Shown: piece after piece, positions 1 to 58,765 of the stretch | Layout of the letters: each line of letters begins with the position of its first letter | Numbering within the stretch: position 1 is the stretch's first letter | Sequence record: PX530564.1 | Reading direction: 5' to 3' (one strand) | Origin: a phage | DNA length: 58,765 bases | Program-made: the position numbers and the translations under genes | Notes under the pieces: model-generated | Databases searched by the model: none | Told to the model about the DNA's origin: nothing | The model's input: the letters and a program-made list of their open reading frames with translations, nothing else

Positions 1-78
1 CAAGTAGCACTCGTAGTAGTCGGTGCTTGTTGCCTAGCGGCAGCCTGTGCTTGCGTGTGGTGCTTCGTCAATTGTTAA
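1..78 (+). CDS. 3' end of a small Cys-rich hydrophobic protein, partial (runs off window start); possibly the gene 1.4 equivalent
   Basis: Open frame from position 1 (..ALVVVGACCLAAACACVWCFVNC) ending TAA 76-78 at the phi1.5 promoter; no start codon inside window. Confidence 0.3.
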   Translation, partial: QVALVVVGACCLAAACACVWCFVNC

Positions 79-98
79 TACGACTCACTAAAGGAGGT
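76..98 (+). promoter_or_regulatory. T7 RNAP class II promoter (phi1.5-like)
   Basis: TAATACGACTCACTAAAGGAGGT, one mismatch to T7 consensus; directly upstream of gene 1.5. Confidence 0.85.
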
Positions 99-103
99 AC
101 ACA

Positions 104-196
104 ATGATGTACTTAATGCCACTACTGATTGTTATCGTTGGGTGCCTTGCGCTGCACTATAGTGACAACGACGATATGCCAGATGGTCACGCCTAA
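104..196 (+). CDS. 1.5: gene 1.5 small membrane protein (29 aa)
   Basis: ATG 104 after promoter, MMYLMPLLIVIVGCLALHYSDNDDMPDGHA, TAA 194-196; matches T7 gp1.5 size and position. Confidence 0.65.
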   Translation: MMYLMPLLIVIVGCLALHYSDNDDMPDGHA

Positions 197-202
197 TATT
201 CC

Positions 203-225
203 TAATACGACTCACTAAAGGAGAC
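203..225 (+). promoter_or_regulatory. T7 RNAP promoter (phi1.6-like)
   Basis: TAATACGACTCACTAAAGGAGAC upstream of gene 1.6. Confidence 0.85.
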
Positions 226-230
226 ACTAT

Positions 231-491
231 ATGTTTCGACTTCATTACAACAAAAGCCTTAAGGGTTTCTCAGTTCGCCGTGCTGACCGTTCAATCGTAT
301 GTGCGAGCGAGCGCCGAGCTAAGCTACCTCTTATTGGTGACACAGTTCCTTTGGCACCGAGCGTCCACATCATTATCACTCGTGGTGACTTTGAGAAAGC
401 AATAGACAAGAAACGTCCGGTTCTTAGTGTGGCAGTGACCCGCTTCCCGTTCGTCCGTCTGTTACTCAAACGCATCAAGGAGGTGTTCTAA
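231..491 (+). CDS. 1.6: gene 1.6 protein (86 aa)
   Basis: ORF track 231..491; position and sequence as T7 gp1.6; second copy at 36408. Confidence 0.85.
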
Positions 492-1132
492 TGGGTTGCA
501 TAGCTTGCTTAGAGAAAGACGACCGTTATCCACACACTTGCAACAAAGGAGCTAACAATATGACCGAACGTGAACAAGAGATTATCATTCAGTTGATAGA
601 TAATAACGAGGGTCGTAGCGGGGACACATCTGGTTGCGGACTGTTCTGCGCTGGAGTACCTTGCGGCGAGTGTCCTGTGACAAACGATGGGCACATTACT
701 CTAGGTGAAATCCGAGCGATGGACCCGCGTAAACCTCACCTGAATAAACTTGAGGTAACTCCTACAGATGACCAGCCTTCAACCGAGGAACACAGCGATG
801 GAATGGTGTGTAACTGCGAGCGTGACTACGATACAAGTGATGGACACGCACTAGACTGTTCAATCCGCGGTGTCAACTCCCAAGCCAATGTGGTCGATGG
901 TGTCACTAATCCGTCCCATTACATGCTGTTCGACGACATTGAGGCTATCGAAGTGATTGCCCGTTCAATGACTCGTGAGCAGTTTAAAGGGTACTGCTTT
1001 GGGAACATCCTTAAGTATCGCCTACGGGCTGGTAAGAAGTCCGAACTGGCTTACTTAGAGAAGGACATGGCGAAAGCGGGGTTCTATGGTGAACTGTATG
1101 AGAAACATAAGGACAAGTGCTATGACTCTTAA
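491..1132 (+). CDS. 1.7: gene 1.7 nucleotide kinase-like protein (213 aa)
   Basis: ORF track; start overlaps 1.6 stop; Cys-rich N-terminal region and conserved C-terminus (..NPSHYMLFDDIEAIEVIARSMT..). Confidence 0.85.
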   Translation: MGCIACLEKDDRYPHTCNKGANNMTEREQEIIIQLIDNNEGRSGDTSGCGLFCAGVPCGECPVTNDGHITLGEIRAMDPRKPHLNKLEVTPTDDQPSTEEHSDGMVCNCERDYDTSDGHALDCSIRGVNSQANVVDGVTNPSHYMLFDDIEAIEVIARSMTREQFKGYCFGNILKYRLRAGKKSELAYLEKDMAKAGFYGELYEKHKDKCYDS

Positions 1133-1212
1133 CGATATTCTGTACTTAGGGTTAATTTTCGCTGGAGCAGGCGCGTTACTTCGCTTAATGTATTGGGCCA
1201 TAGAGGTGGAAT

Positions 1213-1525
<313 letters not shown>

Positions 1526-1528
<3 letters not shown>

Positions 1529-1548
1529 TACGACTCACTATTGGGAGA
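1526..1548 (+). promoter_or_regulatory. T7 RNAP promoter phi2.5-like
   Basis: TAATACGACTCACTATTGGGAGA overlapping gene 2 stop. Confidence 0.8.
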
Positions 1549-1594
1549 AGACTCCCTTTGAGAAACTAAATGAAACCGAAAGGAGACTAACATT

Positions 1595-2302
1595 ATGGCT
1601 AAGAAGATTTTCACCTCTGCGCTGGGTATTGCTGAACCTTACGCTTACATCTCCAAGCCGGACTACGGCAACGAAGAGCGTGGCTTTGGGAACCCTCGTG
1701 GTGTTTATAAAGTTGACCTGACCATTCCTAACAAAGACCCGCGTTGTCAACGTATGGTCGATGAAATCGTGAAGTGTCACGAAGAGGCTTATGCTGCTGC
1801 CGTTGAGGAATATGAGGCCAACCCGCCAGCCGTAGCTCGTGGTAAGAAACCACTGAAACCGTATGAGGGCGACATGCCGTTCTTCGATAACGGTGACGGT
1901 ACGACTACCTTTAAGTTCAAATGCTACGCGTCCTTCCAAGACAAGAAGACCAAAGAGACCAAACACATCAATCTGGTAGTGGTGGACTCCAAGGGCAAGA
2001 AGATGGAAGACGTTCCGATTATCGGTGGTGGCTCTAAGCTGAAAGTCAAGTACTCTCTTGTTCCGTACAAGTGGAACACTGCTGTAGGTGCCAGCGTTAA
2101 GCTGCAACTGGAATCCGTGATGCTGGTCGAACTGGCTACCTTTGGTGGCGGTGAAGACGATTGGGCTGACGAAGTTGAAGAGAACGGCTATGTTGCCTCT
2201 GGTTCTGCCAAAGCGAGCAAACCACGCGACGAAGAAAGCTGGGACGAAGACGACGATAATGAGTCCGAAGAAGAAGAAGCAGACGAAGACGGAGACTTCT
2301 AA
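1595..2302 (+). CDS. 2.5: gene 2.5 ssDNA-binding protein (235 aa, acidic C-terminal tail)
   Basis: ORF track; acidic tail ..DEDDDNESEEEEADEDGDF typical of T7 gp2.5. Confidence 0.9.
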   Translation: MAKKIFTSALGIAEPYAYISKPDYGNEERGFGNPRGVYKVDLTIPNKDPRCQRMVDEIVKCHEEAYAAAVEEYEANPPAVARGKKPLKPYEGDMPFFDNGDGTTTFKFKCYASFQDKKTKETKHINLVVVDSKGKKMEDVPIIGGGSKLKVKYSLVPYKWNTAVGASVKLQLESVMLVELATFGGGEDDWADEVEENGYVASGSAKASKPRDEESWDEDDDNESEEEEADEDGDF

Positions 2303-2758
2303 GTGGCTGGCGCATACGCTGCGCGTGGAATCCGAAAGGTCGGGACATTCCGTTCCGGCCTAGAAGATAAAGTCTCTAAGCAGCTAGAGGGTAAGGGCAT
2401 CAAGTTCGACTATGAACTATGGAAAATCCCTTACGTTGTCCCTGCGAGCAACCATGTGTATACTCCAGACTTCCTGCTGCCGAACGGAATCTTTATTGAA
2501 ACCAAAGGTTTATGGGAGAGTGACGACCGAAAGAAACACTTACTGATTCGCGAACAGTTTCCTGAACTAGACATACGTCTGGTGTTCTCAAGCTCCCGCA
2601 CCAAGCTGTACAAAGGGTCTCCGACCAGTTACGGTGAGTGGTGCGAGAAGCACGGCATACTGTTTGCTGACAAATTAATTCCTGTAGAATGGCTCAAAGA
2701 ACCCAAAAAGGAGGTGCCATTTGACAAGCTAAAGCAATCTAAGGGAGGAAAGAAATAA
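2303..2758 (+). CDS. 3: gene 3 endonuclease I (Holliday junction resolvase)
   Basis: ORF track, GTG start immediately after 2.5 stop; (M)AGAYAARGIRKVGTFRSGLEDKVSKQLEGKGIKF.. as T7 endo I. Confidence 0.9.
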   Translation: MAGAYAARGIRKVGTFRSGLEDKVSKQLEGKGIKFDYELWKIPYVVPASNHVYTPDFLLPNGIFIETKGLWESDDRKKHLLIREQFPELDIRLVFSSSRTKLYKGSPTSYGEWCEKHGILFADKLIPVEWLKEPKKEVPFDKLKQSKGGKK

Positions 2759-3213
2759 TGGCCCGTGTACAGTTTAAACCGCGTGAATCTACCGAAGCAA
2801 TCTTTGTTCACTGCTCAGCGACTAAACCTAGCCAGAACGTAGGTGTCCGTGAGATTCGTCAGTGGCATAAAGAGCAAGGTTGGTTGGACGTAGGGTATCA
2901 CTTTATCATCAAACGCGATGGTACTGTGGAGGAAGGTCGAGACGAGATGGCTGTAGGTTCCCACGCTAAGGGACACAACCACAACTCAATCGGTGTCTGC
3001 CTTGTTGGTGGTATTGACGATAAAGGTAAGTTCGACGCTAACTTTACGCCAGCCCAAATGCAATCCCTTCGCTCACTGCTTGTCACACTGCTGGCTAAGT
3101 ACGAAGGCTCTGTGCTGAAAGCTCACCATGATGTTGCACCGAAGGCTTGCCCTTCGTTCGACCTTAAGCGTTGGTGGGAGAAGAATGAGTTGGTCACATC
3201 TGACCGAGGTTAA
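2758..3213 (+). CDS. 3.5: gene 3.5 lysozyme / N-acetylmuramoyl-L-alanine amidase (151 aa)
   Basis: ORF track; MARVQFKPRESTEAIFVHCSATKPSQNVGVREIRQWHKEQGWLDVGYHFII.. as T7 lysozyme. Confidence 0.92.
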   Translation: MARVQFKPRESTEAIFVHCSATKPSQNVGVREIRQWHKEQGWLDVGYHFIIKRDGTVEEGRDEMAVGSHAKGHNHNSIGVCLVGGIDDKGKFDANFTPAQMQSLRSLLVTLLAKYEGSVLKAHHDVAPKACPSFDLKRWWEKNELVTSDRG

Positions 3214-3214
3214 T

Positions 3215-3239
3215 TAATTGAACTCACTAAAGGGAGACC
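3215..3239 (+). promoter_or_regulatory. T7 RNAP promoter phi3.8-like
   Basis: TAATTGAACTCACTAAAGGGAGACC between lysozyme and gene 4. Confidence 0.75.
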
Positions 3240-3269
3240 ACAACGGTTTCCCTTTGTTCGCAATGTTGA

Positions 3270-4988
<1,719 letters not shown>

Positions 4989-5052
4989 TGTGAACCCATA
5001 TGGACACAGACCGGACGATTCGTGTCTGTGCTCCTATTGCGTATTCAGAGAT

Positions 5053-5075
5053 TAATACAACTCACTAAAGGAGAC
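5053..5075 (+). promoter_or_regulatory. T7 RNAP promoter phi4.3-like
   Basis: TAATACAACTCACTAAAGGAGAC upstream of gene 4.3. Confidence 0.7.
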
Positions 5076-5080
5076 ACATC

Positions 5081-5293
5081 ATGTTCAAACTGATTAAGAA
5101 GTTAGGCCAACTGCTGGTTCGTATGTACAACGTGGAAGCTAAACGCCTGAACGATGAGGCTCGTAAAGAGGCAACCCAGTCACGCGCTCTGGCGATTCGC
5201 TCCAACGAACTGGCTGACAGTGCATCAACTAAAGTTACCGAAGCTGCCCGTGTAGCAAACCAAGCTCAACAGCTTTCCAAATTCTTTGAGTAA
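5081..5293 (+). CDS. 4.3: gene 4.3 protein (70 aa)
   Basis: ORF track; MFKLIKKLGQLLVRMYNVEAKRLNDEARKEATQSRALAIRS.. Confidence 0.8.
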   Translation: MFKLIKKLGQLLVRMYNVEAKRLNDEARKEATQSRALAIRSNELADSASTKVTEAARVANQAQQLSKFFE

Positions 5294-5312
5294 TCAAACA
5301 GGAGAAACCATT

Positions 5313-5582
5313 ATGTCTAACGTAGCTGAAACTATCCGTCTATCCGATACCGCTGACCAGTGGAACCGTCGAGTCCACATCAACGTCCGCAACGGTAAGG
5401 CGACTATGGTTTACCGCTGGAAGGACTCTAAGTCCTCTAAGAATCACACTCAACGTATGACGCTGACAGACGAGCAAGCACTCCGTCTGGTCAATGCCCT
5501 TACGAAAGCTGCCGTGACAGCAATCCATGAAGCTGGTCGCGTCAATGAAGCTATGGCTATTCTCGATAAGATTGATAGCTAA
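5313..5582 (+). CDS. 4.5: gene 4.5 protein (89 aa)
   Basis: ATG 5313 with GGAGA RBS inside ORF 5286..5582. Confidence 0.8.
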   Translation: MSNVAETIRLSDTADQWNRRVHINVRNGKATMVYRWKDSKSSKNHTQRMTLTDEQALRLVNALTKAAVTAIHEAGRVNEAMAILDKIDS

Positions 5583-5583
5583 G

Positions 5584-5622
5584 AGTGGTATACTCAAGGT
5601 CGCCCAAGTGGTGGCCTTCATG
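5584..5622 (+). promoter_or_regulatory. RNase III processing hairpin (R4.7-like)
   Basis: ACTCAAGGTCGCCC..GGTGGCCTTCATGG inverted repeat, the recurring T7 RNase III site motif. Confidence 0.45.
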
Positions 5623-5625
5623 GAT

Positions 5626-5650
5626 ACTATTCGACTCACTATAGGAGACA
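5626..5650 (+). promoter_or_regulatory. T7 RNAP promoter phi4.7-like
   Basis: ACTATTCGACTCACTATAGGAGACA. Confidence 0.7.
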
Positions 5651-5655
5651 TTATC

Positions 5656-6063
5656 ATGCGTGACCCTAAAGTTATCCAAGCAGAAATCGCTAAACTGGAA
5701 GCTGAATTGGAGGACGTTAAGTACCATGAAGCTAAGACTCGCTCCGCTGTTCACATCTTGAAGAACTTAGGTTGGACTTGGACAAGACAGACTGGCTGGA
5801 AGAAACCAGAAGTTACCAAGCTGAGCCATAAAGTGTTCGATAAGGACACAATGACCCACATCAAAGCTAGTGATTGGGTGAAGGTCGACATGGGAGTTGT
5901 TGGTGGATATGGCTACGTCCGCTCAGTTAGTGGTAAATACGCACAAGTGTCATACATCACAGGTGTTACCACACGAGGAGCAATCGTTGCTGATAAGACC
6001 AACATGATTCACACAGGCTTCTTGACAGTTGTCTCGTATGAAGAGATAGTTAAGGCACGATAA
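5656..6063 (+). CDS. 4.7: gene 4.7 protein (135 aa)
   Basis: ATG 5656 (MRDPKVIQAEIAKLEAELE..) inside ORF 5527..6063. Confidence 0.8.
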   Translation: MRDPKVIQAEIAKLEAELEDVKYHEAKTRSAVHILKNLGWTWTRQTGWKKPEVTKLSHKVFDKDTMTHIKASDWVKVDMGVVGGYGYVRSVSGKYAQVSYITGVTTRGAIVADKTNMIHTGFLTVVSYEEIVKAR

Positions 6064-6081
6064 TCAATAGGAGAAATCAAT

Positions 6082-8196
6082 ATGATCGTTTCTGACATCG
6101 AAGCTAACGCCCTCTTAGAGAGCGTCACTAAGTTCCACTGCGGGGTTATCTACGACTACTCCACCGCTGAGTACGTAAGCTACCGTCCGAGTGACTTCGG
6201 TGCGTATCTGGATGCGCTGGAAGCCGAGGTTGCACGAGGCGGTCTTATTGTGTTCCACAACGGTCACAAGTATGACGTTCCTGCATTGACCAAACTGGCT
6301 AAGTTACAGTTGAACCGAGAGTTCCACATTCCTCGTGAGAACTGTATCGACACCCTTGTGCTATCACGTTTGATTCACTCGAACCTCAAAGACACCGATA
6401 TGGGTCTTCTGCGTTCCGGTAAGTTGCCCGGAAAACGCTTTGGGTCTCACGCTTTGGAGGCGTGGGGTTATCGCTTAGGTGAAATGAAAGGTGAATACAA
6501 AGACGACTTTAAGCGGATGCTTGAAGAGCAGGGTGAAGAATACGTTGACGGAATGGAATGGTGGAACTTCAACGAAGAGATGATGGCCTATAACGTTCAG
6601 GACGTTGTGGTCACTAAGGCTCTCCTTGAGAAGCTACTCTCTGACAAACATTACTTTCCTCCTGAGATTGACTTTACGGACGTAGGATACACTACTTTCT
6701 GGTCAGAATCCCTTGAGGCCGTTGACGTTGAACATCGTGCTGCATGGTTACTAGCCAAACAGGAGCGTAATGGGTTCCCGTTTGACACGAAAGCAATCGA
6801 AGAGTTGTACGTAGAGTTAGCTGCTCGACGCTCTGAGTTGCTGCGTAAATTGACCGAAACGTTCGGTTCGTGGTATCAACCTAAAGGCGGCACTGAAATG
6901 TTCTGCCATCCGAGGACTGGTAAACCACTTCCTAAGTATCCTCGCATTAAGACACCTAAAGTTGGTGGCATCTTTAAGAAGCCCAAGAACAAGGCACAGC
7001 GAGAAGGTCGTGAGCCTTGCGAACTGGATACCCGTGAGTACGTTGCTGGTGCTCCTTATACTCCGGTCGAGCACGTAGTGTTTAACCCTTCGTCTCGTGA
7101 CCACATTCAGAAGAAACTCCAAGAGGCTGGATGGGTCCCGACTAAGTTCACCGATAAGGGTGCTCCTGTGGTGGACGATGAGGTACTCGAAGGAGTACGT
7201 GTAGATGACCCTGAGAAGCAAGCTGCTATCGACCTCATTAAAGAGTACTTGATGATTCAGAAGAGAATCGGACAGTCTGCTGAGGGTGATAAGGCTTGGC
7301 TTCGTTACGTTGCTGAGGACGGTAAAATTCATGGTTCTGTTAATCCCAACGGCGCTGTTACTGGTCGCGCTACTCACGCTTTCCCTAACCTCGCACAGAT
7401 ACCCGGTGTCCGTTCTCCTTATGGTGAGCAGTGCCGCGCTGCTTTTGGCGCTGAACATCACCTAGATGGTGTTACTGGTGAGCCTTGGGTTCAGGCTGGT
7501 ATCGATGCGTCCGGTCTGGAGCTACGCTGCTTGGCACATTTCATGGCTCGCTTTGATTACGGTGAGTACGCTAGAGAGATTCTTCATGGCGACATCCACA
7601 CTAAGAACCAGCTAGCTGCCGAATTACCTACCCGTGATAACGCCAAGACGTTCATCTATGGGTTCCTCTATGGCGCTGGTGATGAGAAGATTGGACAGAT
7701 TGTTGGTGCTGGTAAAGAGCGCGGTAAGGAACTCAAGAAGAAATTCCTTGAGAACACCCCAGCGATTGCTGCACTCCGCGAATCTATCCAACAGACACTT
7801 GTCGAGTCCTCTCAGTGGGTCGCTGGTGAGCAACGAGTCAAATGGAAACGCCGCTGGATTAAAGGTCTGGATGGTCGTAAAGTACACGTTCGTAGTCCGC
7901 ACGCTGCGTTGAATACCCTCCTGCAATCTGCTGGTGCTCTCATCTGCAAACTGTGGATTATCAAGACAGAAGAGATGCTCGTAGAGAAAGGCTTGAAGCA
8001 TGGCTGGGATGGGGACTTTGCGTACATGGCGTGGGTACACGATGAAATCCAAGTAGGTTGCCGTACCGAAGAGATTGCTCAGGTGGTAATTGAGACCGCA
8101 CAAGAAGCAATGCGCTGGGTTGGAGACCACTGGAACTTCCGGTGTCTTCTGGATACCGAAGGTAAGATGGGTCCTAACTGGGCCGTATGTCACTAA
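6082..8196 (+). CDS. 5: gene 5 DNA polymerase (704 aa, family A with 3'-5' exonuclease and thioredoxin-binding region)
   Basis: ORF track; [26 protein letters not shown].. and polymerase motifs ..[13 protein letters not shown].., ..WVHDEIQ.. Confidence 0.97.
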   Translation: MIVSDIEANALLESVTKFHCGVIYDYSTAEYVSYRPSDFGAYLDALEAEVARGGLIVFHNGHKYDVPALTKLAKLQLNREFHIPRENCIDTLVLSRLIHSNLKDTDMGLLRSGKLPGKRFGSHALEAWGYRLGEMKGEYKDDFKRMLEEQGEEYVDGMEWWNFNEEMMAYNVQDVVVTKALLEKLLSDKHYFPPEIDFTDVGYTTFWSESLEAVDVEHRAAWLLAKQERNGFPFDTKAIEELYVELAARRSELLRKLTETFGSWYQPKGGTEMFCHPRTGKPLPKYPRIKTPKVGGIFKKPKNKAQREGREPCELDTREYVAGAPYTPVEHVVFNPSSRDHIQKKLQEAGWVPTKFTDKGAPVVDDEVLEGVRVDDPEKQAAIDLIKEYLMIQKRIGQSAEGDKAWLRYVAEDGKIHGSVNPNGAVTGRATHAFPNLAQIPGVRSPYGEQCRAAFGAEHHLDGVTGEPWVQAGIDASGLELRCLAHFMARFDYGEYAREILHGDIHTKNQLAAELPTRDNAKTFIYGFLYGAGDEKIGQIVGAGKERGKELKKKFLENTPAIAALRESIQQTLVESSQWVAGEQRVKWKRRWIKGLDGRKVHVRSPHAALNTLLQSAGALICKLWIIKTEEMLVEKGLKHGWDGDFAYMAWVHDEIQVGCRTEEIAQVVIETAQEAMRWVGDHWNFRCLLDTEGKMGPNWAVCH

Positions 8197-8213
8197 TTCT
8201 ATAGGAGGACCTT

Positions 8214-8441
8214 ATGGCACGGCGCTATAGGATTCGCGAAGTTCGAATGGCTACAGGCGAGACTTTATACTACCCACAGTTCCGTCATGCGTGGCTACCA
8301 TTCTGGTTCCACTTTAAGGGCTACACAGTAGAACGCAGGGTGTCATTCACTTATTATGCCGAAGCATTGGGGTTCATCAATGAATGTAAACTAAATGATG
8401 AACCTGAGGAACGGAATGTTATCAGAAACCACTATCTTTAA
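8214..8441 (+). CDS. hypothetical protein (75 aa), block-A-specific insertion between gene 5 and gene 5.5
   Basis: ORF track; AGGAGG RBS 8 nt upstream of ATG; no equivalent in block D where gene 5 abuts 5.5 directly; no recognisable motif. Confidence 0.5.
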   Translation: MARRYRIREVRMATGETLYYPQFRHAWLPFWFHFKGYTVERRVSFTYYAEALGFINECKLNDEPEERNVIRNHYL

Positions 8442-8454
8442 AGGAGAAATCATT

Positions 8455-8754
8455 ATGGCTATGACCAAGAAATTTAAAGTGTCCTTTGACGTTACCGCTA
8501 AGATGCCGTCTGACGTTCAGGCAATCATCGAGAAAGACATGCTGCACTTGTGTAAGCAGGTTGGCTCCGGTGCTATTGTCCCAGATGGTAAGCAGAAGGA
8601 AATGATTGTCCAGTTCCTGACACACGGTATGGAAGGCGTGATGACGTTCGTAGTGCGTACAGCGTTTCGTGAGGCTGTCAAGGACATGCACGAAGAGTAT
8701 TCCGATAAGGACTGCTTCAAGCTATCTCCTGCAACTGTACGGGAGGTGTTCTAA
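8455..8754 (+). CDS. 5.5: gene 5.5 protein (99 aa)
   Basis: ATG 8455 with AAGGAG RBS inside ORF 8395..8754; MAMTKKFKVSFDVTAKMPSDVQAIIEKDMLHLCKQ.. Confidence 0.85.
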   Translation: MAMTKKFKVSFDVTAKMPSDVQAIIEKDMLHLCKQVGSGAIVPDGKQKEMIVQFLTHGMEGVMTFVVRTAFREAVKDMHEEYSDKDCFKLSPATVREVF

Positions 8755-8963
8755 TGTCTGACTACCTGAAAGTACTGCAAGCAATCAAAGGTTGCCCTAA
8801 GACTTTCCAGTCCAACTATGTACGGAACAATGCGAGCCTCGTAGCGGAGGCCGCTTCCCGTGGTCACATCTCATGCCTGACTACGAGTGGACGTAACGGT
8901 GGAGCTTGGGAAATTACCGCTTCCGGTACTCGCTTTCTGAAACGAATGGGAGGATGTGTCTAA
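8754..8963 (+). CDS. 5.7: gene 5.7 protein (69 aa)
   Basis: ORF track; start overlaps 5.5 stop. Confidence 0.8.
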   Translation: MSDYLKVLQAIKGCPKTFQSNYVRNNASLVAEAASRGHISCLTTSGRNGGAWEITASGTRFLKRMGGCV

Positions 8964-9121
8964 TGGTACGTGACACTGTAACTATTCCTCGTGATGCGTG
9001 GAACGATATGCAGGGTTATATTGATTCTCTGGAACGTGAGAACGATAGCCTTAAGAACCAGCTTATGGAAGCTGACGAGTACGTAGCTGAACTAGAGGAG
9101 AAACTTAATGGCGCTTCTTGA
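8963..9121 (+). CDS. 5.9: gene 5.9 protein (52 aa), RecBCD inhibitor in T7
   Basis: ATG 8963 overlapping 5.7 stop; MVRDTVTIPRDAWNDMQGYIDSLERENDSLKNQLMEADEYVAELEEKLNGAS. Confidence 0.75.
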   Translation: MVRDTVTIPRDAWNDMQGYIDSLERENDSLKNQLMEADEYVAELEEKLNGAS

Positions 9122-10010
9122 CCTTAAACAATTCTACGAGTTACGTGAAGGCTGTAACGATAAAGGCATCCTTGTGATGGATGGCGACTGGTTAGTCTTC
9201 CAAGCTATGAGTGCCGCCGAGTTTGATGCCTCTTGGGAGGAAGAGATTTGGCACCGCTGCTGTGACCACGCTAAGGCCCGTCAGATTCTTGAGGATTCCA
9301 TCAAATCCTACGAGACCCGTAAGAAGGCTTGGGTAGGCGCTCCGATTGTCCTCGCGTTCACCGATAGTGTTAACTGGCGTAAAGAACTAGTTGACCCGAA
9401 CTATAAGGCTAACCGTAAGGCCACGAAGAAACCTGTAGGTTACTTTGAGTTCCTTGAGGCTCTCTTCGAGCGAGAAGAGTTTTACTGCATTCGTGAGCCG
9501 ATGCTTGAGGGTGATGACGTTATGGGGGTTATTGCTTCCAATCCGTCTGCATTCGGTGCTCGTAAGGCGGTAATCATCTCGTGCGATAAGGACTTTAAGA
9601 CCATCCCTAACTGTGACTTCCTGTGGTGTACCACTGGCAACATCCTGACTCAGACAGAAGAATCAGCGGACTGGTGGCATCTCTTCCAGACCATCAAAGG
9701 TGACATTACCGATGGTTACTCAGGGATTGCCGGATGGGGTGATACCGCTGAGGACTTCTTGAATAACCCGTTCATTACCGAGCCTAAGACCTCTGTGCTT
9801 AAGTCTGGTAAGAATAAGGGGCAGGAGGTTACTAAATGGGTTAAACGCGACCCTGAGCCTCATGAGACGCTTTGGGACTGCATTAAGTCCATCGGTGCGA
9901 AGGCTGGTATGTCCGAAGAGGATATCATCAAGCAGGGCCAGATGGCTCGAATCCTACGGTTCAACGAGTACAACTTTATCGACAAGGAGATTTACCTGTG
10001 GAGACCGTAG
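9108..10010 (+). CDS. 6: gene 6 5'-3' exonuclease (300 aa)
   Basis: ORF track; FEN/PIN-like 5' nuclease at the T7 gene 6 position. Confidence 0.92.
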   Translation: MALLDLKQFYELREGCNDKGILVMDGDWLVFQAMSAAEFDASWEEEIWHRCCDHAKARQILEDSIKSYETRKKAWVGAPIVLAFTDSVNWRKELVDPNYKANRKATKKPVGYFEFLEALFEREEFYCIREPMLEGDDVMGVIASNPSAFGARKAVIISCDKDFKTIPNCDFLWCTTGNILTQTEESADWWHLFQTIKGDITDGYSGIAGWGDTAEDFLNNPFITEPKTSVLKSGKNKGQEVTKWVKRDPEPHETLWDCIKSIGAKAGMSEEDIIKQGQMARILRFNEYNFIDKEIYLWRP

Positions 10011-10021
10011 CGTATATCGGT

Positions 10022-10111
10022 ATGGGCCTTTGTGGTCTCGGAGTGTTCCTCATTGCGTGGGGACTTTGGGACTTAGCCAGAACAATCAAGGCGTTACACG
10101 ACACTAAGTGA
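10022..10111 (+). CDS. 6.3: gene 6.3 small hydrophobic protein (29 aa)
   Basis: ATG 10022, MGLCGLGVFLIAWGLWDLARTIKALHDTK, TGA 10109-10111. Confidence 0.5.
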   Translation: MGLCGLGVFLIAWGLWDLARTIKALHDTK

Positions 10112-10131
10112 TAAACTCAAGGTCCCTAAAT

Positions 10132-10154
10132 TAATACGACTCACTATAGGGAGA
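10132..10154 (+). promoter_or_regulatory. T7 RNAP class III promoter phi6.5-like
   Basis: TAATACGACTCACTATAGGGAGA exact consensus, embedded in a CTCAAGGTCCC..GGGGCCTTTATGAT hairpin (R6.5-like). Confidence 0.9.
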
Positions 10155-10208
10155 TAGGGGCCTTTATGATTATTACTTTAAGATTTAACTCTAAGAGGAA
10201 TCTTTATC

Positions 10209-10463
10209 ATGTTGACACCTATTAACAATTTACTTAAGAACCCTAACGATATTCCAGATGTACCTCGTGCAACCGCTGAGTATCTACAGGTTCGATTCAA
10301 CTATGCGTACCTCGAAGCGTCTGGTCATATAGGACTTATGCGTGCTAATGGCTGTAGTGAGGCCCACATCTTGGGTTTCATTCAGGGTCTACAGTATGCC
10401 TCTAACGTCATTGACGAGATTGATGTACGTAAGGAACAACTAAGAGATGATGGGGAGGATTGA
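10209..10463 (+). CDS. 6.5: gene 6.5 protein (84 aa)
   Basis: ORF track. Confidence 0.8.
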
Positions 10464-10467
10464 CCTT

Positions 10468-10734
10468 ATGTGTTTCTCACCGAAAGTTAAAGTTCCGAAG
10501 ATGGATACCAATCAGATTCGAGCCGTTGAACCAGCGCCTCTGACCCAAGAAGTGTCAAGCGTGGAGTTCGGTGGGTCTTCTGATGAGACGGATACCGAAG
10601 GCACAGAAGTGTCTGGACGCAAAGACCTCAAGGTCGAACGCGATGATTCAGTAGAGAAATATAAAGCTACGAATACTGGTTCCGCTCGTATGAAATCTTC
10701 AATCCGTAAGTCTGCATTCGGAGGCAAGAAGTGA
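10468..10734 (+). CDS. 6.7: gene 6.7 protein (88 aa; virion and ejected protein in T7)
   Basis: ATG 10468 inside ORF 10447..10734; MCFSPKVKVPKMDTNQIRAVEPAPL.. Confidence 0.8.
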   Translation: MCFSPKVKVPKMDTNQIRAVEPAPLTQEVSSVEFGGSSDETDTEGTEVSGRKDLKVERDDSVEKYKATNTGSARMKSSIRKSAFGGKK

Positions 10735-11135
10735 TGTCTGAGTTCACATGTGTGGAGGCCAAAAGTCGCTTCCGTGCAATCCGGTGGACTGTAGAGCACC
10801 TTGGGTTGCCTAAAGGATTCGAAGGACACTTTGTAGGATACAGCCTCTACGTTGATGAAGTTATGGACATGTCTGGTTGTCGTGAAGAGTACATTCTGGA
10901 CTCTACCGGAAAACATGTAGCGTACTTCTCGTGGTGCGTAAGCTGTGACATTCACCACAAAGGAGACATTCTGGATGTAACGTCCGTTGTCATTAATCCT
11001 GAGGCAGACTCTAAGGGCTTACAGCGATTCCTAGCGAAACGCTTTAAATACCTTGCAGAACTCCACGATTGCGATTGGGTGTCCCGCTGTAAACATGAAG
11101 GCGAGACAATGCGTGTATACTTTAAGGAGGTATAA
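10731..11135 (+). CDS. 7: gene 7 protein (134 aa)
   Basis: ORF track; position as T7 gene 7. Confidence 0.8.
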   Translation: MMSEFTCVEAKSRFRAIRWTVEHLGLPKGFEGHFVGYSLYVDEVMDMSGCREEYILDSTGKHVAYFSWCVSCDIHHKGDILDVTSVVINPEADSKGLQRFLAKRFKYLAELHDCDWVSRCKHEGETMRVYFKEV

Positions 11136-11138
11136 GTT

Positions 11139-11441
11139 ATGGGTAAGAAAATTAAGAAGGCCGTGAAGAAAGTCACTAAGTCCGTTAAGAAAGTCGTTAA
11201 GGAAGTGGCTCGTCCGGTTAAACAGGTTGCTAGTGGTCTGGCTGGTGGTGCTGGTGAAGCACAGGTAGTCGAAGTGCCACAACCAGCCGCAACCCCAGCG
11301 GCACAGATTGTTGACGTACCTGAGAAAGAGGTTTCCACTGAGGACGAAGCACAGACCGAAAGCGGACGTAAGAAAGCTCGCGCTGGCGGTAAGAAGTCCT
11401 TAAGTGTGGCTCGTAGCTCCGGTGGCGGCATCAATATTTAA
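11139..11441 (+). CDS. 7.3: gene 7.3 tail-associated protein (100 aa)
   Basis: ORF track; lysine-rich N-terminus MGKKIKKAVKKVTKSVKKVVKEV.. Confidence 0.8.
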   Translation: MGKKIKKAVKKVTKSVKKVVKEVARPVKQVASGLAGGAGEAQVVEVPQPAATPAAQIVDVPEKEVSTEDEAQTESGRKKARAGGKKSLSVARSSGGGINI

Positions 11442-11455
11442 TCAGGAGGTGACAC

Positions 11456-13066
11456 ATGGCTGAGAAGCGTACAGGTCTAGCCGAGGAAGGTGCAAAGTCC
11501 GTTTATGACCGATTGAAGAACGACCGCGCTCCTTATGAGACTCGTGCTCAAAACTGCGCTCAGTACACCATTCCGTCCCTCTTCCCTAAGGACTCCGATA
11601 ACTCATCCACAGACTACACGACTCCGTGGCAAGCTGTGGGTGCTCGCGGTCTCAATAACTTGGCCTCTAAGCTCATGTTGGCGCTATTCCCAATGCAAAC
11701 GTGGATGAAGCTGACCATCTCTGAGTATGAGGCAAAACAGTTACTGAATGACCCCGATGGACTCGCCAAGGTCGATGAGGGACTCTCAATGGTAGAGCGT
11801 ATCATCATGAACTACATTGAGTCTAACAGCTACCGAGTGACGCTCTTTGAGGCTCTCAAGCAGTTAGTCGTTGCTGGTAACGTCCTGCTATACCTGCCGG
11901 AACCAGACGGGTCAAATTACAATCCCATGAAGCTGTACCGATTGTCTTCTTATGTGGTCCAACGAGACGCATTCGGCAACGTTCTGCAAATGGTGACTCG
12001 TGACCAGATAGCTTTTGGTGCGCTCCCTGAGGACATCCGCAAGGCAGTTGAAGGACAGGGCGGCGAGAAGAAAGCTGATGAGACCATTGATGTGTACACT
12101 CACATCTATCTGGACGAAGAATCAGGTGAGTATCTCCGCTACGAAGAGGTTGAGGGTATGGAGGTACAAGGCTCCGATGGGTCTTACCCACAAGAGGCTT
12201 GCCCATACATTCCGATTCGAATGGTTCGACTAGACGGGGAATCCTACGGTCGTTCGTACATTGAGGAATACTTAGGTGACTTGAGGTCCCTTGAGAATCT
12301 CCAAGAGGCTATCGTTAAGATGTCCATGATTAGCTCTAAGGTTATCGGCTTAGTGAATCCTGCTGGTATCACCCAGCCACGCCGACTGACTAAGGCTCAG
12401 ACTGGTGACTTCGTTACTGGTCGTCCCGAGGACATCTCGTTCCTACAATTGGAGAAGCAAGCAGACTTTACCGTAGCCAAGGCTGTAAGTGACGCTATTG
12501 AGGCTCGACTTTCGTTTGCCTTCATGTTGAACTCCGCTGTTCAGCGTACAGGTGAACGTGTGACCGCCGAAGAGATTCGGTACGTTGCGTCAGAACTTGA
12601 AGATACTTTAGGTGGTGTCTACTCTATCCTTTCTCAAGAATTACAATTGCCTCTGGTACGAGTGCTCTTGAAGCAACTACAAGCCACGCAACAGATTCCT
12701 GAGTTACCTAAGGAAGCCGTAGAGCCAACCATTAGTACAGGTCTGGAAGCAATCGGTCGTGGTCAAGACCTTGATAAGCTGGAGCGTTGCGTTACTGCGT
12801 GGGCTGCTCTTGCTCCTATGCGTGATGACCCTGATATCAACTTAGCGATGATTAAGTTGCGTATTGCCAACGCTATCGGTATTGACACTTCTGGTATTCT
12901 TCTCACCGAAGAACAGAAGCAACAGAAGATGGCCCAACAGTCTATGCAGATGGGTATGGATAATGGTGCCGCTGCGCTGGCTCAAGGTATGGCTGCACAG
13001 GCTACAGCTTCACCTGAGGCTATGGCTGCTGCTGCTGATTCCGTGGGTCTACAGCCAGGCATTTAA
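11456..13066 (+). CDS. 8: gene 8 portal (head-tail connector) protein (536 aa)
   Basis: ORF track; begins immediately after 7.3 with no intervening ORF. Confidence 0.95.
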   Translation: MAEKRTGLAEEGAKSVYDRLKNDRAPYETRAQNCAQYTIPSLFPKDSDNSSTDYTTPWQAVGARGLNNLASKLMLALFPMQTWMKLTISEYEAKQLLNDPDGLAKVDEGLSMVERIIMNYIESNSYRVTLFEALKQLVVAGNVLLYLPEPDGSNYNPMKLYRLSSYVVQRDAFGNVLQMVTRDQIAFGALPEDIRKAVEGQGGEKKADETIDVYTHIYLDEESGEYLRYEEVEGMEVQGSDGSYPQEACPYIPIRMVRLDGESYGRSYIEEYLGDLRSLENLQEAIVKMSMISSKVIGLVNPAGITQPRRLTKAQTGDFVTGRPEDISFLQLEKQADFTVAKAVSDAIEARLSFAFMLNSAVQRTGERVTAEEIRYVASELEDTLGGVYSILSQELQLPLVRVLLKQLQATQQIPELPKEAVEPTISTGLEAIGRGQDLDKLERCVTAWAALAPMRDDPDINLAMIKLRIANAIGIDTSGILLTEEQKQQKMAQQSMQMGMDNGAAALAQGMAAQATASPEAMAAAADSVGLQPGI

Positions 13067-13086
13067 TACGACTCACTATAGGGAGA
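13064..13086 (+). promoter_or_regulatory. T7 RNAP class III promoter phi9-like
   Basis: TAATACGACTCACTATAGGGAGA overlapping gene 8 stop. Confidence 0.9.
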
Positions 13087-13163
13087 GTAAGACTTCGAGG
13101 TAATCCGTACTGCGGACCTTCGATGCATCTCCCTCATAGTTCAACTTTAAGGAGACAATAATA

Positions 13164-14087
13164 ATGGCTGAATCTAATGCAGACGTATATGCATCTTTTG
13201 GCGTGAACTCCGCTGTGATGTCTGGTGGTTCCGTTGAGGAACACGAGCAGAATATGCTGGCTCTCGATGTTGCTGCCCGTGATGGCGATGATGCAATCGA
13301 GTTAGCGTCCGACGAAGTGGAAACAGAACGTGACCTGTACGATAACTCTGACCCATTCGGTCAAGAGGACGATGAGGGGCGCATTCAGGTTCGTATTGGC
13401 GATGGCTCTGAGCCGACCGATGTGGACGCTGGGGAAGAAGACTTCGAGGGCACAGAAGGTTCCGAAGAGTTTACACCGCTGGGCGAGACTCCAGAAGAAC
13501 TGGTAGCTGCCTCTGAGCAACTTGGTGAGCACGAAGAGGGCTTCCAAGAGATGATTAACATTGCTGCCGAGCGTGGTATGAGTGCCGAAACCATTGAGGC
13601 TATCCAGCGTGAGTACGAGGAGAACGAAGAGTTGTCCGATGCGTCCTACGCTAAGCTGGCTGAAATTGGTTACACTAAGGCTTTCATTGACTCATACATC
13701 CGTGGTCAAGAGGCTCTGGTGGAACAGTACGTAAACAGTGTGATTGAATATGCTGGTGGTCGTGACCGTTTTGACGCACTGTATAATCACCTTGAGACGC
13801 ATAACCCTGAGGCTGCACAGTCGCTGGACAATGCGTTGACCAATCGTGACTTAGCAACCGTTAAGGCTATCATCAACTTGGCTGGCGAGTCTCGCGCTAA
13901 GGCGTTCGGTCGTAAGCCAACTCGTAGTGTAACCAATCGTGCTATTCCGGCTAAACCTCAGGCTACTAAGCGTGAAGGCTTTGCGGACCGTAGCGAGATG
14001 ATTAAAGCTATGAGTGACCCTCGGTATCGTACAGATGCCAACTATCGTCGTCAAGTCGAACAGAAAGTAATCGATTCTAACTTCTGA
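13164..14087 (+). CDS. 9: gene 9 capsid assembly (scaffolding) protein (307 aa, acidic)
   Basis: ORF track; highly acidic composition and position before capsid gene. Confidence 0.9.
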   Translation: MAESNADVYASFGVNSAVMSGGSVEEHEQNMLALDVAARDGDDAIELASDEVETERDLYDNSDPFGQEDDEGRIQVRIGDGSEPTDVDAGEEDFEGTEGSEEFTPLGETPEELVAASEQLGEHEEGFQEMINIAAERGMSAETIEAIQREYEENEELSDASYAKLAEIGYTKAFIDSYIRGQEALVEQYVNSVIEYAGGRDRFDALYNHLETHNPEAAQSLDNALTNRDLATVKAIINLAGESRAKAFGRKPTRSVTNRAIPAKPQATKREGFADRSEMIKAMSDPRYRTDANYRRQVEQKVIDSNF

Positions 14088-14100
14088 TAGACTCTGAAAT

Positions 14101-14123
14101 TAATACGACTCACTATAGGGAGA
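14101..14123 (+). promoter_or_regulatory. T7 RNAP class III promoter phi10
   Basis: TAATACGACTCACTATAGGGAGACCACAACGG followed by ..TTTAACTTTCTTAAGAAGGAGATACACAT ATG leader. Confidence 0.92.
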
Positions 14124-14185
14124 CCACAACGGTTTCCCTCTAGAAATAATTCTTTGTTTAACTTTCTTAAGAAGGAGATACACAT

Positions 14186-15217
14186 ATGGCTAACATGACT
14201 GGTGGACAGCAACTGGGTACTAACCAAGGTAAAGGCGCAAGTGCTTCTGATAAACTGGCGTTGTTCTTAAAGGTATTTGGTGGTGAAGTCCTGACTGCAT
14301 TCGCTCGTACCTCCGTGACCACTTCTCGACACATGGTCCGCTCCATCTCCAGCGGTAAATCTGCTCAGTTCCCTGTACTGGGTCGCACTCAGGCAGCATA
14401 TCTGGCTCCGGGTGAGAACCTCGACGATAAACGTAAAGACATCAAGCACACCGAAAAGGTAATCACCATTGATGGTCTCCTGACGGCTGACGTTCTGATT
14501 TACGATATCGAGGACGCGATGAACCACTACGACGTTCGTTCTGAGTACACCTCCCAGTTGGGTGAGTCTCTGGCAATGGCTGCCGATGGTGCAGTTCTGG
14601 CTGAGATTGCTGGCCTGTGTAACTTGGCGAGCGCCTCTAATGAGAACATTGAGGGCCTCGGCACTGCAACGATTATCGAAGCGTCTCAGACCAAGGCTGC
14701 TCTGACCGACCAAGTTGCTCTGGGTAAAGAGATTATCGCTGCCTTGACTAAGGCTCGTGCGGCTCTGACCAAGAACTACGTTCCGGCTGCTGACCGCGTA
14801 TTCTACTGTGACCCAGATAGCTACTCTGCGATTCTGGCAGCACTGATGCCGAACGCTGCAAACTACGCTGCTCTGATTGACCCTGAGAAGGGTTCTATCC
14901 GCAACGTTATGGGCTTTGAGGTTGTCGAGGTTCCACACCTGACCTCTGGTGGCGCTGGTACTGCTCGTGACGGTGTAACTGGTCAGAAGCACGCCTTCCC
15001 AGCAACCGTTGGTGGTAACAACAAGGTCGCACAGGACAACGTTATCGGCCTGTTCATGCACCGCTCTGCCGTTGGTACTGTGAAGCTGCGTGATTTGGCT
15101 CTGGAACGCGCTCGCCGTGCTAACTTCCAAGCAGACCAGATTATCGCCAAGTACGCAATGGGTCACGGTGGTCTGCGCCCAGAAGCTGCTGGTGCAGTGG
15201 TTTTCAAGGGGGAGTAA
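14186..15217 (+). CDS. 10A: gene 10A major capsid protein (343 aa)
   Basis: ORF track; MANMTGGQQLGTNQGKGASASDKLALF.. Confidence 0.96.
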   Translation: MANMTGGQQLGTNQGKGASASDKLALFLKVFGGEVLTAFARTSVTTSRHMVRSISSGKSAQFPVLGRTQAAYLAPGENLDDKRKDIKHTEKVITIDGLLTADVLIYDIEDAMNHYDVRSEYTSQLGESLAMAADGAVLAEIAGLCNLASASNENIEGLGTATIIEASQTKAALTDQVALGKEIIAALTKARAALTKNYVPAADRVFYCDPDSYSAILAALMPNAANYAALIDPEKGSIRNVMGFEVVEVPHLTSGGAGTARDGVTGQKHAFPATVGGNNKVAQDNVIGLFMHRSAVGTVKLRDLALERARRANFQADQIIAKYAMGHGGLRPEAAGAVVFKGE

Positions 15218-15378
15218 TGCAAGGAGTGGCCTCAACGGTCGCTGCTAGTCCCGAAGAGGTGAGTGTTACTTCAACCGAAGAAACCTTAACGCCAGCACAG
15301 AAGGCCGCACGCACCCGCGCTGCTAACAAAGCCAGAAAGGAAGCTGAGTTGGCTGCCGCTGCTGCTGCTGAGCAATAA
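14186..15378 (+). CDS. 10B: gene 10B minor capsid protein via -1 ribosomal frameshift near the end of 10A
   Basis: The -1 frame stays open from the 10A terminus to TAA 15376-15378, just before the terminator, as in T7. Confidence 0.55.
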
Positions 15379-15380
15379 CT

Positions 15381-15427
15381 AGCATAACCCCTTGGGGCCT
15401 CTAAACGGGTCTTGAGGGGTTTTTTGC
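15381..15427 (+). terminator. T-phi-type transcription terminator
   Basis: GC-rich hairpin AACCCCTTGGGGCCTCTAAACGGGTCTTGAGGGGTT followed by TTTTTTG. Confidence 0.9.
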
Positions 15428-15445
15428 TTCATAAGGAGAAACTAT

Positions 15446-16036
15446 ATGCGCTCATACGATATGAACGTTGAGACTGCCGCTGAGTTATCCGCTGTGAACG
15501 ACATTCTGGCATCTATCGGTGAACCTCCGGTATCGACGCTTGAGGGTGACTCTAACGCAGACGTAGCGAACGCTCGACGTATTCTCAACAAGATTAACAG
15601 GCAGATTCAGTCTCGTGGCTGGACGTTCAACATTGAGGAAGGAATAACGCTATTACCTGATGTTTACTCCAACCTGATTGTGTACAGCGATGACTATCTA
15701 TCCCTAATGGCTACTTCCGGTCAATCCGTCTATGTCAACCGAGGTGGCTATGTGTATGACCGAACGAGTCAATCAGACCGCTTTGACTCTGGCATTACTG
15801 TGAACATTATCCGTCTCAGAGACTACGATGAGATGCCTGAATGCTTCCGCTACTGGATTGTCACCAAGGCTTCCCGTCAGTTCAACAACCGATTCTTTGG
15901 GGCACCAGAAGTAGAGGGTGTACTCCAAGAAGAGGAAGATGAGGCTAGACGTCTCTGTATGGAGTACGAAGTGGACTACGGTGGGTACAATATGCTGGAT
16001 GGCGATGCGTTCACTTCTGGTCTACTGACTCGCTGA
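15446..16036 (+). CDS. 11: gene 11 tail tubular protein A / gatekeeper (196 aa)
   Basis: ORF track; position and size as T7 gp11. Confidence 0.9.
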
Positions 16037-16057
16037 TTAATAAATAAGGAGGCTCTA

Positions 16058-18448
16058 ATGGCACTCATTAGCCAATCAATCAAGAACTTGAAGGGTGGTA
16101 TCAGCCAACAGCCTGACATCCTTCGTTATCCAGACCAAGGGTCACGCCAAGTTAACGGTTGGTCTTCGGAGACCGAGGGCCTCCAAAAGCGTCCACCTAT
16201 GGTTTTCCTTAAGACATTGGGAGGAAGTGGTGACTTAGGGCAAGCGCCTTATATTCACCTTATTAACCGAGACGAGTACGAGCGGTACTATGCAGTATTT
16301 ACCGGAAGTACCATCCGAGTTTTTGATTTAGCTGGTAACGAGAAACAAGTGCGTTTCCCTACAGGGGCAGCATATGTACAAACAGCTAACCCACGGAATG
16401 ACCTGAGGATGGTCACTGTGGCAGACTACACGTTTGTTGTGAACAGGAACGTCACAGTCACCGAGTCTACAGAAATCTCAACTGGCGGGACATTCAGGGA
16501 TAAAGGAGACGCTTTGATTAACGTAAGGGGAGGACAATACGGAAGAACGTTGAAGGTGCTGATTAATGGTGCAGTATATGCAGCGTACACAATCCCTAAC
16601 GGGTCCGCTCCAGAACACGTCAACAATACTGATGCTCAATGGCTGGCTAACGAGTTGGCTACTCAACTCAGGAACAACCTAGGACCACACGGGTGGACAT
16701 TCAATGTTGGTCAAGGGTTCATCCATGTGATAGCACCTGCCAGTGGTGAGGTGTGGAACATATCGACAGAGGATGGTTATGCAGACCAGCTAATTAGTCC
16801 TGTCACCCACTACGCTCAGTCGTTCTCTAAGCTGCCACCAAACGCTCCAGATGGTTACATGGTTAAGATTGTAGGAGATTCCTCAAAGTCCGCTGACCAG
16901 TATTACGTTCAGTATGATGCCAGTCGTAAGGTATGGAAGGAAGTTGTTGGGTGGAACACCAAGCTGCACTACACGCACGATACAATGCCTCACGCTCTAA
17001 TCAGGGCCTCTGACGGCAACTTTGAGTTCAAGACAATCTCATGGAACCCTAGGATGTGCGGTGATGCTGATACTAACCCGTATCCTTCATTCGTAGGCTC
17101 TACGATTAACGATGTCTTCTTCTTCCGTAACCGTTTAGGGTTCCTTAGCGGAGAGAACATTATATTGAGCCGTACTGCAAAATACTTTAACTTCTTCCCA
17201 GCGTCAGTAGCTAACCTAAGTGACGATGACCCTATAGACGTAGCCGTGAGCACAAACCGAATAGCAATCCTCAAGTACGCCGTTCCATTCTCAGAGGAGC
17301 TACTCATCTGGTCTGACGAAGCACAATTCGTATTGACAGCTTCTGGCACTCTCACGTCTAAGTCGGTTGAGTTGAACCTAACGACTCAGTTTGACGTACA
17401 GGACAGAGCGAGACCGTATGGCATTGGGCGTAATGTCTACTTTGCTAGTCCAAGGTCCAGCTTCACGTCCATCCACAGGTACTACGCTGTGCAGGATGTA
17501 AGCTCCGTTAAGAACGCTGAGGACATTACAGCACACGTTCCTAACTACATCCCTAATGGTGTGTTCAGTATTTGTGGTAGTGGTACGGAAAACTTCTGTT
17601 CAGTACTATCTCACGGAGACCCTAGCAAAATCTTCATGTACAAATTCCTGTACCTGAATGAAGAGTTAAGGCAACAGTCATGGTCCCATTGGGACTTTGG
17701 GGCAAACGTGCAGGTTTTGGCATGTCAAAGCATCAACTCAGATATGTTCATTATCCTACGTAACGAGTTCAATACGTTCCTTGCGAGGGTTTCCTTTACG
17801 AAGAACGCCATTGACTTACAGGGTGAACCTTATCGTGCATTTATGGACATGAAGATTCGCTACACTATTCCAGGCGGGACGTATAATGATGACACCTACG
17901 AAACATCCATCCACTTACCAACCATCTACAACGCTAACTTCGCGAGAGGGAAGATTACTGTTCTGGAGCCGGACGGTAAGATTACCGAATTTGAGCAACC
18001 TCAGGTCGGCTGGAATAATGACCCTTGGTTGAGACTCAACGGTAACTTAGAGGGACGTACAGTGTACATTGGGTTCAACATTAACTTCGTCTATGAGTTC
18101 TCTAAGTTTCTCATTAAGCAGACTGCCGACGATGGGTCTACCTCCACGGAAGACATTGGTCGCTTACAGTTACGCCGAGCGTGGGTTAACTATGAGGAGT
18201 CTGGTACGTTCGACATTTATGTTGAGAATCAATCGTCCAACTGGAAGTACACAATGGCTGGTGCTCGCTTAGGTTCGAACACCCTGAGGGCTGGTCGACT
18301 GAACTTAGGGACCGGACAATACCGTTTCCCTGTGGTGGGTAACGCCAAGTTCAATACCGTGTCCATCTTGTCCGATGAGACTACCCCGCTGAACATCATT
18401 GGGTGTGGCTGGGAAGGAAACTACTTACGGAGAAGTTCTGGTATTTAA
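16058..18448 (+). CDS. 12: gene 12 tail tubular protein B / nozzle (796 aa)
   Basis: ORF track; position and size as T7 gp12. Confidence 0.9.
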   Translation: MALISQSIKNLKGGISQQPDILRYPDQGSRQVNGWSSETEGLQKRPPMVFLKTLGGSGDLGQAPYIHLINRDEYERYYAVFTGSTIRVFDLAGNEKQVRFPTGAAYVQTANPRNDLRMVTVADYTFVVNRNVTVTESTEISTGGTFRDKGDALINVRGGQYGRTLKVLINGAVYAAYTIPNGSAPEHVNNTDAQWLANELATQLRNNLGPHGWTFNVGQGFIHVIAPASGEVWNISTEDGYADQLISPVTHYAQSFSKLPPNAPDGYMVKIVGDSSKSADQYYVQYDASRKVWKEVVGWNTKLHYTHDTMPHALIRASDGNFEFKTISWNPRMCGDADTNPYPSFVGSTINDVFFFRNRLGFLSGENIILSRTAKYFNFFPASVANLSDDDPIDVAVSTNRIAILKYAVPFSEELLIWSDEAQFVLTASGTLTSKSVELNLTTQFDVQDRARPYGIGRNVYFASPRSSFTSIHRYYAVQDVSSVKNAEDITAHVPNYIPNGVFSICGSGTENFCSVLSHGDPSKIFMYKFLYLNEELRQQSWSHWDFGANVQVLACQSINSDMFIILRNEFNTFLARVSFTKNAIDLQGEPYRAFMDMKIRYTIPGGTYNDDTYETSIHLPTIYNANFARGKITVLEPDGKITEFEQPQVGWNNDPWLRLNGNLEGRTVYIGFNINFVYEFSKFLIKQTADDGSTSTEDIGRLQLRRAWVNYEESGTFDIYVENQSSNWKYTMAGARLGSNTLRAGRLNLGTGQYRFPVVGNAKFNTVSILSDETTPLNIIGCGWEGNYLRRSSGI

Positions 18449-18476
18449 TTAAAATGTTCTCCCTGTGGTGTGGAAT

Positions 18477-18499
18477 TAATACGACTCACTATAGGGAGA
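18477..18499 (+). promoter_or_regulatory. T7 RNAP class III promoter phi13-like
   Basis: TAATACGACTCACTATAGGGAGA. Confidence 0.9.
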
Positions 18500-18526
18500 A
18501 CAATACGACTACGGGAGGGTTTTCTT

Positions 18527-18943
18527 ATGATGATTATAAGACCTACTAAAAGTACAGACTTTGAGGTATTCACTCCGGCTCACCATGACATTCTTGAAGC
18601 TAAGGCTGCTGGTATTGAGCCGAGTTTCCCTGATGCTTCCGAGTGTGTCACGTTGAGCCTCTATGGGTTCCCTCTAGCCATTGGTGGTAACTGTGGGGAC
18701 CAATGCTGGTTCGTTACGAGCGACCAAGTGTGGCGACTTAGTGGAAAGGCTAAGCGAGAGTTCCGTAAGTTAATCATGGAGTATCGCGATAAGATGCTTG
18801 AGAAGTATGATACTCTTTGGAATTACGTATGGGTGGGCAATACGTCCCACATTCGTTTCCTCAAGACTATCGGTGCGGTATTCCATGAAGAGTACACACA
18901 GGATGGTCAATTTCAACTATTCACAATAACGAAAGGAGGATAA
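18527..18943 (+). CDS. 13: gene 13 internal virion protein A (138 aa)
   Basis: ATG 18527 inside ORF 18470..18943. Confidence 0.8.
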   Translation: MMIIRPTKSTDFEVFTPAHHDILEAKAAGIEPSFPDASECVTLSLYGFPLAIGGNCGDQCWFVTSDQVWRLSGKAKREFRKLIMEYRDKMLEKYDTLWNYVWVGNTSHIRFLKTIGAVFHEEYTQDGQFQLFTITKGG

Positions 18944-18947
18944 CCAT

Positions 18948-19538
18948 ATGTGTTGGCCTGCCGCAATTCCAATAGCAATAGCTGGCGCTCAGGCTGTAAG
19001 TAGCCAGAGTGCACAAGCCAAAATGATTGCCGCTCAGACCGCTGCTGGTCGTCGTCAAGCTATCGAACTCATGAAGCAGACGAACATTCAGAATGCTGAC
19101 CTATCGTTGCAAGCTCGAAGTAAACTTGAGGAAGCATCCTCGGAGTTGACCTCTCAGAACATGCAGAAGGTTCAGGCTATGGGGTCAATCCGAGCGGCTA
19201 TCGGAGAGAGTATGCTTGAAGGTGCCTCAATGGACCGCATTAAGCGAGTCACAGAAGGTCAGTTCATTCGGGAAACCAACATGGTAACTGAGAACTACCG
19301 ACGAGACTATCAAGCAATCTTCGCGCAACAACTTGGTGGTACTCAAAGTACTGCAAGTCAGATTGATGAAATCTACAGAGGCGAACAGAAACAGAAGAGT
19401 AAGCTACAGATGGTTCTTGACCCACTGGCTATCATGGGGTCTTCCGCTGCGAGTGCTTACGCGTCCGGTGCGTTCGACTCTAAGTCAACCACTAAGGCAC
19501 CTATAGTTGCCGCTAAAGGAACCAAGACGGGGAGGTAA
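18948..19538 (+). CDS. 14: gene 14 internal core protein B (196 aa)
   Basis: ORF track. Confidence 0.85.
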   Translation: MCWPAAIPIAIAGAQAVSSQSAQAKMIAAQTAAGRRQAIELMKQTNIQNADLSLQARSKLEEASSELTSQNMQKVQAMGSIRAAIGESMLEGASMDRIKRVTEGQFIRETNMVTENYRRDYQAIFAQQLGGTQSTASQIDEIYRGEQKQKSKLQMVLDPLAIMGSSAASAYASGAFDSKSTTKAPIVAAKGTKTGR

Positions 19539-19544
19539 TGAACT

Positions 19545-21788
19545 ATGAGTAAGATTGAATCTGCCCTTCAAGCGGCACAGCCGGGACTCTCTCGGTTACG
19601 TAGTGGCGCTGGTGGTATGGGCTACAGGGCCGCATCTACACAAGCTGAGCAACCTAAGTCCAGCCTACTGGACACCATTGGTCGATTCGCTAAGGCAGGT
19701 GCTGACATGTATGCAGCAAAGGAGCAAAGAGCACGCGACCTTGCTGATGAACGCTCTAACGAGATTATCCGTAAGTTGACCCCTGAGCAACGCCGAGAGG
19801 CCCTCAATAACGGGACCCTTCTGTATCAGGATGACCCATACGCTATGGAAGCACTACGAGTCAAGACTGGTCGCAACGCTGCGTACCTCGTCGATGATGA
19901 TGTTATGCAGAAGGTCAAAGAGGGTGTCTTCCGTACTCGTGAAGAGATGGAACAGTATCGCCATAGTCGTCTTCAAGAGGGCGCGAAGGCATACGCTGAG
20001 CAGTTCGGGATTGACCCTGAGGATGTTGACTATCAGCGTGGTTTCAACGGAGACATTACCGAGCGTAACATTTCGCTGTATGGTGCACACGATAACTTCT
20101 TGAGCCAACAAGCTCAGAAGGGTGCCATCATGAACAGCCGAGTGGAACTCAACGGTGTACTTCAAGACCCTGATATGCTTCGTCGCCCAGACTCCGCTGA
20201 CTTCTTTGAGAAGTACATCGACAATGGTCTGGTTACTGGAGCTATCCCGTCTGACGCTCAGGCTACACAGCTTATTGGTCAAGCGTTCAGTGATGCTTCC
20301 AGCCGTGCTGGTGGTGCTGACTTCCTGATGCGAGTTGGCGACAAGAAGGTAACACTCAACGGAGCCACTACGACTTACCGAGAGTTGATGGGCGAAGAGC
20401 AGTGGAATGCACTTATGGTCACAGCGCAACGGTCTCAGTTTGAGAACGACGCTAAGTTGAACGAGCAGTACCGCTTAAAGATTAACTCTGCGTTGAACCA
20501 AGAAGACCCTCGTACTGCGTGGGAGATGCTTCAAGGTATCAAAGCGGAACTCGATAAGGTGCAACCTGATGAACAGATGACACCCCAACGTCAGTGGTTA
20601 ATCTCGGCACAGGAGCAAGTTCAGAACCAGATGAATGCATGGACGAAAGCTCAGGCCAAGGCTCTGGATGATTCCATGAAGTCGATGAACAAACTTGATG
20701 TAATCGACAAGCAGTTCCAGAAGCGAATCAACGGTGAGTGGGTCTCAACGGACTTCAAGGACATGCCTACCAACGAGAACACTGGGGAGTTCAAGCATAG
20801 CGATATGGTTAACTACGCCAATAAGAAACTAGCTGAGATTGACCGTATGGATATTCCAGATGGCGCTAAGGACGCTATGAAGTTGAAGTACCTTCAAGCT
20901 GACTCTAAGGACGGTGCATTCCGTACAGCTATCGGAACCATGGTAACAGACGCTAGTCAAGAGTGGTCTGCCGCTGTGATTAACGGTAAGCTGCCTAGCA
21001 ATACTCCAGCTATGAACGCTCTACGTAGAATCCGTAATGCTGACCCACAGTTGATTGCTGCATTGTATCCAGACCAAGCCGAGTTATTCTTAACGTTGGA
21101 CATGATGGACAAGCAAGGTATCGACCCTCAGGTTATTCTTGATGCTGACAGACTGAGTGCCAAACGCTCCAAGGAGCAACGCTTCGAAGACGATAAGGCG
21201 TTCGAGTCTGCCCTGAATAGCTCAACCGCACCTGAGATTGCCCGTATGCCAGCGGCGCTTCGTGACTCTGCTCGTAAGATTTATGACTCCGTTAAATACC
21301 GCTCAGGTAACGAGAGCATGGCTATGGAGCAGATGTCAAAGTTCCTTAAGGAATCTACATACACGTTTACCGGAGACGATGTCGATGGTGATACAGTGGG
21401 CGTAATCCCTAAGAACATGATGCAAGTCAACTCGGACCCAAAATCGTGGGAACAAGGTCGTGATATTTTGGAGGAAGCACGTAAGGGAATCATAGCGAAC
21501 AACCCTTGGATTACCAACAAGCAACTTACCATGTATTCTCAAGGTGACTCCATTTACCTTATGGACACAACTGGTCAAGTACGCATCCGGTATGACAAAG
21601 AGTTACTCTCGAAGGTCTGGAGTGAGAACCAGAAGAAACTTGAAGAGAAAGCGCGTGAGAAAGCATTGAAGGATGTCAACAAGCGAGCACCTATCACTGC
21701 TGCTACCAAGGCTCGTGAAGCTGGTGCTAAACGAGTCCGAGAGAAACGTAAACAGACTCCGAAGTTCATCTATGGACGTAAGGAGTAA
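19545..21788 (+). CDS. 15: gene 15 internal core protein C (747 aa)
   Basis: ORF track. Confidence 0.9.
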   Translation: MSKIESALQAAQPGLSRLRSGAGGMGYRAASTQAEQPKSSLLDTIGRFAKAGADMYAAKEQRARDLADERSNEIIRKLTPEQRREALNNGTLLYQDDPYAMEALRVKTGRNAAYLVDDDVMQKVKEGVFRTREEMEQYRHSRLQEGAKAYAEQFGIDPEDVDYQRGFNGDITERNISLYGAHDNFLSQQAQKGAIMNSRVELNGVLQDPDMLRRPDSADFFEKYIDNGLVTGAIPSDAQATQLIGQAFSDASSRAGGADFLMRVGDKKVTLNGATTTYRELMGEEQWNALMVTAQRSQFENDAKLNEQYRLKINSALNQEDPRTAWEMLQGIKAELDKVQPDEQMTPQRQWLISAQEQVQNQMNAWTKAQAKALDDSMKSMNKLDVIDKQFQKRINGEWVSTDFKDMPTNENTGEFKHSDMVNYANKKLAEIDRMDIPDGAKDAMKLKYLQADSKDGAFRTAIGTMVTDASQEWSAAVINGKLPSNTPAMNALRRIRNADPQLIAALYPDQAELFLTLDMMDKQGIDPQVILDADRLSAKRSKEQRFEDDKAFESALNSSTAPEIARMPAALRDSARKIYDSVKYRSGNESMAMEQMSKFLKESTYTFTGDDVDGDTVGVIPKNMMQVNSDPKSWEQGRDILEEARKGIIANNPWITNKQLTMYSQGDSIYLMDTTGQVRIRYDKELLSKVWSENQKKLEEKAREKALKDVNKRAPITAATKAREAGAKRVREKRKQTPKFIYGRKE

Positions 21789-21814
21789 CTAAAGGCTACA
21801 TAAGGAGGCCCTAA

Positions 21815-24800
21815 ATGGATAAGTACGATAAGAACGTACCAAGTGATTATGATGGTCTGTTCCAAAAGGCGGCTGATGCCAACGGGGTCTCTTATGACCT
21901 TTTACGTAAAGTCGCTTGGACAGAATCACGATTCCAACCAACAGCTAAATCTAAGACTGGACCCTTAGGTATGATGCAGTTCACCAAGGCAACCGCCAAG
22001 GCAATGGGATTGCGCGTTACCGATGGTCCAGACGATGACCGACTGAACCCTGAGTTGGCTATCAACGCTGCCGCTAAGCACCTTGCAGGTCTGGTTGGTA
22101 AGTTTGATGGCGATGAACTTAAAGCTGCCCTTGCGTATAACCAAGGTGAGGGACGCTTGGGTAATCCACAACTTGAGGCATACTCTAAGGGTGACTTCTC
22201 GGCTATCTCCGAGGAGGGACGAAACTACCTACGTAATCTTCTGGATGTTGCCAAGTCTCCTATGGCTGGACAGTTGGAAGCATTCGGTGGTATCACCCCA
22301 AAGGGTAAAGGCATTCCGGCTGAGGTAGGACTTGCTGGTATTGGACATAAGCAGAAGGTTACACAGGACCTTCCTGAGTCCACAAGTTTCGACGTTAAGG
22401 GTATCGAACAGGAGGCTCCGGCGAAACCATTCGCCAAGGACTTTTGGGAGACCCACGGAGAAACGCTTGACGAGCACAACAACCGTTCAACCTTCTTCGG
22501 ATTCAAAGACGCTGCCGAAGCTGAACTCTCCAACTCAGTCGCTGGGATGGCTTTCCGTGCTGGTCGTCTTGATAACGGTTTTGACGTGTTTAAAGACACC
22601 ATTACGCCGACTCGCTGGAACTCTCACATCTGGACTCCAGAAGAGTTAGAGAAGATTCGAACCGAGGTTAAGAACCCTGCGTACATCAACGTGGTGACTG
22701 GTGGTTCTCCTGAGAATCTTGATGACCTCATTAAGTTAGCCAACGAGAACTTTGAGGCTGACTCACGCGCTGCTGAGGCTGGTCTGGGTGCTAAGCTGAG
22801 TGCTGGTGTTATTGGTGCTGGCGTAGACCCACTGAGCTATGTTCCGATGGTTGGTGTCACAGGTAAAGGCTTTAAGCTAATCAATAAGGCACTCGTTGTT
22901 GGCGCTGAGAGTGCAGCACTTAACGTTGCTTCCGAGGGACTTCGAACCTCAGTCGCTGGAGGTGACTCCGACTATGCTGGTGCTGCCTTAGGTGGCTTTG
23001 TGTTCGGTGCTGGTATGTCTGCAATCAGTGACGCTATCGCTGCTGGACTCAAACGTGGTAAACCAGAAGCCGAGTTCGACAATGAGTTCATTGGCCCTAT
23101 GATGCGAATGGAAGCCCGTGAGACAGCGCGTAACGCTAACTCTACTGACCTTTCTCGGATGAACACAGAAAACATGAAGTTTGAAGGTGAGCACAACGGT
23201 GTGCCCTATGAAGACCTTCCTGCTGAGAAGGGTGCTGTGGTACTCCATGACGGTTCTGTGATTAGCGCAAGTAACCCAATCAACCCTAAGACACTCAAAG
23301 AGTTCTCTGAGGTTGACCCTGAGAAGGCTGCGTGGGGCGTTAAACTGGCAGGGTTCACTGAGATTGGCTTGAAGACCTTAGGGTCTGACGATGCCAATAT
23401 TCGCAGGATAGCGATTGACCTTGTTCGTTCTCCTACTGGGATGCAATCGGGTGCCTCAGGTAAGTTTGGAGCTACTGCATCTGACATCCACGAGAGACTC
23501 CACAGTACCGACCAGAGAACCTACAACGACCTGTACAAAGCAATGTCAGACGCTATGAAAGACCCTGAGTTCTCTACAGGTGGCTCTAAGATGTCACGAG
23601 AAGAGGCTCGTTACACTATCTACCGTAGAGCGGCATTGGCTATTGAGCGTCCAGAACTACAGAAGGTTCTCACTCCGTCTGAGCGTATAGTAATGGACAT
23701 CATTAAGCGCCACTTTGACACTAAGCGTGAACTCATGGAGAATCCAGCAATCTTCGGTAATACGAAGGCTGTAAGCATCTTCCCTGAGAGTCGCCATAAA
23801 GGAACCTACGTCCCGCACGTTTACGACCGTCACGCCAAGGCTCTGATGATTCAACGGTACGGTGCCGAAGGGTTACAGGAAGGTATTGCCCGTTCTTGGT
23901 TGAACAGCTATGCCTCCCGCCCTGAGGTCAAAGCGCGTGTTGATGAGATGCTCAAGGAAGTTCATGGGGTAAAGGAAGTTACGCCGGAGATGGTTGAGAA
24001 GTACGCTATGGACAAGGCATACGGTATCTCTCATTCAGACCAGTTCACTAACAGTTCTGTGATTGAAGAGAACATTGAGGGCCTAGTAGGTATTGAGAAC
24101 AACTCGTTCCTTGAAGCTCGTAACTTGTTTGACTCTGACTTATCTATCACGATGCCTGATGGACAACAGTTTGCCGTGAATGACCTAAGGGACTTCGACA
24201 TGTTCCGCATCATGCCTGCATATGACCGCCGTATCAATGGAGACATTGCTATCATGGGGTCTACCGGTAAAACCACTCAGGAACTTAAGGACGAGATTCT
24301 AGCACTCAAAGCAAGTGCTGAGGGTAACGGTAAGAAGACTGGCGAGGTTCATGCTCTTATGGATACCGTTAAGATTCTCACCGGACGTGCTCGACGTAAT
24401 CACGACACAGTTTGGGAAACCTCGCTGCGTTCTATCAATGACTTAGGGTTCTTCGCTAAGAACGCCTATATGGGTGCTCAGAACCTTACTGAGATTGCTG
24501 GGATGATTGCTACTGGTAACGTCCGTGCTCTCGGTCACGGTATTCCGATTCTTCGTGATACTCTCTATAAGTCTAAACCAGTTTCCGCTAAGGAACTCAA
24601 GGAACTCCATGCGTCTCTGTTCGGGAAGGAAGTGGACCAGTTGATTCGACCTAAACGTGCTGACATTGTTCAGCGATTAAGGGAGGCAACTGATACAGGA
24701 CCGATGGTTGCGAACATCGTAGGGACCTTGAAGTATTCCACACAGGAATTGGCTGCTCGTTCTCCGTGGACGAAGATGCTTAATGGGACCACTAACTATC

Positions 24801-25771
24801 TTCTTGATGCTGCCCGTCAAGGTATGCTTGGGGATGTGATTAGTGCCACCCTATCTGGTAAGACTACTCGCTGGGAGAAGGAAGGATTCCTCCGTGGTGC
24901 ATCGGTAACGCCTGAACAGATGAAAGGAATCAAGGCGCTCATCAAGGAACACATGGTTCGCGGTGAGGATGGTAAGTACACTGTCAAGGATAAGCAAGCG
25001 TTCTCTATGGACCCTAGGGCTATGGACCTGTGGCGACTGGCTGATAAGGTTGCAGATGAGGCTATGCTACGTCCACATAAGGTGTCCTTACAGGATTCCC
25101 ATGCTTTTGGTGCGCTTGGTAAGATGGTAATGCAGTTCAAATCGTTTACCATCAAGTCGCTGAACTCTAAGTTCATCAAGCTCTTCTATGATGGCTACAA
25201 GAATAGCCGTGCGGTTGATGCTGCCTTGACAGGTATCATCTCCATGGGGCTTGCTGGTGGCTACTATGCGATGGCTGCACACGTCAAAGCATATGGAATG
25301 CCTAAGGAGAAACGTAAGGAGTACTTAGAGCGAGCACTGGACCCAACCATGATTGCTCACGCTTCCTTGTCTCGTAGTTCTCAATTGGGTGCACCTTTAG
25401 CTATGGCTGACCTTATTGGTGGTGCGTTCGGTGTAGAATCTTCTAAGATGGCTCGTTCCACGATTCTACCTAAGGATACCATGAAGAAACGAGACCCTAA
25501 CAAGCCTTACACCTCGTGGGAGGTAATGGGTGCTATGGGTTCAAACCTTCTGGAGCAGATGCCTTCGGCTGGCTTTGTGGCTAACGTTGGTGCTACCCTA
25601 CTGAACACTGCTGGTGTGGTTAATGCTCCCAACAAGGCTACCGAGCAGGACTTCATGACTGGCTTGATGAACTCTACAAAAGAGTTAGTTCCTAACGACC
25701 CTTTGACTCAACAGCTTGTGTTGAAGATTTATGAGGCCAATGGTGTCAATTTGAAGGAGCGTCGGAAATAA
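21815..25771 (+). CDS. 16: gene 16 internal core protein D with N-terminal lytic transglycosylase domain (1318 aa)
   Basis: ORF track; N-terminal ..ESRFQPTAKSKTGPLGMMQFT.. SLT-like motif. Confidence 0.92.
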   Translation: MDKYDKNVPSDYDGLFQKAADANGVSYDLLRKVAWTESRFQPTAKSKTGPLGMMQFTKATAKAMGLRVTDGPDDDRLNPELAINAAAKHLAGLVGKFDGDELKAALAYNQGEGRLGNPQLEAYSKGDFSAISEEGRNYLRNLLDVAKSPMAGQLEAFGGITPKGKGIPAEVGLAGIGHKQKVTQDLPESTSFDVKGIEQEAPAKPFAKDFWETHGETLDEHNNRSTFFGFKDAAEAELSNSVAGMAFRAGRLDNGFDVFKDTITPTRWNSHIWTPEELEKIRTEVKNPAYINVVTGGSPENLDDLIKLANENFEADSRAAEAGLGAKLSAGVIGAGVDPLSYVPMVGVTGKGFKLINKALVVGAESAALNVASEGLRTSVAGGDSDYAGAALGGFVFGAGMSAISDAIAAGLKRGKPEAEFDNEFIGPMMRMEARETARNANSTDLSRMNTENMKFEGEHNGVPYEDLPAEKGAVVLHDGSVISASNPINPKTLKEFSEVDPEKAAWGVKLAGFTEIGLKTLGSDDANIRRIAIDLVRSPTGMQSGASGKFGATASDIHERLHSTDQRTYNDLYKAMSDAMKDPEFSTGGSKMSREEARYTIYRRAALAIERPELQKVLTPSERIVMDIIKRHFDTKRELMENPAIFGNTKAVSIFPESRHKGTYVPHVYDRHAKALMIQRYGAEGLQEGIARSWLNSYASRPEVKARVDEMLKEVHGVKEVTPEMVEKYAMDKAYGISHSDQFTNSSVIEENIEGLVGIENNSFLEARNLFDSDLSITMPDGQQFAVNDLRDFDMFRIMPAYDRRINGDIAIMGSTGKTTQELKDEILALKASAEGNGKKTGEVHALMDTVKILTGRARRNHDTVWETSLRSINDLGFFAKNAYMGAQNLTEIAGMIATGNVRALGHGIPILRDTLYKSKPVSAKELKELHASLFGKEVDQLIRPKRADIVQRLREATDTGPMVANIVGTLKYSTQELAARSPWTKMLNGTTNYLLDAARQGMLGDVISATLSGKTTRWEKEGFLRGASVTPEQMKGIKALIKEHMVRGEDGKYTVKDKQAFSMDPRAMDLWRLADKVADEAMLRPHKVSLQDSHAFGALGKMVMQFKSFTIKSLNSKFIKLFYDGYKNSRAVDAALTGIISMGLAGGYYAMAAHVKAYGMPKEKRKEYLERALDPTMIAHASLSRSSQLGAPLAMADLIGGAFGVESSKMARSTILPKDTMKKRDPNKPYTSWEVMGAMGSNLLEQMPSAGFVANVGATLLNTAGVVNAPNKATEQDFMTGLMNSTKELVPNDPLTQQLVLKIYEANGVNLKERRK

Positions 25772-25791
25772 TACGACTCACTATAGGGAGA
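25769..25791 (+). promoter_or_regulatory. T7 RNAP class III promoter phi17-like
   Basis: TAATACGACTCACTATAGGGAGA overlapping gene 16 stop. Confidence 0.9.
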
Positions 25792-25841
25792 GGAGAAGGT
25801 CTTCTCCCTGTAGTATTCTAGATTTACTTTAAGGAGGTCAA

Positions 25842-27518
25842 ATGGCTAACGTAATTAAGACCGTTTTGACTTACCCGCTGGATGGCTCTACGCGTGATTT
25901 TAATATTCCGTTTGAGTATCTAGCCCGTAAGTTCGTAGTGGTAACTCTTATTGGCGTAGACCGTAAGGTCCTTACGATTAATACAGACTATCGCTTTGCT
26001 ACACGCACTACCATCTCTCTGACCAAGGCTTGGGGTACAGCCGATGGTTATACGACCATTGAGTTGCGTCGAGTAACCTCCACTACAGACCGCTTGGTTG
26101 ACTTTACGGATGGCTCAATCCTCCGTGCTTATGACCTTAACGTGGCCCAGATTCAGACGATGCATGTAGCGGAAGAGGCCCGTGACCTAACTGCGGATAC
26201 CATTGGTGTCAATAATGATGGTCACTTGGACGCCCGTGGTCGCCGTATCGTGAACCTAGCGAACGCCGTGGATGACCGTGACGCTGTTCCGTTTGGTCAA
26301 CTTAAGACCATGAACCAGAACTCGTGGCAAGCGCGTAATGAAGCCTTACAGTTCCGCAATGAGGCTGAGACTTTCCGTAACCAAGCGGAGGGCTTTAAGA
26401 ACGAGTCCAGCACTAACGCTTCGAATACCAATCAGTGGCGTAATGAGGCTAAGGGGTTCCGAGATGAGGCCGAACAGTTTAAGAACACTGCGACACAACA
26501 GGCTACCGCTGCTAGTGGCTCTGCGACGGCTGCTCACCAATCTGAGGTGAACGCTGCGAACTCTGCAAAAGAATCTGCTAACTCTGCTACTTTGGCAGAA
26601 CAACAAGCAGACCGTGCGGAACGTGAAGCTGACAAGCTGGGTAACTGGAATGCACTTGCAGGTGCCGTTGATAAAGTAGTGGGCGTAGATGTGTACTTTA
26701 AAGGGGTTCTCTTTTGCCGTCAAGGAGTACAGGTATTATCCTCTACCGTTCAAGGGGACCTATATCGCTCCGGTCTTTGGAGAGATACTGCTGGCAACCT
26801 TTTCTACGACTATGTACTTGAGCGTGGAACAGGTACAGGACGTGCGTTTTCAACTTTAGTCTATGAAGCTAGTGGGAATAATTACACCAAGTTTGACAGC
26901 AGAACATACCATGTAAGGGACATCCAGACTGGCTGGAGCGGAGCCAGGTCTTACGCAGACCAGTGGAATGAGAGTGCCCCATTGTGGGGTACGGTTCCAG
27001 ATGGTGCCCGTAACGAGTACTTTCCTCTTATTAAACAGCGTTCCTATCAATCCGGAATAGACGCCAAAGCATGGCATCAAGGTATTCTAGTGCAAGGTGA
27101 CGGTAAGAACGTGTGGAACATCGTGTTTACAGATGAGGGCGGTAACGTTAGAGTGTGGACATTCGACGGAGATGGTAGCTTTTGGTCTCCTATGGATATC
27201 AATGCCTCGCGGCAGGTGATCTCTGGCTCTTTCAGAACACATGGTGGCGGTACGCTCAACGGTGAAGGTCGTGTATACGGCTCTGCATACGATGGTGGCT
27301 ACCTTGACGACTGGGTTCGAAGACATTTCATAGGGGATGTCTACCTAGGACCTCACGTGTGGAACCAGTACGGTGGAGGCTATCACGACATTATAGCGCC
27401 ATCTGGACATGTCCAAACAGGCACAACCGTTAATAATGGGGGTGTTGCTGGTATCTTTGTAAGACCAGTATGGCTTGGTTTCCATAACGGCACAAAAAGA
27501 ATCATTGCGTCACAGTAA
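25842..27518 (+). CDS. 17: gene 17 tail fibre (558 aa): conserved N-terminal module plus a C-terminal receptor-binding module unlike T7 and unlike block E
   Basis: ORF track; N-terminus MANVIKTVLTYPLDGSTRDFNIPFEYLARKF..; diverges from the block-E fibre after ..FKG (about aa 285). Confidence 0.9.
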   Translation: MANVIKTVLTYPLDGSTRDFNIPFEYLARKFVVVTLIGVDRKVLTINTDYRFATRTTISLTKAWGTADGYTTIELRRVTSTTDRLVDFTDGSILRAYDLNVAQIQTMHVAEEARDLTADTIGVNNDGHLDARGRRIVNLANAVDDRDAVPFGQLKTMNQNSWQARNEALQFRNEAETFRNQAEGFKNESSTNASNTNQWRNEAKGFRDEAEQFKNTATQQATAASGSATAAHQSEVNAANSAKESANSATLAEQQADRAEREADKLGNWNALAGAVDKVVGVDVYFKGVLFCRQGVQVLSSTVQGDLYRSGLWRDTAGNLFYDYVLERGTGTGRAFSTLVYEASGNNYTKFDSRTYHVRDIQTGWSGARSYADQWNESAPLWGTVPDGARNEYFPLIKQRSYQSGIDAKAWHQGILVQGDGKNVWNIVFTDEGGNVRVWTFDGDGSFWSPMDINASRQVISGSFRTHGGGTLNGEGRVYGSAYDGGYLDDWVRRHFIGDVYLGPHVWNQYGGGYHDIIAPSGHVQTGTTVNNGGVAGIFVRPVWLGFHNGTKRIIASQ

Positions 27519-27527
27519 GGAGGGACA

Positions 27528-27905
27528 ATGAGAGTATTTACTAACTGGAAGTGGACCGAAGGGTTTTACTTTGGAAAACCAATCTATGAGATTCGTGACC
27601 ACAATAACGTTGATTGGTATACCTTGATGGACGAACTAGATGAGCGCCAAGAAACATGGGTGGTAGGTATTGGACCTAACGGCGACGTTATGTGGTTTAC
27701 TGATGGACCAGTGTCTGGACTGTATGTACCTGTAGAGGGAGGGACTGTTGTTGTAACTGATTCTTTTGAGTTCTCGACTAACTGGAGAGGGTGCACATGG
27801 GATGGAAAGACGTTCCATGCACCAGAAGAAGTCCAGAAGCGAACTAAGGAGGACATTGAGCAGGACTTGCTGAAACTAATGGCTGAGTTGAAGGGTCTGG
27901 AATAA
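27528..27905 (+). CDS. hypothetical protein (125 aa) downstream of tail fibre; candidate tail-fibre assembly chaperone or cargo gene
   Basis: ORF track; AAGGAGGG RBS 7 nt upstream of ATG; Trp- and acidic-rich; absent at the equivalent position in block E. Confidence 0.5.
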   Translation: MRVFTNWKWTEGFYFGKPIYEIRDHNNVDWYTLMDELDERQETWVVGIGPNGDVMWFTDGPVSGLYVPVEGGTVVVTDSFEFSTNWRGCTWDGKTFHAPEEVQKRTKEDIEQDLLKLMAELKGLE

Positions 27906-27925
27906 TTATACCAAGGAAAGACGTG

Positions 27926-27943
27926 TAGTCCACGGATGGACTA
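27926..27943 (+). promoter_or_regulatory. conserved stem-loop upstream of holin gene 17.5
   Basis: Perfect 7-bp inverted repeat TAGTCCA-CGGA-TGGACTA; related hairpins at 55223..55236 and 58075..58088. Confidence 0.35.
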
Positions 27944-27961
27944 TTTGAGGGAGGACGCTAC

Positions 27962-28009
27962 ATGTTGTCTTTAGATTTTAACAACGAGTTAGTCAAGGCT
28001 ACCTAAAGT
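27962..28009 (+). pseudogene. 17.5: 5' fragment of gene 17.5 (holin), 13 codons, truncated at junction with terminal-repeat sequence
   Basis: ATG 27962, MLSLDFNNELVKA matches the start of the intact holin at 55254, then runs into repeat sequence and stops at TAA 28007-28009. Confidence 0.6.
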
Positions 28010-28167
28010 TCCCCCATAGGGGTACCTAAAGCCCAGCCAATCACCTAAAGTCAACCTTCGGTTGACCTTGAGGGTTCCCTAGGGTTGGGATGACCCTTTG
28101 GTTTACCTTTGAGTGTCTCCTTGTCCCTATCTGTTCAGTCTCCTAAAGTCACCTCCTAAAGTCCATC
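28001..28167 (+). repeat. terminal-repeat-homologous sequence, entered about 15 bp inside the repeat
   Basis: CCTAAAGTTCCCCCATAGGGGTACCTAAAGCCCAGCC.. matches the T7-type terminal repeat; the same repeat type begins TCTCACAGTGTACGG at 58687. Confidence 0.65.
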
Positions 28168-28300
28168 ATCAAGCCAACGCCTAAAGAATACCCTTAAAGA
28201 CCCATCAAGTCAATCCCTATCTTAAAGATATTCTAAAGACCATACCTAAAGACCATACCTAAAGATGCCTTGTTGTTACCTATAAAGAGATTATCTTTAA
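28168..28300 (+). repeat. left-end array of short CCTAAAG / CTTAAAG direct repeats
   Basis: More than 8 copies of the heptamer at irregular spacing, as in T7 left-end short repeats. Confidence 0.5.
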
Positions 28301-28310
28301 CCATTGTCTT

Positions 28311-28333
28311 TAATACAACTCACTATAAGGAGA
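28311..28333 (+). promoter_or_regulatory. T7 RNAP promoter phiOL-like
   Basis: TAATACAACTCACTATAAGGAGA near the genome left end. Confidence 0.7.
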
Positions 28334-28383
28334 CTACTTAAAGGCCTTAAAGAGATTAATCAAAATAATTTAAAAAAGAGTAT

Positions 28384-28412
28384 TGACTTAAGGAGTCCTA
28401 GGGGTTACTATT
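28384..28412 (+). promoter_or_regulatory. sigma70-type early promoter A1-like
   Basis: AAAAAGAGTATTGACTTAAGG.. with -35 TTGACT and -10-like TACTAT at 17-bp spacing. Confidence 0.6.
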
Positions 28413-28509
28413 CATCTCGTCAACGGGACAACGGCCTAAAAGCCACTCCCTGAGATACCGGGGTCAACCGGATAAGTAGACAGCCTGTAAGTCGCACGAA
28501 AAACAGGCA

Positions 28510-28538
28510 TTGACAACACGCAGTAACATGCAGTAAGA
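28510..28538 (+). promoter_or_regulatory. sigma70-type early promoter A2-like
   Basis: TTGACAACACGCAGTAACATGCAGTAAGATAC. Confidence 0.6.
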
Positions 28539-28616
28539 TACACAGCGTCAACACGGTAGCACGGTGTCTTCTAGGTGACTTAAGCGCACCACGGCACATA
28601 AGGTGAAACAAAACGG

Positions 28617-28645
28617 TTGACAACATGCAGTAAACACGGTACGAT
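28617..28645 (+). promoter_or_regulatory. sigma70-type early promoter A3-like
   Basis: TTGACAACATGCAGTAAACACGGTACGATGTACC. Confidence 0.6.
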
Positions 28646-28763
28646 GTACCACAAGCAGTAAGGGTGTAGGGATAGGAACCGAGAAACCTGCCCGCGACCC
28701 GCCACGGATAAGGCACTAGCTATGAGTCGAATTCGGTCACTCATCGCATAAAAGAATAACAGG

Positions 28764-28792
28764 TTGACAGCCTCCTTTAAAAGCTGTAAGAT
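28764..28792 (+). promoter_or_regulatory. additional sigma70-like promoter inside a 137-bp block shared with 40531..40667
   Basis: TTGACAGCCTCCTTTAAAAGCTGTAAGATGTACC (-35 TTGACA, -10 TAAGAT). Confidence 0.45.
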
Positions 28793-29070
28793 GTACCACA
28801 GAAAGACACCGAGTGTCGTAGGTGTAAAAACGCGACATAGTGGATAGATGCCGAAAGCACAAGCGACCACGATAATAAAGAGCTTGTCGGAAATGTAACG
28901 CAAGTGACGGCTAACACTGAAACAGCCTCGGCTCGACGAAACTGTAGCTTAAAGTTCTTTAACAATTTGGTAAATAGCTCTTGGGTGCACGAATAGCGGA
29001 TAACTCAAGGGTATCGCAAGGTGCCCTTTATGATATCCACTAACATTCACATACAATGAGGTAACACAAG

Positions 29071-29421
29071 ATGGCTATGTCTAACATGACTTATAACAAC
29101 GTTTTCGACCACGCTTACGAAATGCTGAAAGAAAACATCCGTTATGATGACATCCGTGACACTGATGACCTGCACGATGCAGTACACATGGCAGCCGATA
29201 GCGCCGTTCCGCACTATTACAGCGACATTTTCAGCGTAATGGCAAGCGAGGGCATTGACCTTGAGTTCGAAGACTCTGGTCTGATGCCGGACACCAAGGA
29301 CGTAATCCGTATCCTGCAAGCACGTATCTATGAGCAACTCACAATCGACCTTTGGGAAGACGCTGAGGACTTACTGAACGAGTATCTTGAGGAAGTCGAA
29401 GCAGAAGAGGATGAAGAGTAA
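29071..29421 (+). CDS. ocr: gene 0.3 Ocr, DNA-mimic anti-restriction protein (116 aa)
   Basis: ORF track; [36 protein letters not shown].. with acidic C-terminus. Confidence 0.93.
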
Positions 29422-29576
29422 TGGCCAACAACACCACGCAATATGGTCTGACCGCTCAAACTGTACTGTTTTATAGTGACATGGTGCGCTGTGGATTTGA
29501 TTGGTCGCTCGCAATGGAACACCTTAAGGAACTGTATGAAAACAACAAGGCAATAGCCTTGGAGTCTGCTGAGTGA
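29421..29576 (+). CDS. 0.4: gene 0.4 protein (51 aa)
   Basis: ATG 29421 overlapping ocr stop, TGA 29574-29576. Confidence 0.65.
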   Translation: MANNTTQYGLTAQTVLFYSDMVRCGFDWSLAMEHLKELYENNKAIALESAE

Positions 29577-29625
29577 TAAACTCAAGGTCGCTCCTAGCGA
29601 GTGGCCTTTCATGATTATCACTTTA
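29577..29625 (+). promoter_or_regulatory. RNase III processing hairpin (R0.5-like)
   Basis: AACTCAAGGTCGCTCCTAGCGAGTGGCCTTTCATGATTATCAC. Confidence 0.4.
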
Positions 29626-29643
29626 CTTACGGGAGTAATGTAT

Positions 29644-29769
29644 ATGCTTACTATCGGTCTACTCACCGCTCTGGGTCTAGCTGTAGGCGCATCCTTTGGG
29701 AAGTCTTTGGGCGTAGCTGTAGGCTCTTACTTGGTCGCTTGTATCATCACGGGAGCACTGCGCAAATGA
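29644..29769 (+). CDS. 0.5: gene 0.5 small membrane protein (41 aa)
   Basis: ATG 29644, MLTIGLLTALGLAVGASFGKSLGVAVGSYLVACIITGALRK. Confidence 0.6.
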   Translation: MLTIGLLTALGLAVGASFGKSLGVAVGSYLVACIITGALRK

Positions 29770-29906
29770 TGAAACATTACGTTATGCCTATCCACACCAA
29801 GAACGGTGCTACAGTTTGCACACCTGATGGCTTCGCAATGAAACAACGCATTGAGCGCCTTAAGCGCGAACTGCGCATCAACCGCAAGCGTCTTCAACTA
29901 GGCTGA
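29766..29906 (+). CDS. 0.6: gene 0.6-like protein (46 aa)
   Basis: ATG 29766 overlapping 0.5 stop; MMKHYVMPIHTKNGATVCTPDGFAMKQRIERLKRELRINRKRLQLG. Confidence 0.55.
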   Translation: MMKHYVMPIHTKNGATVCTPDGFAMKQRIERLKRELRINRKRLQLG

Positions 29907-29931
29907 AATTCTTGTAACTAAAGGCAACTGT

Positions 29932-30386
29932 ATGCTTAATTGCTCCAAAACGTGTATAGCATGTGGTGAGATGAAACCACTGAATATGTACTCGAAAAAT
30001 GCAGCATCGCGAGATGGTCACATCGGTACGTGTAAGAAATGCAAGGCAAAGCAACAAAGGGAACGAAGAGCCAAGGCAAAGGCTTCTGGTGCGCCAACTG
30101 AGAAGGCAATCAAGGATGCCAAGCGTAGACGAAACAATCACCTGAAAATTAGTTACGGTATCGACGAATCAGTGTACAAAAAGATGTACGAAGAACAACA
30201 CGGCGTCTGCGCCATATGTAAACAACCTGAAAGCATTGAGGGTAGGCGACTATGTGTTGACCATTCGCACATGACAGGAGACGTAAGGGTCTTCTGTGCT
30301 CAAACTGCAACAGAGGAATAGGCCTTCTTAAAGACTCACCTGAACTATTACGCAACGCTTTCTATTATTTAACTGGTAAACTCTAA
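29932..30386 (+). pseudogene. Endonuclease VII-type (His-Cys box) homing-endonuclease-like gene with apparent 1-nt frameshift
   Basis: ORF 29932..30321 carries CAICKQP..LCVDHSHMTGDVR; the motif continues in the +1 frame (GLLCSNCNRGIGLLKDSPELLRNAFYYL) to TAA 30384-30386; break is in the G-run at 30287-30289. Confidence 0.7.
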
Positions 30387-30399
30387 AGGACACACTGTA

Positions 30400-31479
30400 A
30401 TGAACATTACCGACATCATGAACGCTATCGACGCAATCAAAGCACTGCCAATCTGTGAACTTGATAAGCGTCAAAGTATGCTCATTGATTTGCTGGTCGA
30501 GATGGTCAACAACGAAACGTGTGACGGTGAAATCACCAAGCTGGACAAGCCGCTTGAATATCAGGACTGGTGGACTACCTTAAGGTGCCTGACTACTGAC
30601 GCTGGCTTCACGATGCTCGGTAATGGTCACTTCTCCGCTGCATATAGTCACCCACTGCTGCCTAACAGAGTGATTAAGGTGGGCTTTAAGAAAGAGGATT
30701 CAGGCGCTGCGTATATCGCATTCTGCCGCATGTATCAGGGTCGCGCTGGTATCCCTAACGTCTACGATGTTCAACGCCATGCAGGCTGCTATACGGTGGT
30801 TCTTGATGCCCTGAATGAATGTGAGCGAGACGATAACTATGAGCACGACAAATACGCTGAGATTGCAAGCGACATCATTGACTGCAACTCTGATATGCAC
30901 GATTGGCGTGGCGGATGGGTTGGGGAGTTCGTCGAAACTTGCAAACTAATCCGCAAGTTCTTTGAGGGCATCGCTTCGTTCGACATGCACAGCGGGAACA
31001 TCATGTTCGACGATAATGACGTACCGTACATTACCGACCCTGTGTCATTCTCACAGAAGAAAGATGGTGGCGTGTTCAGCATGGACCCTGAGGAACTCAT
31101 CAAGGAAGTCGAGGAAGTCGCACGACAGAAAGAAATTGACCGCGCCAAGGAACGTAAAGAACGCCATGAGGGACGATTACAAGCGCGTAGAGTCAAACGC
31201 ATTAATCGCAAGGCACGTAAGGCACACCGCGCTAAGCGTGAAAGGATGCTTGCTGCGTGGCGCATGGCTGAGCGTCACGAACGGCGTAACCATGAGGTAG
31301 CTGTAGATGTGCTAGGAAGAACCAATAACGCTATGCTCTGGGCGCACATGTTCGCTGGGGACTTTAAGGCGCTTGAGGAACGAATCGCAGCGCACTGGTT
31401 CCAAGCTGACCGCATGGCTATAGCTAATGGTCTTCCACTAAACATTGATAAGAAACTTGACGCAATGCTAATGGGATGA
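30400..31479 (+). CDS. 0.7: gene 0.7 protein kinase / host transcription shut-off protein (359 aa)
   Basis: ORF track; [25 protein letters not shown].. full length as T7 gp0.7. Confidence 0.9.
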
Positions 31480-31549
31480 TAGTCTTATCTTACAGGTCAT
31501 CTGCGGGTGGCCTGAAATAGATACGATTACTGACCGAAAGAGGTACAAA

Positions 31550-34201
31550 ATGAGCACGATTAACATCGCTAAGAACGATTTCTCTGACATCGAACTGGCT
31601 GCTATCCCGTTCAACACTCTGGCTGACCACTATGGTGAGCGTCTAGCTCGCGAACAGTTGGCCCTTGAGCATGAGTCTTACGAGATGGGCGAGGCACGTT
31701 TCCGCAAGATGTTTGAGCGTCAACTCAAGGCCGGTGAGGTTGCAGACAATGCGGCTGCTAAGCCACTGATTACTACTCTACTGCCCAAGATGGTTACACG
31801 CATCAACGACTGGTTTGAGGAAGTGAAAGCTAAGCGTGGCAAACGTCCAACCGCTTTCCAGTTCCTGCAAGGAATCAAGCCGGAAGCCGTAGCGTATATC
31901 ACCATTAAGACTACTCTTGCTTGCCTAACGAGCGTAGACAATACAACCGTTCAGGCTGTAGCAAGCGCCATCGGACGGGCTATCGAGGAAGAGGCTCGCT
32001 TCGGTCGAATCCGTGACCTAGAAGCTAAGCACTTCAAGAAAAACGTTGAGGAACAACTAAACAAGCGCGTAGGGCACGTCTATAAGAAAGCATTCATGCA
32101 AGTAGTAGAGGCCGATATGCTCTCTAAGGGTCTACTCGGTGGCGAGGCGTGGTCTACATGGCACAAGGAAGATTCCATTCACGTAGGTGTGCGCTGCATT
32201 GAGATGCTCATTGAGTCCACCGGAATGGTTAGCTTGCACCGCCAAAATGCTGGCGTAGTGGGCCAAGACTCTGAGACTATCGAGCTGGCACACGAATACG
32301 CTGAGGCTATCGCAACACGGGCTGGGGCACTGGCGGGTATCTCTCCGATGTATCAGCCTTGCATAGTACCGCCTAAACCTTGGACCGGTGTAACTGGTGG
32401 TGGATACTGGGCCAACGGTCGCCGTCCACTGGTACTGGTGCGTACCCACAGCAAGAAGGCACTGATGCGCTACGAAGATGTTTACATGCCTGAGGTATAC
32501 AAGGCGATCAACATTGCGCAAAACACCGCTTGGAAAATCAACAAGAAAGTCCTAGCGGTCGCCAACGTAATCACCAAGTGGAAGCACTGCCCGGTCGAGG
32601 ACATCCCAGCGATTGAACGTGAAGAACTCCCGATGAAACCGGAAGACATCGACACGAATCCTGAGGCTCTCACTGCATGGAAACGTGCCGCTGCCGCTGT
32701 GTACCGTAAAGACAAGGCTCGCAAGTCTCGCCGCATAAGCCTTGAGTTCATGCTTGAGCAAGCCAATAAGTTCGCTAACCATAAGGCCATCTGGTTCCCT
32801 TACAACATGGACTGGCGCGGTCGTGTTTACGCTGTGTCAATGTTCAACCCGCAAGGTAACGACATGACCAAGGGACTGCTGACACTGGCTAAGGGTAAAC
32901 CAATCGGTAAAGAAGGTTACTACTGGCTGAAAATCCACGGTGCAAACTGTGCGGGTGTCGATAAGGTTCCGTTCCCTGAGCGCATCAAGTTCATTGAGGA
33001 CAACCACGAGAACATCATGGCTTGCGCTAAGTCTCCTCTGGAGAACACTTGGTGGGCTGAGCAAGATTCTCCGTTCTGCTTCCTTGCGTTCTGCTTTGAG
33101 TACGCTGGGGTACAACACCACGGCCTTAGCTACAACTGCTCTCTTCCGCTGGCGTTCGATGGGTCTTGCTCTGGTATTCAGCACTTCTCCGCGATGCTCC
33201 TTGATGAGATAGGTGGTCGTGCGGTTAACCTGCTGCCTAGTGAAACCGTTCAGGACATCTACGGGATTGTCGCTAAGAAAGTCAACGTGATTCTGCAAGA
33301 AGACGTAATCAACGGGACCGACAACGAAGTAGTTACCGTGACTGATGAGAACACTGGCGAAATCTCTGAGAAAGTTAAGCTGGGCACCAAGGCATTGGCT
33401 GGTCAGTGGTTGGCTTACGGTGTTACTCGCAGCGTGACTAAGCGTTCAGTCATGACGCTGGCTTACGGGTCCAAAGAGTTCGGCTTCCGTCAACAAGTGC
33501 TGGAAGATACCATTCAGCCAGCTATTGATTCCGGTAAAGGTCTGATGTTCACTCAACCGAATCAGGCCGCTGGATACATGGCGAAACTGATTTGGGAAGC
33601 TGTGAGCGTCACGGTGGTAGCTGCGGTTGAAGCAATGAACTGGCTTAAGTCTGCCGCTAAGCTGCTGGCTGCTGAGGTCAAAGATAAGAAGACTGGAGAG
33701 ATTCTTCGCAAGCGTTGCGCTGTGCATTGGGTAACTCCTGATGGGTTCCCAGTGTGGCAGGAATACAAGAAGCCAATTCAGACTCGCTTGAACCTGATGT
33801 TCCTCGGTCAGTTCCGCTTACAGCCGACCATTAACACCAACAAAGACAGCGAGATTGATGCACACAAACAGGAGTCCGGTATTGCTCCTAACTTTGTACA
33901 CAGCCAAGATGGTAGCCACCTGCGTAAGACTGTAGTGTGGGCGCATGAGAAGTACGGAATCGAATCATTTGCGTTGATTCACGACTCCTTCGGGACCATT
34001 CCGGCTGACGCTGCCAACCTGTTCAAAGCTGTTCGCGAAACTATGGTTGACACCTATGAGTCTTGCGATGTACTGGCTGACTTCTATGAGCAGTTCGCTG
34101 ACCAGTTACATGAGTCTCAATTGGATAAAATGCCAGCACTTCCGGCTAAAGGTAACTTGAATCTCCAAGACATCCTTAAGTCAGACTTCGCGTTCGCGTA
34201 A
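31550..34201 (+). CDS. 1: gene 1 single-subunit DNA-dependent RNA polymerase (883 aa)
   Basis: ORF track; near-identical to T7 RNAP (MSTINIAKNDFSDIELAAIPFNTLADHYGERLAREQ.. ..DFAFA). Confidence 0.98.
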   Translation: MSTINIAKNDFSDIELAAIPFNTLADHYGERLAREQLALEHESYEMGEARFRKMFERQLKAGEVADNAAAKPLITTLLPKMVTRINDWFEEVKAKRGKRPTAFQFLQGIKPEAVAYITIKTTLACLTSVDNTTVQAVASAIGRAIEEEARFGRIRDLEAKHFKKNVEEQLNKRVGHVYKKAFMQVVEADMLSKGLLGGEAWSTWHKEDSIHVGVRCIEMLIESTGMVSLHRQNAGVVGQDSETIELAHEYAEAIATRAGALAGISPMYQPCIVPPKPWTGVTGGGYWANGRRPLVLVRTHSKKALMRYEDVYMPEVYKAINIAQNTAWKINKKVLAVANVITKWKHCPVEDIPAIEREELPMKPEDIDTNPEALTAWKRAAAAVYRKDKARKSRRISLEFMLEQANKFANHKAIWFPYNMDWRGRVYAVSMFNPQGNDMTKGLLTLAKGKPIGKEGYYWLKIHGANCAGVDKVPFPERIKFIEDNHENIMACAKSPLENTWWAEQDSPFCFLAFCFEYAGVQHHGLSYNCSLPLAFDGSCSGIQHFSAMLLDEIGGRAVNLLPSETVQDIYGIVAKKVNVILQEDVINGTDNEVVTVTDENTGEISEKVKLGTKALAGQWLAYGVTRSVTKRSVMTLAYGSKEFGFRQQVLEDTIQPAIDSGKGLMFTQPNQAAGYMAKLIWEAVSVTVVAAVEAMNWLKSAAKLLAAEVKDKKTGEILRKRCAVHWVTPDGFPVWQEYKKPIQTRLNLMFLGQFRLQPTINTNKDSEIDAHKQESGIAPNFVHSQDGSHLRKTVVWAHEKYGIESFALIHDSFGTIPADAANLFKAVRETMVDTYESCDVLADFYEQFADQLHESQLDKMPALPAKGNLNLQDILKSDFAFA

Positions 34202-34209
34202 CGTCAAAT

Positions 34210-34232
34210 TAATACGACTCACTATAGAGGGG
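34210..34232 (+). promoter_or_regulatory. T7 RNAP promoter phi1.1A-like
   Basis: TAATACGACTCACTATAGAGGGA immediately after gene 1. Confidence 0.85.
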
Positions 34233-34233
34233 A

Positions 34234-34275
34234 CAAACTCAAGGTCATTCGCAAGAGTGGCCTTTATGATTGACC
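34234..34275 (+). promoter_or_regulatory. RNase III processing hairpin (R1.1-like)
   Basis: CAAACTCAAGGTCATTCGCAAGAGTGGCCTTTATGATTGACC. Confidence 0.45.
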
Positions 34276-34298
34276 TTCTTCCGGTTAATACGACTCAC
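34276..34298 (+). promoter_or_regulatory. T7 RNAP promoter phi1.1B-like
   Basis: TAATACGACTCACTATAGGAGAA. Confidence 0.85.
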
Positions 34299-34386
34299 TA
34301 TAGGAGAACCTTAAGGTTTAACTTTAAGACCCTTAAGTGTTAATTAAAGATTTAAATTAAAGAATTACTAAGAGAGGACTTTAAGT
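34299..34386 (+). other. AT-rich tract downstream of phi1.1A/B; candidate primary origin of replication
   Basis: About 75% A+T (..TTTAACTTTAAGACCCTTAAGTGTTAATTAAAGATTTAAATTAAAGAATTAC..) at the position of the T7 primary origin. Confidence 0.4.
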
Positions 34387-34515
34387 ATGCGTAACTTCGA
34401 AAAGATGACCAAACGTTCTACCCGTAATGCTCATGACTTCGAGGCAACTAAAGGTCGCAAGTTGAATAAGACTAAGCGTGACCGTTCCCATAAGCGTAGC
34501 TGGGAGGGTCAGTAA
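34387..34515 (+). CDS. 1.1: gene 1.1 basic protein (42 aa)
   Basis: ATG 34387, MRNFEKMTKRSTRNAHDFEATKGRKLNKTKRDRSHKRSWEGQ. Confidence 0.7.
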   Translation: MRNFEKMTKRSTRNAHDFEATKGRKLNKTKRDRSHKRSWEGQ

Positions 34516-34516
34516 G

Positions 34517-34774
34517 ATGGGACGTTTATACAGTGGGAACTTGAATGACTTCAAGGATGCTTGCAACAGGCTCTACCAGTTAGACTTTGCTGTTATTTGT
34601 GATGAATGGCATGATGCTTACAAACGCCTTGCGTGTATACGTCTACGCGTAGAGGACAGGGCTGGAAATCTGATTGATACCAATACGTTCTGTCACCACG
34701 ATGAAGACGTCTTGTACAATACGTGTACTGACTGGCTGAACCGTATGTACGACCAGTTGAAGGACTGGAAGTAA
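34517..34774 (+). CDS. 1.2: gene 1.2 protein (85 aa; dGTPase inhibitor in T7)
   Basis: ATG 34517 inside ORF 34478..34774; MGRLYSGNLNDFKDACNRLYQLDFAVICDEWHDAYKR.. Confidence 0.85.
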   Translation: MGRLYSGNLNDFKDACNRLYQLDFAVICDEWHDAYKRLACIRLRVEDRAGNLIDTNTFCHHDEDVLYNTCTDWLNRMYDQLKDWK

Positions 34775-34794
34775 TACGACTCAGTATAGGGACA
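34772..34794 (+). promoter_or_regulatory. T7 RNAP promoter phi1.3-like
   Basis: TAATACGACTCAGTATAGGGACA overlapping 1.2 stop. Confidence 0.75.
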
Positions 34795-34830
34795 ATGCTT
34801 AAGGTCGCTCATTGAGTGGCCTTAGTCATT
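34795..34830 (+). promoter_or_regulatory. RNase III processing hairpin (R1.3-like)
   Basis: AATGCTTAAGGTCGCTCATTGAGTGGCCTTAGTCATT. Confidence 0.4.
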
Positions 34831-34852
34831 TAACCAATAGGAGATAAACATT

Positions 34853-35878
34853 ATGATGAACATTAAGACCAACCCATTCAAAGCCGTGTCTTTCATAGAG
34901 TCTGCCATTAAGAAAGCTCTGGATAACGCTGGGTATCTTATTGCTGACATTAAGTACGATGGTGTGCGTGGTAACATCTGCGTAGACAATACCGCTAACT
35001 GCTGCTGGCTCTCTCGTGTATCCAAACCGATTCCGGCACTGTCTTACCTTAATGGGTTCGACGCACGTTGGCAGCGTCTACTAAAGGATGACCGTTGCTT
35101 CTACCCTGATGGCTTCATGCTGGATTGCGAACTTATGGTCAAGGGAGTGGACTTCAACACTGGCTCCGGCCTTCTGCGGACCAAGTGGCTCAACAAGAAG
35201 AACATGCAGTTCGATATTGGAGGTCCGTATGAATCGTGGGACGTGAGCCTGAAGGGACTTCCTTTCGGTATTGACCCGAACTTACTAACAGTTAAACTCT
35301 ACGCTATCCTTCCGTACCACATTGTGGAATCTGGGGAAGACTGTGATGTCATGACGTTGCTCATGCAGGAACACGTTAAGAACATGCTGCCTCTGCTACA
35401 GGAATACTTTCCTGAAATCGAATGGCAAGCGGCTGAGTCTTACGAGGTTTACGACATGGTAGAACTACAGCAACTGTACGAGAAGAAGCGTGAAGAAGGG
35501 CATGAGGGTCTCATTGTGAAAGACCCGATGTGCATCTACAAGCGCGGTAAGAAGTCCGGCTGGTGGAAACTTAAGCCTCTTGAGGAAGCTGACGGTATCA
35601 TTCAAGGTGTAAACTGGGGAACCGAAGGGCTTGCTAACGAAGGTAAGGTAATTGGATTCAAGGTGCTTCTTGAGACTGGTCGTCTTGTGGATGCCAATAA
35701 CATCTCTCGCGCCTTAATGGATGAATTTACAGCTAACGTTAAAGAACATGGCGAGGACTATTATAATGGCTGGGCTTGCCAGATTGGATTTATGGAGGAA
35801 ACACCAGATGGCTCATTGCGTCACCCGTCCTTCACCTGCTTCCGAGGAACTGAGGACAATCCGAAAGAGAAAGTATAA
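34853..35878 (+). CDS. 1.3: gene 1.3 ATP-dependent DNA ligase (341 aa)
   Basis: ORF track; adenylation-site motif ..IADIKYDGVRG.. and C-terminus ..ETPDGSLRHPSFTCFRGTEDNPKEKV. Confidence 0.92.
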   Translation: MMNIKTNPFKAVSFIESAIKKALDNAGYLIADIKYDGVRGNICVDNTANCCWLSRVSKPIPALSYLNGFDARWQRLLKDDRCFYPDGFMLDCELMVKGVDFNTGSGLLRTKWLNKKNMQFDIGGPYESWDVSLKGLPFGIDPNLLTVKLYAILPYHIVESGEDCDVMTLLMQEHVKNMLPLLQEYFPEIEWQAAESYEVYDMVELQQLYEKKREEGHEGLIVKDPMCIYKRGKKSGWWKLKPLEEADGIIQGVNWGTEGLANEGKVIGFKVLLETGRLVDANNISRALMDEFTANVKEHGEDYYNGWACQIGFMEETPDGSLRHPSFTCFRGTEDNPKEKV

Positions 35879-36278
35879 GTATAACCCTGCGGCTCCTTCG
35901 GGAGTCATTTCTGCCTCTGGTAAACCCATAGGGTACAAGCGGAAAGATGGGTATTGGGTTCTTTCTTATGGAGGAAAGCAGTTACTTGCACACAGGGTGG
36001 TCTGGATGCTTAACTTCGGTGCAATACCCGATGGAATGGTGATAGACCACATTAACAGAAACCCTAGCGACAACCGCATAGAGAATCTTCGAGTAGTAAC
36101 TCAATCAGCTAACCTAAGGAATGTAGGCGTCCGGTCTCACTGTAGGAGTGGAGAGAAGTTTATCTCCCTTGATGTGAGAACCGGACGTTTTTCCGTTCGT
36201 ATCAGGAGAAAATCCTATGGAACATATGGTACTCTCGAAGAGGCTATAGCTGTGCGCGATGCTAATACGACTCACTAA
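35808..36278 (+). CDS. HNH homing-endonuclease-like protein (about 156 aa) between ligase and gene 1.5
   Basis: ATG 35808 with GGAGGA RBS, inside ORF 35721..36278; motif ..GMVIDHINRNPSDNRIENLRVVTQSAN..; overlaps ligase 3' end by 71 nt; stop is the TAA of the phi1.5 promoter. Confidence 0.7.
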   Translation: MAHCVTRPSPASEELRTIRKRKYKYNPAAPSGVISASGKPIGYKRKDGYWVLSYGGKQLLAHRVVWMLNFGAIPDGMVIDHINRNPSDNRIENLRVVTQSANLRNVGVRSHCRSGEKFISLDVRTGRFSVRIRRKSYGTYGTLEEAIAVRDANTTH

Positions 36279-36285
36279 AGGAGGT
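36263..36285 (+). promoter_or_regulatory. T7 RNAP promoter phi1.5-like (block B copy)
   Basis: TAATACGACTCACTAAAGGAGGT. Confidence 0.85.
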
Positions 36286-36292
36286 ACACATC

Positions 36293-36382
36293 ATGATGTA
36301 CTTAATGCCATTACTCATTGTCATCATAGGATGCCTTGCGCTCCACTGTAGCGATGACGATATGCCAGATGGTCATGCTTAA
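36293..36382 (+). CDS. 1.5: gene 1.5 small membrane protein (29 aa), block B copy
   Basis: ATG 36293, MMYLMPLLIVIIGCLALHCSDDDMPDGHA, TAA 36380-36382. Confidence 0.65.
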   Translation: MMYLMPLLIVIIGCLALHCSDDDMPDGHA

Positions 36383-36402
36383 TACGACTCACTAAAGGAG
36401 AC
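36380..36402 (+). promoter_or_regulatory. T7 RNAP promoter phi1.6-like (block B copy)
   Basis: TAATACGACTCACTAAAGGAGAC. Confidence 0.85.
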
Positions 36403-36407
36403 ACTAT

Positions 36408-36668
36408 ATGTTTCGACTTCATTACAACAAAAGCATTAAGAATTTCACGGTTCGCCGTGCTGACCGTTCAATCGTATGTGCGAGCGAGCGCCGAGCTAAG
36501 TTACCTCTTATTGGTAACACAGTTCCTTTGGCACCGAGCGTCCACATCATTATCACCCGTGGTGACTTTGAGAAAGCAGTAGATAAGAAACGTCCGGTTC
36601 TTAGCGTGGCAGTGACCCGCTTCCCGTTCGTCCGTCTGTTACTCAAACGTATCAAGGAGGTGTTCTAA
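36408..36668 (+). CDS. 1.6: gene 1.6 protein (86 aa), block B copy
   Basis: ORF track; 5 aa differences from the copy at 231..491. Confidence 0.85.
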
Positions 36669-36995
36669 TGACTATTAACCATAAAGAATATTGTCGCTCC
36701 GTACTTAGCTTTGGGTCGTGCGATTGTGGTGCCACTACGAACCACGTGTCCAACAAACAACAAGACGTAGACGGTGTTCGTACTCCGAGCCATTACATGC
36801 TGTTTGACGACATTGAGGCTATTGAAGTGATTGCCCGTTCGATGACCAGTGAGCAGTTCAAAGGGTACTGCTTCGGGAACGTACTTAAATATCGCCTACG
36901 TGCTGGTAAGAAATCCGAACTGGCTTACTTAGAGAAGGACATGGCGAAAGCTGAGTTCTACGGTGAACTGTACGAGAAACATAAGGATAAGTGCT

Positions 36996-37009
<14 letters not shown>
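36668..37009 (+). CDS. 1.7: gene 1.7 protein, short allele (113 aa)
   Basis: ORF track; conserved C-terminal half, N-terminal Cys-rich region largely absent relative to the 213-aa block A allele. Confidence 0.8.
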
Positions 37010-37329
<320 letters not shown>

Positions 37330-37332
<3 letters not shown>

Positions 37333-37352
37333 TACGACTCACTATTGGGGGA
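37330..37352 (+). promoter_or_regulatory. T7 RNAP promoter phi2.5-like (block B copy)
   Basis: TAATACGACTCACTATTGGGGGA. Confidence 0.75.
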
Positions 37353-37398
37353 AGACTCCCTCTGAGAAACTAAACGAAACCTAAAGGAGATTAACATT

Positions 37399-38097
37399 AT
37401 GGCTAAGAAGATTTTCACCTCTGCGCTGGGTACTGCTGAACCTTACGCTTACATCTCTAAGCCGGACTACGGCAACGAAGAGCGTGGCTTTGGGAACCCT
37501 CGCGGTGTCTACAAAGTTGACCTGACTATTCCCAACAAAGACCCGCGCTGCCAACGTATGGTCGATGAAATCGTGAAGTGCCACGAAGAGGCTTATGCTG
37601 CTGCCGTTGAGGAATACGAAGCGAACCCGCCTTCTGTAGCTCGTGGTAAGAAACCACTGAAACCGTATGAAGGCGACATGCCGTTCTTCGATAACGGTGA
37701 CGGTACGACTACCTTTAAGTTCAAATGCTACGCGTCTTTCCAAGACAAGAAGACCAAAGAGACCAAGCACATTAATCTGGTTGTGGTTGACTCCAAAGGT
37801 AAGAAGATGGAAGACGTTCCGATTATCGGTGGTGGCTCTAAACTGAAAGTAAAATACTCGCTGGTTCCGTACAAGTGGAACACCGCTGTAGGCGCGAGCG
37901 TTAAGCTACAACTGGAATCCGTAATGCTGGTCGAACTGGCTACCTTTGGTGGCGGTGAAGATGATTGGGCTGACGAAGTTGAAGAGAACGGCTATGTTGC
38001 CTCTGGTTCTGCCAAAGCGAGCAAACCACGCGACGAAGAAAGCTGGGACGAAGACGACGAAGAGTCCGAGGAAGTAGACGAAGACGGAGACTTCTAA
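37399..38097 (+). CDS. 2.5: gene 2.5 ssDNA-binding protein (232 aa), block B copy
   Basis: ORF track. Confidence 0.9.
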   Translation: MAKKIFTSALGTAEPYAYISKPDYGNEERGFGNPRGVYKVDLTIPNKDPRCQRMVDEIVKCHEEAYAAAVEEYEANPPSVARGKKPLKPYEGDMPFFDNGDGTTTFKFKCYASFQDKKTKETKHINLVVVDSKGKKMEDVPIIGGGSKLKVKYSLVPYKWNTAVGASVKLQLESVMLVELATFGGGEDDWADEVEENGYVASGSAKASKPRDEESWDEDDEESEEVDEDGDF

Positions 38098-38553
38098 GTG
38101 GCTGGCGCATACGCTGCGCGTGGTATCAGAAAGGTCGGGACATTCCGTTCCGGCCTAGAAGATAAGGTCTCTAAGCAGCTAGAGGGTAAGGGTATTAAGT
38201 TCGATTATGAACTGTGGAAAATCCCTTACGTTGTCCCTGCGAGCAACCATGTGTATACTCCAGACTTCCTGCTGCCTAACGGAATCTTTATTGAAACCAA
38301 AGGTTTATGGGAGAGTGACGACCGAAAGAAACACTTATTGATTCGCGAACAGTTTCCTGAACTGGACATCCGTCTGGTGTTCTCAAGCTCACGCACCAAG
38401 CTATACAAAGGGTCTCCGACCAGTTACGGCGAATGGTGTGAGAAGCACGGTATTCTGTTTGCTGACAAATTAATTCCTGTAGAATGGCTCAAAGAACCCA
38501 AAAAGGAGGTGCCATTTGACAAGCTGAAACAATCGAAGGGAGGAAAGAAATAA
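38098..38553 (+). CDS. 3: gene 3 endonuclease I, block B copy
   Basis: ORF track, GTG start. Confidence 0.9.
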   Translation: MAGAYAARGIRKVGTFRSGLEDKVSKQLEGKGIKFDYELWKIPYVVPASNHVYTPDFLLPNGIFIETKGLWESDDRKKHLLIREQFPELDIRLVFSSSRTKLYKGSPTSYGEWCEKHGILFADKLIPVEWLKEPKKEVPFDKLKQSKGGKK

Positions 38554-39008
38554 TGGCTCGTGTACAGTTTAAACAACGTGAATCCACTGACGCAATCTTT
38601 GTTCACTGCTCGGCTACCAAGCCAAGCCAGAATGTAGGTGTCCGTGAGATTCGTCAGTGGCATAAAGAGCAAGGTTGGCTTGATGTCGGGTATCACTTTA
38701 TCATCAAGCGTGATGGTACTGTAGATGAAGGCCGAGATGAGATGGCTGTAGGTTCTCACGCTAAGGGTTACAACCACAACTCTATTGGTGTCTGCCTTGT
38801 AGGTGGTATCGACGATAAAGGCAAGTTCGACGCTAACTTTACGCCAGCCCAAATGCAATCCCTTCGCTCACTGCTTGTCACACTGCTGGCTAAGTATGAA
38901 GGCGCTGTACTGAAAGCCCATCACGATGTCGCACCCAAGGCTTGCCCTTCGTTCGACCTTAAGCGTTGGTGGGAGAAGAACGAACTGGTCACTTCTGACC
39001 GTGGATAA
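38553..39008 (+). CDS. 3.5: gene 3.5 lysozyme / amidase, block B copy
   Basis: ORF track. Confidence 0.92.
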   Translation: MARVQFKQRESTDAIFVHCSATKPSQNVGVREIRQWHKEQGWLDVGYHFIIKRDGTVDEGRDEMAVGSHAKGYNHNSIGVCLVGGIDDKGKFDANFTPAQMQSLRSLLVTLLAKYEGAVLKAHHDVAPKACPSFDLKRWWEKNELVTSDRG

Positions 39009-39009
39009 T

Positions 39010-39034
39010 TAATTGAACTCACTAAAGGGAGACC
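39010..39034 (+). promoter_or_regulatory. T7 RNAP promoter phi3.8-like (block B copy)
   Basis: TAATTGAACTCACTAAAGGGAGACC. Confidence 0.75.
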
Positions 39035-39064
39035 ACAACGGTTTCCCTTTGTTCGCGTTGTTGA

Positions 39065-40537
<1,473 letters not shown>

Positions 40538-40631
40538 GGATAGGAACCGAGAAACCTGCCCGCGACCCGCCAAGGATAAGGCACTAGCTATGAGTCGAAT
40601 TCGGTCACTCATCGCATAAAAGAATAACAGG

Positions 40632-40660
40632 TTGACAGCCTCCTTTAAAAGCTGTAAGAT
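40632..40660 (+). promoter_or_regulatory. sigma70-like promoter inside the shared 137-bp block (block C copy)
   Basis: TTGACAGCCTCCTTTAAAAGCTGTAAGATGTACC; block 40531..40667 near-identical to 28663..28799. Confidence 0.45.
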
Positions 40661-40847
40661 GTACCACGAAATGACGGAACAGTGAGTCACCACACTGAAA
40701 GGTGATGCGGCCTAACGAAACCTGACCAAAGACGCTCTTTAACAATCTGGTAAACGGCTCTTGAGTGTACACACGTAGCGGATAACTCAAGGGTATCGCA
40801 AGGTGCCCTTTATGATATCCACTAACAACACTATGAGGTAACACACA

Positions 40848-41198
40848 ATGGCTATGTCTAACATGACTTATAACAACGTTTTCGATCACGCTTACGAAAT
40901 GCTGAAAGAAAACATCCGTTATGATGACATCCGTGACACTGATGACCTGCACGATGTAGTACACATGGCAGCCGATAGCGCCGTTCCGCACTATTACAGC
41001 GACATTTTCAGCGTAATGGCAAGCGAGGGCATTGACCTTGAGTTCGAAGACTCTGGTCTGATGCCGGACACCAAGGACGTAATCCGTATCCTGCAAGCGC
41101 GTATCTATGAGCAACTCACGATTGACCTCTGGGAAGACGCTGAGGACTTACTGAACGAGTACCTTGAGGAAGTCGAAGCAGAAGAGGACGAAGAGTAA
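40848..41198 (+). CDS. ocr: gene 0.3 Ocr anti-restriction protein (116 aa), second copy
   Basis: ORF track; one aa difference from the copy at 29071. Confidence 0.93.
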
Positions 41199-41353
41199 TG
41201 ACTAACAACACCACGCAATACGGTCTGACCGCTCAAACTGTACTGTTCTATAGCGACATGGTGCGCTGTGGCTTTAACTGGTCGCTCGCAATGGAACACC
41301 TTAAGGAACTGTACGAAAACAACAAGGCAATAGCCTTGGAGTCTGCCGAGTGA
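41198..41353 (+). CDS. 0.4: gene 0.4 protein (51 aa), second copy
   Basis: ATG 41198, TGA 41351-41353. Confidence 0.65.
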   Translation: MTNNTTQYGLTAQTVLFYSDMVRCGFNWSLAMEHLKELYENNKAIALESAE

Positions 41354-41421
41354 TAGGCTCAAGGTCGCTCGATATGAGTGGCCTTTATGATTATCACTTT
41401 ACTTGAATGGGAGTAATGCAC

Positions 41422-41550
41422 ATGCTTACTATCGGTCTACTCACCGCTCTAGGTCTAGCTGTAGGCGCATCCTTTGGGAAGTCCTTAGGCGTAGCTGTAG
41501 GCGCTTACTTGGTCGCTTGTATCATTACGGGAGCACTGCGCAAATGCTGA
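41422..41550 (+). CDS. 0.5: gene 0.5 small membrane protein, second copy
   Basis: ATG 41422, MLTIGLLTALGLAVGASFGKSLGVAVGAYLVACIITGALRKC. Confidence 0.6.
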   Translation: MLTIGLLTALGLAVGASFGKSLGVAVGAYLVACIITGALRKC

Positions 41551-41706
41551 AACACTACGTTATGCCTATCCACACATCCAACGGGTCTACAGTATGCACA
41601 CCTGATGGGTTCGCAATGAAACAACGAATCGAACGCCTTAAGCGTGAACTGCGCATCAACCGCAAGATTAACAAGATAGGTTCCAGCTATGACAGAACTC
41701 ACTGAT
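41545..41706 (+). CDS. 0.6: gene 0.6A (53 aa); the overlapping frame 41689..41907 may give a 0.6B-type extension
   Basis: ATG 41545, MLKHYVMPIHTSNGSTVCTPDGFAMKQRIERLKRELRINRKINKIGSSYDRTH; overlapping ORF 41689..41907 in ORF track. Confidence 0.6.
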
Positions 41707-41928
41707 GGCTTAAAGAAAGGTTACATGACCAACGGTACACTATACGCTGCAAATAGGCGAATAGTGAGAACTTGGCGAGAGAACAACCTTGAACGCCGTA
41801 AGGCCCAAGAAAGGGCGGCATGGCATCGGCGAAAGGAAAAGGTTAAAGCCAAGAAACTCGCCGCACTTGAAAAGGCACTAGCCAATACACTGAACGCTAT
41901 CTCATAACGAACTAAAGGACACACTGAA

Positions 41929-42987
<1,059 letters not shown>

Positions 42988-43000
42988 TACGTGATGATAT

Positions 43001-43023
43001 TAATTAGACTCACTAAAGGAGGT
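43001..43023 (+). promoter_or_regulatory. T7 RNAP promoter (phi4.3-type) upstream of HNH gene
   Basis: TAATTAGACTCACTAAAGGAGGT. Confidence 0.65.
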
Positions 43024-43029
43024 AGCCAC

Positions 43030-43449
43030 ATGAGCACTGACTTAGAGAGACTTGAAAGATTCTTGAAGATTGAGGGCGATTGCTGGCTGTTCACTGGCGG
43101 CAAGTCACATGCCTACGGAGTGTTCTGGATGGGTGGTAAGAATCACAAGGCACATAGGGCTGCCTTCGAACTTTATAATGGGAGGAAACCTAATGGTGTT
43201 ATATTACACTCTTGTGATAATCCTTTGTGCTGCAATCCCGCTCATCTATCTGAGGGAACTCAGCTTGATAATATGGTGGACATGGTTAGAAAGGGACGCT
43301 CGTTAAAGGGTACGAAGAATCCCGCATGTAAGTTTACCGATGAGGATGTCAAGTTCATTCAGGAGTCTACCATGAAGGTCAAAGATTTAGCCACTCTATT
43401 CGGAGTGACGCGCCAAACAATAACCAGATGGAGGAAACACCATGTTTAA
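43030..43449 (+). CDS. HNH homing-endonuclease-like protein with C-terminal helix-turn-helix (139 aa) between gene 4 and gene 4.3
   Basis: ATG 43030 with AAGGAGG RBS inside ORF 42991..43449; ..HRAAFELYNGRKPNGVILHSCDNPLCCNPAHLSEGTQLDN.. and C-terminal ..LATLFGVTRQTITRWRK. Confidence 0.75.
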   Translation: MSTDLERLERFLKIEGDCWLFTGGKSHAYGVFWMGGKNHKAHRAAFELYNGRKPNGVILHSCDNPLCCNPAHLSEGTQLDNMVDMVRKGRSLKGTKNPACKFTDEDVKFIQESTMKVKDLATLFGVTRQTITRWRKHHV

Positions 43450-43654
43450 ACTGATTAAGAAGTTGGGCAAACTGCTGGTTCGTTTGTATAACGTGGAAGC
43501 CAAGCGACTGAACGACGAGGCCCGTAATGAAGCCACACAGTCCCGCGCTCTGGCTATCCGCTCTAACGAACTGGCTGACAGCGCATCAAATAAAGTTACC
43601 GAGGCAGCTCGCGTAGCCAACCAAGCTCAACAACTTTCCAAATTCTTTGAGTAA
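43442..43654 (+). CDS. 4.3: gene 4.3 protein (70 aa), block D copy
   Basis: ORF track. Confidence 0.8.
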   Translation: MFKLIKKLGKLLVRLYNVEAKRLNDEARNEATQSRALAIRSNELADSASNKVTEAARVANQAQQLSKFFE

Positions 43655-43673
43655 TCAAACAGGAGAAACCATC

Positions 43674-43943
43674 ATGTCTAACGTAGCTGAAACTATCCGT
43701 CTATCCGATACCGCTGACCAGTGGAACCGTCGAGTCCACATCAACGTTCGCAACGGTAAGGCGACTATGGTTTACCGCTGGAAGGACTCTAAGTCCTCTA
43801 AGAATCACACTCAGCGTATGACATTGACTGACGAGCAAGCACTGCGTCTGGTCAATGCGCTTACCAAAGCTGCCGTGACCGCAATTCATGAGGCTGGTCG
43901 CGTTGATGAAGCTATGGCTATCCTCGACAAGATTGACAGCTAA
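43674..43943 (+). CDS. 4.5: gene 4.5 protein (89 aa), block D copy
   Basis: ATG 43674 inside ORF 43647..43943. Confidence 0.8.
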   Translation: MSNVAETIRLSDTADQWNRRVHINVRNGKATMVYRWKDSKSSKNHTQRMTLTDEQALRLVNALTKAAVTAIHEAGRVDEAMAILDKIDS

Positions 43944-43984
43944 GAGTGGTATGCTCAAGGTCGCCCAAGCGGTGGCCTTCATGA

Positions 43985-44008
43985 ATACTATTCGACTCAC
44001 TATAGGAG
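43985..44008 (+). promoter_or_regulatory. T7 RNAP promoter phi4.7-like (block D copy)
   Basis: ACTATTCGACTCACTATAGGAGAT. Confidence 0.7.
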
Positions 44009-44016
44009 ATATGACC

Positions 44017-44424
44017 ATGCGTGACCCTAAAGTTATCCAAGCAGAAATCGCTAAACTGGAAGCTGAACTTGAGGACGTTAAGTACCATGAAGCCAAGACT
44101 CGCTCCGCTGTTCACATTTTGAAGAACTTAGGGTGGACTTGGACACGACAGACTGGCTGGAAGAAGCCGGAAGTTTACAAGTTGAGCCACAAGGTGTTCG
44201 ATAAGGACACTATGACCCACATCAAGGCTGGTGATTGGGTTAAGGTTGACATGGGAGTTGTTGGTGGGTACGGCTATGTCCGCTCAGTGAGTGGCAAATA
44301 CGCACAAGTGTCATACATCACTGGCGTTACTCCGCGAGGAGCAATCGTTGCAGACAAGACCAACATGATTCACACAGGCTTCTTGACAGTTGTCTCGTAT
44401 GAAGAGATTGTTAAGTCACGATAA
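44017..44424 (+). CDS. 4.7: gene 4.7 protein (135 aa), block D copy
   Basis: ATG 44017 (MRDPKVIQ..) inside ORF 43888..44424. Confidence 0.8.
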   Translation: MRDPKVIQAEIAKLEAELEDVKYHEAKTRSAVHILKNLGWTWTRQTGWKKPEVYKLSHKVFDKDTMTHIKAGDWVKVDMGVVGGYGYVRSVSGKYAQVSYITGVTPRGAIVADKTNMIHTGFLTVVSYEEIVKSR

Positions 44425-44442
44425 TCAATAGGAGAAATCAAT

Positions 44443-46557
44443 ATGATCGTTTCTGACATCGAAGCTAACGCCCTCTTAGAGAGCGTCACTAAGTTCCACT
44501 GCGGGGTTATCTACGACTACTCCACCGCTGAGTACGTAAGCTACCGTCCGAGTGACTTCGGTGCGTATCTGGATGCGCTGGAAGCCGAGGTTGCACGAGG
44601 CGGTCTTATTGTGTTCCACAACGGTCACAAGTATGACGTTCCCGCATTGACCAAACTGGCAAAGCTACAATTGAACCGAGAGTTCCACCTTCCTCGTGAG
44701 AACTGTATCGACACCCTTGTGCTGTCACGCTTGATTCACTCTAACCTAAAGGACACCGATATGGGTCTTCTGCGTTCCGGTAAACTGCCTGGGAAACGCT
44801 TTGGGTCTCACGCTCTGGAGGCGTGGGGTTATCGCTTAGGAGAGATGAAGGGTGAATACAAGGATGACTTTAAGCGTATGCTTGAAGAGCAAGGTGAAGA
44901 ATACGTTGACGGAATGGAGTGGTGGAACTTCAACGAAGAGATGATGGACTATAACGTTCAGGACGTTGTTGTCACTAAGGCTCTCCTTGAGAAGCTACTC
45001 TCTGACAAACATTACTTCCCTCCTGAGATTGACTTTACGGACGTAGGTTACACTACGTTCTGGTCAGAATCCCTTGAGGCCGTTGATGTTGAACATCGCG
45101 CTGCATGGCTACTCGCTAAGCAAGAGCGCAATGGATTCCCGTTTGACACTAAAGCAATCGAAGAGTTGTACGTAGAGTTAGCTGCTCGACGCTCTGAGTT
45201 GCTCCGTAAATTGACCGAAACGTTCGGCTCGTGGTATCAGCCTAAAGGTGGCACAGAAATGTTCTGCCATCCGAGGACTGGTAAGCCATTGCCTAAATAC
45301 CCTCGCATTAAGACACCTAAAGTTGGTGGTATCTTTAAGAAGCCTAAGAACAAGGCACAGCGAGAAGGCCGTGAGCCTTGCGAACTGGATACCCGCGAGT
45401 ACGTTGCTGGTGCTCCGTATACTCCAGTTGAGCACGTAGTGTTTAACCCTTCGTCTCGTGACCACATCCAGAAGAAACTCCAAGAGGCTGGATGGGTCCC
45501 AACCAAGTACACCGATAAGGGCGCTCCTGTGGTGGACGATGAGGTACTCGAAGGAGTGCGTGTGGATGACCCTGAGAAGCAAGCTGCTATCGACCTCATT
45601 AAAGAATACTTGATGATTCAGAAGAGAATCGGACAGTCCGCTGAGGGAGACAAGGCTTGGCTTCGCTATGTTGCCGAGGACGGTAAGATTCATGGTTCTG
45701 TTAACCCTAATGGAGCAGTTACGGGTCGTGCTACCCATGCGTTCCCCAACCTTGCGCAAATTCCGGGTGTACGTTCTCCTTATGGAGAGCAGTGTCGCGC
45801 TGCTTTTGGCGCTGAGCACCATTTGGATGGGATAACTGGTAAGCCTTGGGTGCAGGCAGGTATCGACGCATCCGGTCTGGAGCTACGCTGCTTGGCTCAC
45901 TTCATGGCTCGCTTTGATAACGGCGAGTACGCTCACGAGATTCTTAATGGTGACATTCACACTAAGAACCAGATGGCTGCTGAATTGCCTACCCGTGATA
46001 ACGCTAAGACGTTCATCTATGGGTTCCTTTATGGGGCTGGCGATGAGAAGATTGGGCAGATTGTCGGTGCTGGTAAAGAGCGCGGTAAGGAACTCAAGAA
46101 GAAATTCCTTGAGAACACCCCTGCGATTGCAGCACTACGTGAGTCTATCCAACAGACCCTTGTTGAGTCCTCTCAGTGGGTGGCTGGTGAACAGCAAGTC
46201 AAGTGGAAACGCCGCTGGATTAAAGGTCTGGATGGTCGTAAGGTACACGTCCGTAGTCCTCACGCTGCCTTGAATACCCTACTACAATCTGCTGGTGCTC
46301 TCATCTGCAAACTGTGGATTATCAAGACCGAAGAGATGCTCGTAGAGAAAGGCTTGAAGCACGGCTGGGATGGGGACTTTGCGTACATGGCATGGGTACA
46401 TGATGAAATCCAAGTAGGTTGCCGTACCGAAGAGATTGCTCAGGTTGTCATTGAGACAGCACAAGAAGCAATGCGCTGGGTTGGAGACCACTGGAACTTC
46501 CGGTGTCTTCTGGATACCGAAGGTAAGATGGGTCCTAATTGGGCCGTATGTCACTAA
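44443..46557 (+). CDS. 5: gene 5 DNA polymerase (704 aa), block D copy
   Basis: ORF track; near-identical to 6082..8196. Confidence 0.97.
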
Positions 46558-46576
46558 TTCTATAGGAGAAATTATT

Positions 46577-46873
46577 ATGGCTATCACGAAGAAATTTAAA
46601 GTGTCCTTTGATGTTACCCTTAAGCTGGACAGCGAGACCGAAGAACTTATGCGAGAAAAGATTCTGGACTTAGCTCATCGTGCTGGCGCTGGTGAGGAGA
46701 TTGGTCCTATGGACCGAGAGTTGTTAGTTCAGGCCCTGACACGCGGCCCAGATGGTGCTGCTGCATTTGCTGTACGACAAGGTATCCGTAATGCTGTCAA
46801 GGAGATGTTCGAAGATTCTAGTGATAAAGCACTGTTCAAACAGTCTCCTGCAACTGTACGGGAGGTGTTCTGA
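46577..46873 (+). CDS. 5.5: gene 5.5 protein, divergent allele (98 aa)
   Basis: ATG 46577 inside ORF 46436..46873; conserved ends MA.TKKFKVSFDVT.. and ..KQSPATVREVF with a divergent centre. Confidence 0.8.
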   Translation: MAITKKFKVSFDVTLKLDSETEELMREKILDLAHRAGAGEEIGPMDRELLVQALTRGPDGAAAFAVRQGIRNAVKEMFEDSSDKALFKQSPATVREVF

Positions 46874-47082
46874 TGTCTGACTATCTGAAAGTGCTGCAAG
46901 CAATCAAAGGTTGCCCTAAGACTTTCCAGTCCAACTATGTACGGAACAACGCGAGCCTCGTAGCGGAGGCCGCTTCCCGTGGTCACATCTCATGTCTGAC
47001 TACAAGCGGACGAAACGGTGGTGCTTGGGAAATCACTGCTTCTGGTACTCGCTTTCTGAAACGAATGGGAGGGTGTGTCTGA
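46873..47082 (+). CDS. 5.7: gene 5.7 protein (69 aa), block D copy
   Basis: ORF track; identical protein to 8754..8963. Confidence 0.8.
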   Translation: MSDYLKVLQAIKGCPKTFQSNYVRNNASLVAEAASRGHISCLTTSGRNGGAWEITASGTRFLKRMGGCV

Positions 47083-47240
47083 TGGTGCGTGACACTGTAA
47101 CAATTCCTCGTGATGCGTGGAACGATATGCAGGGTTATATTGATTCTCTGGAACGTGAGAACGATAGCCTTAAGAACCAACTTATGGAAGCTGACGAATA
47201 CGTGGCTGAGCTAGAGGAGAAACTTAATGGCGCTTCTTGA
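47082..47240 (+). CDS. 5.9: gene 5.9 protein (52 aa), block D copy
   Basis: ATG 47082 inside ORF 46992..47240. Confidence 0.75.
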   Translation: MVRDTVTIPRDAWNDMQGYIDSLERENDSLKNQLMEADEYVAELEEKLNGAS

Positions 47241-48129
47241 CCTTAAACAATTCTACGAGTTACGTGAAGGCTGTAACGACAAGGGTATCCTTGTGATGGA
47301 TGGTGACTGGCTGGTCTTCCAAGCTATGAGTGCTGCCGAGTTTGATGCCTCTTGGGAGGAAGAGATTTGGCACCGCTGCTGCGACCACGCTAAGGCCCGT
47401 AAGATTCTGGATGATTCCATCAAGTCCTATGAGACCCGTAAGAAGGCTTGGGTAGGTGCTCCGATTGTCCTTGCGTTCACAGATAGTGTCAACTGGCGTA
47501 AAGAACTGGTGGACCCGAACTACAAGGCTAACCGTAAGGCCACGAAGAAACCTGTAGGTTACTTTGAGTTCCTTGATGCTCTCTTTGAGCGTGAAGAGTT
47601 CTACTGCATTCGTGAGCCTATGCTTGAGGGAGATGACGTTATGGGAGTGATTGCTTCCAATCCGTCTGCCTTCGGTGCCCGTAAGGCGGTAATCATCTCG
47701 TGTGATAAGGACTTCAAGACCATCCCTAACTGTGACTTCTTGTGGTGTACCACTGGTAACATCCTGACTCAGACCGAAGAGTCCGCTGACTGGTGGCACC
47801 TATTCCAGACAATCAAGGGTGATATTACCGATGGTTACTCAGGGATTGCCGGATGGGGTGATACCGCTGAGGACTTCTTGAATAACCCGTTCATTACCGA
47901 GCCTAAGACCTCTGTGCTTAAGTCTGGTAAGAACAAAGGGCAGGAGGTAACTAAGTGGGTTAAACGCGACCCTGAGCCTCATGAGACGCTTTGGGACTGC
48001 ATTAAGTCCATTGGTGCGAAGGCTGGTATGACCGAAGAGGATGTCATCAAGCAGGGCCAAATGGCTCGCATCCTACGGTTCAATGAGTACAACTTTATTG
48101 ACAAGGAGATTTACCTGTGGAGACCGTAG
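47227..48129 (+). CDS. 6: gene 6 5'-3' exonuclease (300 aa), block D copy
   Basis: ORF track. Confidence 0.92.
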   Translation: MALLDLKQFYELREGCNDKGILVMDGDWLVFQAMSAAEFDASWEEEIWHRCCDHAKARKILDDSIKSYETRKKAWVGAPIVLAFTDSVNWRKELVDPNYKANRKATKKPVGYFEFLDALFEREEFYCIREPMLEGDDVMGVIASNPSAFGARKAVIISCDKDFKTIPNCDFLWCTTGNILTQTEESADWWHLFQTIKGDITDGYSGIAGWGDTAEDFLNNPFITEPKTSVLKSGKNKGQEVTKWVKRDPEPHETLWDCIKSIGAKAGMTEEDVIKQGQMARILRFNEYNFIDKEIYLWRP

Positions 48130-48250
48130 CGTATATTGGCATTGGTCTTTGTGTCCTCGGAATTGGCCTCATTGCGTGGGGCCTTTGGGACTTAGCCCGA
48201 ATAATCAAGTCCTTACACGACACTAAGTGATAAACTCAAGGTCCCTAAAT

Positions 48251-48273
48251 TAATACGACTCACTATAGGGAGA
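48251..48273 (+). promoter_or_regulatory. T7 RNAP class III promoter phi6.5-like (block D copy)
   Basis: TAATACGACTCACTATAGGGAGA. Confidence 0.9.
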
Positions 48274-48327
48274 TAGGGGCCTTTATGATTATTACTTTAA
48301 GATTTAACTCTAAGAGGAATCTTTATC

Positions 48328-48582
48328 ATGTTAACACCTATTAGCCAATTACTTAAGAACCCTAACGATATTCCAGACGTGCCTCGTGCAACCGCTGAGT
48401 ATCTACAGGTTCGATTCAACCATGCGTATCTCGAAGCGTCTGGTCATATAGGACTTATGCGTGCTAATGGTTGCAGTGAAGCCCACATCTTGGGTTTCAT
48501 TCAGGGCCTACAGTATGCCTCTAACGTCATTGACGAGATTGAGTTACGCAAGGAACAACTAAGAGATGATTTGGAGGATTGA
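48328..48582 (+). CDS. 6.5: gene 6.5 protein (84 aa), block D copy
   Basis: ORF track. Confidence 0.8.
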
Positions 48583-48586
48583 CACT

Positions 48587-48720
48587 ATGTGTTTCTCACC
48601 GAAAATTAAAACTCCGAAGATGGATACCAATCAGATTCGAGCCGTTGAGCCAGCGCCTCTGACCCAAGAAGTGTCAAGCGTGGAGTTCGGTGGGTCTTCT
48701 GATGAGACGGATACCGAAGG
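48587..48720 (+). pseudogene. 6.7: gene 6.7 5' portion (about 45 codons) truncated by deletion junction
   Basis: ATG 48587, MCFSPKIKTPKMDTNQIRAVEPAPLTQEVSSVEFGGSSDETDTEG, then sequence switches to the gene 15 3' region at 48721. Confidence 0.8.
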
Positions 48721-49278
48721 CCTGAGATTGCCCGTATGCCAGCGTCACTGCGTGAGTCTGCGCGTAAGATTTATGACTCAGTTAAATATCGCTCAGGGAA
48801 CGAAAGTATGGCTATGGAGCAGATGACCAAGTTCCTTAAGGAATCTACCTACACGTTCACTGGTGACGATGTTGGTGGTGATACCGTTGGTGTAATTCCG
48901 AAGAACATGATGCAAGTCAACTCTGACCCGAAATCATGGGAGCAAGGTCGCGATATTCTGGAGGAAGCACGTAAGGGAATCATTGCGAGCAACCCTTGGA
49001 TAACCAACAAGCAACTGACCATGTATTCTCAAGGTGACTCCATTTACCTCATGGACACCACTGGTCAAGTCCGCGTCCGTTATGATAAAGAGTTACTATC
49101 GAAGGTATGGAGTGAGAACCAGAAGAAACTCGAAGAGAAGGCTCGCGAGAAGGCTCTGACTGATGTTAACAAGCGAGCACCTATCGTTGCCGCTAAGAAG
49201 GCCCGTGAAGCTGCTGCTAAACGAGTCCGAGAGAAACGTAAACAGACTCCGAAGTTCATCTATGGACGTAAGGAGTAA
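48721..49278 (+). pseudogene. 15: 3' portion of gene 15 (last ~185 codons) without native start
   Basis: In gene-15 frame ..PEIARMPASLRESARKIYDSVKYRSGNE.. matching the C-terminus of 19545..21788; ORF track 48736..49278. Confidence 0.85.
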
Positions 49279-49304
49279 CTAAAGGCTACATAAGGAGGCC
49301 CTAA

Positions 49305-52300
49305 ATGGATAAGTACGATAAGAACGTACCAAGTGATTATGATGGTCTGTTCCAAAAGGCGGCTGATGCCAACGGGGTCTCGTATGACCTTTTACGTAAA
49401 GTCGCTTGGACGGAATCACGCTTTGTACCTACAGCAAAATCTAAGACTGGACCATTAGGCATGATGCAGTTCACCAAGGCAACCGCTAAGGCACTTGGTC
49501 TGCGAGTTACCGATGGTCCAGATGATGACCGACTAAACCCTGAGTTGGCTATCAATGCTGCCGCCAAGCACCTTGCAGGTCTGGTAGGGAAGTTTGATGG
49601 CGATGAACTCAAAGCTGCCCTTGCATACAACCAAGGCGAGGGACGCTTGGGTAATCCTCAACTTGAGGCGTACTCTAAGGGAGACTTCGCGTCCATCTCT
49701 GAGGAAGGACGGAACTACATGCGTAACCTTCTGGATGTTGCTAAGTCACCTATGGCTGGACAGTTAGAAACTTTTGGAGGTATCACCCCAAAGGGTAAAG
49801 GCATTCCGGCTGACGTTGGACTAGCTGGAATAGACCATAGTCAGAAAGTAACACAGGAACTTCCTGAGTCCACAAGTTTTGACGTTAAAGGTATCGAACA
49901 GGAGGCTCCGGCGAAACCATTCGCCAAGGACTTTTGGGAGACCCACGGAGAAACACTTGATGAGTACAACAGTCGTTCAACCTTCTTCGGATTCAAAAAT
50001 GCTGCCGAAGCTGAACTCTCCAACTCAGTCGCTGGGATGGCTTTCCGTGCTGGTCGCCTCGATAATGGTTTTGATGTGTTTAAAGACACCATTACGCCGA
50101 CTCGCTGGAACTCTCACATCTGGACTCCAGAAGAGTTAGAGAAGATTCGAACTGAGGTTAAGAACCCTGCGTATATCAACGTGGTAACTGGTGGTTCTCC
50201 TGAGAATCTTGACGACCTCATTAAGCTGGCTAACGAGAACTTTGAGAATGACTCACTCGCTGCCGAAGCTGGCCTCGGTGCTAAACTGAGTGCTGGCATT
50301 ATTGGCGCTGGTGTGGACCCTCTTAGTTATGTTCCCATGGTTGGTGTAACTGGTAAGGGCTTTAAGTTAATCAATAAGGCTCTTGTGGTTGGTGCAGAAA
50401 GTGCTGCGCTGAACGTTGCATCCGAAGGTCTCCGCACATCCGTAGCTGGTGGCGATGCAGATTATGCTGGTGCTGCCTTAGGTGGCTTTGTGTTTGGCGC
50501 TGGTATGTCTGCAATCAGTGATGCTGTAGCTGCTGGTCTGAAACGTAGTAAACCAGAAGCTGAGTTCGACAATGAGTTCATTGGTCCCATGATGCGGATG
50601 GAAGCCCGTGAGACAGCGCGTAACGCCAACTCTGCGGACCTCTCTCGGATGAACACTGAGAACATGAAGTTTGAAGGTGAATACAAAGGCGTTCCATATG
50701 AGGAACTTCCGACCGAAAAGGGTGCTGTGGTTCTCCATGACGGCTCCATACTTAGTGCGAGCAACCCAATCAACCCCAAGACTCTCAAAGAGTTCTCCGA
50801 GGTTGACCCTGAGAAAGCGGCACGAGGAATCAAACTAGCAGGGTTCACTGAGATAGGGTTAAAGACCTTAGGCTCAGACGACGCTGATATTCGACGGGTA
50901 GCTATTGACCTAGTGCGGTCTCCTACCGGAATGCAATCAGGTTCCTCAGGGAAGTATGGTTCAACAGCTTCGGACATTTTCGAGAAACTTCGTGGCACTG
51001 ACCAGCGTACTTACAACGACTTGTATAAGGCGATGTCTGACGCGATGAAAGACCCTGAGTTCTCCACTGGCGGCGCTAAGATGTCTCGCGAAGAAGCTCG
51101 TTACACTATCGAGCGTCGAGTGTCCTTGGCTATTGAGAACCCTGAGCTACAGAAGGCTTTAACTCCTAACGAGCGAATCGTAATGGACATCGTTAAGCGA
51201 CATTATGACACCAAGCGTGAACTTATGGAGAACCCTGCGGTCTTTGGTAACACGAAGGCTGTGAGTATCTTTCCGGAGAGTAGACACAAGGGAACATATG
51301 TTCCACATGTGTACGACAAGTACGCTAAGGCACTCAAAATTCAACAATATGGTGCTGAGGGCTTACAGGAAGGTATCGCTCGGTCATGGATGTGTAGCTA
51401 CGATTTGAGGCCTGCGGTAAAGGCCCGTATTGACGAAGCACTTAAAGAGATGCACGGTGTAGAGGAAGTCACACATGATATGGTGTATAAGTACGCTATG
51501 GATAAAGCATACGGTATCTCTCACTCAGACAGGTTCACTAATAGCTCCATCATTGAGGAGAACATTGAGGGTCTTGTTGGTATTGAGAATAACTCATTCC
51601 TTGAAGCACGAAACCTCTTTGACTCCGACTTAGCAATCACCATGCCAGATGGTCAGCAATTCTCTGTGAACGATTTGAGGGACTTTAGTATGTTCCGTAT
51701 CATGCCAGCGTATGACCGCCGTATCAACGGTGACATAGCCATCATGGGGTCTACCGGTAAAACCACTAAGGAACTTAAGGATGAGATTTTGGCTCTCAAA
51801 GCGAAAGCTGAGGGTGACGGTAAGAAGACTGGCGAGGTTCATGCTCTAATGGATACCGTTAAGATTCTTACTGGTCGTGCTCGACGCAATCAGGACACTG
51901 TGTGGGAAACCTCACTGCGTGCCATTAATGACCTAGGGTTCTTCGCCAAGAACGCCTATATGGGTGCTCAGAACCTTACGGAGATTGCTGGGATGATTGC
52001 CACGGGTAACGTGCGTGCTCTTGGTCACGGTATCCCAATTCTACGTGATACACTCTACAAGTCTAAACCAGTTTCCGCTAAGGAACTTAAGGAACTCCAT
52101 GCGTCTCTGTTCGGGAAGGAGGTGGACCAGTTGATTAGACCTCAACGTGCTGACATAGTGCAGCGTCTAAGGGAAGCAACTGACACAGGGCCTGTTGTGG
52201 CGAACATCGTAGGAACCTTAAAGTATTCCACACAGGAACTAGCTGCTCGCTCTCCATGGACTAAGCTGCTTAATGGAACCACTAACTACCTTCTTGATGC

Positions 52301-53111
52301 TGCGCGTCAAGGTATGCTTGGGGACGTTATTAGTTCTACCCTAACAGGTAAGACTACCCGCTGGGAGAAAGAAGGATTCCTTCGTGGTGCCTCCGTAACT
52401 CCTGAGCAGATGGCTGGAATCAAGGCTCTCATCAAGGAACATATGGTACGTGGTGAGGACGGGAAGTTTACCGTTAAGGATAAGCACGCGTTCTCTATGG
52501 ACCCTCGTGCTATGGACTTATGGAGACTGGCTGACAAGGTAGCTGATGAGGCGATGCTGCGTCCACACAAGGTGTCCTTACAGGATTCCCATGCGTTCGG
52601 AGCATTAGGTAAGATGGTCATGCAGTTTAAGTCTTTCACTATCAAGTCCCTTAACTCTAAGTTCCTGCGAACCTTCTACGATGGGTACAAGAACAACCGA
52701 GCGATTGACGCTGCGCTGACTGGTATCATATCTATGGGTCTCGCTGGTGGCTACTACGCTATGGCTGCACACGTCAAAGCATATGGAATGCCTAAGGAGA
52801 AACGTAAAGAGTACTTGGAGCGAGCACTGGACCCAACCATGATTGCCCACGCTTCGTTGTCTCGTAGTTCTCAATTGGGTGCTACTTTGGCTATGGCTGA
52901 CCTAGTTGGTGGCCTGTTCGGGGTTGAGTCCTCAAAGATGGCCCGCTCTACGATTCTGCCTAAAGACACCATGAGGGAGCGTGACCCTAATAAGCCTTAT
53001 ACCTCGTGGGAGGTAATGGGTAATATGGGTTCCAACATTCTTGAACAGATGCCATCGGCTGGATTTGTGGCTAACGTTGGGGCTTCCCTACTTAATCTGC
53101 TGGCGTGGTGA
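49305..53111 (+). CDS. 16: gene 16 internal core protein D, C-terminally truncated by a 1-nt deletion (1268 aa; full length would be about 1318)
   Basis: ORF track; collinear with 21815..25771 until about 53090, where a missing base shifts the frame (..LLNLLAW stop); remaining conserved codons 53100..53260 are out of frame. Confidence 0.85.
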   Translation: MDKYDKNVPSDYDGLFQKAADANGVSYDLLRKVAWTESRFVPTAKSKTGPLGMMQFTKATAKALGLRVTDGPDDDRLNPELAINAAAKHLAGLVGKFDGDELKAALAYNQGEGRLGNPQLEAYSKGDFASISEEGRNYMRNLLDVAKSPMAGQLETFGGITPKGKGIPADVGLAGIDHSQKVTQELPESTSFDVKGIEQEAPAKPFAKDFWETHGETLDEYNSRSTFFGFKNAAEAELSNSVAGMAFRAGRLDNGFDVFKDTITPTRWNSHIWTPEELEKIRTEVKNPAYINVVTGGSPENLDDLIKLANENFENDSLAAEAGLGAKLSAGIIGAGVDPLSYVPMVGVTGKGFKLINKALVVGAESAALNVASEGLRTSVAGGDADYAGAALGGFVFGAGMSAISDAVAAGLKRSKPEAEFDNEFIGPMMRMEARETARNANSADLSRMNTENMKFEGEYKGVPYEELPTEKGAVVLHDGSILSASNPINPKTLKEFSEVDPEKAARGIKLAGFTEIGLKTLGSDDADIRRVAIDLVRSPTGMQSGSSGKYGSTASDIFEKLRGTDQRTYNDLYKAMSDAMKDPEFSTGGAKMSREEARYTIERRVSLAIENPELQKALTPNERIVMDIVKRHYDTKRELMENPAVFGNTKAVSIFPESRHKGTYVPHVYDKYAKALKIQQYGAEGLQEGIARSWMCSYDLRPAVKARIDEALKEMHGVEEVTHDMVYKYAMDKAYGISHSDRFTNSSIIEENIEGLVGIENNSFLEARNLFDSDLAITMPDGQQFSVNDLRDFSMFRIMPAYDRRINGDIAIMGSTGKTTKELKDEILALKAKAEGDGKKTGEVHALMDTVKILTGRARRNQDTVWETSLRAINDLGFFAKNAYMGAQNLTEIAGMIATGNVRALGHGIPILRDTLYKSKPVSAKELKELHASLFGKEVDQLIRPQRADIVQRLREATDTGPVVANIVGTLKYSTQELAARSPWTKLLNGTTNYLLDAARQGMLGDVISSTLTGKTTRWEKEGFLRGASVTPEQMAGIKALIKEHMVRGEDGKFTVKDKHAFSMDPRAMDLWRLADKVADEAMLRPHKVSLQDSHAFGALGKMVMQFKSFTIKSLNSKFLRTFYDGYKNNRAIDAALTGIISMGLAGGYYAMAAHVKAYGMPKEKRKEYLERALDPTMIAHASLSRSSQLGATLAMADLVGGLFGVESSKMARSTILPKDTMRERDPNKPYTSWEVMGNMGSNILEQMPSAGFVANVGASLLNLLAW

Positions 53112-53257
53112 ATGCTCCCAACAAAGCCACTGAGCAGGACTTCATGACTGGCTTGATGAACTCTACCAAGGAGTTAGTACCTAACGACCCTCTTACTCAA
53201 CAGCTTGTGTTGAAGATTTATGAGGCGAATGGTGTTAACTTGAGGGAACGTCGGAAA

Positions 53258-53280
53258 TAATACGACTCACTATAGGGAGA
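53258..53280 (+). promoter_or_regulatory. T7 RNAP class III promoter phi17-like (block E copy)
   Basis: TAATACGACTCACTATAGGGAGA. Confidence 0.9.
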
Positions 53281-53332
53281 GGCGAAAGAATCTTCTCCCT
53301 GTAGTCTCTTAGATTTACTTTAAGGAGGTCAA

Positions 53333-55205
53333 ATGGCTAACGTAATTAAAACCGTTTTGACTTACCAGTTAGATGGCTCCACTCGTGATTTTAATATCCC
53401 GTTTGAGTATCTAGCCCGTAAGTTCGTAGTGGTAACTCTTATTGGTGTAGACCGCAAGGTCCTTACGATTAATACAGACTACCGTTTTGCTACTCGCACT
53501 ACTATCTCACTAACCAAGGCTTGGGGTCCAGCGGATGGATATACTACAATAGAGCTACGTCGAGTAACCTCCACGACCGACCGCTTGGTTGACTTTACGG
53601 ATGGCTCAATCCTCCGTGCGTATGACCTTAACGTCGCTCAGATTCAAACGATGCACGTAGCGGAAGAGGCCCGTGACTTAACTGCGGATACTATCGGTGT
53701 CAATAATGATGGTAACTTGGATGCTCGTGGTCGTCGAATTGTGAACCTAGCGAACGCTGTAGATGACCGTGACGCTGTTCCGTTTGGTCAACTTAAGGCT
53801 ATGAACCAGAACTCATGGCAGGCGCGTAATGAGGCCTTACAGTTCCGTAATGAGGCTGAGACTTTCAGAAATCAAGCGGAGGGCTTTAAGACCGAGTCTG
53901 GCACTAACGCTGCTAATACGAAGCAGTGGCGTGATGAGACCAAAGGTTTCCGAGACGAAGCTGAGCAGTTTAAGAATACTGCTGGTCAATATTCTACATC
54001 CGCTGGGAACTCTGCGACCGCAGCACACCAATCTGAGGTAAACGCTGAGAACTCCGCAACAGCCTCCGCTAACTCTGCCCAGTCAGCAGAACAGCAAGCA
54101 GACCGCGCTAAGGTGGAAGCAGACAAGTTGGGTAACTGGAATGCACTTGCAGGGGCAATTGATAGTGTTGACGGGAACAATGTCATGTTTAAAGGCGACA
54201 TTTAGAACACCTGCAAATATCGTAGGTGGTGGCTTAATCTCCAACGGTTCTGGTCATTTTGAGAAAGGCGTGGCTGTTAAGGGTGAATTAGATGTTGTAG
54301 GGGATGTTTCGGCGCATAAGGATGTGTGGGTAGATGGTGTAGTTGTAGCCAATGGTGGGATACAGCAACATTCAAATCCTAATACCCTTAATGAGGTGTG
54401 GAGGGTGTTTATTAAGGGGGTCCCACTCCATATTGGAAACCGACAAGGTCTTCATCTTGGTTGGAACGAGACCAGTAATGGCGAGTCGTGTTTTGTTACT
54501 AACAAAGGTGCAGGTGGTGGTGGTTTTGTTTTCCGCACGGTAAACTTTGAGAACACTGCTGAGATTGGTCGCGTTACATTCACTGGTAACGGTGGAGTAC
54601 GCGCCTTCGATTTACAAGCAATTAATGGTGCTCGTATTGAGGCTGGGAATAATATAGTTGGTGCGAGCATTTTCTCAGGAATGGGCGCCTGCCAGTTCAA
54701 TACCGAAGGTAACTTGCTGGGAGGTCTATGGAACAGAGTTGGAGGTGACCTATACAACTACCTGTGGAACAAGAGTCACTTTGCTAAGCCACCTGCTGGG
54801 GTTCAATTGTTTACAGGCCGTGGTGGGGACTACCTTGAGGGCCTTGTTGATACTACAGCTGTTGGGTTCCGCTGGTTCAATTCTGACAGAAGGCTTAAAG
54901 AAAACATAAAGGTTGTACGTTCCGCTGATGATATGCTTAAGATTATCCGCTCATACATCCCGGTTTCCTATAAGTATAAGGACTCTGAGTATGTTGATAA
55001 GCGTGGCAGAACGGTAAGCGTTACCGGTAAGAACTCTCGTGCTGGTTTCATTACTCAGGATTTGATTCGAATCTGGCCAGAGGCGGTGGACGTGCTATCC
55101 GATGGTATGCAATCCCCAGACCCTAACCAAATCATCGGTGGACTCATGCTTCTTGTCAAGAATCTTGATGAACGCGTACAGGAGTTGGAGAAAAATAACG
55201 TTTAA
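53333..55205 (+). pseudogene. 17: gene 17 tail fibre split by a 1-nt frameshift near 54200; C-terminal module carries an intramolecular-chaperone (endosialidase-chaperone-like) autocleavage domain
   Basis: ORFs 53333..54205 and 54141..55205; removing one T of the TTT at 54201-54203 joins ..NVMFKGDI to RTPANIVGGG..; C-terminal ..WFNSDRRLKENIKVV.. motif. Confidence 0.8.
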
Positions 55206-55222
55206 GGATAACACTGGATTAG

Positions 55223-55236
55223 GACCAAGGATGGTA
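55223..55236 (+). promoter_or_regulatory. stem-loop upstream of holin gene
   Basis: ACCA-AGGA-TGGT-type hairpin, related to 27926..27943. Confidence 0.3.
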
Positions 55237-55253
55237 TTTAATAAGGAGGATAC

Positions 55254-55457
55254 ATGCTGTCTTTGGATTTCAATAATGAGTTAGTCAAGGCTGCGCCTAT
55301 TGTTGGCACTGGTGTTGCCGATGGTGCTGCGAGGCTTTTCTTCGGGCTGAGTCTTAATGAGTGGTTCTATATTGCTGCTATCGCCTACACAGTGGTTCAG
55401 ATTGGTGCCAAGGTAGTCGATAAGATGATTGACTGGAAGAAAGCCAATAAGGAGTGA
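55254..55457 (+). CDS. 17.5: gene 17.5 holin (67 aa)
   Basis: ORF track; MLSLDFNNELVKAAPIVGTGVADGAARLFFGLSLNEWFYIAAIAYTVVQIGAKVVDKMIDWKKANKE, one transmembrane segment. Confidence 0.9.
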   Translation: MLSLDFNNELVKAAPIVGTGVADGAARLFFGLSLNEWFYIAAIAYTVVQIGAKVVDKMIDWKKANKE

Positions 55458-55462
55458 TATGT

Positions 55463-55732
55463 ATGGAAAAAGATAAGAGCCTCATTACGTTCTTAGAGAT
55501 GTTGGACACTGCGATGGCTCAGCGTATGCTTGCGGACCTTTCGGACCCTGAGCGGCGCTCTCCTCAACTCTATAACGCCATCAACAAACTGTTAGACCGC
55601 CACAAGTTCCAGATTGGTAAGTTGCAGCCGGATGTTCACATCTTAGGTGGCCTTGCTGGTGCTCTTGAAGAGTACAAAGAGAAAGTAGGTGATAACGGTC
55701 TTATGGATGACGATATTTACACATTACAGTGA
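55463..55732 (+). CDS. 18: gene 18 terminase small subunit (89 aa)
   Basis: ATG 55463 (MEKDKSLITFLEMLDTAMAQRMLADLSD..) inside ORF 55454..55732. Confidence 0.88.
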   Translation: MEKDKSLITFLEMLDTAMAQRMLADLSDPERRSPQLYNAINKLLDRHKFQIGKLQPDVHILGGLAGALEEYKEKVGDNGLMDDDIYTLQ

Positions 55733-55774
55733 TATACTCAAGGCCACTACATATAGTGGTCTTTATGGATGTCA
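55729..55774 (+). promoter_or_regulatory. RNase III processing hairpin (R18.5-like)
   Basis: GTGATATACTCAAGGCCACTACATATAGTGGTCTTTATGGATGTC. Confidence 0.4.
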
Positions 55775-55826
55775 TTGTCTACACGAGATGCTCCTACGTG
55801 AAATCTGAAAGTTAACGGGAGGCATT

Positions 55827-56270
55827 ATGCTAGAATTTTTACGTAAGCTAATCCCTTGGGTTCTCGCTGGGATGCTATTCGGATTAGGATGGCATCTAGG
55901 GTCAGACTCAATGGACTCTAAATGGAAACAGGAGGTACACGATGAGTACGTTAAGAGAGTTGAGGCTACGGCGAGCACTCAAAGAGCAATCAATGAAATA
56001 TCGGCTAAGTATCAAGAAGACCTTGCCGCGCTGGAAGGGAGCACTGATAGGATTATTTCTGATTTGCGTAGCGACAATAAGCGGCTGCGCGTCAGAGTCA
56101 AAACTACCGGAACCTCCGATGGTAAGTGTGGATTCGAGCCTGATGGTCGAGCCGAACTTGACGACCGAGATGCTAAACGTATTCTCGCAGTGACCCAGAA
56201 GGGTGACGCATGGATTCGTGCGTTACAGGATACTATTCGTGAACTGCAACGTAAGCAGGAAATCAAGTAA
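55827..56270 (+). CDS. 18.5: gene 18.5 inner-membrane spanin (Rz-like, 147 aa)
   Basis: ORF track; N-terminal transmembrane segment then coiled-coil region. Confidence 0.85.
   Translation: MLEFLRKLIPWVLAGMLFGLGWHLGSDSMDSKWKQEVHDEYVKRVEATASTQRAINEISAKYQEDLAALEGSTDRIISDLRSDNKRLRVRVKTTGTSDGKCGFEPDGRAELDDRDAKRILAVTQKGDAWIRALQDTIRELQRKQEIK
55942..56193 (+). CDS. 18.7: gene 18.7 outer-membrane lipoprotein spanin (Rz1-like, 83 aa) embedded in the +1 frame of 18.5
   Basis: ORF track; signal peptide plus lipobox ..ATISGC; embedded architecture as in T7. Confidence 0.75.
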   Translation: MSTLRELRLRRALKEQSMKYRLSIKKTLPRWKGALIGLFLICVATISGCASESKLPEPPMVSVDSSLMVEPNLTTEMLNVFSQ

Positions 56271-56279
56271 GGAGGCAAT

Positions 56280-58040
56280 GTGTCTACTCAATCCAATCGT
56301 AATGCGCTCGTAGTGGCGCAACTGAAAGGAGACTTCGTGGCGTTCCTGTTCGTCTTATGGAAGGCGTTAAACCTTCCGGTACCCACCAAGTGTCAGATTG
56401 ATATGGCTAAGGTACTGGCGAATGGAGACAACAAGAAGTTCATCCTACAGGCTTTCCGTGGTATCGGTAAGTCGTTCATCACGTGTGCGTTCGTTGTGTG
56501 GTCCTTATGGAGAGACCCTCAGTTGAAGATACTTATCGTATCAGCCTCTAAGGAACGTGCAGACGCTAACTCCATCTTTATTAAGAACATCATTGACCTG
56601 CTCCCGTTCCTAGCTGAGCTAAAGCCAAGACCCGGACAGCGTGATTCTGTAATCAGCTTTGATGTAGGTCCGGCTAACCCTGACCACTCTCCTAGTGTGA
56701 AATCAGTAGGTATCACTGGTCAGTTAACTGGTAGCCGTGCTGACATTATCATTGCGGATGACGTTGAGATTCCGTCTAACAGTGCAACTATGGGTGCCCG
56801 TGAGAAGCTATGGACTCTCGTTCAGGAGTTCGCTGCGTTACTTAAACCGCTGCCTTCCTCTCGCGTTATCTACCTTGGTACACCTCAGACAGAGATGACT
56901 CTCTATAAGGAACTTGAGGATAACCGTGGGTACACAACCATTATCTGGCCTGCCCTGTACCCAAGGACGCGTGAAGAGAACCTCTATTACTCACAGCGTC
57001 TTGCTCCTATGTTACGCGCTGAGTATGATGAGAACCCTGAGGCCCTCGCTGGGACTCCTACAGACCCTGTTCGCTTTGACCGTGATGACCTCCGTGAGCG
57101 TGAGTTGGAATACGGCAAGGCTGGCTTCACACTACAGTTCATGCTTAACCCGAACCTGAGTGATGCCGAGAAGTACCCTCTGAGGCTCCGTGACGCTATC
57201 GTAGCGGCCTTAGACTTAGAGAAGGCCCCAATGCATTACCAGTGGCTTCCGAACCGTCAGAACATCATTGAGGACCTTCCTAACGTTGGCCTTAAGGGTG
57301 ATGACCTTCATACGTATCACGATTGCTCCAACAACTCTGGTCAGTATCAACAGAAGATTCTGGTCATTGACCCTAGTGGTCGCGGTAAGGACGAAACAGG
57401 TTACGCTGTGCTGTACACCCTGAACGGTTATATCTACCTTATGGAAGCTGGAGGTTTCCGTGATGGTTACTCCGATAAGACCCTTGAGTTGCTCGCTAAG
57501 AAGGCCAAGCAGTGGGGAGTCCAGACGGTTGTCTATGAGAGTAACTTCGGTGACGGTATGTTTGGTAAGGTGTTCAGTCCTATCCTTCTTAAACACCACA
57601 ACTGTGCAATGGAAGAGATTCGCGCTCGTGGTATGAAGGAGATGCGTATTTGTGATACCCTTGAGCCAGTCATGCAGACTCACCGCCTTGTCATTCGTGA
57701 TGAGGTCATTCGGGCCGACTACCAGTCCGCTCGTGACGTAGACGGTAAGCATGACGTTAAGTACTCACTGTTCTACCAGATGACCCGTATCACCCGTGAG
57801 AAAGGCGCTCTGGCTCATGATGACCGATTGGATGCCCTTGCGTTAGGCATTGAGTATCTCCGTGAGTCCATGCAGTTGGATTCCATTAAGGTCGAGGGTG
57901 AAGTACTTGCTGACTTCCTTGAGGAACACATGATGCGTCCTACAGTAGCTGCCACGCACATCATTGAGATGTCTGTGGGAGGAGTTGATGTGTACTCTGA
58001 GGACGATGAGGGTTACGGTACGTCTTTCATTGAGTGGTGA
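56280..58040 (+). CDS. 19: gene 19 terminase large subunit (586 aa)
   Basis: ORF track, GTG start after AGGAGG RBS; (M)[53 protein letters not shown].. Confidence 0.95.
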
Positions 58041-58121
58041 TTTATGCATTGAGACTGCATAGGGATGCACTATAGACCACGGATGGTCAGTTCCTTAAGT
58101 TACTGAAAAGACATGATAAAT

Positions 58122-58144
58122 TAATACGACTCACTATAGGGAGA
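58122..58144 (+). promoter_or_regulatory. T7 RNAP promoter phiOR-like
   Basis: TAATACGACTCACTATAGGGAGA after gene 19. Confidence 0.9.
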
Positions 58145-58297
58145 GGAGGGACGAAAGGTTACTATATAGATACTGAATGAATACTTATAGAGTGCATAAA
58201 GTATGCATAGTAGTGTACCTAAAGTGACCTCTAAGAATGGTGATTATATTGTATTAATATCACCTTAACTTAAAGACCAACATAAAGGAGGAGACTC

Positions 58298-58447
58298 ATG
58301 TTCCGCTTATTGTTGAACCTACTGCGGCATAGAGTCACCTACCGCTTTCTTATGGTACTTTGTGCTGCCCTTGGTTACGCAGTTCTTAATGGAGACCTCA
58401 GTTCATTGGAGTCTACCGTTTGCTCTTTACTTACTTGTGTTGATTAA
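58298..58447 (+). CDS. 19.5: gene 19.5 small membrane protein (49 aa)
   Basis: ATG 58298 with AAGGAGG RBS; MFRLLLNLLRHRVTYRFLMVLCAALGYAVLNGDLSSLESTVCSLLTCVD. Confidence 0.7.
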   Translation: MFRLLLNLLRHRVTYRFLMVLCAALGYAVLNGDLSSLESTVCSLLTCVD

Positions 58448-58489
58448 GGTCTTCATAACAGACTGATGGCTCACCGAGGGATTCAGCGG

Positions 58490-58686
58490 TATGATTGCAT
58501 CACACCACTTCATCCCTATAGAGTCAAGTCCTAAAGTATATCCATAAAGAGCCTCTAATGGTCTATCCTAAGGTCTATACCTAAAGATAGGCCATCCTAT
58601 CAGTGTCACCTAAAGAGAGTCCTAGAGAGGGCCTAGGGAGTTCCTAGAGGGTCCTTTAAAATATACCATAAAAATCTGAGTGACTA
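58490..58686 (+). repeat. right-end short-repeat region (CCTAAAG-type heptamers and GAGGGYCCT-type motifs) before the terminal repeat
   Basis: Several CCTAAAG / CTAAAGA copies and CCTAGAGAGGGCCTAGGGAGTTCCTAGAGGGTCCT. Confidence 0.45.
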
Positions 58687-58765
58687 TCTCACAGTGTACG
58701 GACCCAAAGTTCCCCCCATACGGGGTACCTAAAGCCCACCTAAAGTCAACCGAAGGTCCTTAGGG
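58687..58765 (+). repeat. right terminal repeat, first ~79 bp (runs off window end)
   Basis: TCTCACAGTGTACGGACCCAAAGTTCCCCCCATACGGGGTACCTAAAGCCCACC..; differs by substitutions and indels from the repeat copy at 28001. Confidence 0.7.

What the first reader, a model, noticed from the sequence alone, without database searches (positions are those of the whole stretch)
28663..28799. 137-bp promoter-bearing block whose left edge coincides exactly with the gene 4 junction
The block GGTGTAGGGATAGGAACCGAG..TTGACAGCCTCCTTTAAAAGCTGTAAGATGTACCAC lies after the A3-like promoter in block B and recurs at 40531..40667, where its first base is also the first base after the gene 4 breakpoint. It carries a sigma70-like promoter and an imperfect palindrome around GAATTC (ATGAGTCG-AATTC-GGTCACTCAT). 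It behaves like a discrete recombining unit.
Basis: partly seen in the sequence, partly recalled or inferred. Interest (0 to 1): 0.45.

Follow-up and report, generated by a model that had tools for sequence, protein, structure and literature searches.

The report
Extra early promoter cassette; join artificial
The repeated 137-base block is the same optional host-polymerase promoter cassette seen in two different T7-like phage genomes that have been pasted together in this window, so its edge at the "gene 4 junction" is an artefact, although the cassette itself is a real present-or-absent module in nature.

Summary
Bases 28663-28799 recur at 40531-40667 (136/137 identical), with a TTGACA-17-TAAGAT promoter and a palindrome around GAATTC. 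The window, however, is not one molecule. It is exact pieces of separate GenBank phages laid end to end: vB_EcoM_CQ615 1-12530, C5 701-2940, C5 12321-18270 and 64795_ec1 29191-39235. Every cut falls on a multiple of ten in the source numbering and no join has homology. The block's left edge is therefore the cut in C5 at base 701; in intact C5 the homology with CQ615 runs on to the genome end.

Comparison of natural genomes still shows a discrete unit. It is a 147-bp cassette (28654-28800) bounded by direct repeats of the promoter start motif GATGTACCACA. It is cleanly absent from T7, 13a, Pila, 64795_ec1 and PE3-1. It is present at 91-100% identity in 46 phage records, and the 15 carriers examined fall in four Studiervirinae genera. 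It is the most conserved 130-nt stretch genome-wide between genera. Its promoter is already annotated as a fourth host RNAP promoter in phage BA14.

Most likely it is an optional fourth early promoter, gained or lost by recombination between promoter repeats. The roughly 100-nt upstream part has three hairpins with one compensatory change each; its function is unknown. Interest is low to moderate.

The parts
28001..40530 (+). Segment identical to Escherichia phage vB_EcoM_CQ615 (PQ010280.1) bases 1-12530: left genome end, early region, and genes up to a truncated gene 4.
   Evidence: 100% identity, base-for-base equality
40530..40531 (.). Artificial join J2: CQ615 base 12530 followed by C5 base 701. 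It breaks gene 4 in mid-frame.
   Evidence: No shared base on either side. Absent from all phage records, IMG/VR and JGI metagenomes.
40531..42770 (+). Segment identical to Escherichia phage C5 (MH717099.1) bases 701-2940: the cassette minus its first 9 nt, then genes 0.3-0.7 (partial).
   Evidence: 100% identity
28617..28645 (+). A3-type host (sigma-70) promoter, TTGACA-17-TACGAT. This is the third early promoter.
   Evidence: aligns with T7 A3, annotated at T7 base 750
28643..28653 (+). Left copy of the direct repeat GATGTACCACA: -10 end and start site of the A3-type promoter.
   Evidence: 23-nt repeat at 83%, spacing 147, with an exact 11-nt core
28654..28800 (+). The natural 147-bp cassette (the presence/absence unit), copy in the CQ615 segment.
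   Evidence: Clean 147-bp difference from Pila, T7, 13a, 64795_ec1 and PE3-1 with matching flanks
28662..28700 (+). Hairpin H1: GGG-UGUA-GGG-A-UAGG / CCUG-CCC-GCGA-CCC, -14.4 kcal/mol. Its basal pair changes from G-C to U-A in Kayfunavirus.
28719..28747 (+). One pair is A-U, G-U or G-C in different phages.
28764..28792 (+). Fourth host (sigma-70) promoter, TTGACA-17-TAAGAT, preceded by the A-rich stretch AAAAGAATAA. Predicted start is near 28800. The spacer holds the inverted repeat ACAGC/GCTGT (28767-28787), which is ACAGT/ACTGT in Berlinvirus.
   Evidence: The orthologous site is annotated 'host RNAP promoter' at 834-870 in the BA14 record EU734171. for the inverted repeat.
28790..28800 (+). 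Right copy of the direct repeat GATGTACCACA.
40531..40668 (+). Second copy of the cassette (C5 bases 701-838), cut at its left end. The first 9 nt (C5 692-700, AGCAGTAAG) and the preceding A1-A3 promoters are missing because of the join. Its promoter lies at 40632-40660.
39080..40537 (+). Gene 4 (primase/helicase) reading frame truncated by the join: 485 aa instead of 566, with the stop TAG inside the block.

Best explanation
Two things are superimposed. (1) The window is a composite. Exact pieces of at least four T7-like phage genomes are laid end to end: an unidentified Pila-like phage in 1-28000, then CQ615 1-12530, C5 701-2940, C5 12321-18270 and 64795_ec1 29191-39235. The two copies of the block are therefore the same early-region segment in two related phages. 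The copy at 40531 starts where it does only because C5 was cut at base 701. (2) In nature the block is the core of a 147-bp optional cassette. It sits between the A3-type host promoter and the RNase III R0.3-type leader, upstream of the first early gene. It carries a fourth rightward sigma-70 promoter (TTGACA-17-TAAGAT, start near 28800). I infer that this promoter adds host-RNA-polymerase initiations on the first DNA to enter the cell, raising early transcription and, as in T7, transcription-driven genome entry. The cassette begins and ends with the same promoter -10/start motif (GATGTACCACA). Recombination or replication slippage between the A3-type promoter and the cassette promoter, within a genome or between co-infecting phages, can therefore remove, add or swap it. 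This explains the patchy distribution across four genera. Shown: the composite nature of the window; the consensus promoter; the clean indel with direct repeats; the cross-genus conservation. Inferred: promoter activity in these phages, the recombination mechanism, and any role of the roughly 100-nt hairpin-containing upstream part.
For: Composite window:
- Base-for-base identity to three GenBank records, with cuts at 12530, 700, 2940, 12320, 18270 and 29190 (all multiples of ten) and a first block of exactly 28000 nt.
- Zero microhomology at the joins.
- No record spans join J2.

Cassette:
- The 137-nt block is found in 46 phage records at 91-100% identity, one copy each. In all 15 carriers examined it lies in the same slot, in Teseptimavirus, Berlinvirus, Kayfunavirus and Przondovirus.
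- Carriers have TGTACCAC twice, 147 nt apart; non-carriers have it once.
- Pila equals C5 minus 147 bp, 64795_ec1 equals CQ615 minus 147 bp, and PE3-1 equals SH3/ST31 minus 147 bp. Downstream leaders match in each pair.
- The repeat is 23 nt at 83%, with an exact 11-nt core, spaced 147 nt apart.
- The block is the single most conserved 130-nt window in CQ615 vs BA14 (95.4% against a median of 70%) and in CQ615 vs SH3 (94.6% against 68%).

Promoter:
- 10 of 12 consensus positions.
- The -10/start region is shared with A3.
- The orthologous site is annotated as a fourth 'host RNAP promoter' in BA14.
- T7-like phages are reported to have 3-6 host promoters (PMC5923468).

Promoter-level recombination:
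- PDP351P2 has the cassette's promoter core fused to an A2-type upstream region.
- EcoDS1 and SEA1f carry a different promoter cassette in the same slot.
Against: - No transcription start has been mapped for this promoter in any carrier that I could find. In Berlinvirus and most Kayfunavirus the -10 is TAAGCT (3 of 6 consensus positions).
- The direction of change (gain or loss) is unresolved.
- Genus-specific variants of the cassette suggest some vertical history rather than only recent exchange.
- The very high conservation of the roughly 100 nt upstream of the promoter, and its compensatory changes, are not explained by a promoter function alone.
- The source of block 1-28000 was not identified at 100%, so I cannot show how the window was built.
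Confidence: 0.85

Rival explanations
1. The window is one real phage genome in which early-region DNA beginning with this block was inserted into gene 4. On this reading the block's left edge is a true recombination breakpoint of a mobile promoter unit.
For: The block's first base is the first base after the gene 4 break. Gene 4 sequence resumes 2240 nt later at 42771.
Against: - Each side of the join is 100% identical to a different deposited genome.
- All six internal cut coordinates are multiples of ten in arbitrary GenBank numbering, about a 1e-6 chance.
- The joins have no microhomology.
- The two gene 4 parts come from different phages and skip 40 nt.
- 58.8 kb carrying duplicated genes 0.3, 4, 5 and 6 is about 1.5 times the roughly 37-41 kb of the T7-like genome records seen here.
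- No database sequence spans the join.
Confidence: 0.02
2. The join is a mis-assembly of a mixed T7-like phage sample by an assembler, not a deliberate concatenation.
For: The segments are closely related phages that could co-occur. Chimeric contigs are common in viromes.
Against: Assembly-graph chimeras switch inside shared k-mers; here the joins have 0-1 shared bases and lie in non-homologous positions. The cut coordinates are round numbers of the GenBank records, and each piece is 100% identical to an isolate from a different country.
Confidence: 0.03
3. The cassette is primarily a functional structured element, an RNA in the leader of A1-A3 transcripts or a DNA site. It is kept nearly invariant by selection, is ancestral to these genera and has been lost repeatedly. 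The promoter is secondary.
For: - The roughly 100 nt upstream of the promoter are as conserved as the promoter across four genera.
- The block is the most conserved window genome-wide.
- Three predicted hairpins each show one compensatory double change, with only 1 broken cell in 531. By my reading of the alignment, nearly all other variable columns fall in unpaired positions.
- Each hairpin alone folds better than shuffles, z about -2.2 to -2.4 for H1 and H2.
- Variants are genus-specific.
Against: - The whole block is not unusually stable (z = -1.0).
- No Rfam family or tRNA-like match was found.
- The sequences fall into only about three clades, so there are about three independent events; 24 of 500 shuffles reach three covarying pairs.
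- The structure was predicted from the same sequences.
- No homologues at 70-90% identity exist in 50,697 phage records, which fits young spread better than ancient constraint.
- Many successful relatives, T7 included, lack the cassette.
Confidence: 0.25
4. The cassette is a miniature mobile element (MITE-like or homing-type) that inserts by its own mechanism, with TGTACCAC as a target-site duplication.
For: Clean presence/absence with a short direct repeat at both ends, and a patchy distribution across genera.
Against: - One copy per genome, always in the same slot.
- No terminal inverted repeats.
- No room for a gene in 147 nt.
- The 'duplication' is part of a 23-nt promoter homology that also exists in genomes without the cassette, and promoter hybrids occur.
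- No copies in bacterial genomes.
Confidence: 0.04

Closest known systems
E. coli RNA polymerase early promoters A1, A2 and A3 of phage T7
   Same: Rightward sigma-70 promoters clustered at the left genome end upstream of gene 0.3. The cassette promoter has a perfect TTGACA, a 17-nt spacer, the TAAGAT -10 also found in the window's A2-type promoter, an A-rich stretch upstream, and a -10/start region (GATGTACCAC) identical to A3.
   Different: It is a fourth promoter, absent from T7 itself, 13a, Pila and 64795_ec1. It comes with about 100 nt of unique, hairpin-containing sequence that has no similarity to the A1-A2 or A2-A3 intervals.
Fourth 'host RNAP promoter' annotated at 834-870 in the phage BA14 record (GenBank EU734171)
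   Same: Orthologous sequence in the same slot, about 95% identical over the block. This is the same element.
   Different: BA14 is a Berlinvirus with TAAGCT as its -10 and a SAM-hydrolase-type gene 0.3 downstream. The CQ615 and C5 records leave the region unannotated.
Alternative promoter cassette of EcoDS1 / SEA1f (third 'host RNAP promoter', EcoDS1 764-800)
   Same: It occupies the same slot between the preceding host promoter and the R0.3-type leader, is of similar length and also carries a host promoter. Flanks are about 95% identical to carriers of the block.
   Different: The cassette sequence itself is not homologous to the block.
Deletions between short direct repeats in T7 DNA (known behaviour of T7; recalled from the T7 deletion-mutant literature, not checked here)
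   Same: The empty sites correspond exactly to loss of one repeat copy plus the intervening 147 bp.
   Different: Here the polymorphism is natural, spans four genera, and could equally be gain by recombination between co-infecting phages. The direction was not resolved.
Chimeric or concatenated sequence records
   Same: Abrupt switches between 100%-identical pieces of different genomes, duplicated and truncated genes, and an impossible genome length.
   Different: The joins lack the shared k-mers expected of assembler chimeras and fall on round source coordinates, which points to mechanical concatenation.

Membership tests
Sigma-70 early promoter of T7-group phages (A-class) | -35 and -10 hexamers close to TTGACA / TATAAT with a 16-18 nt spacer | tested here: met
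   TTGACA-17-TAAGAT, 10 of 12 positions, with T-12, A-11 and T-7 present. Conserved in all 19 distinct versions except that the -10 varies: TAAGAT, TAAGCT or TAATAT.
Sigma-70 early promoter of T7-group phages (A-class) | Rightward orientation near the left genome end, upstream of the first early gene | tested here: met
   CQ615 764-792, C5 802-830, BA14 834-870 and SH3 about 723-751 from the left end, all upstream of gene 0.3 equivalents.
Sigma-70 early promoter of T7-group phages (A-class) | Initiation by E. coli RNA polymerase demonstrated | not testable with these tools
   Only a curated annotation in BA14. No start-site data were found.
Intragenomic duplication / recombination breakpoint in one phage genome | Both copies lie on one natural DNA molecule | tested here: not met
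   The copies belong to pieces 100% identical to two different GenBank genomes. The join is absent from every collection searched.
Intragenomic duplication / recombination breakpoint in one phage genome | Homology or microhomology at the breakpoint | tested here: not met
   No shared bases at J2 and J3, one at J4. All cuts are multiples of ten in the source coordinates.
Cassette gained or lost by recombination between short direct repeats | Direct repeats at both ends of the unit | tested here: met
   A 23-nt repeat (83%) with the exact core GATGTACCACA at 28643-28653 and 28790-28800, spaced 147 nt apart.
Cassette gained or lost by recombination between short direct repeats | Empty sites keep one repeat copy and the same flanks | tested here: met
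   Pila vs C5, 64795_ec1 vs CQ615, and PE3-1 vs SH3/ST31.
Mobile element (IS / MITE / homing element) | Terminal inverted repeats or an encoded transposase or endonuclease | tested here: not met
   The only inverted repeat is the internal H2 palindrome. At 147 nt there is no room for a gene.
Mobile element (IS / MITE / homing element) | Copies at several loci or in unrelated genomes | tested here: not met
   46 records and 46 places, always the same slot. None in E. coli genomes or in 185,579 species genomes.
Structured non-coding RNA family | Match to a described family | tested here: not met
   No Rfam match in the block at E up to 1, and no tRNA or tmRNA.
Structured non-coding RNA family | Base pairs supported by covariation and by stability beyond shuffles | tested here: inconclusive
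   Three compensatory pairs, 99.8% of cells paired, slid controls at 0, but only about three clades and 24 of 500 shuffles reach three pairs. The whole block has z = -1.0; single hairpins have z about -2.2 to -2.4.

The most novel reading that the evidence does not exclude
The roughly 100 nt upstream of the cassette's promoter (hairpins H1 and H2, 28662-28747) may be a functional structured element of the early leader RNA. It would be made from the A1-A3 promoters in the first minutes of infection and has been exchanged among four genera of T7-like phages. Possible roles are modifying or stabilising host-polymerase early transcription, or acting against a host defence. The cassette would then be more than a spare promoter.
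Probability: 0.2. Interest if true: 0.55.

Novelty: already known. Interest (0 to 1): 0.22.

Why it matters
For the scan, this finding flags that the window is a concatenation of pieces of several deposited phage genomes. Any feature that depends on its joins (28000/28001, 40530/40531, 42770/42771, 48720/48721) should be discounted.

For phage biology the gain is small. The slot between the last host promoter and the R0.3-type leader of T7-like phages holds interchangeable promoter cassettes: empty, this 147-bp type, or an EcoDS1 type. They are bounded by promoter-derived repeats. This cassette is the most conserved stretch shared by otherwise about 70%-identical genera. That gives a simple natural system for asking how the number of early promoters, and the conserved hairpins, affect genome entry and early expression.

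Tried and rejected
- Known RNA families and tRNA-like genes: Rfam at E up to 1 gave only a chance-level hit outside the block; ARAGORN found nothing.
- Whole-block RNA stability: not distinguishable from shuffles, z = -1.0.
- Host origin: no match in 5,426 E. coli genomes. The 21-nt palindrome core is absent from 185,579 species genomes.
- Origin by tandem duplication of the A2-A3 interval: only the promoter parts are similar; the first ~97 nt are unique.
- Mobile-element reading: no terminal inverted repeats, a single locus, a single copy.
- A 9-codon ORF (ATG/GTG AGT CGA ... TAA) inside hairpin H2: by inspection of the alignment, its changes are those that keep the stem (ATG to GTG paired with ATC to ACC) rather than the peptide. 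Not pursued.
- Source of block 1-28000: best match is Serratia phage Pila at 92-95%. No 100% source was found in the phage collection or IMG/VR, so its cut coordinates could not be checked.
- Literature: two full-text searches found no description of this cassette. One paper gives the general statement that T7-like phages have 3-6 host promoters.
- I first thought there were diverged (about 80%) copies in EcoDS1 and SEA1f. The alignment showed that the similarity lies in the flanks and that the cassette there is a different sequence.

Full report
**1. The observation**

The sequence at 28663-28799 recurs at 40531-40667. The repeat finder reports it as 145 nt at 97% (28663-28807 and 40531-40675). 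Direct comparison gives 136/137 identical, with the single mismatch at 28705, and 141/145.

Base 40531 follows the point where the gene 4 frame is broken. The ORF 39080..40537 runs into a TAG inside the block and gives 485 aa, against 566 aa for the intact gene.

The promoter-like site TTGACA (28764), 17 nt, TAAGAT (28792) matches 10 of 12 consensus positions. It is the fourth rightward site after those at 28383, 28510 and 28617. The region has 7 such sites against 1.4 expected from shuffles. The imperfect palindrome is at 28719-28747.

**2. What the window is**

A search of the phage collection showed that 28001-29100 is 100% identical to the left end of Escherichia phage vB_EcoM_CQ615. For the query 40000-41100, no record covers both halves. 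The left half is 100% CQ615 (12000-12530) and the right half is 100% Escherichia phage C5 (701-1270).

Local BLAST and base-for-base comparison, together, give this map:

| Window | Source | Identity |
|---|---|---|
| 1-28000 | unidentified Pila-like phage | 92-95% to the best record |
| 28001-40530 | CQ615 1-12530 | 100% |
| 40531-42770 | C5 701-2940 | 100% |
| 42771-48720 | C5 12321-18270 | 100% |
| 48721-58765 | 64795_ec1 29191-39235 (record end) | 100% |

Written as offsets, the cuts are 12530, 700, 2940, 12320, 18270 and 29190, and the first block is exactly 28000 nt. All are multiples of ten in arbitrary GenBank numbering.

None of the joins has microhomology; one ambiguous base at the last join is the most. 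The three identified sources are isolates from China (two) and Italy.

The 30-mer across 40530/40531 is absent from IMG/VR and from JGI metagenome contigs. The window carries duplicated and truncated genes (0.3, 0.7, 4, 5, 6) and is about 1.5 genome lengths long.

I conclude that the window is a mechanical concatenation and that the gene 4 junction is not biological. An assembler chimera is unlikely, because such chimeras switch inside shared k-mers.

**3. Consequence for the finding**

Copy 1 is CQ615 663-799 and copy 2 is C5 701-837. In the intact genomes the similarity does not start there: CQ615 1-804 aligns with C5 16-841 at 93.5%. The left edge of the repeat in the window is the cut in C5.

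**4. What the block is in nature**

*Distribution.* A sensitive search with the 137 nt found it in 46 phage records, one place each, at 91-100% identity. A 47th record holds only the promoter part. The 15 carriers I examined belong to four genera of Studiervirinae:
- Teseptimavirus: CQ615, C5, EG1.
- Berlinvirus: BA14, P483, 285P, D226.
- Kayfunavirus: SH3, yong1, ST31, Baskent, BDX03P1, CHX131, IMEP24.
- Przondovirus: Klebsiella phage K35PH164C3.

In all of these the block lies in the same slot, after the last host promoter and before the R0.3-type leader and the first early gene. That gene differs among them: ocr, SAM hydrolase or others. IMG/VR adds three metagenomic T7-like genomes. The core is absent from E. 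coli genomes and from 185,579 species genomes.

*Boundaries.* T7, 13a, Pila and 64795_ec1 lack the block. Printing the sequence around every TGTACC shows a clean pattern:
- Carriers have TGTACCAC(A/G) twice, exactly 147 nt apart (CQ615 645 and 792; C5 683 and 830). Non-carriers have it once, as the -10/start region of A3.
- Pila continues after that motif with the same leader as C5 does after its second copy (AAATGACGGAACAGTGAGTCACC).
- 64795_ec1 continues with the same leader as CQ615 (AAAGACACCGAGTGTCGTAGG).

The same 147-bp unit is therefore present or absent on two different downstream backgrounds. In Kayfunavirus, PE3-1 is SH3/ST31 minus the same unit. EcoDS1 and SEA1f carry a different, non-homologous cassette in that slot, with its own annotated host promoter.

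The repeat finder gives a 23-nt direct repeat (83%) with an exact 11-nt core GATGTACCACA, at a spacing of 147, and no terminal inverted repeats. PDP351P2 has the cassette's promoter core fused to an A2-type upstream region, so exchanges also occur within promoters.

The natural unit is 28654-28800. The copy at 40531 lacks the unit's first 9 nt.

*Conservation.* Against BA14 and SH3, whose alignable DNA is about 70% identical to CQ615, the block is the single most conserved 130-nt window of the genome: 95.4% and 94.6%, top 0.05% of windows. Flanks are genus-specific. No copies of intermediate identity (70-90%) were found. This fits fairly recent spread by recombination, although each genus has its own few diagnostic substitutions.

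**5. How it most likely works**

The right third of the cassette is a host promoter. It has a perfect -35, a 17-nt spacer, the -10 TAAGAT (as in the window's A2-type promoter), an A-rich stretch just upstream, and a -10/start region identical to A3.

In BA14, whose record carries detailed promoter and terminator annotation, the orthologous site is annotated as the fourth 'host RNAP promoter' (834-870). T7-like phages are reported to have 3-6 such promoters (PMC5923468).

From established T7 biology (my knowledge, not tested here), host polymerase starting at the A promoters transcribes the early genes and pulls the genome into the cell. Only about the first 850 bp enter without transcription. 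The cassette promoter lies at about 720-870 from the left end in the genomes examined, so it is placed to take part in this. The step from sequence to activity is inferred.

Gain, loss and swapping by recombination or slippage between the promoter-derived repeats is inferred from the exact empty sites and the hybrids.

**6. The upstream roughly 100 nt**

These nucleotides are unique sequence and are as conserved as the promoter. RNAalifold on 19 distinct versions predicts three hairpins:
- H1, 28662-28700.
- A stem in the promoter spacer, 28767-28787.

Each has one compensatory double change: G-C/U-A; A-U/G-U/G-C; C-G/U-A. Only 1 of 531 cells is unpaired, and slid controls give none. H1 and H2 alone fold better than shuffles, with z about -2.2 to -2.4.

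Against this, the whole block has z = -1.0 and there is no Rfam or tRNA match. There are only about three clades, 24 of 500 shuffles reach three covarying pairs, and the structure was derived from the same sequences.

I treat a structured leader element as possible (about 0.2-0.25), with function unknown.

**7. Comparison with what is known, and verdict**

The element works like, and by the tested criteria is, an A-class early host promoter of the T7 group. The identical element is already annotated in BA14.

It is not an intragenomic duplication: both defining features were tested and not met. It is not a mobile element: there are no inverted repeats, one locus and one copy.

What I did not find described is the exact 147-bp cassette structure with promoter-derived repeats, the alternative alleles of the slot, and the outlier conservation across genera. 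My literature searches were limited.

The finding as written rests on an artefact. The underlying element is real, ordinary in kind and largely known. Interest is 0.22.

Noticed in passing
window 1-58765; joins at 28000/28001, 40530/40531, 42770/42771, 48720/48721: The whole window is a concatenation of exact pieces of separate phage genomes: unknown Pila-like, CQ615 1-12530, C5 701-2940, C5 12321-18270 and 64795_ec1 29191-39235. All cuts fall on multiples of ten and none has junction homology. Any finding that relies on these joins or on 'duplicated' genes is affected.
   Followed up: yes
window 40530/40531 and 42770/42771: The two gene 4 parts nearly abut in gene coordinates. CQ615 12530 corresponds to C5 12280, and C5 resumes at 12321, so 40 nt of gene 4 are skipped and 2240 nt of C5 early region lie between. 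ORF 41929..42987 is a chimeric reading frame across the second join.
   Followed up: partly
window 1-28000: This block (gene 1.6 region to gene 17.5 region) has no 100% source in the phage collection or IMG/VR. The best match is Serratia phage Pila at 92-95%. It may be an undeposited Teseptimavirus.
   Followed up: partly
window 28801-28955 versus 40669-40735: A second polymorphism lies just downstream of the cassette. CQ615 and 64795_ec1 share a leader of about 155 nt (AAAGACACCGAGTGTCG...), where C5, T7 and Pila have a different one of about 65 nt (AAATGACGGAACAGTGAGTCACC...). Homology resumes at the R0.3-type region.
   Followed up: partly
L037 (EcoDS1 EU734172) locus ~380-640; L039 (SEA1f): EcoDS1 and SEA1f carry a different, non-homologous cassette of about 150 nt, with its own annotated host RNAP promoter, in the same slot. 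Flanks are about 95% identical to SH3. PE3-1 (L038) has the slot empty.
   Followed up: partly
L009 (Teseptimavirus PDP351P2) locus ~795-850: A hybrid promoter: the cassette's promoter core (TTGACAGCCTCCTTTAAAAGCTGTAAGATGTACCAC) joined to an A2-type upstream sequence, without the hairpin-containing 100 nt.
   Followed up: partly
window 28729-28734 (and 40597-40602): An EcoRI site, GAATTC, forms the loop of hairpin H2. It is kept in 18 of 19 distinct versions (CHX131 has GAATTT). This is curious in DNA that enters the cell first.
   Followed up: no
window 40733-40745 and 28954-28965: CGCTCTTTAACAA / GTTCTTTAACAA in the R0.3-type leader matches, from memory, the boxA sequence of E. coli rrn operons (TGCTCTTTAACAA). 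It is conserved in 13 of the 15 phages aligned, from four genera, and in CQ615 with one change.
   Followed up: no
window 36753-36998 (CQ615 8753-8998): The second most conserved island between CQ615 and the Berlinvirus BA14: 90% over 246 nt, against a genome median of about 70%. It lies in the gene 1.7/1.8 region and may be another exchanged module.
   Followed up: no

Follow-up and report, generated by a model that had tools for sequence, protein, structure and literature searches.

The Endo VII motif, whose consensus is distinct from the one for the His-Cys box (Fang et al. 2018, PMC6083498), is known from phage enzymes with different domain orders. In T4 endonuclease VII (gp49; PDB 1EN7, 1E7D, 2QNC), a structure-specific Holliday-junction resolvase, the motif is N-terminal and is followed by a dimerization domain. 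In F-CphI of cyanophage S-PM2 and other 'DHHRN' enzymes, which are encoded by free-standing phage genes, the motif is C-terminal and stands behind a DNA-binding N-terminal part (PMC6083498). The latter order is that of the 'endonuclease clade', which contains intron-encoded and proven homing enzymes, and the podoviruses represented in this clade also encode T7 endonuclease I (PMC6083498). Single substitutions within the motif are damaging: T4 endonuclease VII C61S does not bind DNA, the N62D mutant binds DNA but is inactive, and F-CphI N118D does not bind DNA (PMC6083498).

A gene located between 0.6A and the 0.7 kinase gene of Escherichia phage vB_EcoM_CQ615 (hereafter CQ615) is probably a homing-endonuclease gene, free-standing and with the Endo VII motif, of the F-CphI/'DHHRN' type, that has been inactivated by a frameshift. 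We analysed it within a window of 58,765 nt, the whole stretch of DNA under study. Comparison of the window with itself and with GenBank revealed a stitched composite of three T7-like (Teseptimavirus) phages:

1 to 28000: block A, exactly 28,000 nt, 91-93% identity to Escherichia phage vB_EcoM_CQ615
28001 to 40530: block B, 100% identity to PQ010280.1 (CQ615) 1-12530, with its end falling within gene 4
40531 to 58765: block C, a third phage with internal jumps, beginning in the early region

The endonuclease gene is within block B, where window positions 29932-30386 correspond to CQ615 1932-2386. The composite junctions (28000/28001, 40530/40531, ~42757-42771 and 48721) look artificial rather than biological, because they occur without homology. 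In block C, the 0.7 kinase ORF (41929-42987) continues, at ~42757-42771, into a 3' fragment of gene 4, and at 48721 there is a leap from CQ615-equivalent position 18393 to 29026. Because the window is a composite, block C represents a different phage, and not a second copy of the early region in one genome as the initial annotation had it; the accompanying observation that block C has a 0.6A/0.6B arrangement and no endonuclease gene is correct. Positions 1-127 of CQ615 are repeated exactly at 39583-39709 of its record, forming a T7-type direct terminal repeat of which the window holds only the left copy (28001-28127). A literature search for CQ615 returned nothing relevant, and a paper on a Hafnia phage deals with other endonuclease genes.

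The gene is split into two reading frames at a short run of G residues:

29932 to 30321, + strand: truncated frame-0 ORF, 129 amino acids, ending ...CAICKQPESIEGRRLCVDHSHMTGDVR then VFCAQTATEE*
30287 to 30289, + strand: G3 run (GGG then T), where one base is deleted; G4+T or G5+C in intact alleles
30288 to 30386, + strand: continuation in the -1 frame, 32 codons and a stop, encoding G120-L151

GenBank record PQ010280 annotates only the truncated ORF (1932..2321), as 'endonuclease VII'. The N-terminus of the frame-0 ORF is a zinc-finger-like region (CxxxCxxC...CxxC) that is followed by a basic linker. The ORF then encodes the first half of the Endo VII motif (C93, C96, D110, H111, H113 and R119), 10 out-of-frame codons and a stop. 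The shift lies exactly between the codons for R119 and G120. C93-x2-C96 is in frame, whereas the second zinc pair, C123-x2-C126, and the metal-binding N127 are encoded only in the -1 frame downstream of the shift; both are found in the DNA of the gene and in intact alleles, but not in the encoded product. Insertion of one G yields a joined protein of 151 amino acids. The initial annotation had already attributed the split to one missing G at 30287-30289, and the closest relatives, which read GGGGT or GGGGG at this site and have an uninterrupted 151-aa ORF, bear this out. The frame had been misnamed, however: with one base deleted, the rest of the protein has to be read in the -1 frame (offset +2), and it is, not in the +1 frame.

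The joined protein matches essentially the whole Pfam profile PF02945, Endonuclease_7 (positions 3-81 of 82), with 86.6 bits and an E-value of 1.1e-24, against a curated gathering threshold of 23.6 bits. This match, much stronger than chance would give, is the result of the family search that had been proposed along with the frame correction. The frame-0 product alone scores 44.6 bits over profile positions 3-55 of 82. Matches in PHROGs are to 'endonuclease VII' families, the top match being PHROG 2633 (E 8.5e-39). At E<=0.01, the only Pfam models matched were Endonuclease_7 and, below threshold, Stc1; neither a His-Cys box model nor zf-His_Me_endon was among them. The label 'His-Cys box' (I-PpoI type), previously given to the motif, is rejected, since only Endonuclease_7 is above threshold; the motif is the Endo VII/DHHRN beta-beta-alpha-metal motif.

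The gene shares its Pfam family and its catalytic and zinc-binding residues with T4 endonuclease VII. C23 and C26 of T4 correspond to C93 and C96 here; D40, H41 and H43 to D110, H111 and H113; R54 to R119; C58 and C61 to C123 and C126; and N62 to N127. Of these, D110, H111, H113 and R119 are read in frame 0. Unlike in the T4 enzyme, the motif is C-terminal in the joined protein (residues 70-148 of 151), and the alignment is limited to residues 12-70 of T4 endonuclease VII (E 1e-4). The phage has, in addition, a resolvase of its own:

38098 to 38553, + strand: gene 3 endonuclease I, a T7-type Holliday-junction resolvase (CQ615 10098..10553, annotated as 'endonuclease I')

Since the phage already encodes gene 3 endonuclease I, it needs no further resolvase. 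We therefore rejected assignment to the T4-type 'resolvase clade', given the C-terminal motif, the restricted alignment and the presence of endonuclease I. The C-terminal motif and the cysteine-rich, basic N-terminus instead match the 'endonuclease clade', and the host phage encodes T7 endonuclease I like the podoviruses of that clade, so we read the gene as an F-CphI-type homing endonuclease. All elements of the 'DHHRN' arrangement (CX2C ... DHxH ... R ... CX2C-N) are present in the joined protein, and the gene is likewise free-standing. It differs from F-CphI in that there is no intron nearby, in its early-region locus between 0.6A and 0.7, in being known here from sequence, and in that a frameshift separates the R from the second CX2C in CQ615.

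If this assignment is correct, the N-terminal zinc-finger/basic region of the intact 151-aa protein would serve to bind DNA, which would be cut by the C-terminal beta-beta-alpha-metal site, in which C93, C96, C123 and C126 would hold zinc and to which D110, H111, H113, R119 and N127 would also belong. As its target we predict the allele, near the 0.6/0.7 junction, of a co-infecting relative that lacks the endonuclease, and recombinational repair after the cut would copy the cassette in. That the gene is mobile by homing is suggested by its family and, indirectly, by its sporadic distribution, by two comparisons in which the cassette is closer than the flanking DNA and by the shared locus in three genera. 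No sigma-70-like promoter was found within the cassette on either strand, and the gene is probably expressed along with the early operon. In CQ615, this early region is transcribed by host RNA polymerase, and the loss of one G ends translation after 129 amino acids. The 129-aa product is predicted to be dead because equivalent mutants of T4 endonuclease VII (C61S, N62D) and F-CphI (N118) are inactive or non-binding.

The endonuclease occupies a discrete segment of the locus:

29766 to 29906, + strand: gene 0.6A, 46 amino acids, of which the last six codons and the stop are cassette-derived
29889 to 30383, + strand: endonuclease cassette, 495 bp of DNA specific to endonuclease-bearing phages
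30400 to 31479, + strand: gene 0.7 serine/threonine kinase, the conserved right neighbour in three genera
41667 to 41911, + strand: alternative allele in block C, a 0.6A tail and 0.6B frame of 245 bp without endonuclease, also present in T7

The limits of the cassette were taken from self-comparison of the window and from alignment with block C, T7, Yep_9, WX1 and Logan contigs. On the left, the cassette is bordered by the 0.6A core that all alleles share, ...CGCATCAACCGCAAG, which extends to 29888, and on the right by the likewise shared TAAAGGACACACTG, which starts at 30384 upstream of 0.7 and carries the stop codon of the endonuclease gene and the ribosome-binding site of 0.7. A TAAAGAACA|TAAAGGA duplication is retained at the right junction in WX1. 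In neighbouring contigs, the gene at the 0.6A position belongs to Pfam family Phage_T7_0_6. Genomes with and without the endonuclease do not differ in either immediate flank. A third allele occurs in Yersinia phage vB_Yep_9 (PV596790, ~780-1070), where only a short spacer is present and both the 0.6B segment and the endonuclease are missing; as its flanks resemble those of endonuclease-bearing phages, this allele may be the empty site or have arisen by deletion.

The difference at 0.6/0.7 is thus, in these alignments, a replacement polymorphism rather than a clean insertion. The initial annotation had described a presence/absence polymorphism of a mobile endonuclease and had suggested that comparison with block C would define an insertion site. 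The presence/absence pattern is upheld, because the gene occurs in a minority of T7-like early regions and is absent from block C, T7 and most relatives. The simple insertion is not: in the comparison of flanks, the 495-bp cassette takes the place of the 245-bp 0.6A-tail/0.6B segment.

The cassette is covered by only 4 of the 243 phage records that match the surrounding 1.6 kb. The gene nevertheless lies directly upstream of 0.7 in Teseptimavirus, Teetrevirus and Przondovirus. Orthologues in this position with 63-88% amino acid identity are found in the Teetrevirus members Klebsiella phage 31 and Shigella phage ESh12, and also in the Przondovirus KpV92 and similar Klebsiella phages (phi1_146049). 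HZP2 is an exception, as its endonuclease gene is between 0.4 and gene 1. Identity of the cassette relative to its surroundings varies. The endonuclease has 82-83% amino acid identity to the Teetrevirus copies, against 50% for the adjacent kinase, and in the other cross-genus comparison the values are 67% and 54%. The cassette is 98.8% identical to those of DRR831878 and SRR7457750, with flanks at 90-94%; its identity to that of WX1 is 88.7%, below the flanks (92-95%). Intact alleles have a dN/dS of ~0.1, indicating purifying selection. Between copies of the T7 group and the T3 group, dS has reached saturation. This saturation and the conserved position are compatible with long vertical persistence as much as with repeated homing. 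Product names are shifted in OP168920/OP219460, such that the record of WX1 (vB_YenP_WX1) gives the name 'DNA-directed RNA polymerase' to the 0.7 kinase and 'endonuclease VII' to a 0.6-like ORF, and in the WX2 record the endonuclease is named 'protein kinase'.

Intact alleles nearly identical to the CQ615 gene already exist in public databases, where the gene and its family are annotated. The exact frame-corrected 151-aa protein (P0001) is present in a collection of 15 billion proteins and in six Logan contigs, whereas the exact truncated 129-aa protein was not found in that collection. Contigs with intact alleles were recovered through an exact match to the 0.7 kinase protein of the window. 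Three independent assemblies, SRR14663583 (L015), SRR27143248 (L016) and SRR14663215 (L017), have an intact 151-aa gene upstream of an identical kinase, and their sole difference from window positions 29932-30386 is one extra G at 30287. The L016 contig (SRR27143248_286205) is identical to the window from 29580 to ~32600 except for this G. In the longer comparison, over 29580-33979, the two sequences are ~10% divergent beyond ~32600, inside gene 1 (RNA polymerase), a sharp change that marks a mosaic recombination breakpoint within an essential gene. Because the change from G4 to G3 is without any accompanying decay, the lesion is either a very recent mutation or an error in a single record.

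The same G run varies in other phages. We surveyed its states among GenBank phages and Logan/ENA contigs:

WX1 and WX2: G5+C at the run, intact
DRR831878 and SRR7457750: G4+T at the run, intact
PDP351P2 (OZ035763), 1667-2170: G5+A+C, a +1 change, plus a 5' deletion
ERR3648472, 1301-1654: G7+C, a +2 change, plus a second frameshift in which an A5 run is reduced to A4
Protein P0011: tail ...VRGASMLKLQQRNRPT, a +1 change inferred from the protein tail
Protein P0023: tail ...VRGVFCAQTATEE, a +2 change inferred from the protein tail
Klebsiella phage KpV92, 401-805: a +1 change in a second G run 30 nt downstream (AAT AGG GGG CAT)

The run lengths of P0011 and P0023 are deduced from protein tails and are probably of the G6 type. 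The deletion in PDP351P2 joins 0.6A (...RELRIN) to the endonuclease remnant (HLK...). A search with the allele pattern GGAGACGTAA-N2-9-CTTCTGTGCTCAAACTGCAAC gave 0 matches in IMG/VR and 0 in JGI metagenome contigs. With CQ615 counted, independent sequences show seven states of the run (G3+T, G4+T, G5+C, G5+A+C, G7+C, and the inferred +1 and +2), and independent frameshifts at this run are present in at least four other sequences (PDP351P2, ERR3648472, P0011 and P0023). Most alleles, comprising about two dozen distinct proteins, are intact and have the invariant core LCVDHSHxTGDVRGLLCSNCNRGIGLLKDSPEL. Because broken alleles are independent and in part further damaged, genuine frameshifting at this run is common. 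The only mildly new point of this analysis is that one short G run in the catalytic core has been struck repeatedly.

There is an appreciable chance, though well short of an even one, that the gene is intact in the real phage and that the G is missing only from the deposited CQ615 genome, through a mistake in sequencing or assembly. The G3 allele has a single source, as block B is PQ010280 1-12530 at 100% identity; the otherwise identical alleles in three other samples are all G4; the gene has gained no further mutation; the collection of 15 billion proteins does not contain the exact 129-aa product; and the site is a homopolymer. Nonetheless, a run of three versus four bases is short for a homopolymer miscall in a consensus sequence, and L016 differs from the window by no other indel in 3 kb, such that the CQ615 record is not generally indel-ridden. 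Moreover, the length of the same run has changed in different ways in at least four further independent assemblies, and some of these are damaged elsewhere too, by the 5' deletion (PDP351P2) or the second frameshift (ERR3648472). These three reasons incline us to a genuine mutation, in a selfish gene that is dispensable and at a G run prone to frameshifts, which we regard as rather the more probable of the two. Should the changes at the run be genuine, the G tract at the Arg-Gly codons, together with the second tract at Asn-Arg-Gly codons, could in principle be a hypermutable, reversible on/off switch of the endonuclease, an idea that we doubt strongly. If it were true, active and silent copies of a nuclease that is costly would be maintained side by side in phage populations, and the run states would reflect selection-driven switching rather than plain decay or error.

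An intact product might also be made despite the lesion, if ribosomes or RNA polymerase underwent a programmed -1 slip at the G run and so produced some full-length endonuclease, comparable to T7 0.6B and 10B. T7-like phages do use translational frameshifting at 0.6A/0.6B, according to a GenBank note, and at gene 10, and the site has AGG, a codon that E. coli uses rarely. Yet the nearest relatives encode the protein in a single frame, the other broken alleles differ in sign and size (+1, +2) and lack a conserved recoding signal, GUA AGG GUC is not an X XXY YYZ slippery heptamer, and the fold of the downstream RNA is no better than those of shuffled sequences (z -0.45). A G3 run is also too short for known transcriptional slippage. 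In view of the single-frame relatives, the missing heptamer and the z-score, we rejected this hardly credible explanation. It is likewise improbable, if somewhat less so, that the gene is a nuclease beneficial to the phage, for example in degradation of host or competitor DNA or as an accessory of repair or resolution, that is not selfish and has simply been lost by CQ615. The strong purifying selection fits such a role, as do the position upstream of 0.7 that is conserved across three genera with dS saturated and an early expression from host-polymerase promoters by a cassette without its own. But the gene is absent from the great majority of T7-like phages, T7 included, and has repeatedly been inactivated or partly deleted in evidently viable isolates. 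In addition, endonuclease I already serves as the resolvase of the phage, the domain order is that of the clade with intron-encoded and proven homing enzymes (PMC6083498), and two comparisons show higher similarity in the cassette than in the flanks. A decayed homing endonuclease is therefore the explanation that we prefer.

Other endonuclease genes are present in the window. A 185-aa ORF at 35721-36278 (+ strand) with a strong HNH_3 domain (72.9 bits) comes after the ligase gene, with whose 3' end it overlaps. Only the final 91 codons of this ORF (CQ615 8006..8278) are annotated in GenBank, as a 'putative homing endonuclease', and it represents a second selfish-nuclease gene in block B. In block C, an endonuclease gene of 152 codons with HNH_3 and helix-turn-helix domains (42991-43449, + strand) follows gene 4. 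At that place, block A (4987-5072) has only ~86 bp, and CQ615 has no match to this segment of block C; the difference between blocks C and A is another presence/absence polymorphism of an endonuclease.

With regard to annotation, CQ615 1932..2386 should be flagged as a frameshifted (pseudo)gene or re-checked, and the family should be named Endo VII-motif/DHHRN homing endonuclease, not 'recombination endonuclease VII'. The frameshift itself is an ordinary single-base lesion that carries little weight beyond annotation, and for phage-therapy genomes the endonuclease is non-essential. The locus offers a compact natural series for the decay of free-standing homing endonucleases in T7-like phages, with alleles that are intact, just broken, multiply broken, partly deleted, replaced or empty, and its repeatedly altered short G run is a handy marker for decay studies.

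Among solved structures, the top match, ahead of T4 endonuclease VII, is to the restriction endonuclease Hpy99I (PDB 3FC3; E 1e-6), which also has a C-terminal nuclease domain. The match takes in the GLLCxxCNxGxGxxKD segment that is out of frame in CQ615. Hpy99I, a type II enzyme from bacteria, has a methylase as its partner, whereas the CQ615 gene has no adjacent methylase. Small 'endonuclease VII' genes of the gp13.5 type, in T3, phiYeO3-12, EcoDS1 and related Autographiviridae, belong to the same family, are of the same size and are similarly sporadic in T7-like genomes, with ~40-43% identity. However, these distant relatives are at a different locus, between genes 13 and 14, and the endonucleases of the 0.6/0.7 locus form a set of their own with 63-99% identity.

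Homing endonucleases reportedly pass through a cycle of invasion, fixation, degeneration and loss, which Goddard and Burt are said to have described in 1999 for a yeast mitochondrial intron endonuclease. The 0.6/0.7 locus resembles this cycle, as a match of pattern, in that a single site has intact alleles, a freshly frameshifted one in CQ615, multiply damaged (ERR3648472) and partly deleted (PDP351P2) ones, and empty ones.

What the first reader, a model, noticed from the sequence alone, without database searches (positions are those of the whole stretch)
35808..36278. HNH homing endonuclease between ligase and gene 1.5, overlapping the ligase 3' end and the phi1.5 promoter
The reading frame has a canonical HNH core (VIDHINRNPSDNRIENLRVV) and a strong RBS. 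It starts 71 nt inside the ligase gene and its stop codon is the TAA inside the promoter -10 region (CACTAAAGG). Block A has unrelated sequence at this position.
Basis: partly seen in the sequence, partly recalled or inferred. Interest (0 to 1): 0.45.

Follow-up and report, generated by a model that had tools for sequence, protein, structure and literature searches.

The report
Known HNH homing endonuclease, gene 1.45

Summary
Window 35808-36278 (+) encodes a 156-aa protein with a strong Pfam HNH_3 match (E=1.2e-20). It starts at an ATG 71 nt inside the ligase gene, 8 nt after GGAGGA. Its TAA stop lies at positions -4 to -2 of the T7-type phi1.5 promoter.

The window from 28001 onward is Escherichia phage vB_EcoM_CQ615, whose record already annotates a truncated homing endonuclease here. 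The gene is the orthologue (82% identity) of gene 1.45 of Yersinia phage phiYeO3-12. That curated record shows the same 71-nt ligase overlap, a putative early terminator inside the gene, and the same promoter overlap.

New here:
- Profile and fold evidence for an I-HmuI-like HNH domain plus an AP2-like DNA-binding domain.
- Only 12 of 90 distinct ligase 3' ends carry the gene.
- CQ615 holds a sharp ~0.7-kb imported block (HNH plus the last ~300 nt of ligase) in an HNH-less backbone.
- Internally deleted remnants exist in KP32-like phages.
- dN/dS is 0.08-0.20.
- The hairpin's synonymous sites are unusually conserved (p~5e-4).

Verdict: a free-standing homing endonuclease gene, already known, of low interest. 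Homing and terminator activity are inferred, not shown.

The parts
34853..35878 (+). DNA ligase gene (T7 gene 1.3 homologue), 341 aa. Its last 71 nt are shared with the HNH gene in another frame.
   Evidence: ORF list; Pfam DNA_ligase_A_M and DNA_ligase_C; annotated as DNA ligase in PQ010280.
35560..36262 (+). Imported mosaic block of about 0.7 kb: the last ~300 nt of ligase plus the HNH gene. The left edge lies between 35540 and 35578. The right edge is exactly at promoter position -17.
   Evidence: Against HNH-less C5/N30 there are 5 mismatches in 34853-35577, then 69 in 35578-35875. Against 04922B there are no mismatches from 36263 to 36372. Against the HNH carrier JeanTinguely identity is about 97% over 35344-36262.
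35794..35799 (+). Shine-Dalgarno GGAGGA, 8 nt before the HNH start. It is made of ligase codons M-E-E.
   Evidence: Sequence. GGAGG is present at this place in all 12 carriers.
35808..36278 (+). HNH homing endonuclease gene, orthologue of phiYeO3-12 gene 1.45, 156 aa plus stop.
   Evidence: Pfam HNH_3 E=1.2e-20; PHROG 99 E=2e-42; 82% identical to phiYeO3-12 gp1.45 with the same architecture; dN/dS 0.08-0.20; AlphaFold2 model with mean pLDDT 90.8.
35808..35878 (+). 71-nt dual-frame overlap. It encodes the ligase C-terminus and HNH residues 1-24, including a predicted N-terminal helix (residues 10-21, PASEELRTIRKR).
   Evidence: ATG plus open frame is found in 12/12 carriers against 30/78 non-carriers. 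No measurable extra constraint on ligase synonymous sites.
35891..35915 (+). Hairpin GGCTCC-TTCG-GGAGTC followed by ATTTCTGCC, inside the HNH frame (it encodes A-P-S-G-V-I-S-A). It corresponds to the 'putative early terminator TE' annotated inside phiYeO3-12 gene 1.45. In CQ615 the A at 35907 (G in the relatives) leaves a stem of 6 bp where relatives have 8.
   Evidence: Folds; phiYeO3-12 annotation; stem synonymous sites invariant in 4 of 5 codons against 7 of 67 elsewhere, p=5.5e-4; modest similarity to T7-type TE, p about 0.002.
35985..36119 (+). HNH_3 catalytic domain (residues 60-104) with D80, H81, N93 and N105 invariant among homologues.
   Evidence: I-HmuI 1u3e match.
36156..36269 (+). 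C-terminal AP2-like DNA-binding domain (about residues 117-154: three strands and a helix).
   Evidence: A profile built from the alignment matches plant AP2/ERF structures, E=2.5e-6 to 6e-3. Many distant homologues carry PF00847. Secondary structure E119-122, E127-132, E135-140, H143-154. The single sequence is below the Pfam cutoff (13.6 against 33.3 bits).
36263..36285 (+). T7-type class II promoter phi1.5 (TAATACGACTCACTAAAGGAGGT). The HNH codons N-T-T-H-stop are encoded by promoter positions -16 to -2.
   Evidence: Sequence; identical to the promoter annotated as phi1.5 in 13a, Yersinia phage R and T7.
36293..36382 (+). Gene 1.5 (29 aa), downstream neighbour. Its TAA stop is the first three bases of promoter phi1.6 (36380-36402).
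1..98 (+). Block A counterpart of the same slot: the 3' end of a gene 1.4 homologue (1-78) running into a phi1.5 promoter (76-98).

Best explanation
Window 35808-36278 is an intact, functional free-standing homing endonuclease gene of the HNH (His-Me finger) type with an AP2-like C-terminal DNA-binding domain. It is the orthologue of gene 1.45 of Yersinia phage phiYeO3-12. It sits in the variable slot between the ligase gene and promoter phi1.5 of a T7-like phage (Escherichia phage vB_EcoM_CQ615).

Shown here:
- The protein family, the intact catalytic residues and purifying selection.
- The patchy distribution among relatives.
- A ~0.7-kb imported block carrying the gene plus the ligase 3' end in an otherwise HNH-less backbone.
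- Decayed copies in other phages.
- Translation can only start at the ligase-internal ATG, because that is the only start codon shared by all carriers upstream of the conserved N-terminal region.

Inferred from the behaviour of characterised free-standing phage homing endonucleases such as T4 Seg/Mob and I-HmuI:
- During mixed infection the enzyme nicks or cuts the ligase/phi1.5 region of a phage that lacks the gene.
- Recombinational repair from the carrier genome copies the gene and a variable length of the ligase 3' end into the recipient.
- The carrier's own divergent ligase 3' end makes it immune.

Also inferred: the gene has no promoter of its own, so it is transcribed by read-through of phage RNA polymerase from phi1.3 and upstream promoters. 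The conserved hairpin 13 nt after the ligase stop, if it acts as the early terminator TE as annotated in phiYeO3-12, would stop host-polymerase transcripts after about 35 codons. That would restrict full-length mRNA to the middle period, when phage DNA replicates and recombines.
For: - Family: Pfam HNH_3 E=1.2e-20; PHROG 99 E=2e-42; profile match to I-HmuI 1u3e E=6e-9 and to AP2/ERF domains E=2.5e-6; confident model, pLDDT 90.8, whose only significant PDB fold match is I-HmuI. D80, H81, N89, N93 and N105 are invariant in 60 homologues.
- Identity: 100% DNA match to CQ615, which annotates a homing endonuclease here. 82% protein identity to phiYeO3-12 gp1.45, with the same 71-nt overlap, internal TE and promoter overlap.
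- Mobility: 12 of 90 distinct ligase 3' ends carry it, spread over four genera. Mosaic breakpoints lie at about 35560 and 36262/36263. Internal-deletion remnants L112/L118 exist.
- Function retained: dN/dS 0.08-0.20.
- Start codon: ATG plus open frame in 12/12 carriers against 30/78 non-carriers, Fisher p=4e-5. In four carriers the frame is closed 2 codons upstream of it. Family N-termini align to the overlap-encoded segment, which is modelled as a helix.
- Hairpin: stem synonymous sites conserved, p=5.5e-4.
- Family precedent: HNH plus AP2 is an established homing endonuclease family (PMC10448857, citing Magnani et al. 2004).
Against: - No cleavage, homing or termination activity was or could be tested here, and I found no paper reporting biochemistry of gp1.45.
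- The mosaic block shows recombination, not that the nuclease caused it.
- The ligase synonymous sites in the overlap are not detectably more constrained in carriers (ratio 0.95 against 0.97). So the first ~20 residues may matter little.
- The Fisher test is not corrected for shared ancestry.
- In CQ615 itself the hairpin is weakened to 6 bp and is not significantly stable (z=-1.3).
- RNAalifold gives no covariation support.
- AP2 is below Pfam's cutoff for the single sequence.
Confidence: 0.85

Rival explanations
1. The real gene is the short 90-aa ORF annotated in the CQ615 GenBank record (window 36006-36278, effectively starting at the ATG for M66 in VVWMLNF). On this reading the ligase overlap is an accident of an open frame.
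For: The GenBank record PQ010280 annotates 8006-8278 only, and Yep_15 is annotated the same way. 90-aa versions exist as called proteins in the database (P0010, P0013, P0015). There is no measurable extra constraint on ligase synonymous sites in the overlap.
Against: - The short form would delete residues 22-65, which align with PHROG 99 and contain nearly invariant family residues G38, G42, Y49, H62 and R63. In the model these residues form two strands and the start of a helix, at pLDDT about 95.
- The upstream frame is open in all 12 carriers, with ATG and GGAGG conserved.
- Curated records (phiYeO3-12, the BASEL phages) annotate the long form.
Confidence: 0.03
2. The protein is a domesticated nuclease or DNA-binding protein that serves the phage rather than acting as a selfish homing element. 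Possible roles are excluding competing phages, processing DNA, or regulating the adjacent promoter phi1.5 through its AP2-like domain.
For: - The gene is widespread and under strong purifying selection across four genera, more so than expected for a purely parasitic gene on its way to decay.
- Its 3' end is fused to the phi1.5 promoter in both T7-type and T3-type phages.
- The paper found (PMC10448857) describes nuclease genes at the boundaries of genetic exchange between phages and HEG DNA-binding domains co-opted as regulators.
Against: - Most relatives do without it (78 of 90), including the closest backbone relatives C5, N30 and 04922B.
- Deletion remnants exist.
- The gene travels with a block of flanking ligase sequence, the classic footprint of homing or marker exclusion.
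- Exclusion of competitors and homing are two faces of the same activity, so this rival overlaps with the main explanation.
Confidence: 0.1
3. The hairpin at 35891-35906 is not a transcription terminator. Its conservation could reflect something else: the nuclease's own recognition or immunity site, a translational or mRNA-stability element, or recent gene conversion of this short segment.
For: - JacobBurckhardt and PVN09 carry a diverged allele that also folds into a hairpin at this place (-19.2 kcal/mol, z=-2.25) although they retain a genuine TE downstream. So a terminator role is not needed there.
- CLB_P1 has another terminator-like hairpin after the gene.
- In CQ615 the stem is only 6 bp.
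- The tail is U-poor.
Against: - The phiYeO3-12 curators annotated it as putative TE.
- The T7-type TE has the same UUCG loop and TTTCTGC tail at the same distance from the ligase stop, and the genuine T7 TE is equally U-poor.
- NC-A has a textbook terminator at exactly this place inside the gene.
- CQ615-type carriers have no other TE.
Confidence: 0.35
4. The ORF is an inactive relic, a pseudogene on its way to loss.
For: Homing endonuclease genes commonly decay after fixation, and decayed copies of this very gene exist in KP32-like phages (L112, L118).
Against: - The ORF is full length with all invariant catalytic residues.
- dN/dS against its closest relatives is 0.17-0.20, and 0.08-0.10 against more distant ones.
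- The model is confident throughout.
Confidence: 0.02

Closest known systems
Gene 1.45 of Yersinia phage phiYeO3-12 (NC_001271, product NP_052076, 'HNH endonuclease')
   Same: - Same slot, between ligase gene 1.3 and promoter phi1.5.
- 82% protein identity over residues 1-152.
- The same ATG 71 nt inside the ligase, and the same GGCTCC-TTCG-GGAGTC hairpin, annotated there as putative TE.
- The stop codon lies inside CACTAA of the downstream phage promoter.
   Different: - The host backbone is T7-like (Teseptimavirus) rather than T3-like (Teetrevirus). The last residues are therefore encoded by a T7-type promoter (ANTTH*) instead of a T3-type one (AINPH*).
- The CQ615 stem is one base change weaker (A at 35907).
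I-HmuI (PDB 1u3e), HNH homing endonuclease of Bacillus phage SPO1
   Same: The His-Me finger catalytic domain and the preceding strands match by profile (E=6e-9) and by fold (E=7e-5, 36% identity over 90 columns). Both are phage homing enzymes.
   Different: - From my own knowledge, I-HmuI is encoded inside a group I intron of the DNA polymerase gene and nicks one strand. This gene is free-standing.
- The C-terminal DNA-binding part differs: AP2-like here, according to the profile matches.
HNH-AP2 homing endonuclease family (Magnani et al. 2004; 'IPA-HNH' genes of Vibrio phage ICP1, PMC10448857)
   Same: N-terminal HNH plus C-terminal AP2-type DNA-binding domain. The genes are free-standing, sit next to essential genes, and lie at boundaries of genetic exchange between related phages.
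   Different: This protein matches the canonical Pfam HNH_3 model strongly, whereas the ICP1 genes are too divergent for it. AP2 is seen here only at profile level.
T7 early terminator TE and T7 gene 1.4
   Same: They occupy the same interval, ligase stop to phi1.5. TE has the same UUCG loop, a similar stem and the same TTTCTGC tail as the hairpin inside this gene. Gene 1.4 is the alternative occupant, seen in Block A at window 1-78.
   Different: In T7 the terminator is non-coding and gene 1.4 is an unrelated small protein. Here the hairpin is part of the endonuclease reading frame, and no separate TE exists.

Membership tests
Pfam HNH_3 (PF13392) / His-Me finger endonucleases | Sequence score above the curated family threshold | tested here: met
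   73.3 bits against a cutoff of 24.8, E=1.2e-20, residues 60-104 covering profile positions 2-46 of 46.
Pfam HNH_3 (PF13392) / His-Me finger endonucleases | Catalytic motif residues present (D-H general base, metal-binding Asn residues) | tested here: met
   D80, H81, N89, N93 and N105 are invariant and N102 nearly invariant across 60 homologues.
Pfam HNH_3 (PF13392) / His-Me finger endonucleases | Beta-beta-alpha metal finger fold | tested here: met
   AlphaFold2 model with pLDDT 90.8 has strands 77-81 and 94-98 and helix 99-105. The top and only significant PDB fold match is I-HmuI 1u3e.
Pfam HNH_3 (PF13392) / His-Me finger endonucleases | Metal-dependent DNA nicking or cleavage | not testable with these tools
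   Needs purified protein and DNA substrates.
HNH-AP2 homing endonucleases | C-terminal AP2-type DNA-binding domain, single sequence above the Pfam threshold | tested here: not met
   PF00847 scores 13.6 bits against a cutoff of 33.3, E=0.088.
HNH-AP2 homing endonucleases | C-terminal AP2-type domain detectable at profile or structure level | tested here: met
   The profile of alignment A1 hits the AP2/ERF structures 7wq5 (E=2.5e-6), 5wx9 and 7et4 over profile positions 92-160. Many distant homologues carry PF00847 together with PF13392. The model has three strands and a helix at 119-154.
Free-standing homing endonuclease gene (functional class) | Patchy presence among close relatives at one fixed genomic site, not within an intron or intein | tested here: met
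   12 of 90 distinct ligase 3' ends carry it, always directly after the ligase. Empty sites and an alternative occupant are documented.
Free-standing homing endonuclease gene (functional class) | Flanking sequence transferred with the gene (co-conversion-like mosaic) | tested here: met
   Breakpoints lie at about 35560 and 36262/36263 relative to the HNH-less backbone relatives. This shows recombination, but its cause is not shown.
Free-standing homing endonuclease gene (functional class) | Degenerate copies as expected from the invasion-decay cycle | tested here: met
   L112 and L118 keep the 5' hairpin and the 3' end but lack the catalytic body, leaving 56 codons.
Free-standing homing endonuclease gene (functional class) | Site-specific cleavage of the gene-less allele and biased inheritance in crosses | not testable with these tools
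   Needs biochemistry and mixed infections. No published test was found.
Orthologue of phiYeO3-12 gene 1.45 | Same position, same start inside the ligase, high identity along the whole length | tested here: met
   82% identity over residues 1-152. The 71-nt overlap, internal hairpin and promoter overlap are shared.
Intrinsic (Rho-independent) terminator, T7 TE type | [quoted passage not shown] | tested here: inconclusive
   - The CQ615 stem is 6 bp, z=-1.3. Relatives have 8-9 bp, z=-2.2 to -2.9.
- The tail AUUUCUGC resembles T7 TE's UUUCUGC.
- The consensus scan finds nothing, but it also misses the genuine T7 TE.
- Stem synonymous sites are conserved, p=5.5e-4.
Intrinsic (Rho-independent) terminator, T7 TE type | Termination of E. 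coli RNA polymerase | not testable with these tools
   Needs in vitro transcription or 3'-end mapping.

The most novel reading that the evidence does not exclude
The hairpin embedded in the first 35 codons of gene 1.45 may be a working early terminator written inside a coding sequence. It would gate expression of the endonuclease to the phage-polymerase (middle) period. It may also share ancestry with the non-coding TE of T7 and 13a. In that case T7's classical early terminator is either what remains after loss of a homing endonuclease gene, or the sequence on which the endonuclease's N-terminus was built.

Observations consistent with this reading:
- The internal-deletion remnants L112 and L118, which leave the hairpin close to the promoter.
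- The Przondovirus empty sites that have no hairpin at all.
- The conserved synonymous sites in the stem.
Probability: 0.2. Interest if true: 0.35.

Novelty: already known. Interest (0 to 1): 0.12.

Why it matters
It matters little beyond correct annotation.
- **Prior description:** the gene, its overlap with the ligase, the internal putative terminator and the promoter overlap are all curated in the phiYeO3-12 record. Homologues are annotated in dozens of T7-, T3-, KP32- and K1F-like phages.
- **Annotation fix:** the GenBank record of CQ615, and that of Yep_15, truncates the gene to 90-95 codons. The 156-codon form starting inside the ligase is the one supported by comparison.
- **Worked example:** the locus shows a nuclease gene marking a recombination boundary in therapeutic-type coliphages. 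It would be a convenient system for testing homing, and a terminator embedded in a coding sequence, in T7-like phages.

Tried and rejected
1. **Dual-coding constraint.** I compared ligase third-position differences among identical-amino-acid codon pairs in the overlap and upstream. Carriers gave 0.369/0.391, non-carriers 0.352/0.361, ratios 0.95 against 0.97, and 35% of random non-carrier subsets were as low. No signal, so I do not claim measurable selection on the overlap-encoded residues.
2. **RNAalifold covariation on the hairpin.** The consensus was weak (-3.8 kcal/mol, covariation term +0.29), because MAFFT misplaces NC-A's extra codon. By my own loop-anchored comparison, NC-A differs from the CQ615 type at five stem pairs. 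Two of these changed on both sides and all five remain paired. This is a hand comparison of two alleles and could equally reflect replacement by recombination.
3. **Consensus terminator scan.** It found nothing in 34700-36700, but it also misses the annotated T7 TE. The negative is therefore uninformative.
4. **Homology of the hairpin to T7-type TE.** It is only modestly significant for Teseptimavirus-resident alleles (p about 0.002-0.01), and absent for CLB_P1 and for the T3-type TE. I leave it unresolved.
5. **Rfam.** Only chance-level hits, far below gathering scores.
6. **Upstream ATG at 35721 (185-aa form; KP32 is annotated in this style).** Rejected, because in MeretOppenheim, Yep_15, NC-A and PVN09 the frame is closed two codons upstream of the -71 ATG.
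7. **GTG start 35 nt inside the ligase (as annotated in NC-A and PVN09).** That codon is GAG in CQ615, so it is not available here.
8. **Literature.** The phiYeO3-12 genome paper is not held, and full-text searches found no biochemical study of gp1.45.
Full report
**1. What is in the sequence**

- The + strand carries an open frame from 35721 to 36278.
- GGAGGA at 35794-35799 lies 8 nt upstream of that ATG.
- The ligase ORF runs 34853-35878 (Pfam DNA_ligase_A_M and DNA_ligase_C), so the two genes share 35808-35878, exactly 71 nt.
- The frame ends at TAA 36276-36278. This lies within TAATACGACTCACTAAAGGAGGT (36263-36285), which is identical to the promoter annotated as phi1.5 in 13a, Yersinia phage R and T7. 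With -17 at 36263, the stop occupies positions -4 to -2. Calling this a '-10 region' is loose wording, because phage-polymerase promoters have no such element.
- The motif VIDHINRNPSDNRIENLRVV is present. The protein scores 73.3 bits on Pfam HNH_3 (cutoff 24.8, E=1.2e-20) and E=2e-42 on PHROG 99 'HNH endonuclease' over residues 22-151.

**2. Where the window comes from**

- The stretch 34800-36700 is 100% identical to Escherichia phage vB_EcoM_CQ615 (PQ010280), a Teseptimavirus, with window 28001 corresponding to record position 1.
- Window 1-28000 is a different Teseptimavirus, closest to Serratia phage Pila at 95%.
- Block A begins inside a homologue of T7 gene 1.4, whose stop is the first three bases of another phi1.5 promoter at 76-98.
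It reflects a second, alternative occupant of the same slot.

**3. It is a known gene**

- A tblastn search finds full-length matches of about 60-100% identity in some sixty phage records, with a DNA ligase annotated under nearly every match.
- In the curated record of Yersinia phage phiYeO3-12 the gene is '1.45, HNH endonuclease' (7903-8376). It overlaps ligase gene 1.3 (which ends at 7973) by 71 nt.
- That record also places a 'putative early transcriptional terminator TE' at 7986-8001 inside gene 1.45, and promoter phi1.5 (8361-8383) over its 3' end.
- The window gene is 82% identical to it. It has the same start, the same hairpin, and a stop in the same CACTAA of the promoter. Its tail is encoded by a T7-type promoter (ANTTH) rather than a T3-type one (AINPH).
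- KP32 (Przondovirus) shares the start and the hairpin. So does CLB_P1 (Kayfunavirus), whose record names it '1.45'.
- CQ615's own record annotates a 'putative homing endonuclease', but only from record position 8006 (window 36006), giving 90 aa. JeanTinguely, MeretOppenheim and JacobBurckhardt annotate the long form.

**4. The protein**

- A profile of the family matches I-HmuI (1u3e, E=6e-9) over the N-terminal two thirds. It matches plant AP2/ERF DNA-binding domains (7wq5 E=2.5e-6; 5wx9; 7et4) over the C-terminal third.
- Many distant homologues carry both PF13392 and PF00847. The single sequence is below Pfam's AP2 cutoff.
- An AlphaFold2 model built on 60 homologues has mean pLDDT 90.8. 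Its only significant PDB fold match is I-HmuI (E=7e-5).
- D80, H81, N89, N93 and N105 are invariant.
- dN/dS for residues 36-150 is 0.08-0.20 in the pairs where dS could be estimated, so the gene is maintained by selection.
- N-terminal HNH plus C-terminal AP2 is an established family of homing endonuclease genes (PMC10448857, citing Magnani et al. 2004).

**5. The start codon**

- Residues 22-65 belong to the conserved family core. Between the ligase-internal ATG and residue 63 there is no other ATG, GTG or TTG in CQ615.
- In four carriers the frame is closed two codons upstream of that ATG.
- Among 90 distinct ligase 3' ends, all 12 carriers have ATG there and an open overlap frame, against 30 of 78 non-carriers (Fisher p=4e-5, not corrected for phylogeny).
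- Both the ATG and the GGAGG are built from ligase codons (M-E-E/V ... D/N-G).
- Free-standing homologues from unrelated contexts begin M..(T)QEELKRQLxYDPETG. This aligns with the overlap-encoded SEELRTIRKRKYKYNPAAPSG, and residues 10-21 are modelled as a helix.
- Against this, ligase synonymous sites in the overlap are not detectably more constrained in carriers.
- I conclude that translation starts at 35808. Selection on the first ~20 residues is weak or undetectable with this sample.

**6. Evidence of mobility**

The alignment of the ligase-to-1.5 interval shows these states:
- Empty sites with ligase stop, TE, then promoter (13a, N30, Yersinia phage R, C5).
- Empty Przondovirus sites in which the ligase stop abuts the promoter, with no hairpin (L121, L123, L134).
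- Gene 1.4 (T7, Pila, 04922B, Block A).
- The CQ615-type 1.45 allele, which replaces everything from the ligase stop to promoter position -17.
- A diverged allele (JacobBurckhardt, PVN09; 41-45% identity) whose own stop falls where the ligase stop of the empty site is. These phages keep the genuine TE downstream.

CQ615's ligase has only 5 mismatches to the HNH-less phages C5 and N30 over 34853-35577, then 69 over 35578-35875. Identity to 04922B returns to 100% from 36263. Identity to the carrier JeanTinguely is about 97% over 35344-36262.

CQ615 therefore carries an imported block of about 0.7 kb, comprising the gene plus the last ~300 nt of the ligase. The right edge is fixed at the promoter. 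Other carriers start to resemble CQ615 closely at different points in the ligase, so the left edge appears to vary between carriers.

Two KP32-like contigs (L112, L118) retain the 5' hairpin and the 3' end but have lost the catalytic body.

Patchy distribution, linked transfer of flanking sequence and decayed copies together fit the life cycle of a homing endonuclease gene. They show recombination and loss, not that the nuclease drives them.

**7. The hairpin**

- GGCTCC-TTCG-GGAGTC (35891-35906) followed by ATTTCTGCC encodes A-P-S-G-V-I-S-A.
- In CQ615 an A at 35907 (G in the relatives) leaves 6 bp, and the fold is not significantly stable (z=-1.3). Relatives have 8 bp. NC-A has 9 bp plus TTTTTGCGTT, which the consensus scan calls a terminator.
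- The same scan misses the genuine T7 TE, so its silence on the window means nothing.
- Among ten distinct CQ615-type alleles, 4 of 5 amino-acid-invariant hairpin codons are nucleotide-invariant, against 7 of 67 elsewhere (p=5.5e-4). The one variable site lies in the loop. Synonymous sites are otherwise saturated between genera.
- The nucleotide sequence is therefore conserved beyond the needs of the protein.
- Its similarity to T7-type TE (same loop, same TTTCTGC tail, same distance from the ligase stop) is only modestly significant, and absent for some alleles. RNAalifold adds no support. Rfam has nothing.
- Whether it terminates host polymerase, and whether it is related by descent to TE, remain open.

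**8. Mechanism**

Shown: a selected, intact HNH nuclease with an AP2-like DNA-binding domain, translated from a start inside the ligase, lacking its own promoter, and residing in a recombination-bounded cassette.

Inferred from characterised free-standing phage homing endonucleases:
- The enzyme cuts or nicks the gene-less allele near the ligase/phi1.5 junction in mixed infections.
- Repair from the carrier genome copies the gene together with ligase 3' sequence.
- Divergence of the carrier's own ligase 3' end gives it immunity.

Further inferred: transcription comes by read-through from phi1.3 (34772-34794) and upstream phage promoters. If the hairpin is TE, host-polymerase transcripts end after about 35 codons, and the enzyme is made only in the middle period.

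**9. Verdict**

Novelty: already known. Interest: low. The useful by-products are these:
- A corrected start for the CQ615 and Yep_15 annotations.
- A cleanly delimited mosaic block.
- Statistical support for a conserved nucleic-acid element inside the 5' end of the gene.

Noticed in passing
window 28000/28001: The window is two partial genomes placed end to end. Block A (1-28000) is a Pila-like Teseptimavirus running from inside gene 1.4 to inside the holin gene 17.5 (MLSLDFNNELVKA... starts near 27963). From 28001 the window is CQ615 record position 1 onward, starting in the left terminal repeat region.
   Followed up: partly
window 1-98: Block A carries a homologue of T7 gene 1.4 (the 3' end, ...VWCFVNC*). 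Its TAA stop (76-78) is the first three bases of a phi1.5 promoter (76-98). This is the alternative occupant of the slot that holds the HNH gene in Block B.
   Followed up: yes
window 36006-36278 (PQ010280 8006-8278): The GenBank record of CQ615 annotates the endonuclease from an internal ATG (90 aa), which cuts off conserved residues 22-65. Yep_15 (PV596791) is truncated in the same way. The phage name carries the myovirus tag 'vB_EcoM', although its taxonomy line and genome are those of a T7-like phage (Teseptimavirus).
   Followed up: yes
L112 and L118 (IMG/VR KP32-like contigs), just after the ligase stop: These are internal-deletion remnants of gene 1.45. A 56-codon ORF keeps the hairpin-encoding 5' end and the ...YGTIAEAIAVRDAVIN* 3' end, and the whole HNH body is gone. 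PHROG 34032 ('endonuclease', 70 positions) matches residues 1-37 of the window protein and may be a family of such short remnants.
   Followed up: partly
L005 (Yersinia phage vB_Yep_15), 3' end of the HNH gene: A one-base difference just before the promoter changes the frame. The HNH ORF reads through the promoter and ends in ATGA, overlapping the start of gene 1.5. The promoter's first base is also altered (TCAATACG...).
   Followed up: no
L007 (phage C5), L002 and L009 (JeanTinguely, JacobBurckhardt), between gene 1.5 and promoter phi1.6: There is further variable cargo in the next intergenic slot. C5 has about 200 nt of extra coding-looking sequence. The two BASEL phages have a second, gene-1.5-like small ORF. 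The whole 1.3-1.7 region looks like a series of insertion hot spots bounded by phage promoters.
   Followed up: no
window 36668-37009 and 36963-37136: The gene 1.7 homologue (nucleotide kinase in T7; T7 gene 1.7 spans 8166-8756, about 196 codons) is only 113 aa here and is followed by a separate 57-aa ORF. Relatives show various lengths (MeretOppenheim 264 nt, NC-A 315 nt). Yersinia phage R annotates a 'gene 1.75 putative HNH endonuclease' right after 1.7, so another nuclease-associated rearrangement site may lie here.
   Followed up: no
window 36408-36668: Gene 1.6 matches Pfam PF06726 'Bladder cancer-related protein BC10' (E=7e-23). RefSeq accordingly labels the phage proteins 'BC10 family protein'. 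This is an odd family name for a T7 class II protein of unknown function.
   Followed up: no
L012 (T7) position 1189: The consensus terminator scan does not detect T7's annotated early terminator TE, because its tail (TTTCTGCG) has only 4 T in 8. Negative results of that scan in T7-like genomes should not be read as absence of terminators.
   Followed up: yes

What the first reader, a model, noticed from the sequence alone, without database searches (positions are those of the whole stretch)
42991..43449. Second HNH endonuclease with helix-turn-helix between gene 4 and gene 4.3; class II promoter relocated upstream
The 139-aa product has an HNH / zinc-finger-like core (HSCDNPLCCNPAHL) and a C-terminal HTH. 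In block A, gene 4 and 4.3 are separated by only ~90 bp holding the phi4.3 promoter. Here the promoter precedes the endonuclease and gene 4.3 overlaps its 3' end, as expected if a homing endonuclease cassette inserted downstream of the promoter.
Basis: partly seen in the sequence, partly recalled or inferred. Interest (0 to 1): 0.45.

Follow-up and report, generated by a model that had tools for sequence, protein, structure and literature searches.

The report
HNH homing endonuclease gene insertion
This is an ordinary selfish DNA-cutting-enzyme gene (an HNH homing endonuclease related to T7 genes 2.8 and 7.7) inserted just after a phage promoter between the helicase gene and gene 4.3, and the identical gene is already annotated in Escherichia phages N30 and C5.

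Summary
A 139-aa ORF (ATG 43030, stop 43447-43449) matches Pfam HNH_3 (E = 3e-12) and has a C-terminal three-helix HTH. It lies 8 nt downstream of a phi4.3-type T7 RNA polymerase promoter (42999-43021, +1 at 43018). Its last 8 nt overlap the start of gene 4.3.

Nine-way alignment maps a clean 413-bp insertion after CTCACTAAAGGAG (43022-43434). About 110 phage records carry the empty site and 8 records (6 phages) carry the filled one.

The DNA from 42771 to 46900 is 100% identical to Escherichia phages N30 and C5, where the ORF is annotated "putative HNH endonuclease". The protein is 44-45% identical to T7 gp2.8 and gp7.7. Orthologues at about 70% identity sit after gene 4 in Berlinvirus Kvp1 and in metagenomic contigs, with a different fine placement.

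The gene is under purifying selection (dN/dS 0.11-0.15). The AlphaFold model (pLDDT 90) most resembles I-PpoI and I-HmuI.

Two caveats: the promoter did not move, and in this window "gene 4" is only a 213-nt fragment, because the window is a composite of several phage genomes. Cleavage and homing are inferred, not shown.

Verdict: already known, low interest.

The parts
42771..42983 (+). 3' fragment of gene 4 (primase/helicase). It encodes the C-terminal residues ...[20 protein letters not shown] and the stop TAA at 42981-42983. It is cut off at 42770|42771 by a junction to gene 0.7 sequence.
   Evidence: BLAST against N30 and T7, the junction sequences and the ORF list.
42999..43021 (+). phi4.3-type class II T7 RNA polymerase promoter, ATTAATTAGACTCACTAAAGGAG. 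Position -17 is 43001 and +1 is G at 43018. It differs from consensus at -13/-12 (TA instead of AC). It shares -2A and +3A with T7 phi4.3.
   Evidence: Pattern search with 0 expected by chance. It aligns with the annotated T7 promoter phi4.3, whose start is at 13341.
43022..43434 (+). Inserted cassette of 413 bp relative to empty sites. GGAG occurs at both ends (43018-43021 and 43430-43433), so the boundaries are ambiguous by 4 nt.
   Evidence: Nine-way alignment A2 of filled and empty sites and the precise-excision query.
43030..43449 (+). HNH endonuclease gene, 139 aa plus stop. The Shine-Dalgarno AAGGAGG lies at 43016-43022.
   Evidence: Pfam HNH_3 E = 3.2e-12. PHROG endonuclease E = 2e-29. 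100% identical to N30 and C5. dN/dS 0.11-0.15.
43147..43278 (+). HNH_3 / His-Me finger nuclease core (residues 40-83). Invariant residues here include H60, C62, D63, C67, H72, G76 and N81.
43339..43437 (+). C-terminal three-helix helix-turn-helix DNA-binding domain (residues 104-136).
43442..43654 (+). Gene 4.3 (70 aa, DUF5471). Its ATG overlaps the HNH stop in ATGTTTAA. Its Shine-Dalgarno GGAGG (43430-43434) lies inside the end of the HNH ORF.
   Evidence: Pfam DUF5471 E = 8.7e-47, the sequence itself and the N30 annotation gp4.3.

Best explanation
The ORF is a free-standing HNH homing endonuclease gene of the T7 gp2.8/gp7.7 family. It has a compact I-HmuI-like layout: an N-terminal beta-rich region, a His-Me finger nuclease core stabilised by Cys/His zinc ligands, and a C-terminal HTH.

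It sits as a 413-bp cassette at +5 of the phi4.3 class II promoter. It is therefore transcribed by the phage RNA polymerase together with the DNA-metabolism genes. It uses the Shine-Dalgarno that formerly served gene 4.3, and it supplies a replacement GGAGG and an ATGTTTAA stop/start overlap so that gene 4.3 is still translated.

The rest is inferred and not shown here. In a mixed infection with a related phage that lacks the cassette, the enzyme would bind DNA through its HTH and nick or cut near the gene 4/4.3 junction. T7-type recombinational repair would then copy the cassette, and some flanking markers, from the HNH-carrying genome. The carrier is probably protected because the insertion splits the sequence AAAGGAG|ACACACC, or because of nearby substitutions.
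For: Family and fold:
- Pfam HNH_3 scores above its gathering threshold, and PHROG endonuclease families match.
- The protein is 44-45% identical over its full length to T7 gp2.8 and gp7.7.
- H60, D63, H72 and N81, together with C18, C62 and C67, are invariant across 52 homologues.

Insertion:
- Boundaries against four empty sites are clean.
- A precise-excision query aligns in one piece to about 110 HNH-less records, against 8 filled records.

Site specificity and mobility:
- Every orthologue at 70% identity or more lies immediately after gene 4. This covers Teseptimavirus, Berlinvirus Kvp1 and pO103, and three metagenomic contigs.
- The fine placement differs. The promoter is upstream of the ORF in the N30 type. 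In Kvp1, L011 and L012 the ORF overlaps the end of gene 4, and the promoter lies downstream in Kvp1 and L012.
- The JB01 cassette is 95-100% identical to N30 while its flanks are 73-87% identical.
- The cassette occurs with both the short and the long gene 4-promoter spacer.

Intact function: dN/dS is 0.11-0.15 between the two allele groups.

Expression: the promoter and Shine-Dalgarno geometry can be read directly from the sequence.
Confidence: 0.75

Rival explanations
1. The gene is a domesticated accessory gene. It would be kept mainly because its DNA binding helps the phage, for example by blunting a host defence that senses DNA breaks, or by excluding competing phages. Self-propagation would be secondary. 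This is not exclusive of homing.
For: A 2025 preprint reports that phage HNH homing endonucleases, including T7 gp3.8, attenuate the GAPS4 defence independently of catalysis. It also reports that T7 lacking three homing endonucleases is outcompeted when GAPS4 is present (bioRxiv 10.1101/2025.09.07.674715). Purifying selection here extends over the HTH as well as the nuclease core.
Against: Only 8 of about 118 related records carry the gene, which fits a selfish element better than a generally useful gene. The catalytic residues are strictly conserved. No PADLOC or anti-defence family match exists beyond a weak 'homing endonuclease' hit. Nothing here tests GAPS4.
Confidence: 0.15
2. The ORF is ancestral to this phage group and has been deleted in most lineages. 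The 'empty' sites would then be deletion scars rather than uninvaded targets.
For: The lineage is old enough to show 30% protein divergence while staying next to gene 4. GGAG occurs at both ends of the cassette and could mediate a precise deletion.
Against: Empty sites in four divergent backgrounds have exactly the same promoter-RBS-ATG junction. The fine position of the ORF relative to the promoter differs between the N30 type and the Kvp1 type, which implies separate insertion events. The cassette is more similar between N30 and JB01 than their flanks are. Paralogues occupy other intergenic sites in the same genomes.
Confidence: 0.05
3. The gene is an inactive relic, an HNH-like ORF that no longer cuts DNA and is drifting toward loss.
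For: Many phage homing endonuclease genes decay after fixation. No activity data exist for this one.
Against: The ORF is intact in all six phages. dN/dS is 0.11-0.15. All family-invariant residues are retained. The AF2 model is confident.
Confidence: 0.05

Closest known systems
Escherichia phage N30 / C5 'putative HNH endonuclease' (AYD80141.1; MH717098 12212..12667)
   Same: The DNA is 100% identical over window 42771-46900. Same gene, same neighbours (gp4 upstream, gp4.3 downstream).
   Different: GenBank annotates the start at the GTG 39 nt upstream (152 aa), which would put the promoter inside the ORF. The ATG at window 43030 (139 aa) is the better start. In this window the upstream gene 4 is truncated by a composite junction.
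T7 gene 2.8 and gene 7.7 products (NP_041971, NP_041994)
   Same: 44% and 45% identity over nearly the full length. Same HNH_3 core (LHSCDNPLCCNP.HL..GT) and same C-terminal HTH. Also small free-standing intergenic genes of T7-like phages.
   Different: They occupy different loci, between genes 2.5 and 3 and between genes 7.3 and 8. Neither block of this window has a 2.8 or 7.7 gene.
Kluyvera phage Kvp1 'gene 2.8' after gene 4 (ACJ14561; Berlinvirus), and Escherichia phage pO103
   Same: About 70% identical protein lying immediately downstream of gene 4. It was annotated as an HNH homing endonuclease in 2008 (PMC2579914 lists genes 4.7-2.8 as a region of dissimilarity to phage Berlin).
   Different: The ORF starts inside the last 35 nt of gene 4 and the phage promoter lies downstream of it, the reverse order to N30. 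In Kvp1, genes 4.3 and 4.5 are absent.
I-HmuI (PDB 1U3E), intron-encoded HNH homing endonuclease of Bacillus phage SPO1
   Different: 15-17% identity. I-HmuI is 174 aa and intron-encoded, and it is a proven nickase that lacks the Cys-rich zinc site. This protein is free-standing and uncharacterised.
I-PpoI (PDB 1A73), His-Cys box homing endonuclease
   Different: It is a eukaryotic, intron-encoded homodimer without an HTH. Sequence identity is 17%, and the Pfam hit is below threshold.

Membership tests
Pfam HNH_3 (PF13392) / His-Me finger nucleases | Profile score above the curated gathering threshold | tested here: met
   46.3 bits against 24.8, E = 3.2e-12, profile positions 2-46 of 46.
Pfam HNH_3 (PF13392) / His-Me finger nucleases | Conserved catalytic His and metal-ligand Asn/His, plus Cys zinc ligands | tested here: met
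   H60, D63, H72, N81 and C18, C62, C67 are invariant in 52 homologues, and N69 is nearly invariant. The assignment of roles to these residues is by analogy only.
Pfam HNH_3 (PF13392) / His-Me finger nucleases | Beta-beta-alpha-metal fold | tested here: met
T7 gp2.8/gp7.7-type free-standing HNH endonucleases | Full-length homology including the C-terminal HTH | tested here: met
   BLASTP gives E = 1e-29 (44%, residues 8-136) to gp2.8 and E = 3e-29 (45%) to gp7.7.
Homing endonuclease genes (functional definition) | Presence/absence polymorphism at a conserved site among related genomes | tested here: met
   8 filled records against about 110 empty ones, with identical junctions.
Homing endonuclease genes (functional definition) | Site-specific cleavage or nicking of the allele that lacks the gene | not testable with these tools
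   This needs purified protein and empty-site DNA.
Homing endonuclease genes (functional definition) | Biased inheritance (gene conversion) in mixed infection, with co-conversion of flanks | tested here: inconclusive
   The cassette is more similar than its flanks between N30 and JB01. The background is mosaic, and only 3 flank positions are fixed between 5 filled and 4 empty sequences. Phage crosses are required.
Intron- or intein-encoded homing endonucleases | The ORF lies inside a self-splicing intron or is fused in frame as an intein | tested here: not met
   The ORF is intergenic, with its own Shine-Dalgarno and ATG. No Rfam family, including group I introns, matches 42000-44500 at E <= 1.

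The most novel reading that the evidence does not exclude
The homing site could be the phi4.3 promoter and initially transcribed region itself, since the cassette sits exactly at +5. The endonuclease would then recognise a T7 RNA polymerase promoter/RBS junction. It might also bind it as an HTH regulator or act as an anti-defence DNA-end binder, like T7 gp3.8 against GAPS4. That would give a selfish element that doubles as a regulator or immunity-evasion factor of class II expression.
Probability: 0.08. Interest if true: 0.4.

Novelty: already known. Interest (0 to 1): 0.08.

Why it matters
It matters little beyond annotation. The result documents one more site (gene 4 / gene 4.3) where gp2.8/gp7.7-type HNH genes invade T7-like phages, and it maps the junction to the base. 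It shows how the cassette takes over a class II promoter and ribosome-binding site while restoring translation of the downstream gene. It also corrects the start codon in the N30 and C5 records. The two arrangements, promoter before the ORF in the N30 type and after it in the Kvp1 type, give a convenient natural pair for anyone who wants to test homing or interference competition among T7-like phages.

Tried and rejected
- Sequence search of PDB chains gave only noise: Spire at E = 0.004 and a Geobacter HNH at E = 0.15.
- NCBIfam gave nothing useful. PADLOC gave only a weak 'homing endonuclease' model hit.
- Rfam found no intron or other RNA family.
- The sigma-70 promoter and terminator scan found nothing above chance.
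- Looking up the exact 139-aa and 152-aa products in the assembly index found no contig, so the window's source could not be identified that way.
- IMG/VR added no close relatives beyond N30, C5 and Kvp1. I therefore dropped a larger test of association between flank SNPs and cassette presence.
- Literature searches found no paper on N30 or C5.
- I considered de Bruijn misassembly as the cause of the truncated gene 4 and rejected it. The junctions share at most 1-2 nt, and the neighbouring segments are 100% identical to separate GenBank genomes starting or ending exactly at genome termini.
- Minus-strand ORFs under the feature (46, 32 and 74 aa) were dismissed as spurious. They have no homology support, and all annotated genes of N30 and T7 are on the + strand.

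Full report
**What is at the coordinates**

The + strand between 42991 and 43449 holds one ORF. Read from the GTG at 42991 it is 152 aa.

The ATG is the credible start. The GTG lies upstream of the promoter. AAGGAGG (43016-43022) sits 7 nt before the ATG. The orthologues in phages AH67C600_Q5, JB01 and Bas102 are annotated from the ATG.

The protein contains LHSCDNPLCCNPAHL at residues 59-73.
- Pfam HNH_3 scores 46.3 bits (gathering score 24.8, E = 3.2e-12) over residues 40-83.
- Several HTH models hit residues 108-137 just under threshold.
- PHROG endonuclease families match, with E-values down to 2e-29.

So the ORF is real, it is an HNH-family protein, and it has a C-terminal HTH.

**Surroundings**

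ATTAATTAGACTCACTAAAGGAG at 42999-43021 is a T7 RNA polymerase promoter of the phi4.3 type. The pattern search expects none by chance. It aligns column for column with the annotated T7 phi4.3 promoter, which places +1 at G 43018. It departs from consensus at -13/-12 (TA for AC).

Downstream, gene 4.3 (43442-43654; Pfam DUF5471, E = 9e-47) starts inside the last codons of the HNH ORF, in the overlap ATGTTTAA. Gene 4.5 follows (TA_inhibitor, E = 3e-61). Upstream lies the end of gene 4, with its stop at 42981-42983.

No Rfam family, sigma-70 promoter or terminator of note lies in the region. The short minus-strand ORFs have no support.

**Mapping the insertion**

I aligned the locus with four empty sites (T7, HZ2R8, IME390 and the window's own block A) and four other filled sites (Q5, JB01, LNA7, Bas102).
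- All nine sequences agree through ...CTCACTAAAGGAG.
- Empty sites continue with ACACA(C/T)C ATG TT(C/T) AAA CTG, the start of gene 4.3.
- Filled sites carry 413 extra bp (window 43022-43434) and then rejoin at ACAC(C/T)ATGTT.

GGAG occurs at both ends of the cassette, so the boundary is ambiguous by 4 nt. The cassette therefore begins at +5 of the promoter's transcript. It takes over the Shine-Dalgarno that served gene 4.3, and its last codons (…W R K H H V) contain a new GGAGG for gene 4.3.

An artificial precise-excision sequence aligns in one uninterrupted piece to about 110 HNH-less phage records. It aligns in two pieces to the 8 filled records.

The promoter has not moved. The 45-bp shorter spacer between gene 4 and the promoter, compared with block A and T7, is a separate indel. 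HZ2R8 and IME390 lack the HNH gene but have the short spacer. JB01 has the HNH gene with the long spacer.

**Identity with known genomes**

Window 42771-46900 is 100% identical to Escherichia phages N30 (MH717098) and C5 (MH717099), and 42771-48721 is 99.75% identical to N30. There the ORF is annotated "putative HNH endonuclease" between gp4 and gp4.3. Further carriers are AH67C600_Q5 and JB01 (97% protein identity) and LNA7 and Bas102 (87%).

**Family relations**

The protein is 44% identical to T7 gp2.8 and 45% identical to T7 gp7.7 over nearly its whole length, HTH included. tblastn finds more than 1,400 phage records with homologues, mostly Autographiviridae, and these lie at various intergenic sites.

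Orthologues at about 70-77% identity occur in Berlinvirus Kvp1 and pO103 and in three metagenomic T7-like contigs. In every case they lie directly after gene 4.

The fine arrangement differs. In Kvp1, L011 and L012 the ORF begins inside the last 35 nt of gene 4. In Kvp1 and L012 the phage promoter lies after the ORF. The lineage is thus specific for this neighbourhood but has entered it more than once, as free-standing homing endonuclease genes do.

**Is the gene functional?**

All six carriers have an intact ORF. Between the N30/Q5/JB01 alleles and the LNA7/Bas102 alleles, dS is 0.37-0.52 and dN is 0.05-0.07, giving dN/dS of 0.11-0.15.

In a 52-sequence alignment, C18, Y29, G30, H60, C62, D63, C67, H72, G76, N81 and R90 are invariant.

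**Mechanism: shown and inferred**

Shown:
- family membership;
- the domain layout;
- the insertion polymorphism and its exact junctions;
- the expression signals;
- purifying selection.

Inferred from what is established for phage HNH homing endonucleases (for example I-HmuI, I-BasI and I-PfoP3I, reviewed in PMC3428280): in a mixed infection the enzyme nicks or cuts HNH-less genomes near the gene 4/4.3 junction, and recombinational repair copies the cassette.

Hints of mobility exist. The JB01 cassette is 95-100% identical to N30 while the adjoining 150-bp windows are 73-87% identical. T7-like genomes are mosaic throughout, however, so this is only suggestive. Three flank positions (42972, 42987, 43436) separate the five filled from the four empty sequences. 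They are leads for the target or immunity determinants, not evidence.

**Alternatives**

A beneficial, non-homing role cannot be excluded. A 2025 preprint reports that T7 homing endonucleases blunt the GAPS4 defence without needing catalysis (10.1101/2025.09.07.674715).

An ancestral gene lost many times is unlikely. The empty junctions are identical across backgrounds, and the placement relative to the promoter differs between lineages. An inactive relic is unlikely given the selection signal.

**Context caveat**

The window is not one genome.
- 28001-40530 is 100% identical to phage vB_EcoM_CQ615 bases 1-12530.
- 40646-42770 matches N30 699-2823 at 99.9%.
- 42771-48721 matches N30 11989-17939.
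- 48722-58765 is 100% identical to phage 64795_ec1 bases 29192-39235, its last base.
- 1-28000 is a different phage, with Serratia phage Pila the best match at 95%.

The joints share at most 1-2 nt. Hence gene 4 next to the HNH ORF is only a 213-nt fragment here. The finding itself lies wholly inside the N30 segment and is unaffected.

**Verdict**

The feature is an already annotated, ordinary free-standing HNH homing endonuclease gene. Novelty: already known. Interest: low.

Noticed in passing
window 28000|28001, 40530|40531, 42770|42771, 48721|48722: The window is a composite of several T7-like genomes joined at sharp junctions with at most 1-2 nt of shared sequence. 28001-40530 equals CQ615 bases 1-12530 (100%). 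40646-42770 and 42771-48721 are two non-adjacent N30 pieces. 48722-58765 equals 64795_ec1 29192-39235, up to its last base (100%). Gene 4 is interrupted, genes 7-15 are missing in block B, and genes 17.5-19.5 are missing after block A. This does not look like a k-mer collapse. It is either an artificial concatenation or chimeric reads.
   Followed up: partly
window 35721-36278 (+): Another HNH_3 ORF (185 aa, Pfam E = 1.6e-20) overlaps the 3' end of the ligase gene 1.3 (34853-35878). It resembles the N30 ORF at 38108-38551.
   Followed up: partly
L014 (Kvp1) 1474-1934; L012 3001-3500; L011 3001-3440: In Berlinvirus-type relatives the orthologous HNH ORF starts inside the last 35 nt of gene 4. 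In Kvp1 and L012 the phage promoter lies downstream of the ORF, the opposite order to N30. This implies independent insertions in the same neighbourhood.
   Followed up: partly
window 42984-42998 versus 4989-5050; T7 13266-13323: There is a 45-bp indel in the spacer between the gene 4 stop and the phi4.3 promoter, the region that encodes the end of T7 gene 4.2. It is short in N30, Q5, LNA7, Bas102, HZ2R8 and IME390, and long in T7, block A and JB01. It is independent of HNH presence.
   Followed up: partly
MH717098 12212..12667 (= window 42991-43449): The GenBank CDS for the N30 and C5 HNH gene starts at a GTG upstream of the promoter. The ATG 39 nt downstream (window 43030) has the Shine-Dalgarno and matches the annotated starts of the orthologues.
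   Followed up: yes
L007 (Bas102) 3172 onward: The Bas102 DNA polymerase CDS is annotated as joined from two pieces, which suggests an intron or other intervening sequence in gene 5 of that phage.
   Followed up: no
L012 1-179 and 6161-6444: The metagenomic T7-like contig carrying the 70% orthologue has two further HNH_3 genes. One lies before endonuclease I (the gene 2.8 position) and one after the DNA polymerase (the gene 5.3 position), so it has at least three such genes in 6.4 kb.
   Followed up: no
window 27528-27905 (+): A 125-aa ORF directly after the tail fibre gene in block A is 94% identical to the N30 ORF at 34853-35230. It has no Pfam hit.
   Followed up: no
window 42972, 42987, 43436: These are the only flank positions within about 70 nt that are fixed between the five HNH-carrying and four HNH-less sequences (T/A, A/G, A-or-G/C). 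The first changes the third-last codon of gene 4 from Thr/Asn to Ser. They are possible target or immunity determinants, or hitch-hiking markers.
   Followed up: partly

What the first reader, a model, noticed from the sequence alone, without database searches (positions are those of the whole stretch)
54141..55205. Block E tail fibre has an intramolecular-chaperone autocleavage domain and is split by a T-run indel
The C-terminal ~100 residues contain the SDRRLKENI-type motif of intramolecular chaperone domains that are cleaved off after trimer assembly (as in endosialidase tailspikes). The gene is read in two frames; the shift is a single extra T at 54201-54203. This is a second, different receptor-binding solution from block A.
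Basis: partly seen in the sequence, partly recalled or inferred. Interest (0 to 1): 0.55.

Follow-up and report, generated by a model that had tools for sequence, protein, structure and literature searches.

The report
Frameshifted T7-type fibre with self-cleaving chaperone
This is the ordinary tail-fibre gene of a published T7-like coliphage (64795_ec1), carrying a well-known self-cleaving C-terminal folding domain, and it is split in two by one extra T that is most likely an error in the deposited sequence.

Summary
Both parts of the observation are real. Window 48721-58765 is 100% identical to the right end of Escherichia phage 64795_ec1 (NC_031114). Gene 17 is read in two frames there. ORF1 (53333-54205, 290 aa) holds the T7 tail-attachment domain and shaft. 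ORF2 (+1 frame, to 55205) has a Peptidase_S74 hit (E 1.6e-12, 48 bits against a cut-off of 22). Four intact relatives show exactly one extra base, in the T-run at 54201-54203. Removing one T gives a 623-aa fibre that is colinear with them.

The Ser517/Lys522 pair aligns with the catalytic dyad of solved intramolecular-chaperone domains. That predicts cleavage at Asn516|Ser517, giving a 55.7 kDa fibre and a 12.2 kDa chaperone.

This fibre type is already described. phiYeO3-12 gp17 (63% identical) autoprocesses in vitro, and the Bas102 fibre (84% identical) is published with this domain.

The split is found only in this one record, and ten relatives have one continuous frame. The part downstream of the shift is under strong purifying selection. 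The same record has a second 1-base frameshift in essential gene 16, 1.1 kb upstream. The most likely cause is a sequence error (about 0.8). A real recent mutation is less likely, and programmed recoding is unlikely. Interest is low.

The parts
53333..54202 (+). Gene 17 tail fibre, N-terminal part (residues 1-290): T7-type tail-attachment domain (1-162) and coiled-coil shaft. As written in the window it ends at the stop TAG 54203-54205.
   Evidence: Pfam PF03906 E 7e-74. Residues 1-293 of the repaired protein align with T7 gp17 1-293 in PDB 7boz, E 6e-170. Matches phrog_9502 positions 1-306 of 647.
54201..54203 (+). T-run holding one extra base compared with all intact relatives. This creates the frameshift and the TAG stop.
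   Evidence: Alignment A1 with four relatives shows a single extra column. Removing one T restores a 623-aa ORF. Ten relatives have one continuous frame.
54204..54881 (+). Gene 17, distal part (repaired residues 291-516): short beta-strand repeats, a beta-rich domain and a stalk. This is the presumed receptor-binding region and the fastest-evolving part of the gene.
   Evidence: Matches phrog_9502 positions 309-645 together with the next part. 79-84% aa identity to ESh1, NC-A, Bas102 and Yep_9 over the whole C-terminal 333 aa. dN/dS 0.19-0.33. AF2 secondary structure.
54882..55205 (+). C-terminal intramolecular chaperone / Peptidase_S74 domain (repaired residues 517-623, 12.2 kDa) plus stop codon. 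Ser517 codon at 54882-54884 and Lys522 codon at 54897-54899. Predicted self-cleavage at Asn516|Ser517.
   Evidence: PF13884 E 1.6e-12. Ser, Asp and Lys are invariant in 20 homologues. The profile hits PDB 8jov, 7dc3, 6f45, 3gud and 8hqz with the dyad aligned. Foldseek top hit is the MyRF ICA domain. dN/dS 0.03-0.07.
53096..53097 (+). Second frame-breaking indel in the same record: one base is missing in gene 16 (internal virion protein D). The last 50 codons are split off as a separate 'ORF39' (53105-53260).
   Evidence: Alignment A2 with block A and three relatives. tblastn of block A gp16 against the record switches frame at record position 33566.

Best explanation
Window 53333-55205 is one gene, gene 17 of Escherichia phage 64795_ec1, which encodes the homotrimeric tail fibre of a T7-like podovirus. 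Residues 1-162 attach the fibre to the tail. Residues up to about 290 form the T7-type coiled-coil shaft. Residues 291-516 are a beta-structured distal region that carries host specificity. In close relatives this specificity is for LPS O-antigen; for this phage that is inferred. Residues 517-623 are an intramolecular chaperone of the Peptidase_S74 family. By analogy with endoNF, T5 pb1, GA-1 gp12 and MyRF, three chaperone domains associate through their C-terminal helices and nucleate trimer folding of the upstream beta-stalk. Once the trimer is formed, the Ser517-Lys522 dyad cuts the chain between Asn516 and Ser517. This releases a 12.2 kDa fragment and leaves a 55.7 kDa mature fibre. The extra T at 54201-54203 that splits the gene is most likely an error in the deposited sequence, and the living phage most likely carries the intact 623-codon gene. 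Shown here: domain identities, dyad conservation, colinearity with intact relatives, and uniqueness of the shift. Inferred: the cleavage itself, the receptor class, and that the indel is an artefact.
For: Block E is 100% identical to NC_031114 positions 29191-39235. That record annotates two adjacent 'tail fiber protein' CDS. The two ORFs tile a single fibre family profile, phrog_9502, at positions 1-306 and 309-645. There is one extra base compared with four relatives, and the repaired protein is colinear with them. All intact relatives carry Phage_T7_tail and Peptidase_S74 in one chain. Six further relatives show one continuous frame. S74 is matched at 48 bits. Ser, Asp and Lys are invariant and align with solved chaperone domains. 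The 3gud chain begins exactly at the equivalent Ser, and 7dc3 is the S587A mutant of MyRF. Cleavage falls N-terminal to the Ser, and the dyad S587/K592 corresponds to endoNF S911/K916 (PMC8326128). phiYeO3-12 gp17 is 63% identical over 330 aa and processes itself from 69 kDa to about 58 plus about 11 kDa (PMC7582827). The Bas102 fibre, 84% identical, is published as having a C-terminal IMC and as O16 O-antigen dependent (PMC11990801). Arguments for an artefact: the phage was deposited as an E. coli isolate and needs fibres to infect. dN/dS downstream of the shift is 0.03-0.33, with no further stops in 333 codons. The truncated protein exists in only this one record. A second 1-base frameshift breaks gene 16, 1.1 kb upstream.
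Against: No raw reads or independent sequence of this phage were available, so the error was not demonstrated directly. I found no publication giving the sequencing platform. A run of three T is short for a classical homopolymer error, and the gene 16 deletion is not in a homopolymer. No independent copy of this exact junction exists in IMG/VR or the metagenome collection. Cleavage and receptor were not tested for this protein. The AF2 monomer model is only moderate (pLDDT 71), and confident mainly in the chaperone domain.
Confidence: 0.8

Rival explanations
1. The extra T is a genuine, very recent mutation in the sequenced clone or in the majority of the sequenced lysate. Gene 17 would then be a fresh pseudogene. 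The virions would lack functional fibres, or the stock would be a mixture carried by intact genomes.
For: The base is present in the deposited consensus. Fibre genes are frequent targets of mutation during propagation. No read-level data contradict it.
Against: A T7-like phage with a fibre lacking its distal half should not propagate, so such a variant should not dominate a plaque-purified lysate. Two independent frameshifts in essential virion genes 16 and 17 in one viable phage are less plausible than two consensus errors. The downstream 333 codons show no decay.
Confidence: 0.13
2. The shift is decoded by a programmed +1 ribosomal frameshift at AUU UAG A, similar to prfB. The P-site tRNA-Ile would slip onto UUU at a slowly decoded stop, helped by the upstream AAGG. 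This would yield both a 31.8 kDa stub and the full-length fibre.
For: The site has an in-frame stop directly after a codon that overlaps UUU in the +1 frame. An AAGG lies 4 nt upstream. The required shift direction is +1.
Against: The arrangement is not conserved. All ten relatives examined have one uninterrupted frame, and Bas102 reads ATT CGA at the site. By inference from codon-anticodon rules, tRNA-Ile re-pairing on UUU mismatches at the first position. The AAGG encodes the conserved Lys-Gly and is a weak Shine-Dalgarno match at non-optimal spacing. There is no stable downstream RNA structure (z -0.65). A virion needs 18 fibre chains, which demands high frameshift efficiency.
Confidence: 0.03
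3. The two ORFs are separate functional proteins: a 290-aa tail-bound adaptor, and a separately translated 341-aa receptor-binding protein that docks onto it, as the RefSeq annotation implies.
For: RefSeq annotates two CDS, the second starting at ATG 54180. Two-component adaptor and tailspike systems do exist in other podoviruses, from my own knowledge of SP6 and K1-5 type phages.
Against: ORF2 has no docking domain. Its first homologous residue continues the shaft of intact single-chain relatives. The ATG at 54180 is an out-of-frame coincidence inside the conserved codons N-N-V-M-F-K. It lacks a strong Shine-Dalgarno sequence, unlike the AAGGAGG ahead of the holin gene. No relative has this split.
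Confidence: 0.02

Closest known systems
Tail fibre of Escherichia phage MeretOppenheim (Bas102), annotated as CDS Bas102_0052 (called Gp58 in the paper), and fibres of ESh1, NC-A and vB_Yep_9
   Same: Same gene position. 82-89% nucleotide identity over the whole gene. 79-84% aa identity in the C-terminal 333 residues. Same architecture: T7 N-terminal domain, shaft, distal region, C-terminal IMC. The Bas102 fibre is published as carrying a C-terminal IMC and as O16 O-antigen dependent (PMC11990801).
   Different: Those genes are uninterrupted ORFs of 622-625 codons, whereas the window has one extra T. The distal region differs at about 15-20% of residues, so receptor specificity may differ.
gp17 of Yersinia phage phiYeO3-12 (T3-like; S74 domain at residues 539-645)
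   Same: 63% aa identity over 330 C-terminal residues. The S74 domain is the same length, 107 aa. Autoprocessing into about 58 and about 11 kDa fragments is shown experimentally (PMC7582827).
   Different: It has a T3-type N-terminal part and a longer shaft (645 aa). Its host is Y. enterocolitica O:3.
C-terminal intramolecular chaperone domains of K1F endosialidase endoNF (3gw6), T5 L-shaped fibre pb1 (4uw8/8hqz), GA-1 neck appendage gp12 (3gud), S16 gp37 (6f45) and the MyRF ICA domain (7dc3)
   Same: Same Pfam family. The Ser-x4-Lys dyad is aligned, the domain sits at the C-terminus, and it ends in a long helix.
   Different: Only about 20-35% identity. The upstream passenger here is a slender fibre tip and not an endosialidase beta-propeller. 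Foldseek is significant only for MyRF (E 2e-4), because a monomer model of an intertwined trimer superposes poorly.
T7 gp17
   Same: Residues 1-293 are nearly identical, at 89-90% nucleotide identity over the first 851 nt. The gene sits in the same place, between gene 16 and the holin gene.
   Different: The T7 C-terminal pyramid and tip domains are replaced from residue ~293 on, and T7 has no S74 domain. The frameshift lies 18-20 nt past this module junction.

Membership tests
Peptidase_S74 / C-terminal intramolecular chaperone domain | Profile match above the curated threshold | tested here: met
   PF13884 at 48.0 bits against a cut-off of 22, E 1.6e-12, profile positions 1-57 of 58.
Peptidase_S74 / C-terminal intramolecular chaperone domain | Catalytic Ser and Lys spaced Ser-x4-Lys, equivalent to endoNF S911/K916 | tested here: met
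   S517 and K522 lie in SDRRLK. Ser, Asp and Lys are invariant in 20 homologues. They align with SDERHK at the start of chain 3gud and with A587/K592 of the MyRF S587A mutant 7dc3. Dyad equivalence is taken from PMC8326128.
Peptidase_S74 / C-terminal intramolecular chaperone domain | Located at the extreme C-terminus of a trimeric fibre or spike, and ending in a long helix that forms the trimer coiled coil | tested here: met
   The domain is the last 107 residues. AF2 predicts a helix at residues 307-332 of the 333-aa model with pLDDT 85-93. Foldseek top hit is the MyRF ICA domain, probability 1.00.
Peptidase_S74 / C-terminal intramolecular chaperone domain | Autocatalytic release of the domain after trimer assembly | not testable with these tools
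   Supported only by homology: phiYeO3-12 gp17 (63% identical) yields ~58 and ~11 kDa fragments (PMC7582827).
T7-type tail fibre (gp17) | N-terminal Phage_T7_tail attachment domain, with the gene located between gene 16 and the holin gene | tested here: met
   PF03906 E 7e-74. Gene order is gp16, gp17, holin, gp18, Rz, gp19.
T7-type tail fibre (gp17) | One polypeptide joining the attachment domain to the receptor-binding end | tested here: not met
   Not met in the sequence as given: there is a stop at 54203-54205 and the continuation is in the +1 frame. It is met after removing one T, and it is met in all ten relatives.
Programmed +1 ribosomal frameshift (prfB type) | Conservation of the shifted arrangement among relatives | tested here: not met
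   No relative carries the shift.
Programmed +1 ribosomal frameshift (prfB type) | Shift-prone P-site codon followed by a stop, with a Shine-Dalgarno-like stimulator 3 nt upstream | tested here: inconclusive
   AUU UAG A has the stop. However, Ile-tRNA re-pairing on UUU is poor (inference), and the only SD-like element is AAGG at 4 nt. There is no downstream structure.

The most novel reading that the evidence does not exclude
The extra T is real in the phage genome, and the fibre is made by +1 ribosomal frameshifting at AUU-UAG-A. The phage would then produce a fixed ratio of a 31.8 kDa tail-binding stub to full-length fibre. That would be a way to tune the number of fibres per virion.
Probability: 0.03. 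Interest if true: 0.6.

Novelty: already known. Interest (0 to 1): 0.08.

Why it matters
It matters little for biology. T7-like fibres with a self-cleaving C-terminal chaperone are documented in phiYeO3-12, Bas102 and K1F-type spikes. The practical value is curation. The RefSeq record NC_031114 very probably carries two single-base errors that split essential genes 16 and 17 into four annotated CDS. The resulting 290-aa, 341-aa and 50-aa 'proteins' have spread into protein databases. Anyone using this phage's fibre for host-range prediction or engineering should use the repaired 623-aa sequence. The window also shows, side by side, two fibre-folding strategies on the same T7 N-terminal scaffold: a chaperone in cis (block E) and one in trans (block A).

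Tried and rejected
- A single-sequence phmmer search of the C-terminal 333 aa against PDB found nothing. A profile built from 20 homologues was needed.
- The block A fibre C-terminus has no PDB sequence match, and its downstream ORF has no Pfam match. Only a PHROG tail-fibre assembly family matched it.
- I looked for a paper describing how 64795_ec1 was sequenced. Five papers mention the phage, and the two I read do not give the platform.
- I looked for independent copies of the junction, with or without the extra T. IMG/VR returned only the same genome, and the metagenome collection returned nothing.
- An exact-sequence look-up of the truncated 290-aa protein found only the one record.
- P0003, a 262-aa S74-only protein from Klebsiella phage KP13MC5-2, looked like a second split fibre. 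It is simply cut by the end of a permuted linear record.
- I tested for an RNA structure downstream of the shift site as a possible frameshift stimulator, and there is none (z -0.65).
- The AF2 monomer model gave only moderate confidence outside the chaperone domain. It produced no significant fold match for the distal receptor-binding region, so I assign no fold to residues 291-516.

Full report
**Where the region comes from**

The 58.8-kb window is not one genome. It is a series of blocks from different T7-like phages. A blastn comparison shows that window 48721-58765 ("block E") is 100.000% identical, without gaps, to positions 29191-39235 of Escherichia phage 64795_ec1. That phage is KU927499 / NC_031114, genus Teseptimavirus, with an E. 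coli host from Italy. The earlier blocks are only 82-96% identical to that phage.

The finding therefore concerns a published, annotated record. In it, two adjacent CDS are both called "tail fiber protein": record 33803-34675 and 34650-35675, which are window 53333-54205 and 54180-55205.

**Checking the observation**

- The sequence reads GGC GAC ATT TAG A, with TTT at 54201-54203 and the stop at 54203-54205.
- ORF1 (53333-54205, 290 aa) and ORF2 (54141-55205, 354 aa counted from its first ATG) are in different frames. ORF2 is +1 relative to ORF1.
- Megablast finds five other records, from four phages, that cover the whole 1873 nt at 82-89% identity: Bas102 MeretOppenheim, ESh1, NC-A (two records) and vB_Yep_9. 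In each, the region is one CDS of 622-625 codons.
- A multiple alignment across the junction shows exactly one extra column in the window, ATT[T]AGA. Bas102 has ATT-CGA there, which is Ile-Arg in both.
- Deleting one T gives a 623-aa protein that aligns end to end with the four relatives. The only gaps are single residues far from the junction.
- The two ORFs tile one PHROG fibre family: ORF1 matches phrog_9502 positions 1-306 and ORF2 matches positions 309-645 of 647.

The one correction is that 54141 is not a biological start.

**The domains**

- *N-terminal part.* ORF1 matches Pfam Phage_T7_tail at E 7e-74. Residues 1-293 of the repaired protein align almost identically with T7 gp17 residues 1-293 in solved virion structures (7boz, E 6e-170). 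Nucleotide identity to T7 stops at nt 851 of the gene. Identity to the block A fibre stops at window 54164. The indel therefore lies about 20 nt past the classical junction between the conserved N-terminal module and the exchangeable C-terminal module.
- *C-terminal chaperone domain.* ORF2 matches Peptidase_S74 ("chaperone of endosialidase", PF13884) at residues 248-316, with 48 bits against a cut-off of 22.
- *Dyad conservation.* A whole-library HMMER search with the C-terminal 333 aa found 166 relatives. In an alignment of 20 of their C-terminal segments, Ser, Asp and Lys of S-D-x-x-x-K are invariant.
- *Solved structures.* A profile of that alignment hits five solved chains: a phage tail fibre (8jov, 3.7e-19), the MyRF ICA domain (7dc3, 5e-13), phage S16 gp37 (6f45), the GA-1 neck appendage chaperone (3gud) and T5 pb1 (8hqz). 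The 3gud chain begins exactly at the aligned Ser. The 7dc3 chain has Ala at that position, because it is the S587A mutant.
- *Cleavage position.* The MyRF structure paper states that cleavage is between P586 and S587, and that S587/K592 are equivalent to endoNF S911/K916, the Ser-Lys catalytic dyad (PMC8326128). For the window protein this predicts cleavage at Asn516|Ser517, giving a 55.7 kDa mature fibre and a 12.2 kDa released domain.
- *Structure prediction.* An AF2 monomer model is moderate overall (pLDDT 71). It is confident in the chaperone domain (84-93), which ends in a helix of about 25 residues. Its best Foldseek match in the PDB is the MyRF ICA domain (E 2e-4). T5 pb1 and endoNF chaperone entries follow at non-significant E-values, as expected when a monomer model is compared with intertwined trimers.

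**Already described in relatives**

tblastn finds this 333-aa module in 39 phage records, from Yersinia, Escherichia, Shigella, Enterobacter, Citrobacter, Klebsiella and Serratia phages.

- phiYeO3-12 gp17 is 63% identical over 330 residues. Its S74 domain (539-645) has been reported, and recombinant protein processes itself from 69 kDa to about 58 kDa plus an ~11 kDa fragment (PMC7582827).
[quoted passage not shown] It also reports that Bas102 depends on O16 O-antigen (PMC11990801). Bas102 is 84% identical to the window protein in this module.

The fibre type, its chaperone and its general receptor class are therefore known. The specific receptor of 64795_ec1 is not known. The distal region evolves fastest, with dN/dS 0.19-0.33, against 0.08-0.11 for the N-terminal part and 0.03-0.07 for the chaperone.

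**What the frameshift is**

Four readings were considered.

1. *Error in the deposited sequence (most likely, about 0.8).*
   - All ten relatives examined have one uninterrupted frame.
   - All intact homologues carry both Pfam domains in one chain.
   - The truncated 290-aa product occurs in only this one record among the indexed assemblies.
   - The 333 codons after the shift are intact and under purifying selection.
   - The phage is recorded as an E. coli phage isolate, and a fibre without its distal half cannot work.
   - The same record has a second single-base frameshift 1.1 kb upstream. One base is missing at 53096/53097 in gene 16, which splits off the conserved last 50 codons as "ORF39".
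2. *A genuine, very recent mutation (about 0.13).* I could not exclude this, because no reads or platform information were found. No independent copy of the junction exists in IMG/VR or the metagenome collection. A run of three T is short for a homopolymer error, and the gene 16 deletion is not in a homopolymer.
3. *A prfB-like programmed +1 frameshift at AUU UAG A (about 0.03).* The site has an in-frame stop and an upstream AAGG. However, the arrangement is not conserved, and tRNA re-pairing would be poor. The AAGG is simply the conserved Lys-Gly codons at a non-optimal spacing, and there is no downstream RNA structure.
4. *Two separate functional proteins, as annotated (about 0.02).* ORF2 has no attachment domain and no convincing ribosome-binding site. 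Its homologous sequence continues the shaft of single-chain relatives.

**The comparison with block A**

The block A fibre (25842-27518, 558 aa) has the same T7 N-terminal domain but no S74 domain. Its C-terminus has no PDB sequence match. It is followed by a 125-aa ORF (27528-27905) that matches phrog_136, "tail fiber assembly protein", at E 3.4e-5.

Block A most likely folds its fibre with a separate chaperone, whereas block E uses a built-in, self-removing one.

**Verdict**

The feature is a known kind of tail fibre in a known phage. Its split is most probably a database error and not biology. The useful outcome is a correction to the record: use the repaired 623-aa gp17, and treat "ORF39" as the C-terminus of gp16. 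Interest is low.

Noticed in passing
window 53096-53097 (gene 16, 49305-53111, plus ORF 53105-53260): One base is missing in gene 16 compared with block A and three other phages. Internal virion protein D is cut to 1268 aa, and its conserved last 50 codons are annotated as a separate hypothetical protein (ORF39). This is a second frameshift in an essential gene of the same record.
   Followed up: yes
whole window; block boundaries near 28248, 40530/40736, 42770 and 48721: The window is a concatenation of blocks from different T7-like phages, not one genome. Positions 1 to ~26700 resemble the right two-thirds of a Serratia phage Pila / Bas103-like genome. The middle blocks resemble left-end and early regions. 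Only 48721-58765 is 64795_ec1. Large parts repeat each other at 86-94% identity.
   Followed up: partly
window 27528-27905 (+): A 125-aa ORF lies directly downstream of the block A fibre. It has no Pfam hit but matches PHROG 136 'tail fiber assembly protein' (E 3.4e-5). It is a likely separate chaperone for the S74-less block A fibre, whose C-terminal 272 aa have no PDB sequence match.
   Followed up: partly
L006 (NC_031114) about 13364-13467, outside the window: tblastn of the block A ORF 5518-6060 against the 64795_ec1 record changes frame at record position 13428, between annotated gp18 and gp19. This may be a third indel in the record, or just a different start or intergenic arrangement.
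   Followed up: no
window 54204-54800 (repaired residues ~360-480): The conserved motif block QGLHLGWNE...GES.F.TNKG.G.GGF.FRTVN is shared with well over a hundred otherwise different fibre-like proteins in the representative library. Many of those lack the S74 domain, and the block has no Pfam family. It looks like an uncharacterised, widely shuffled fibre module.
   Followed up: no
L008 (OP617747, Klebsiella phage KP13MC5-2) 42-830: A 262-aa 'hypothetical protein' with only an S74 domain is the C-terminal part of a fibre gene. It is cut by the arbitrary start and end of a permuted linear record, and is not a separate gene.
   Followed up: yes
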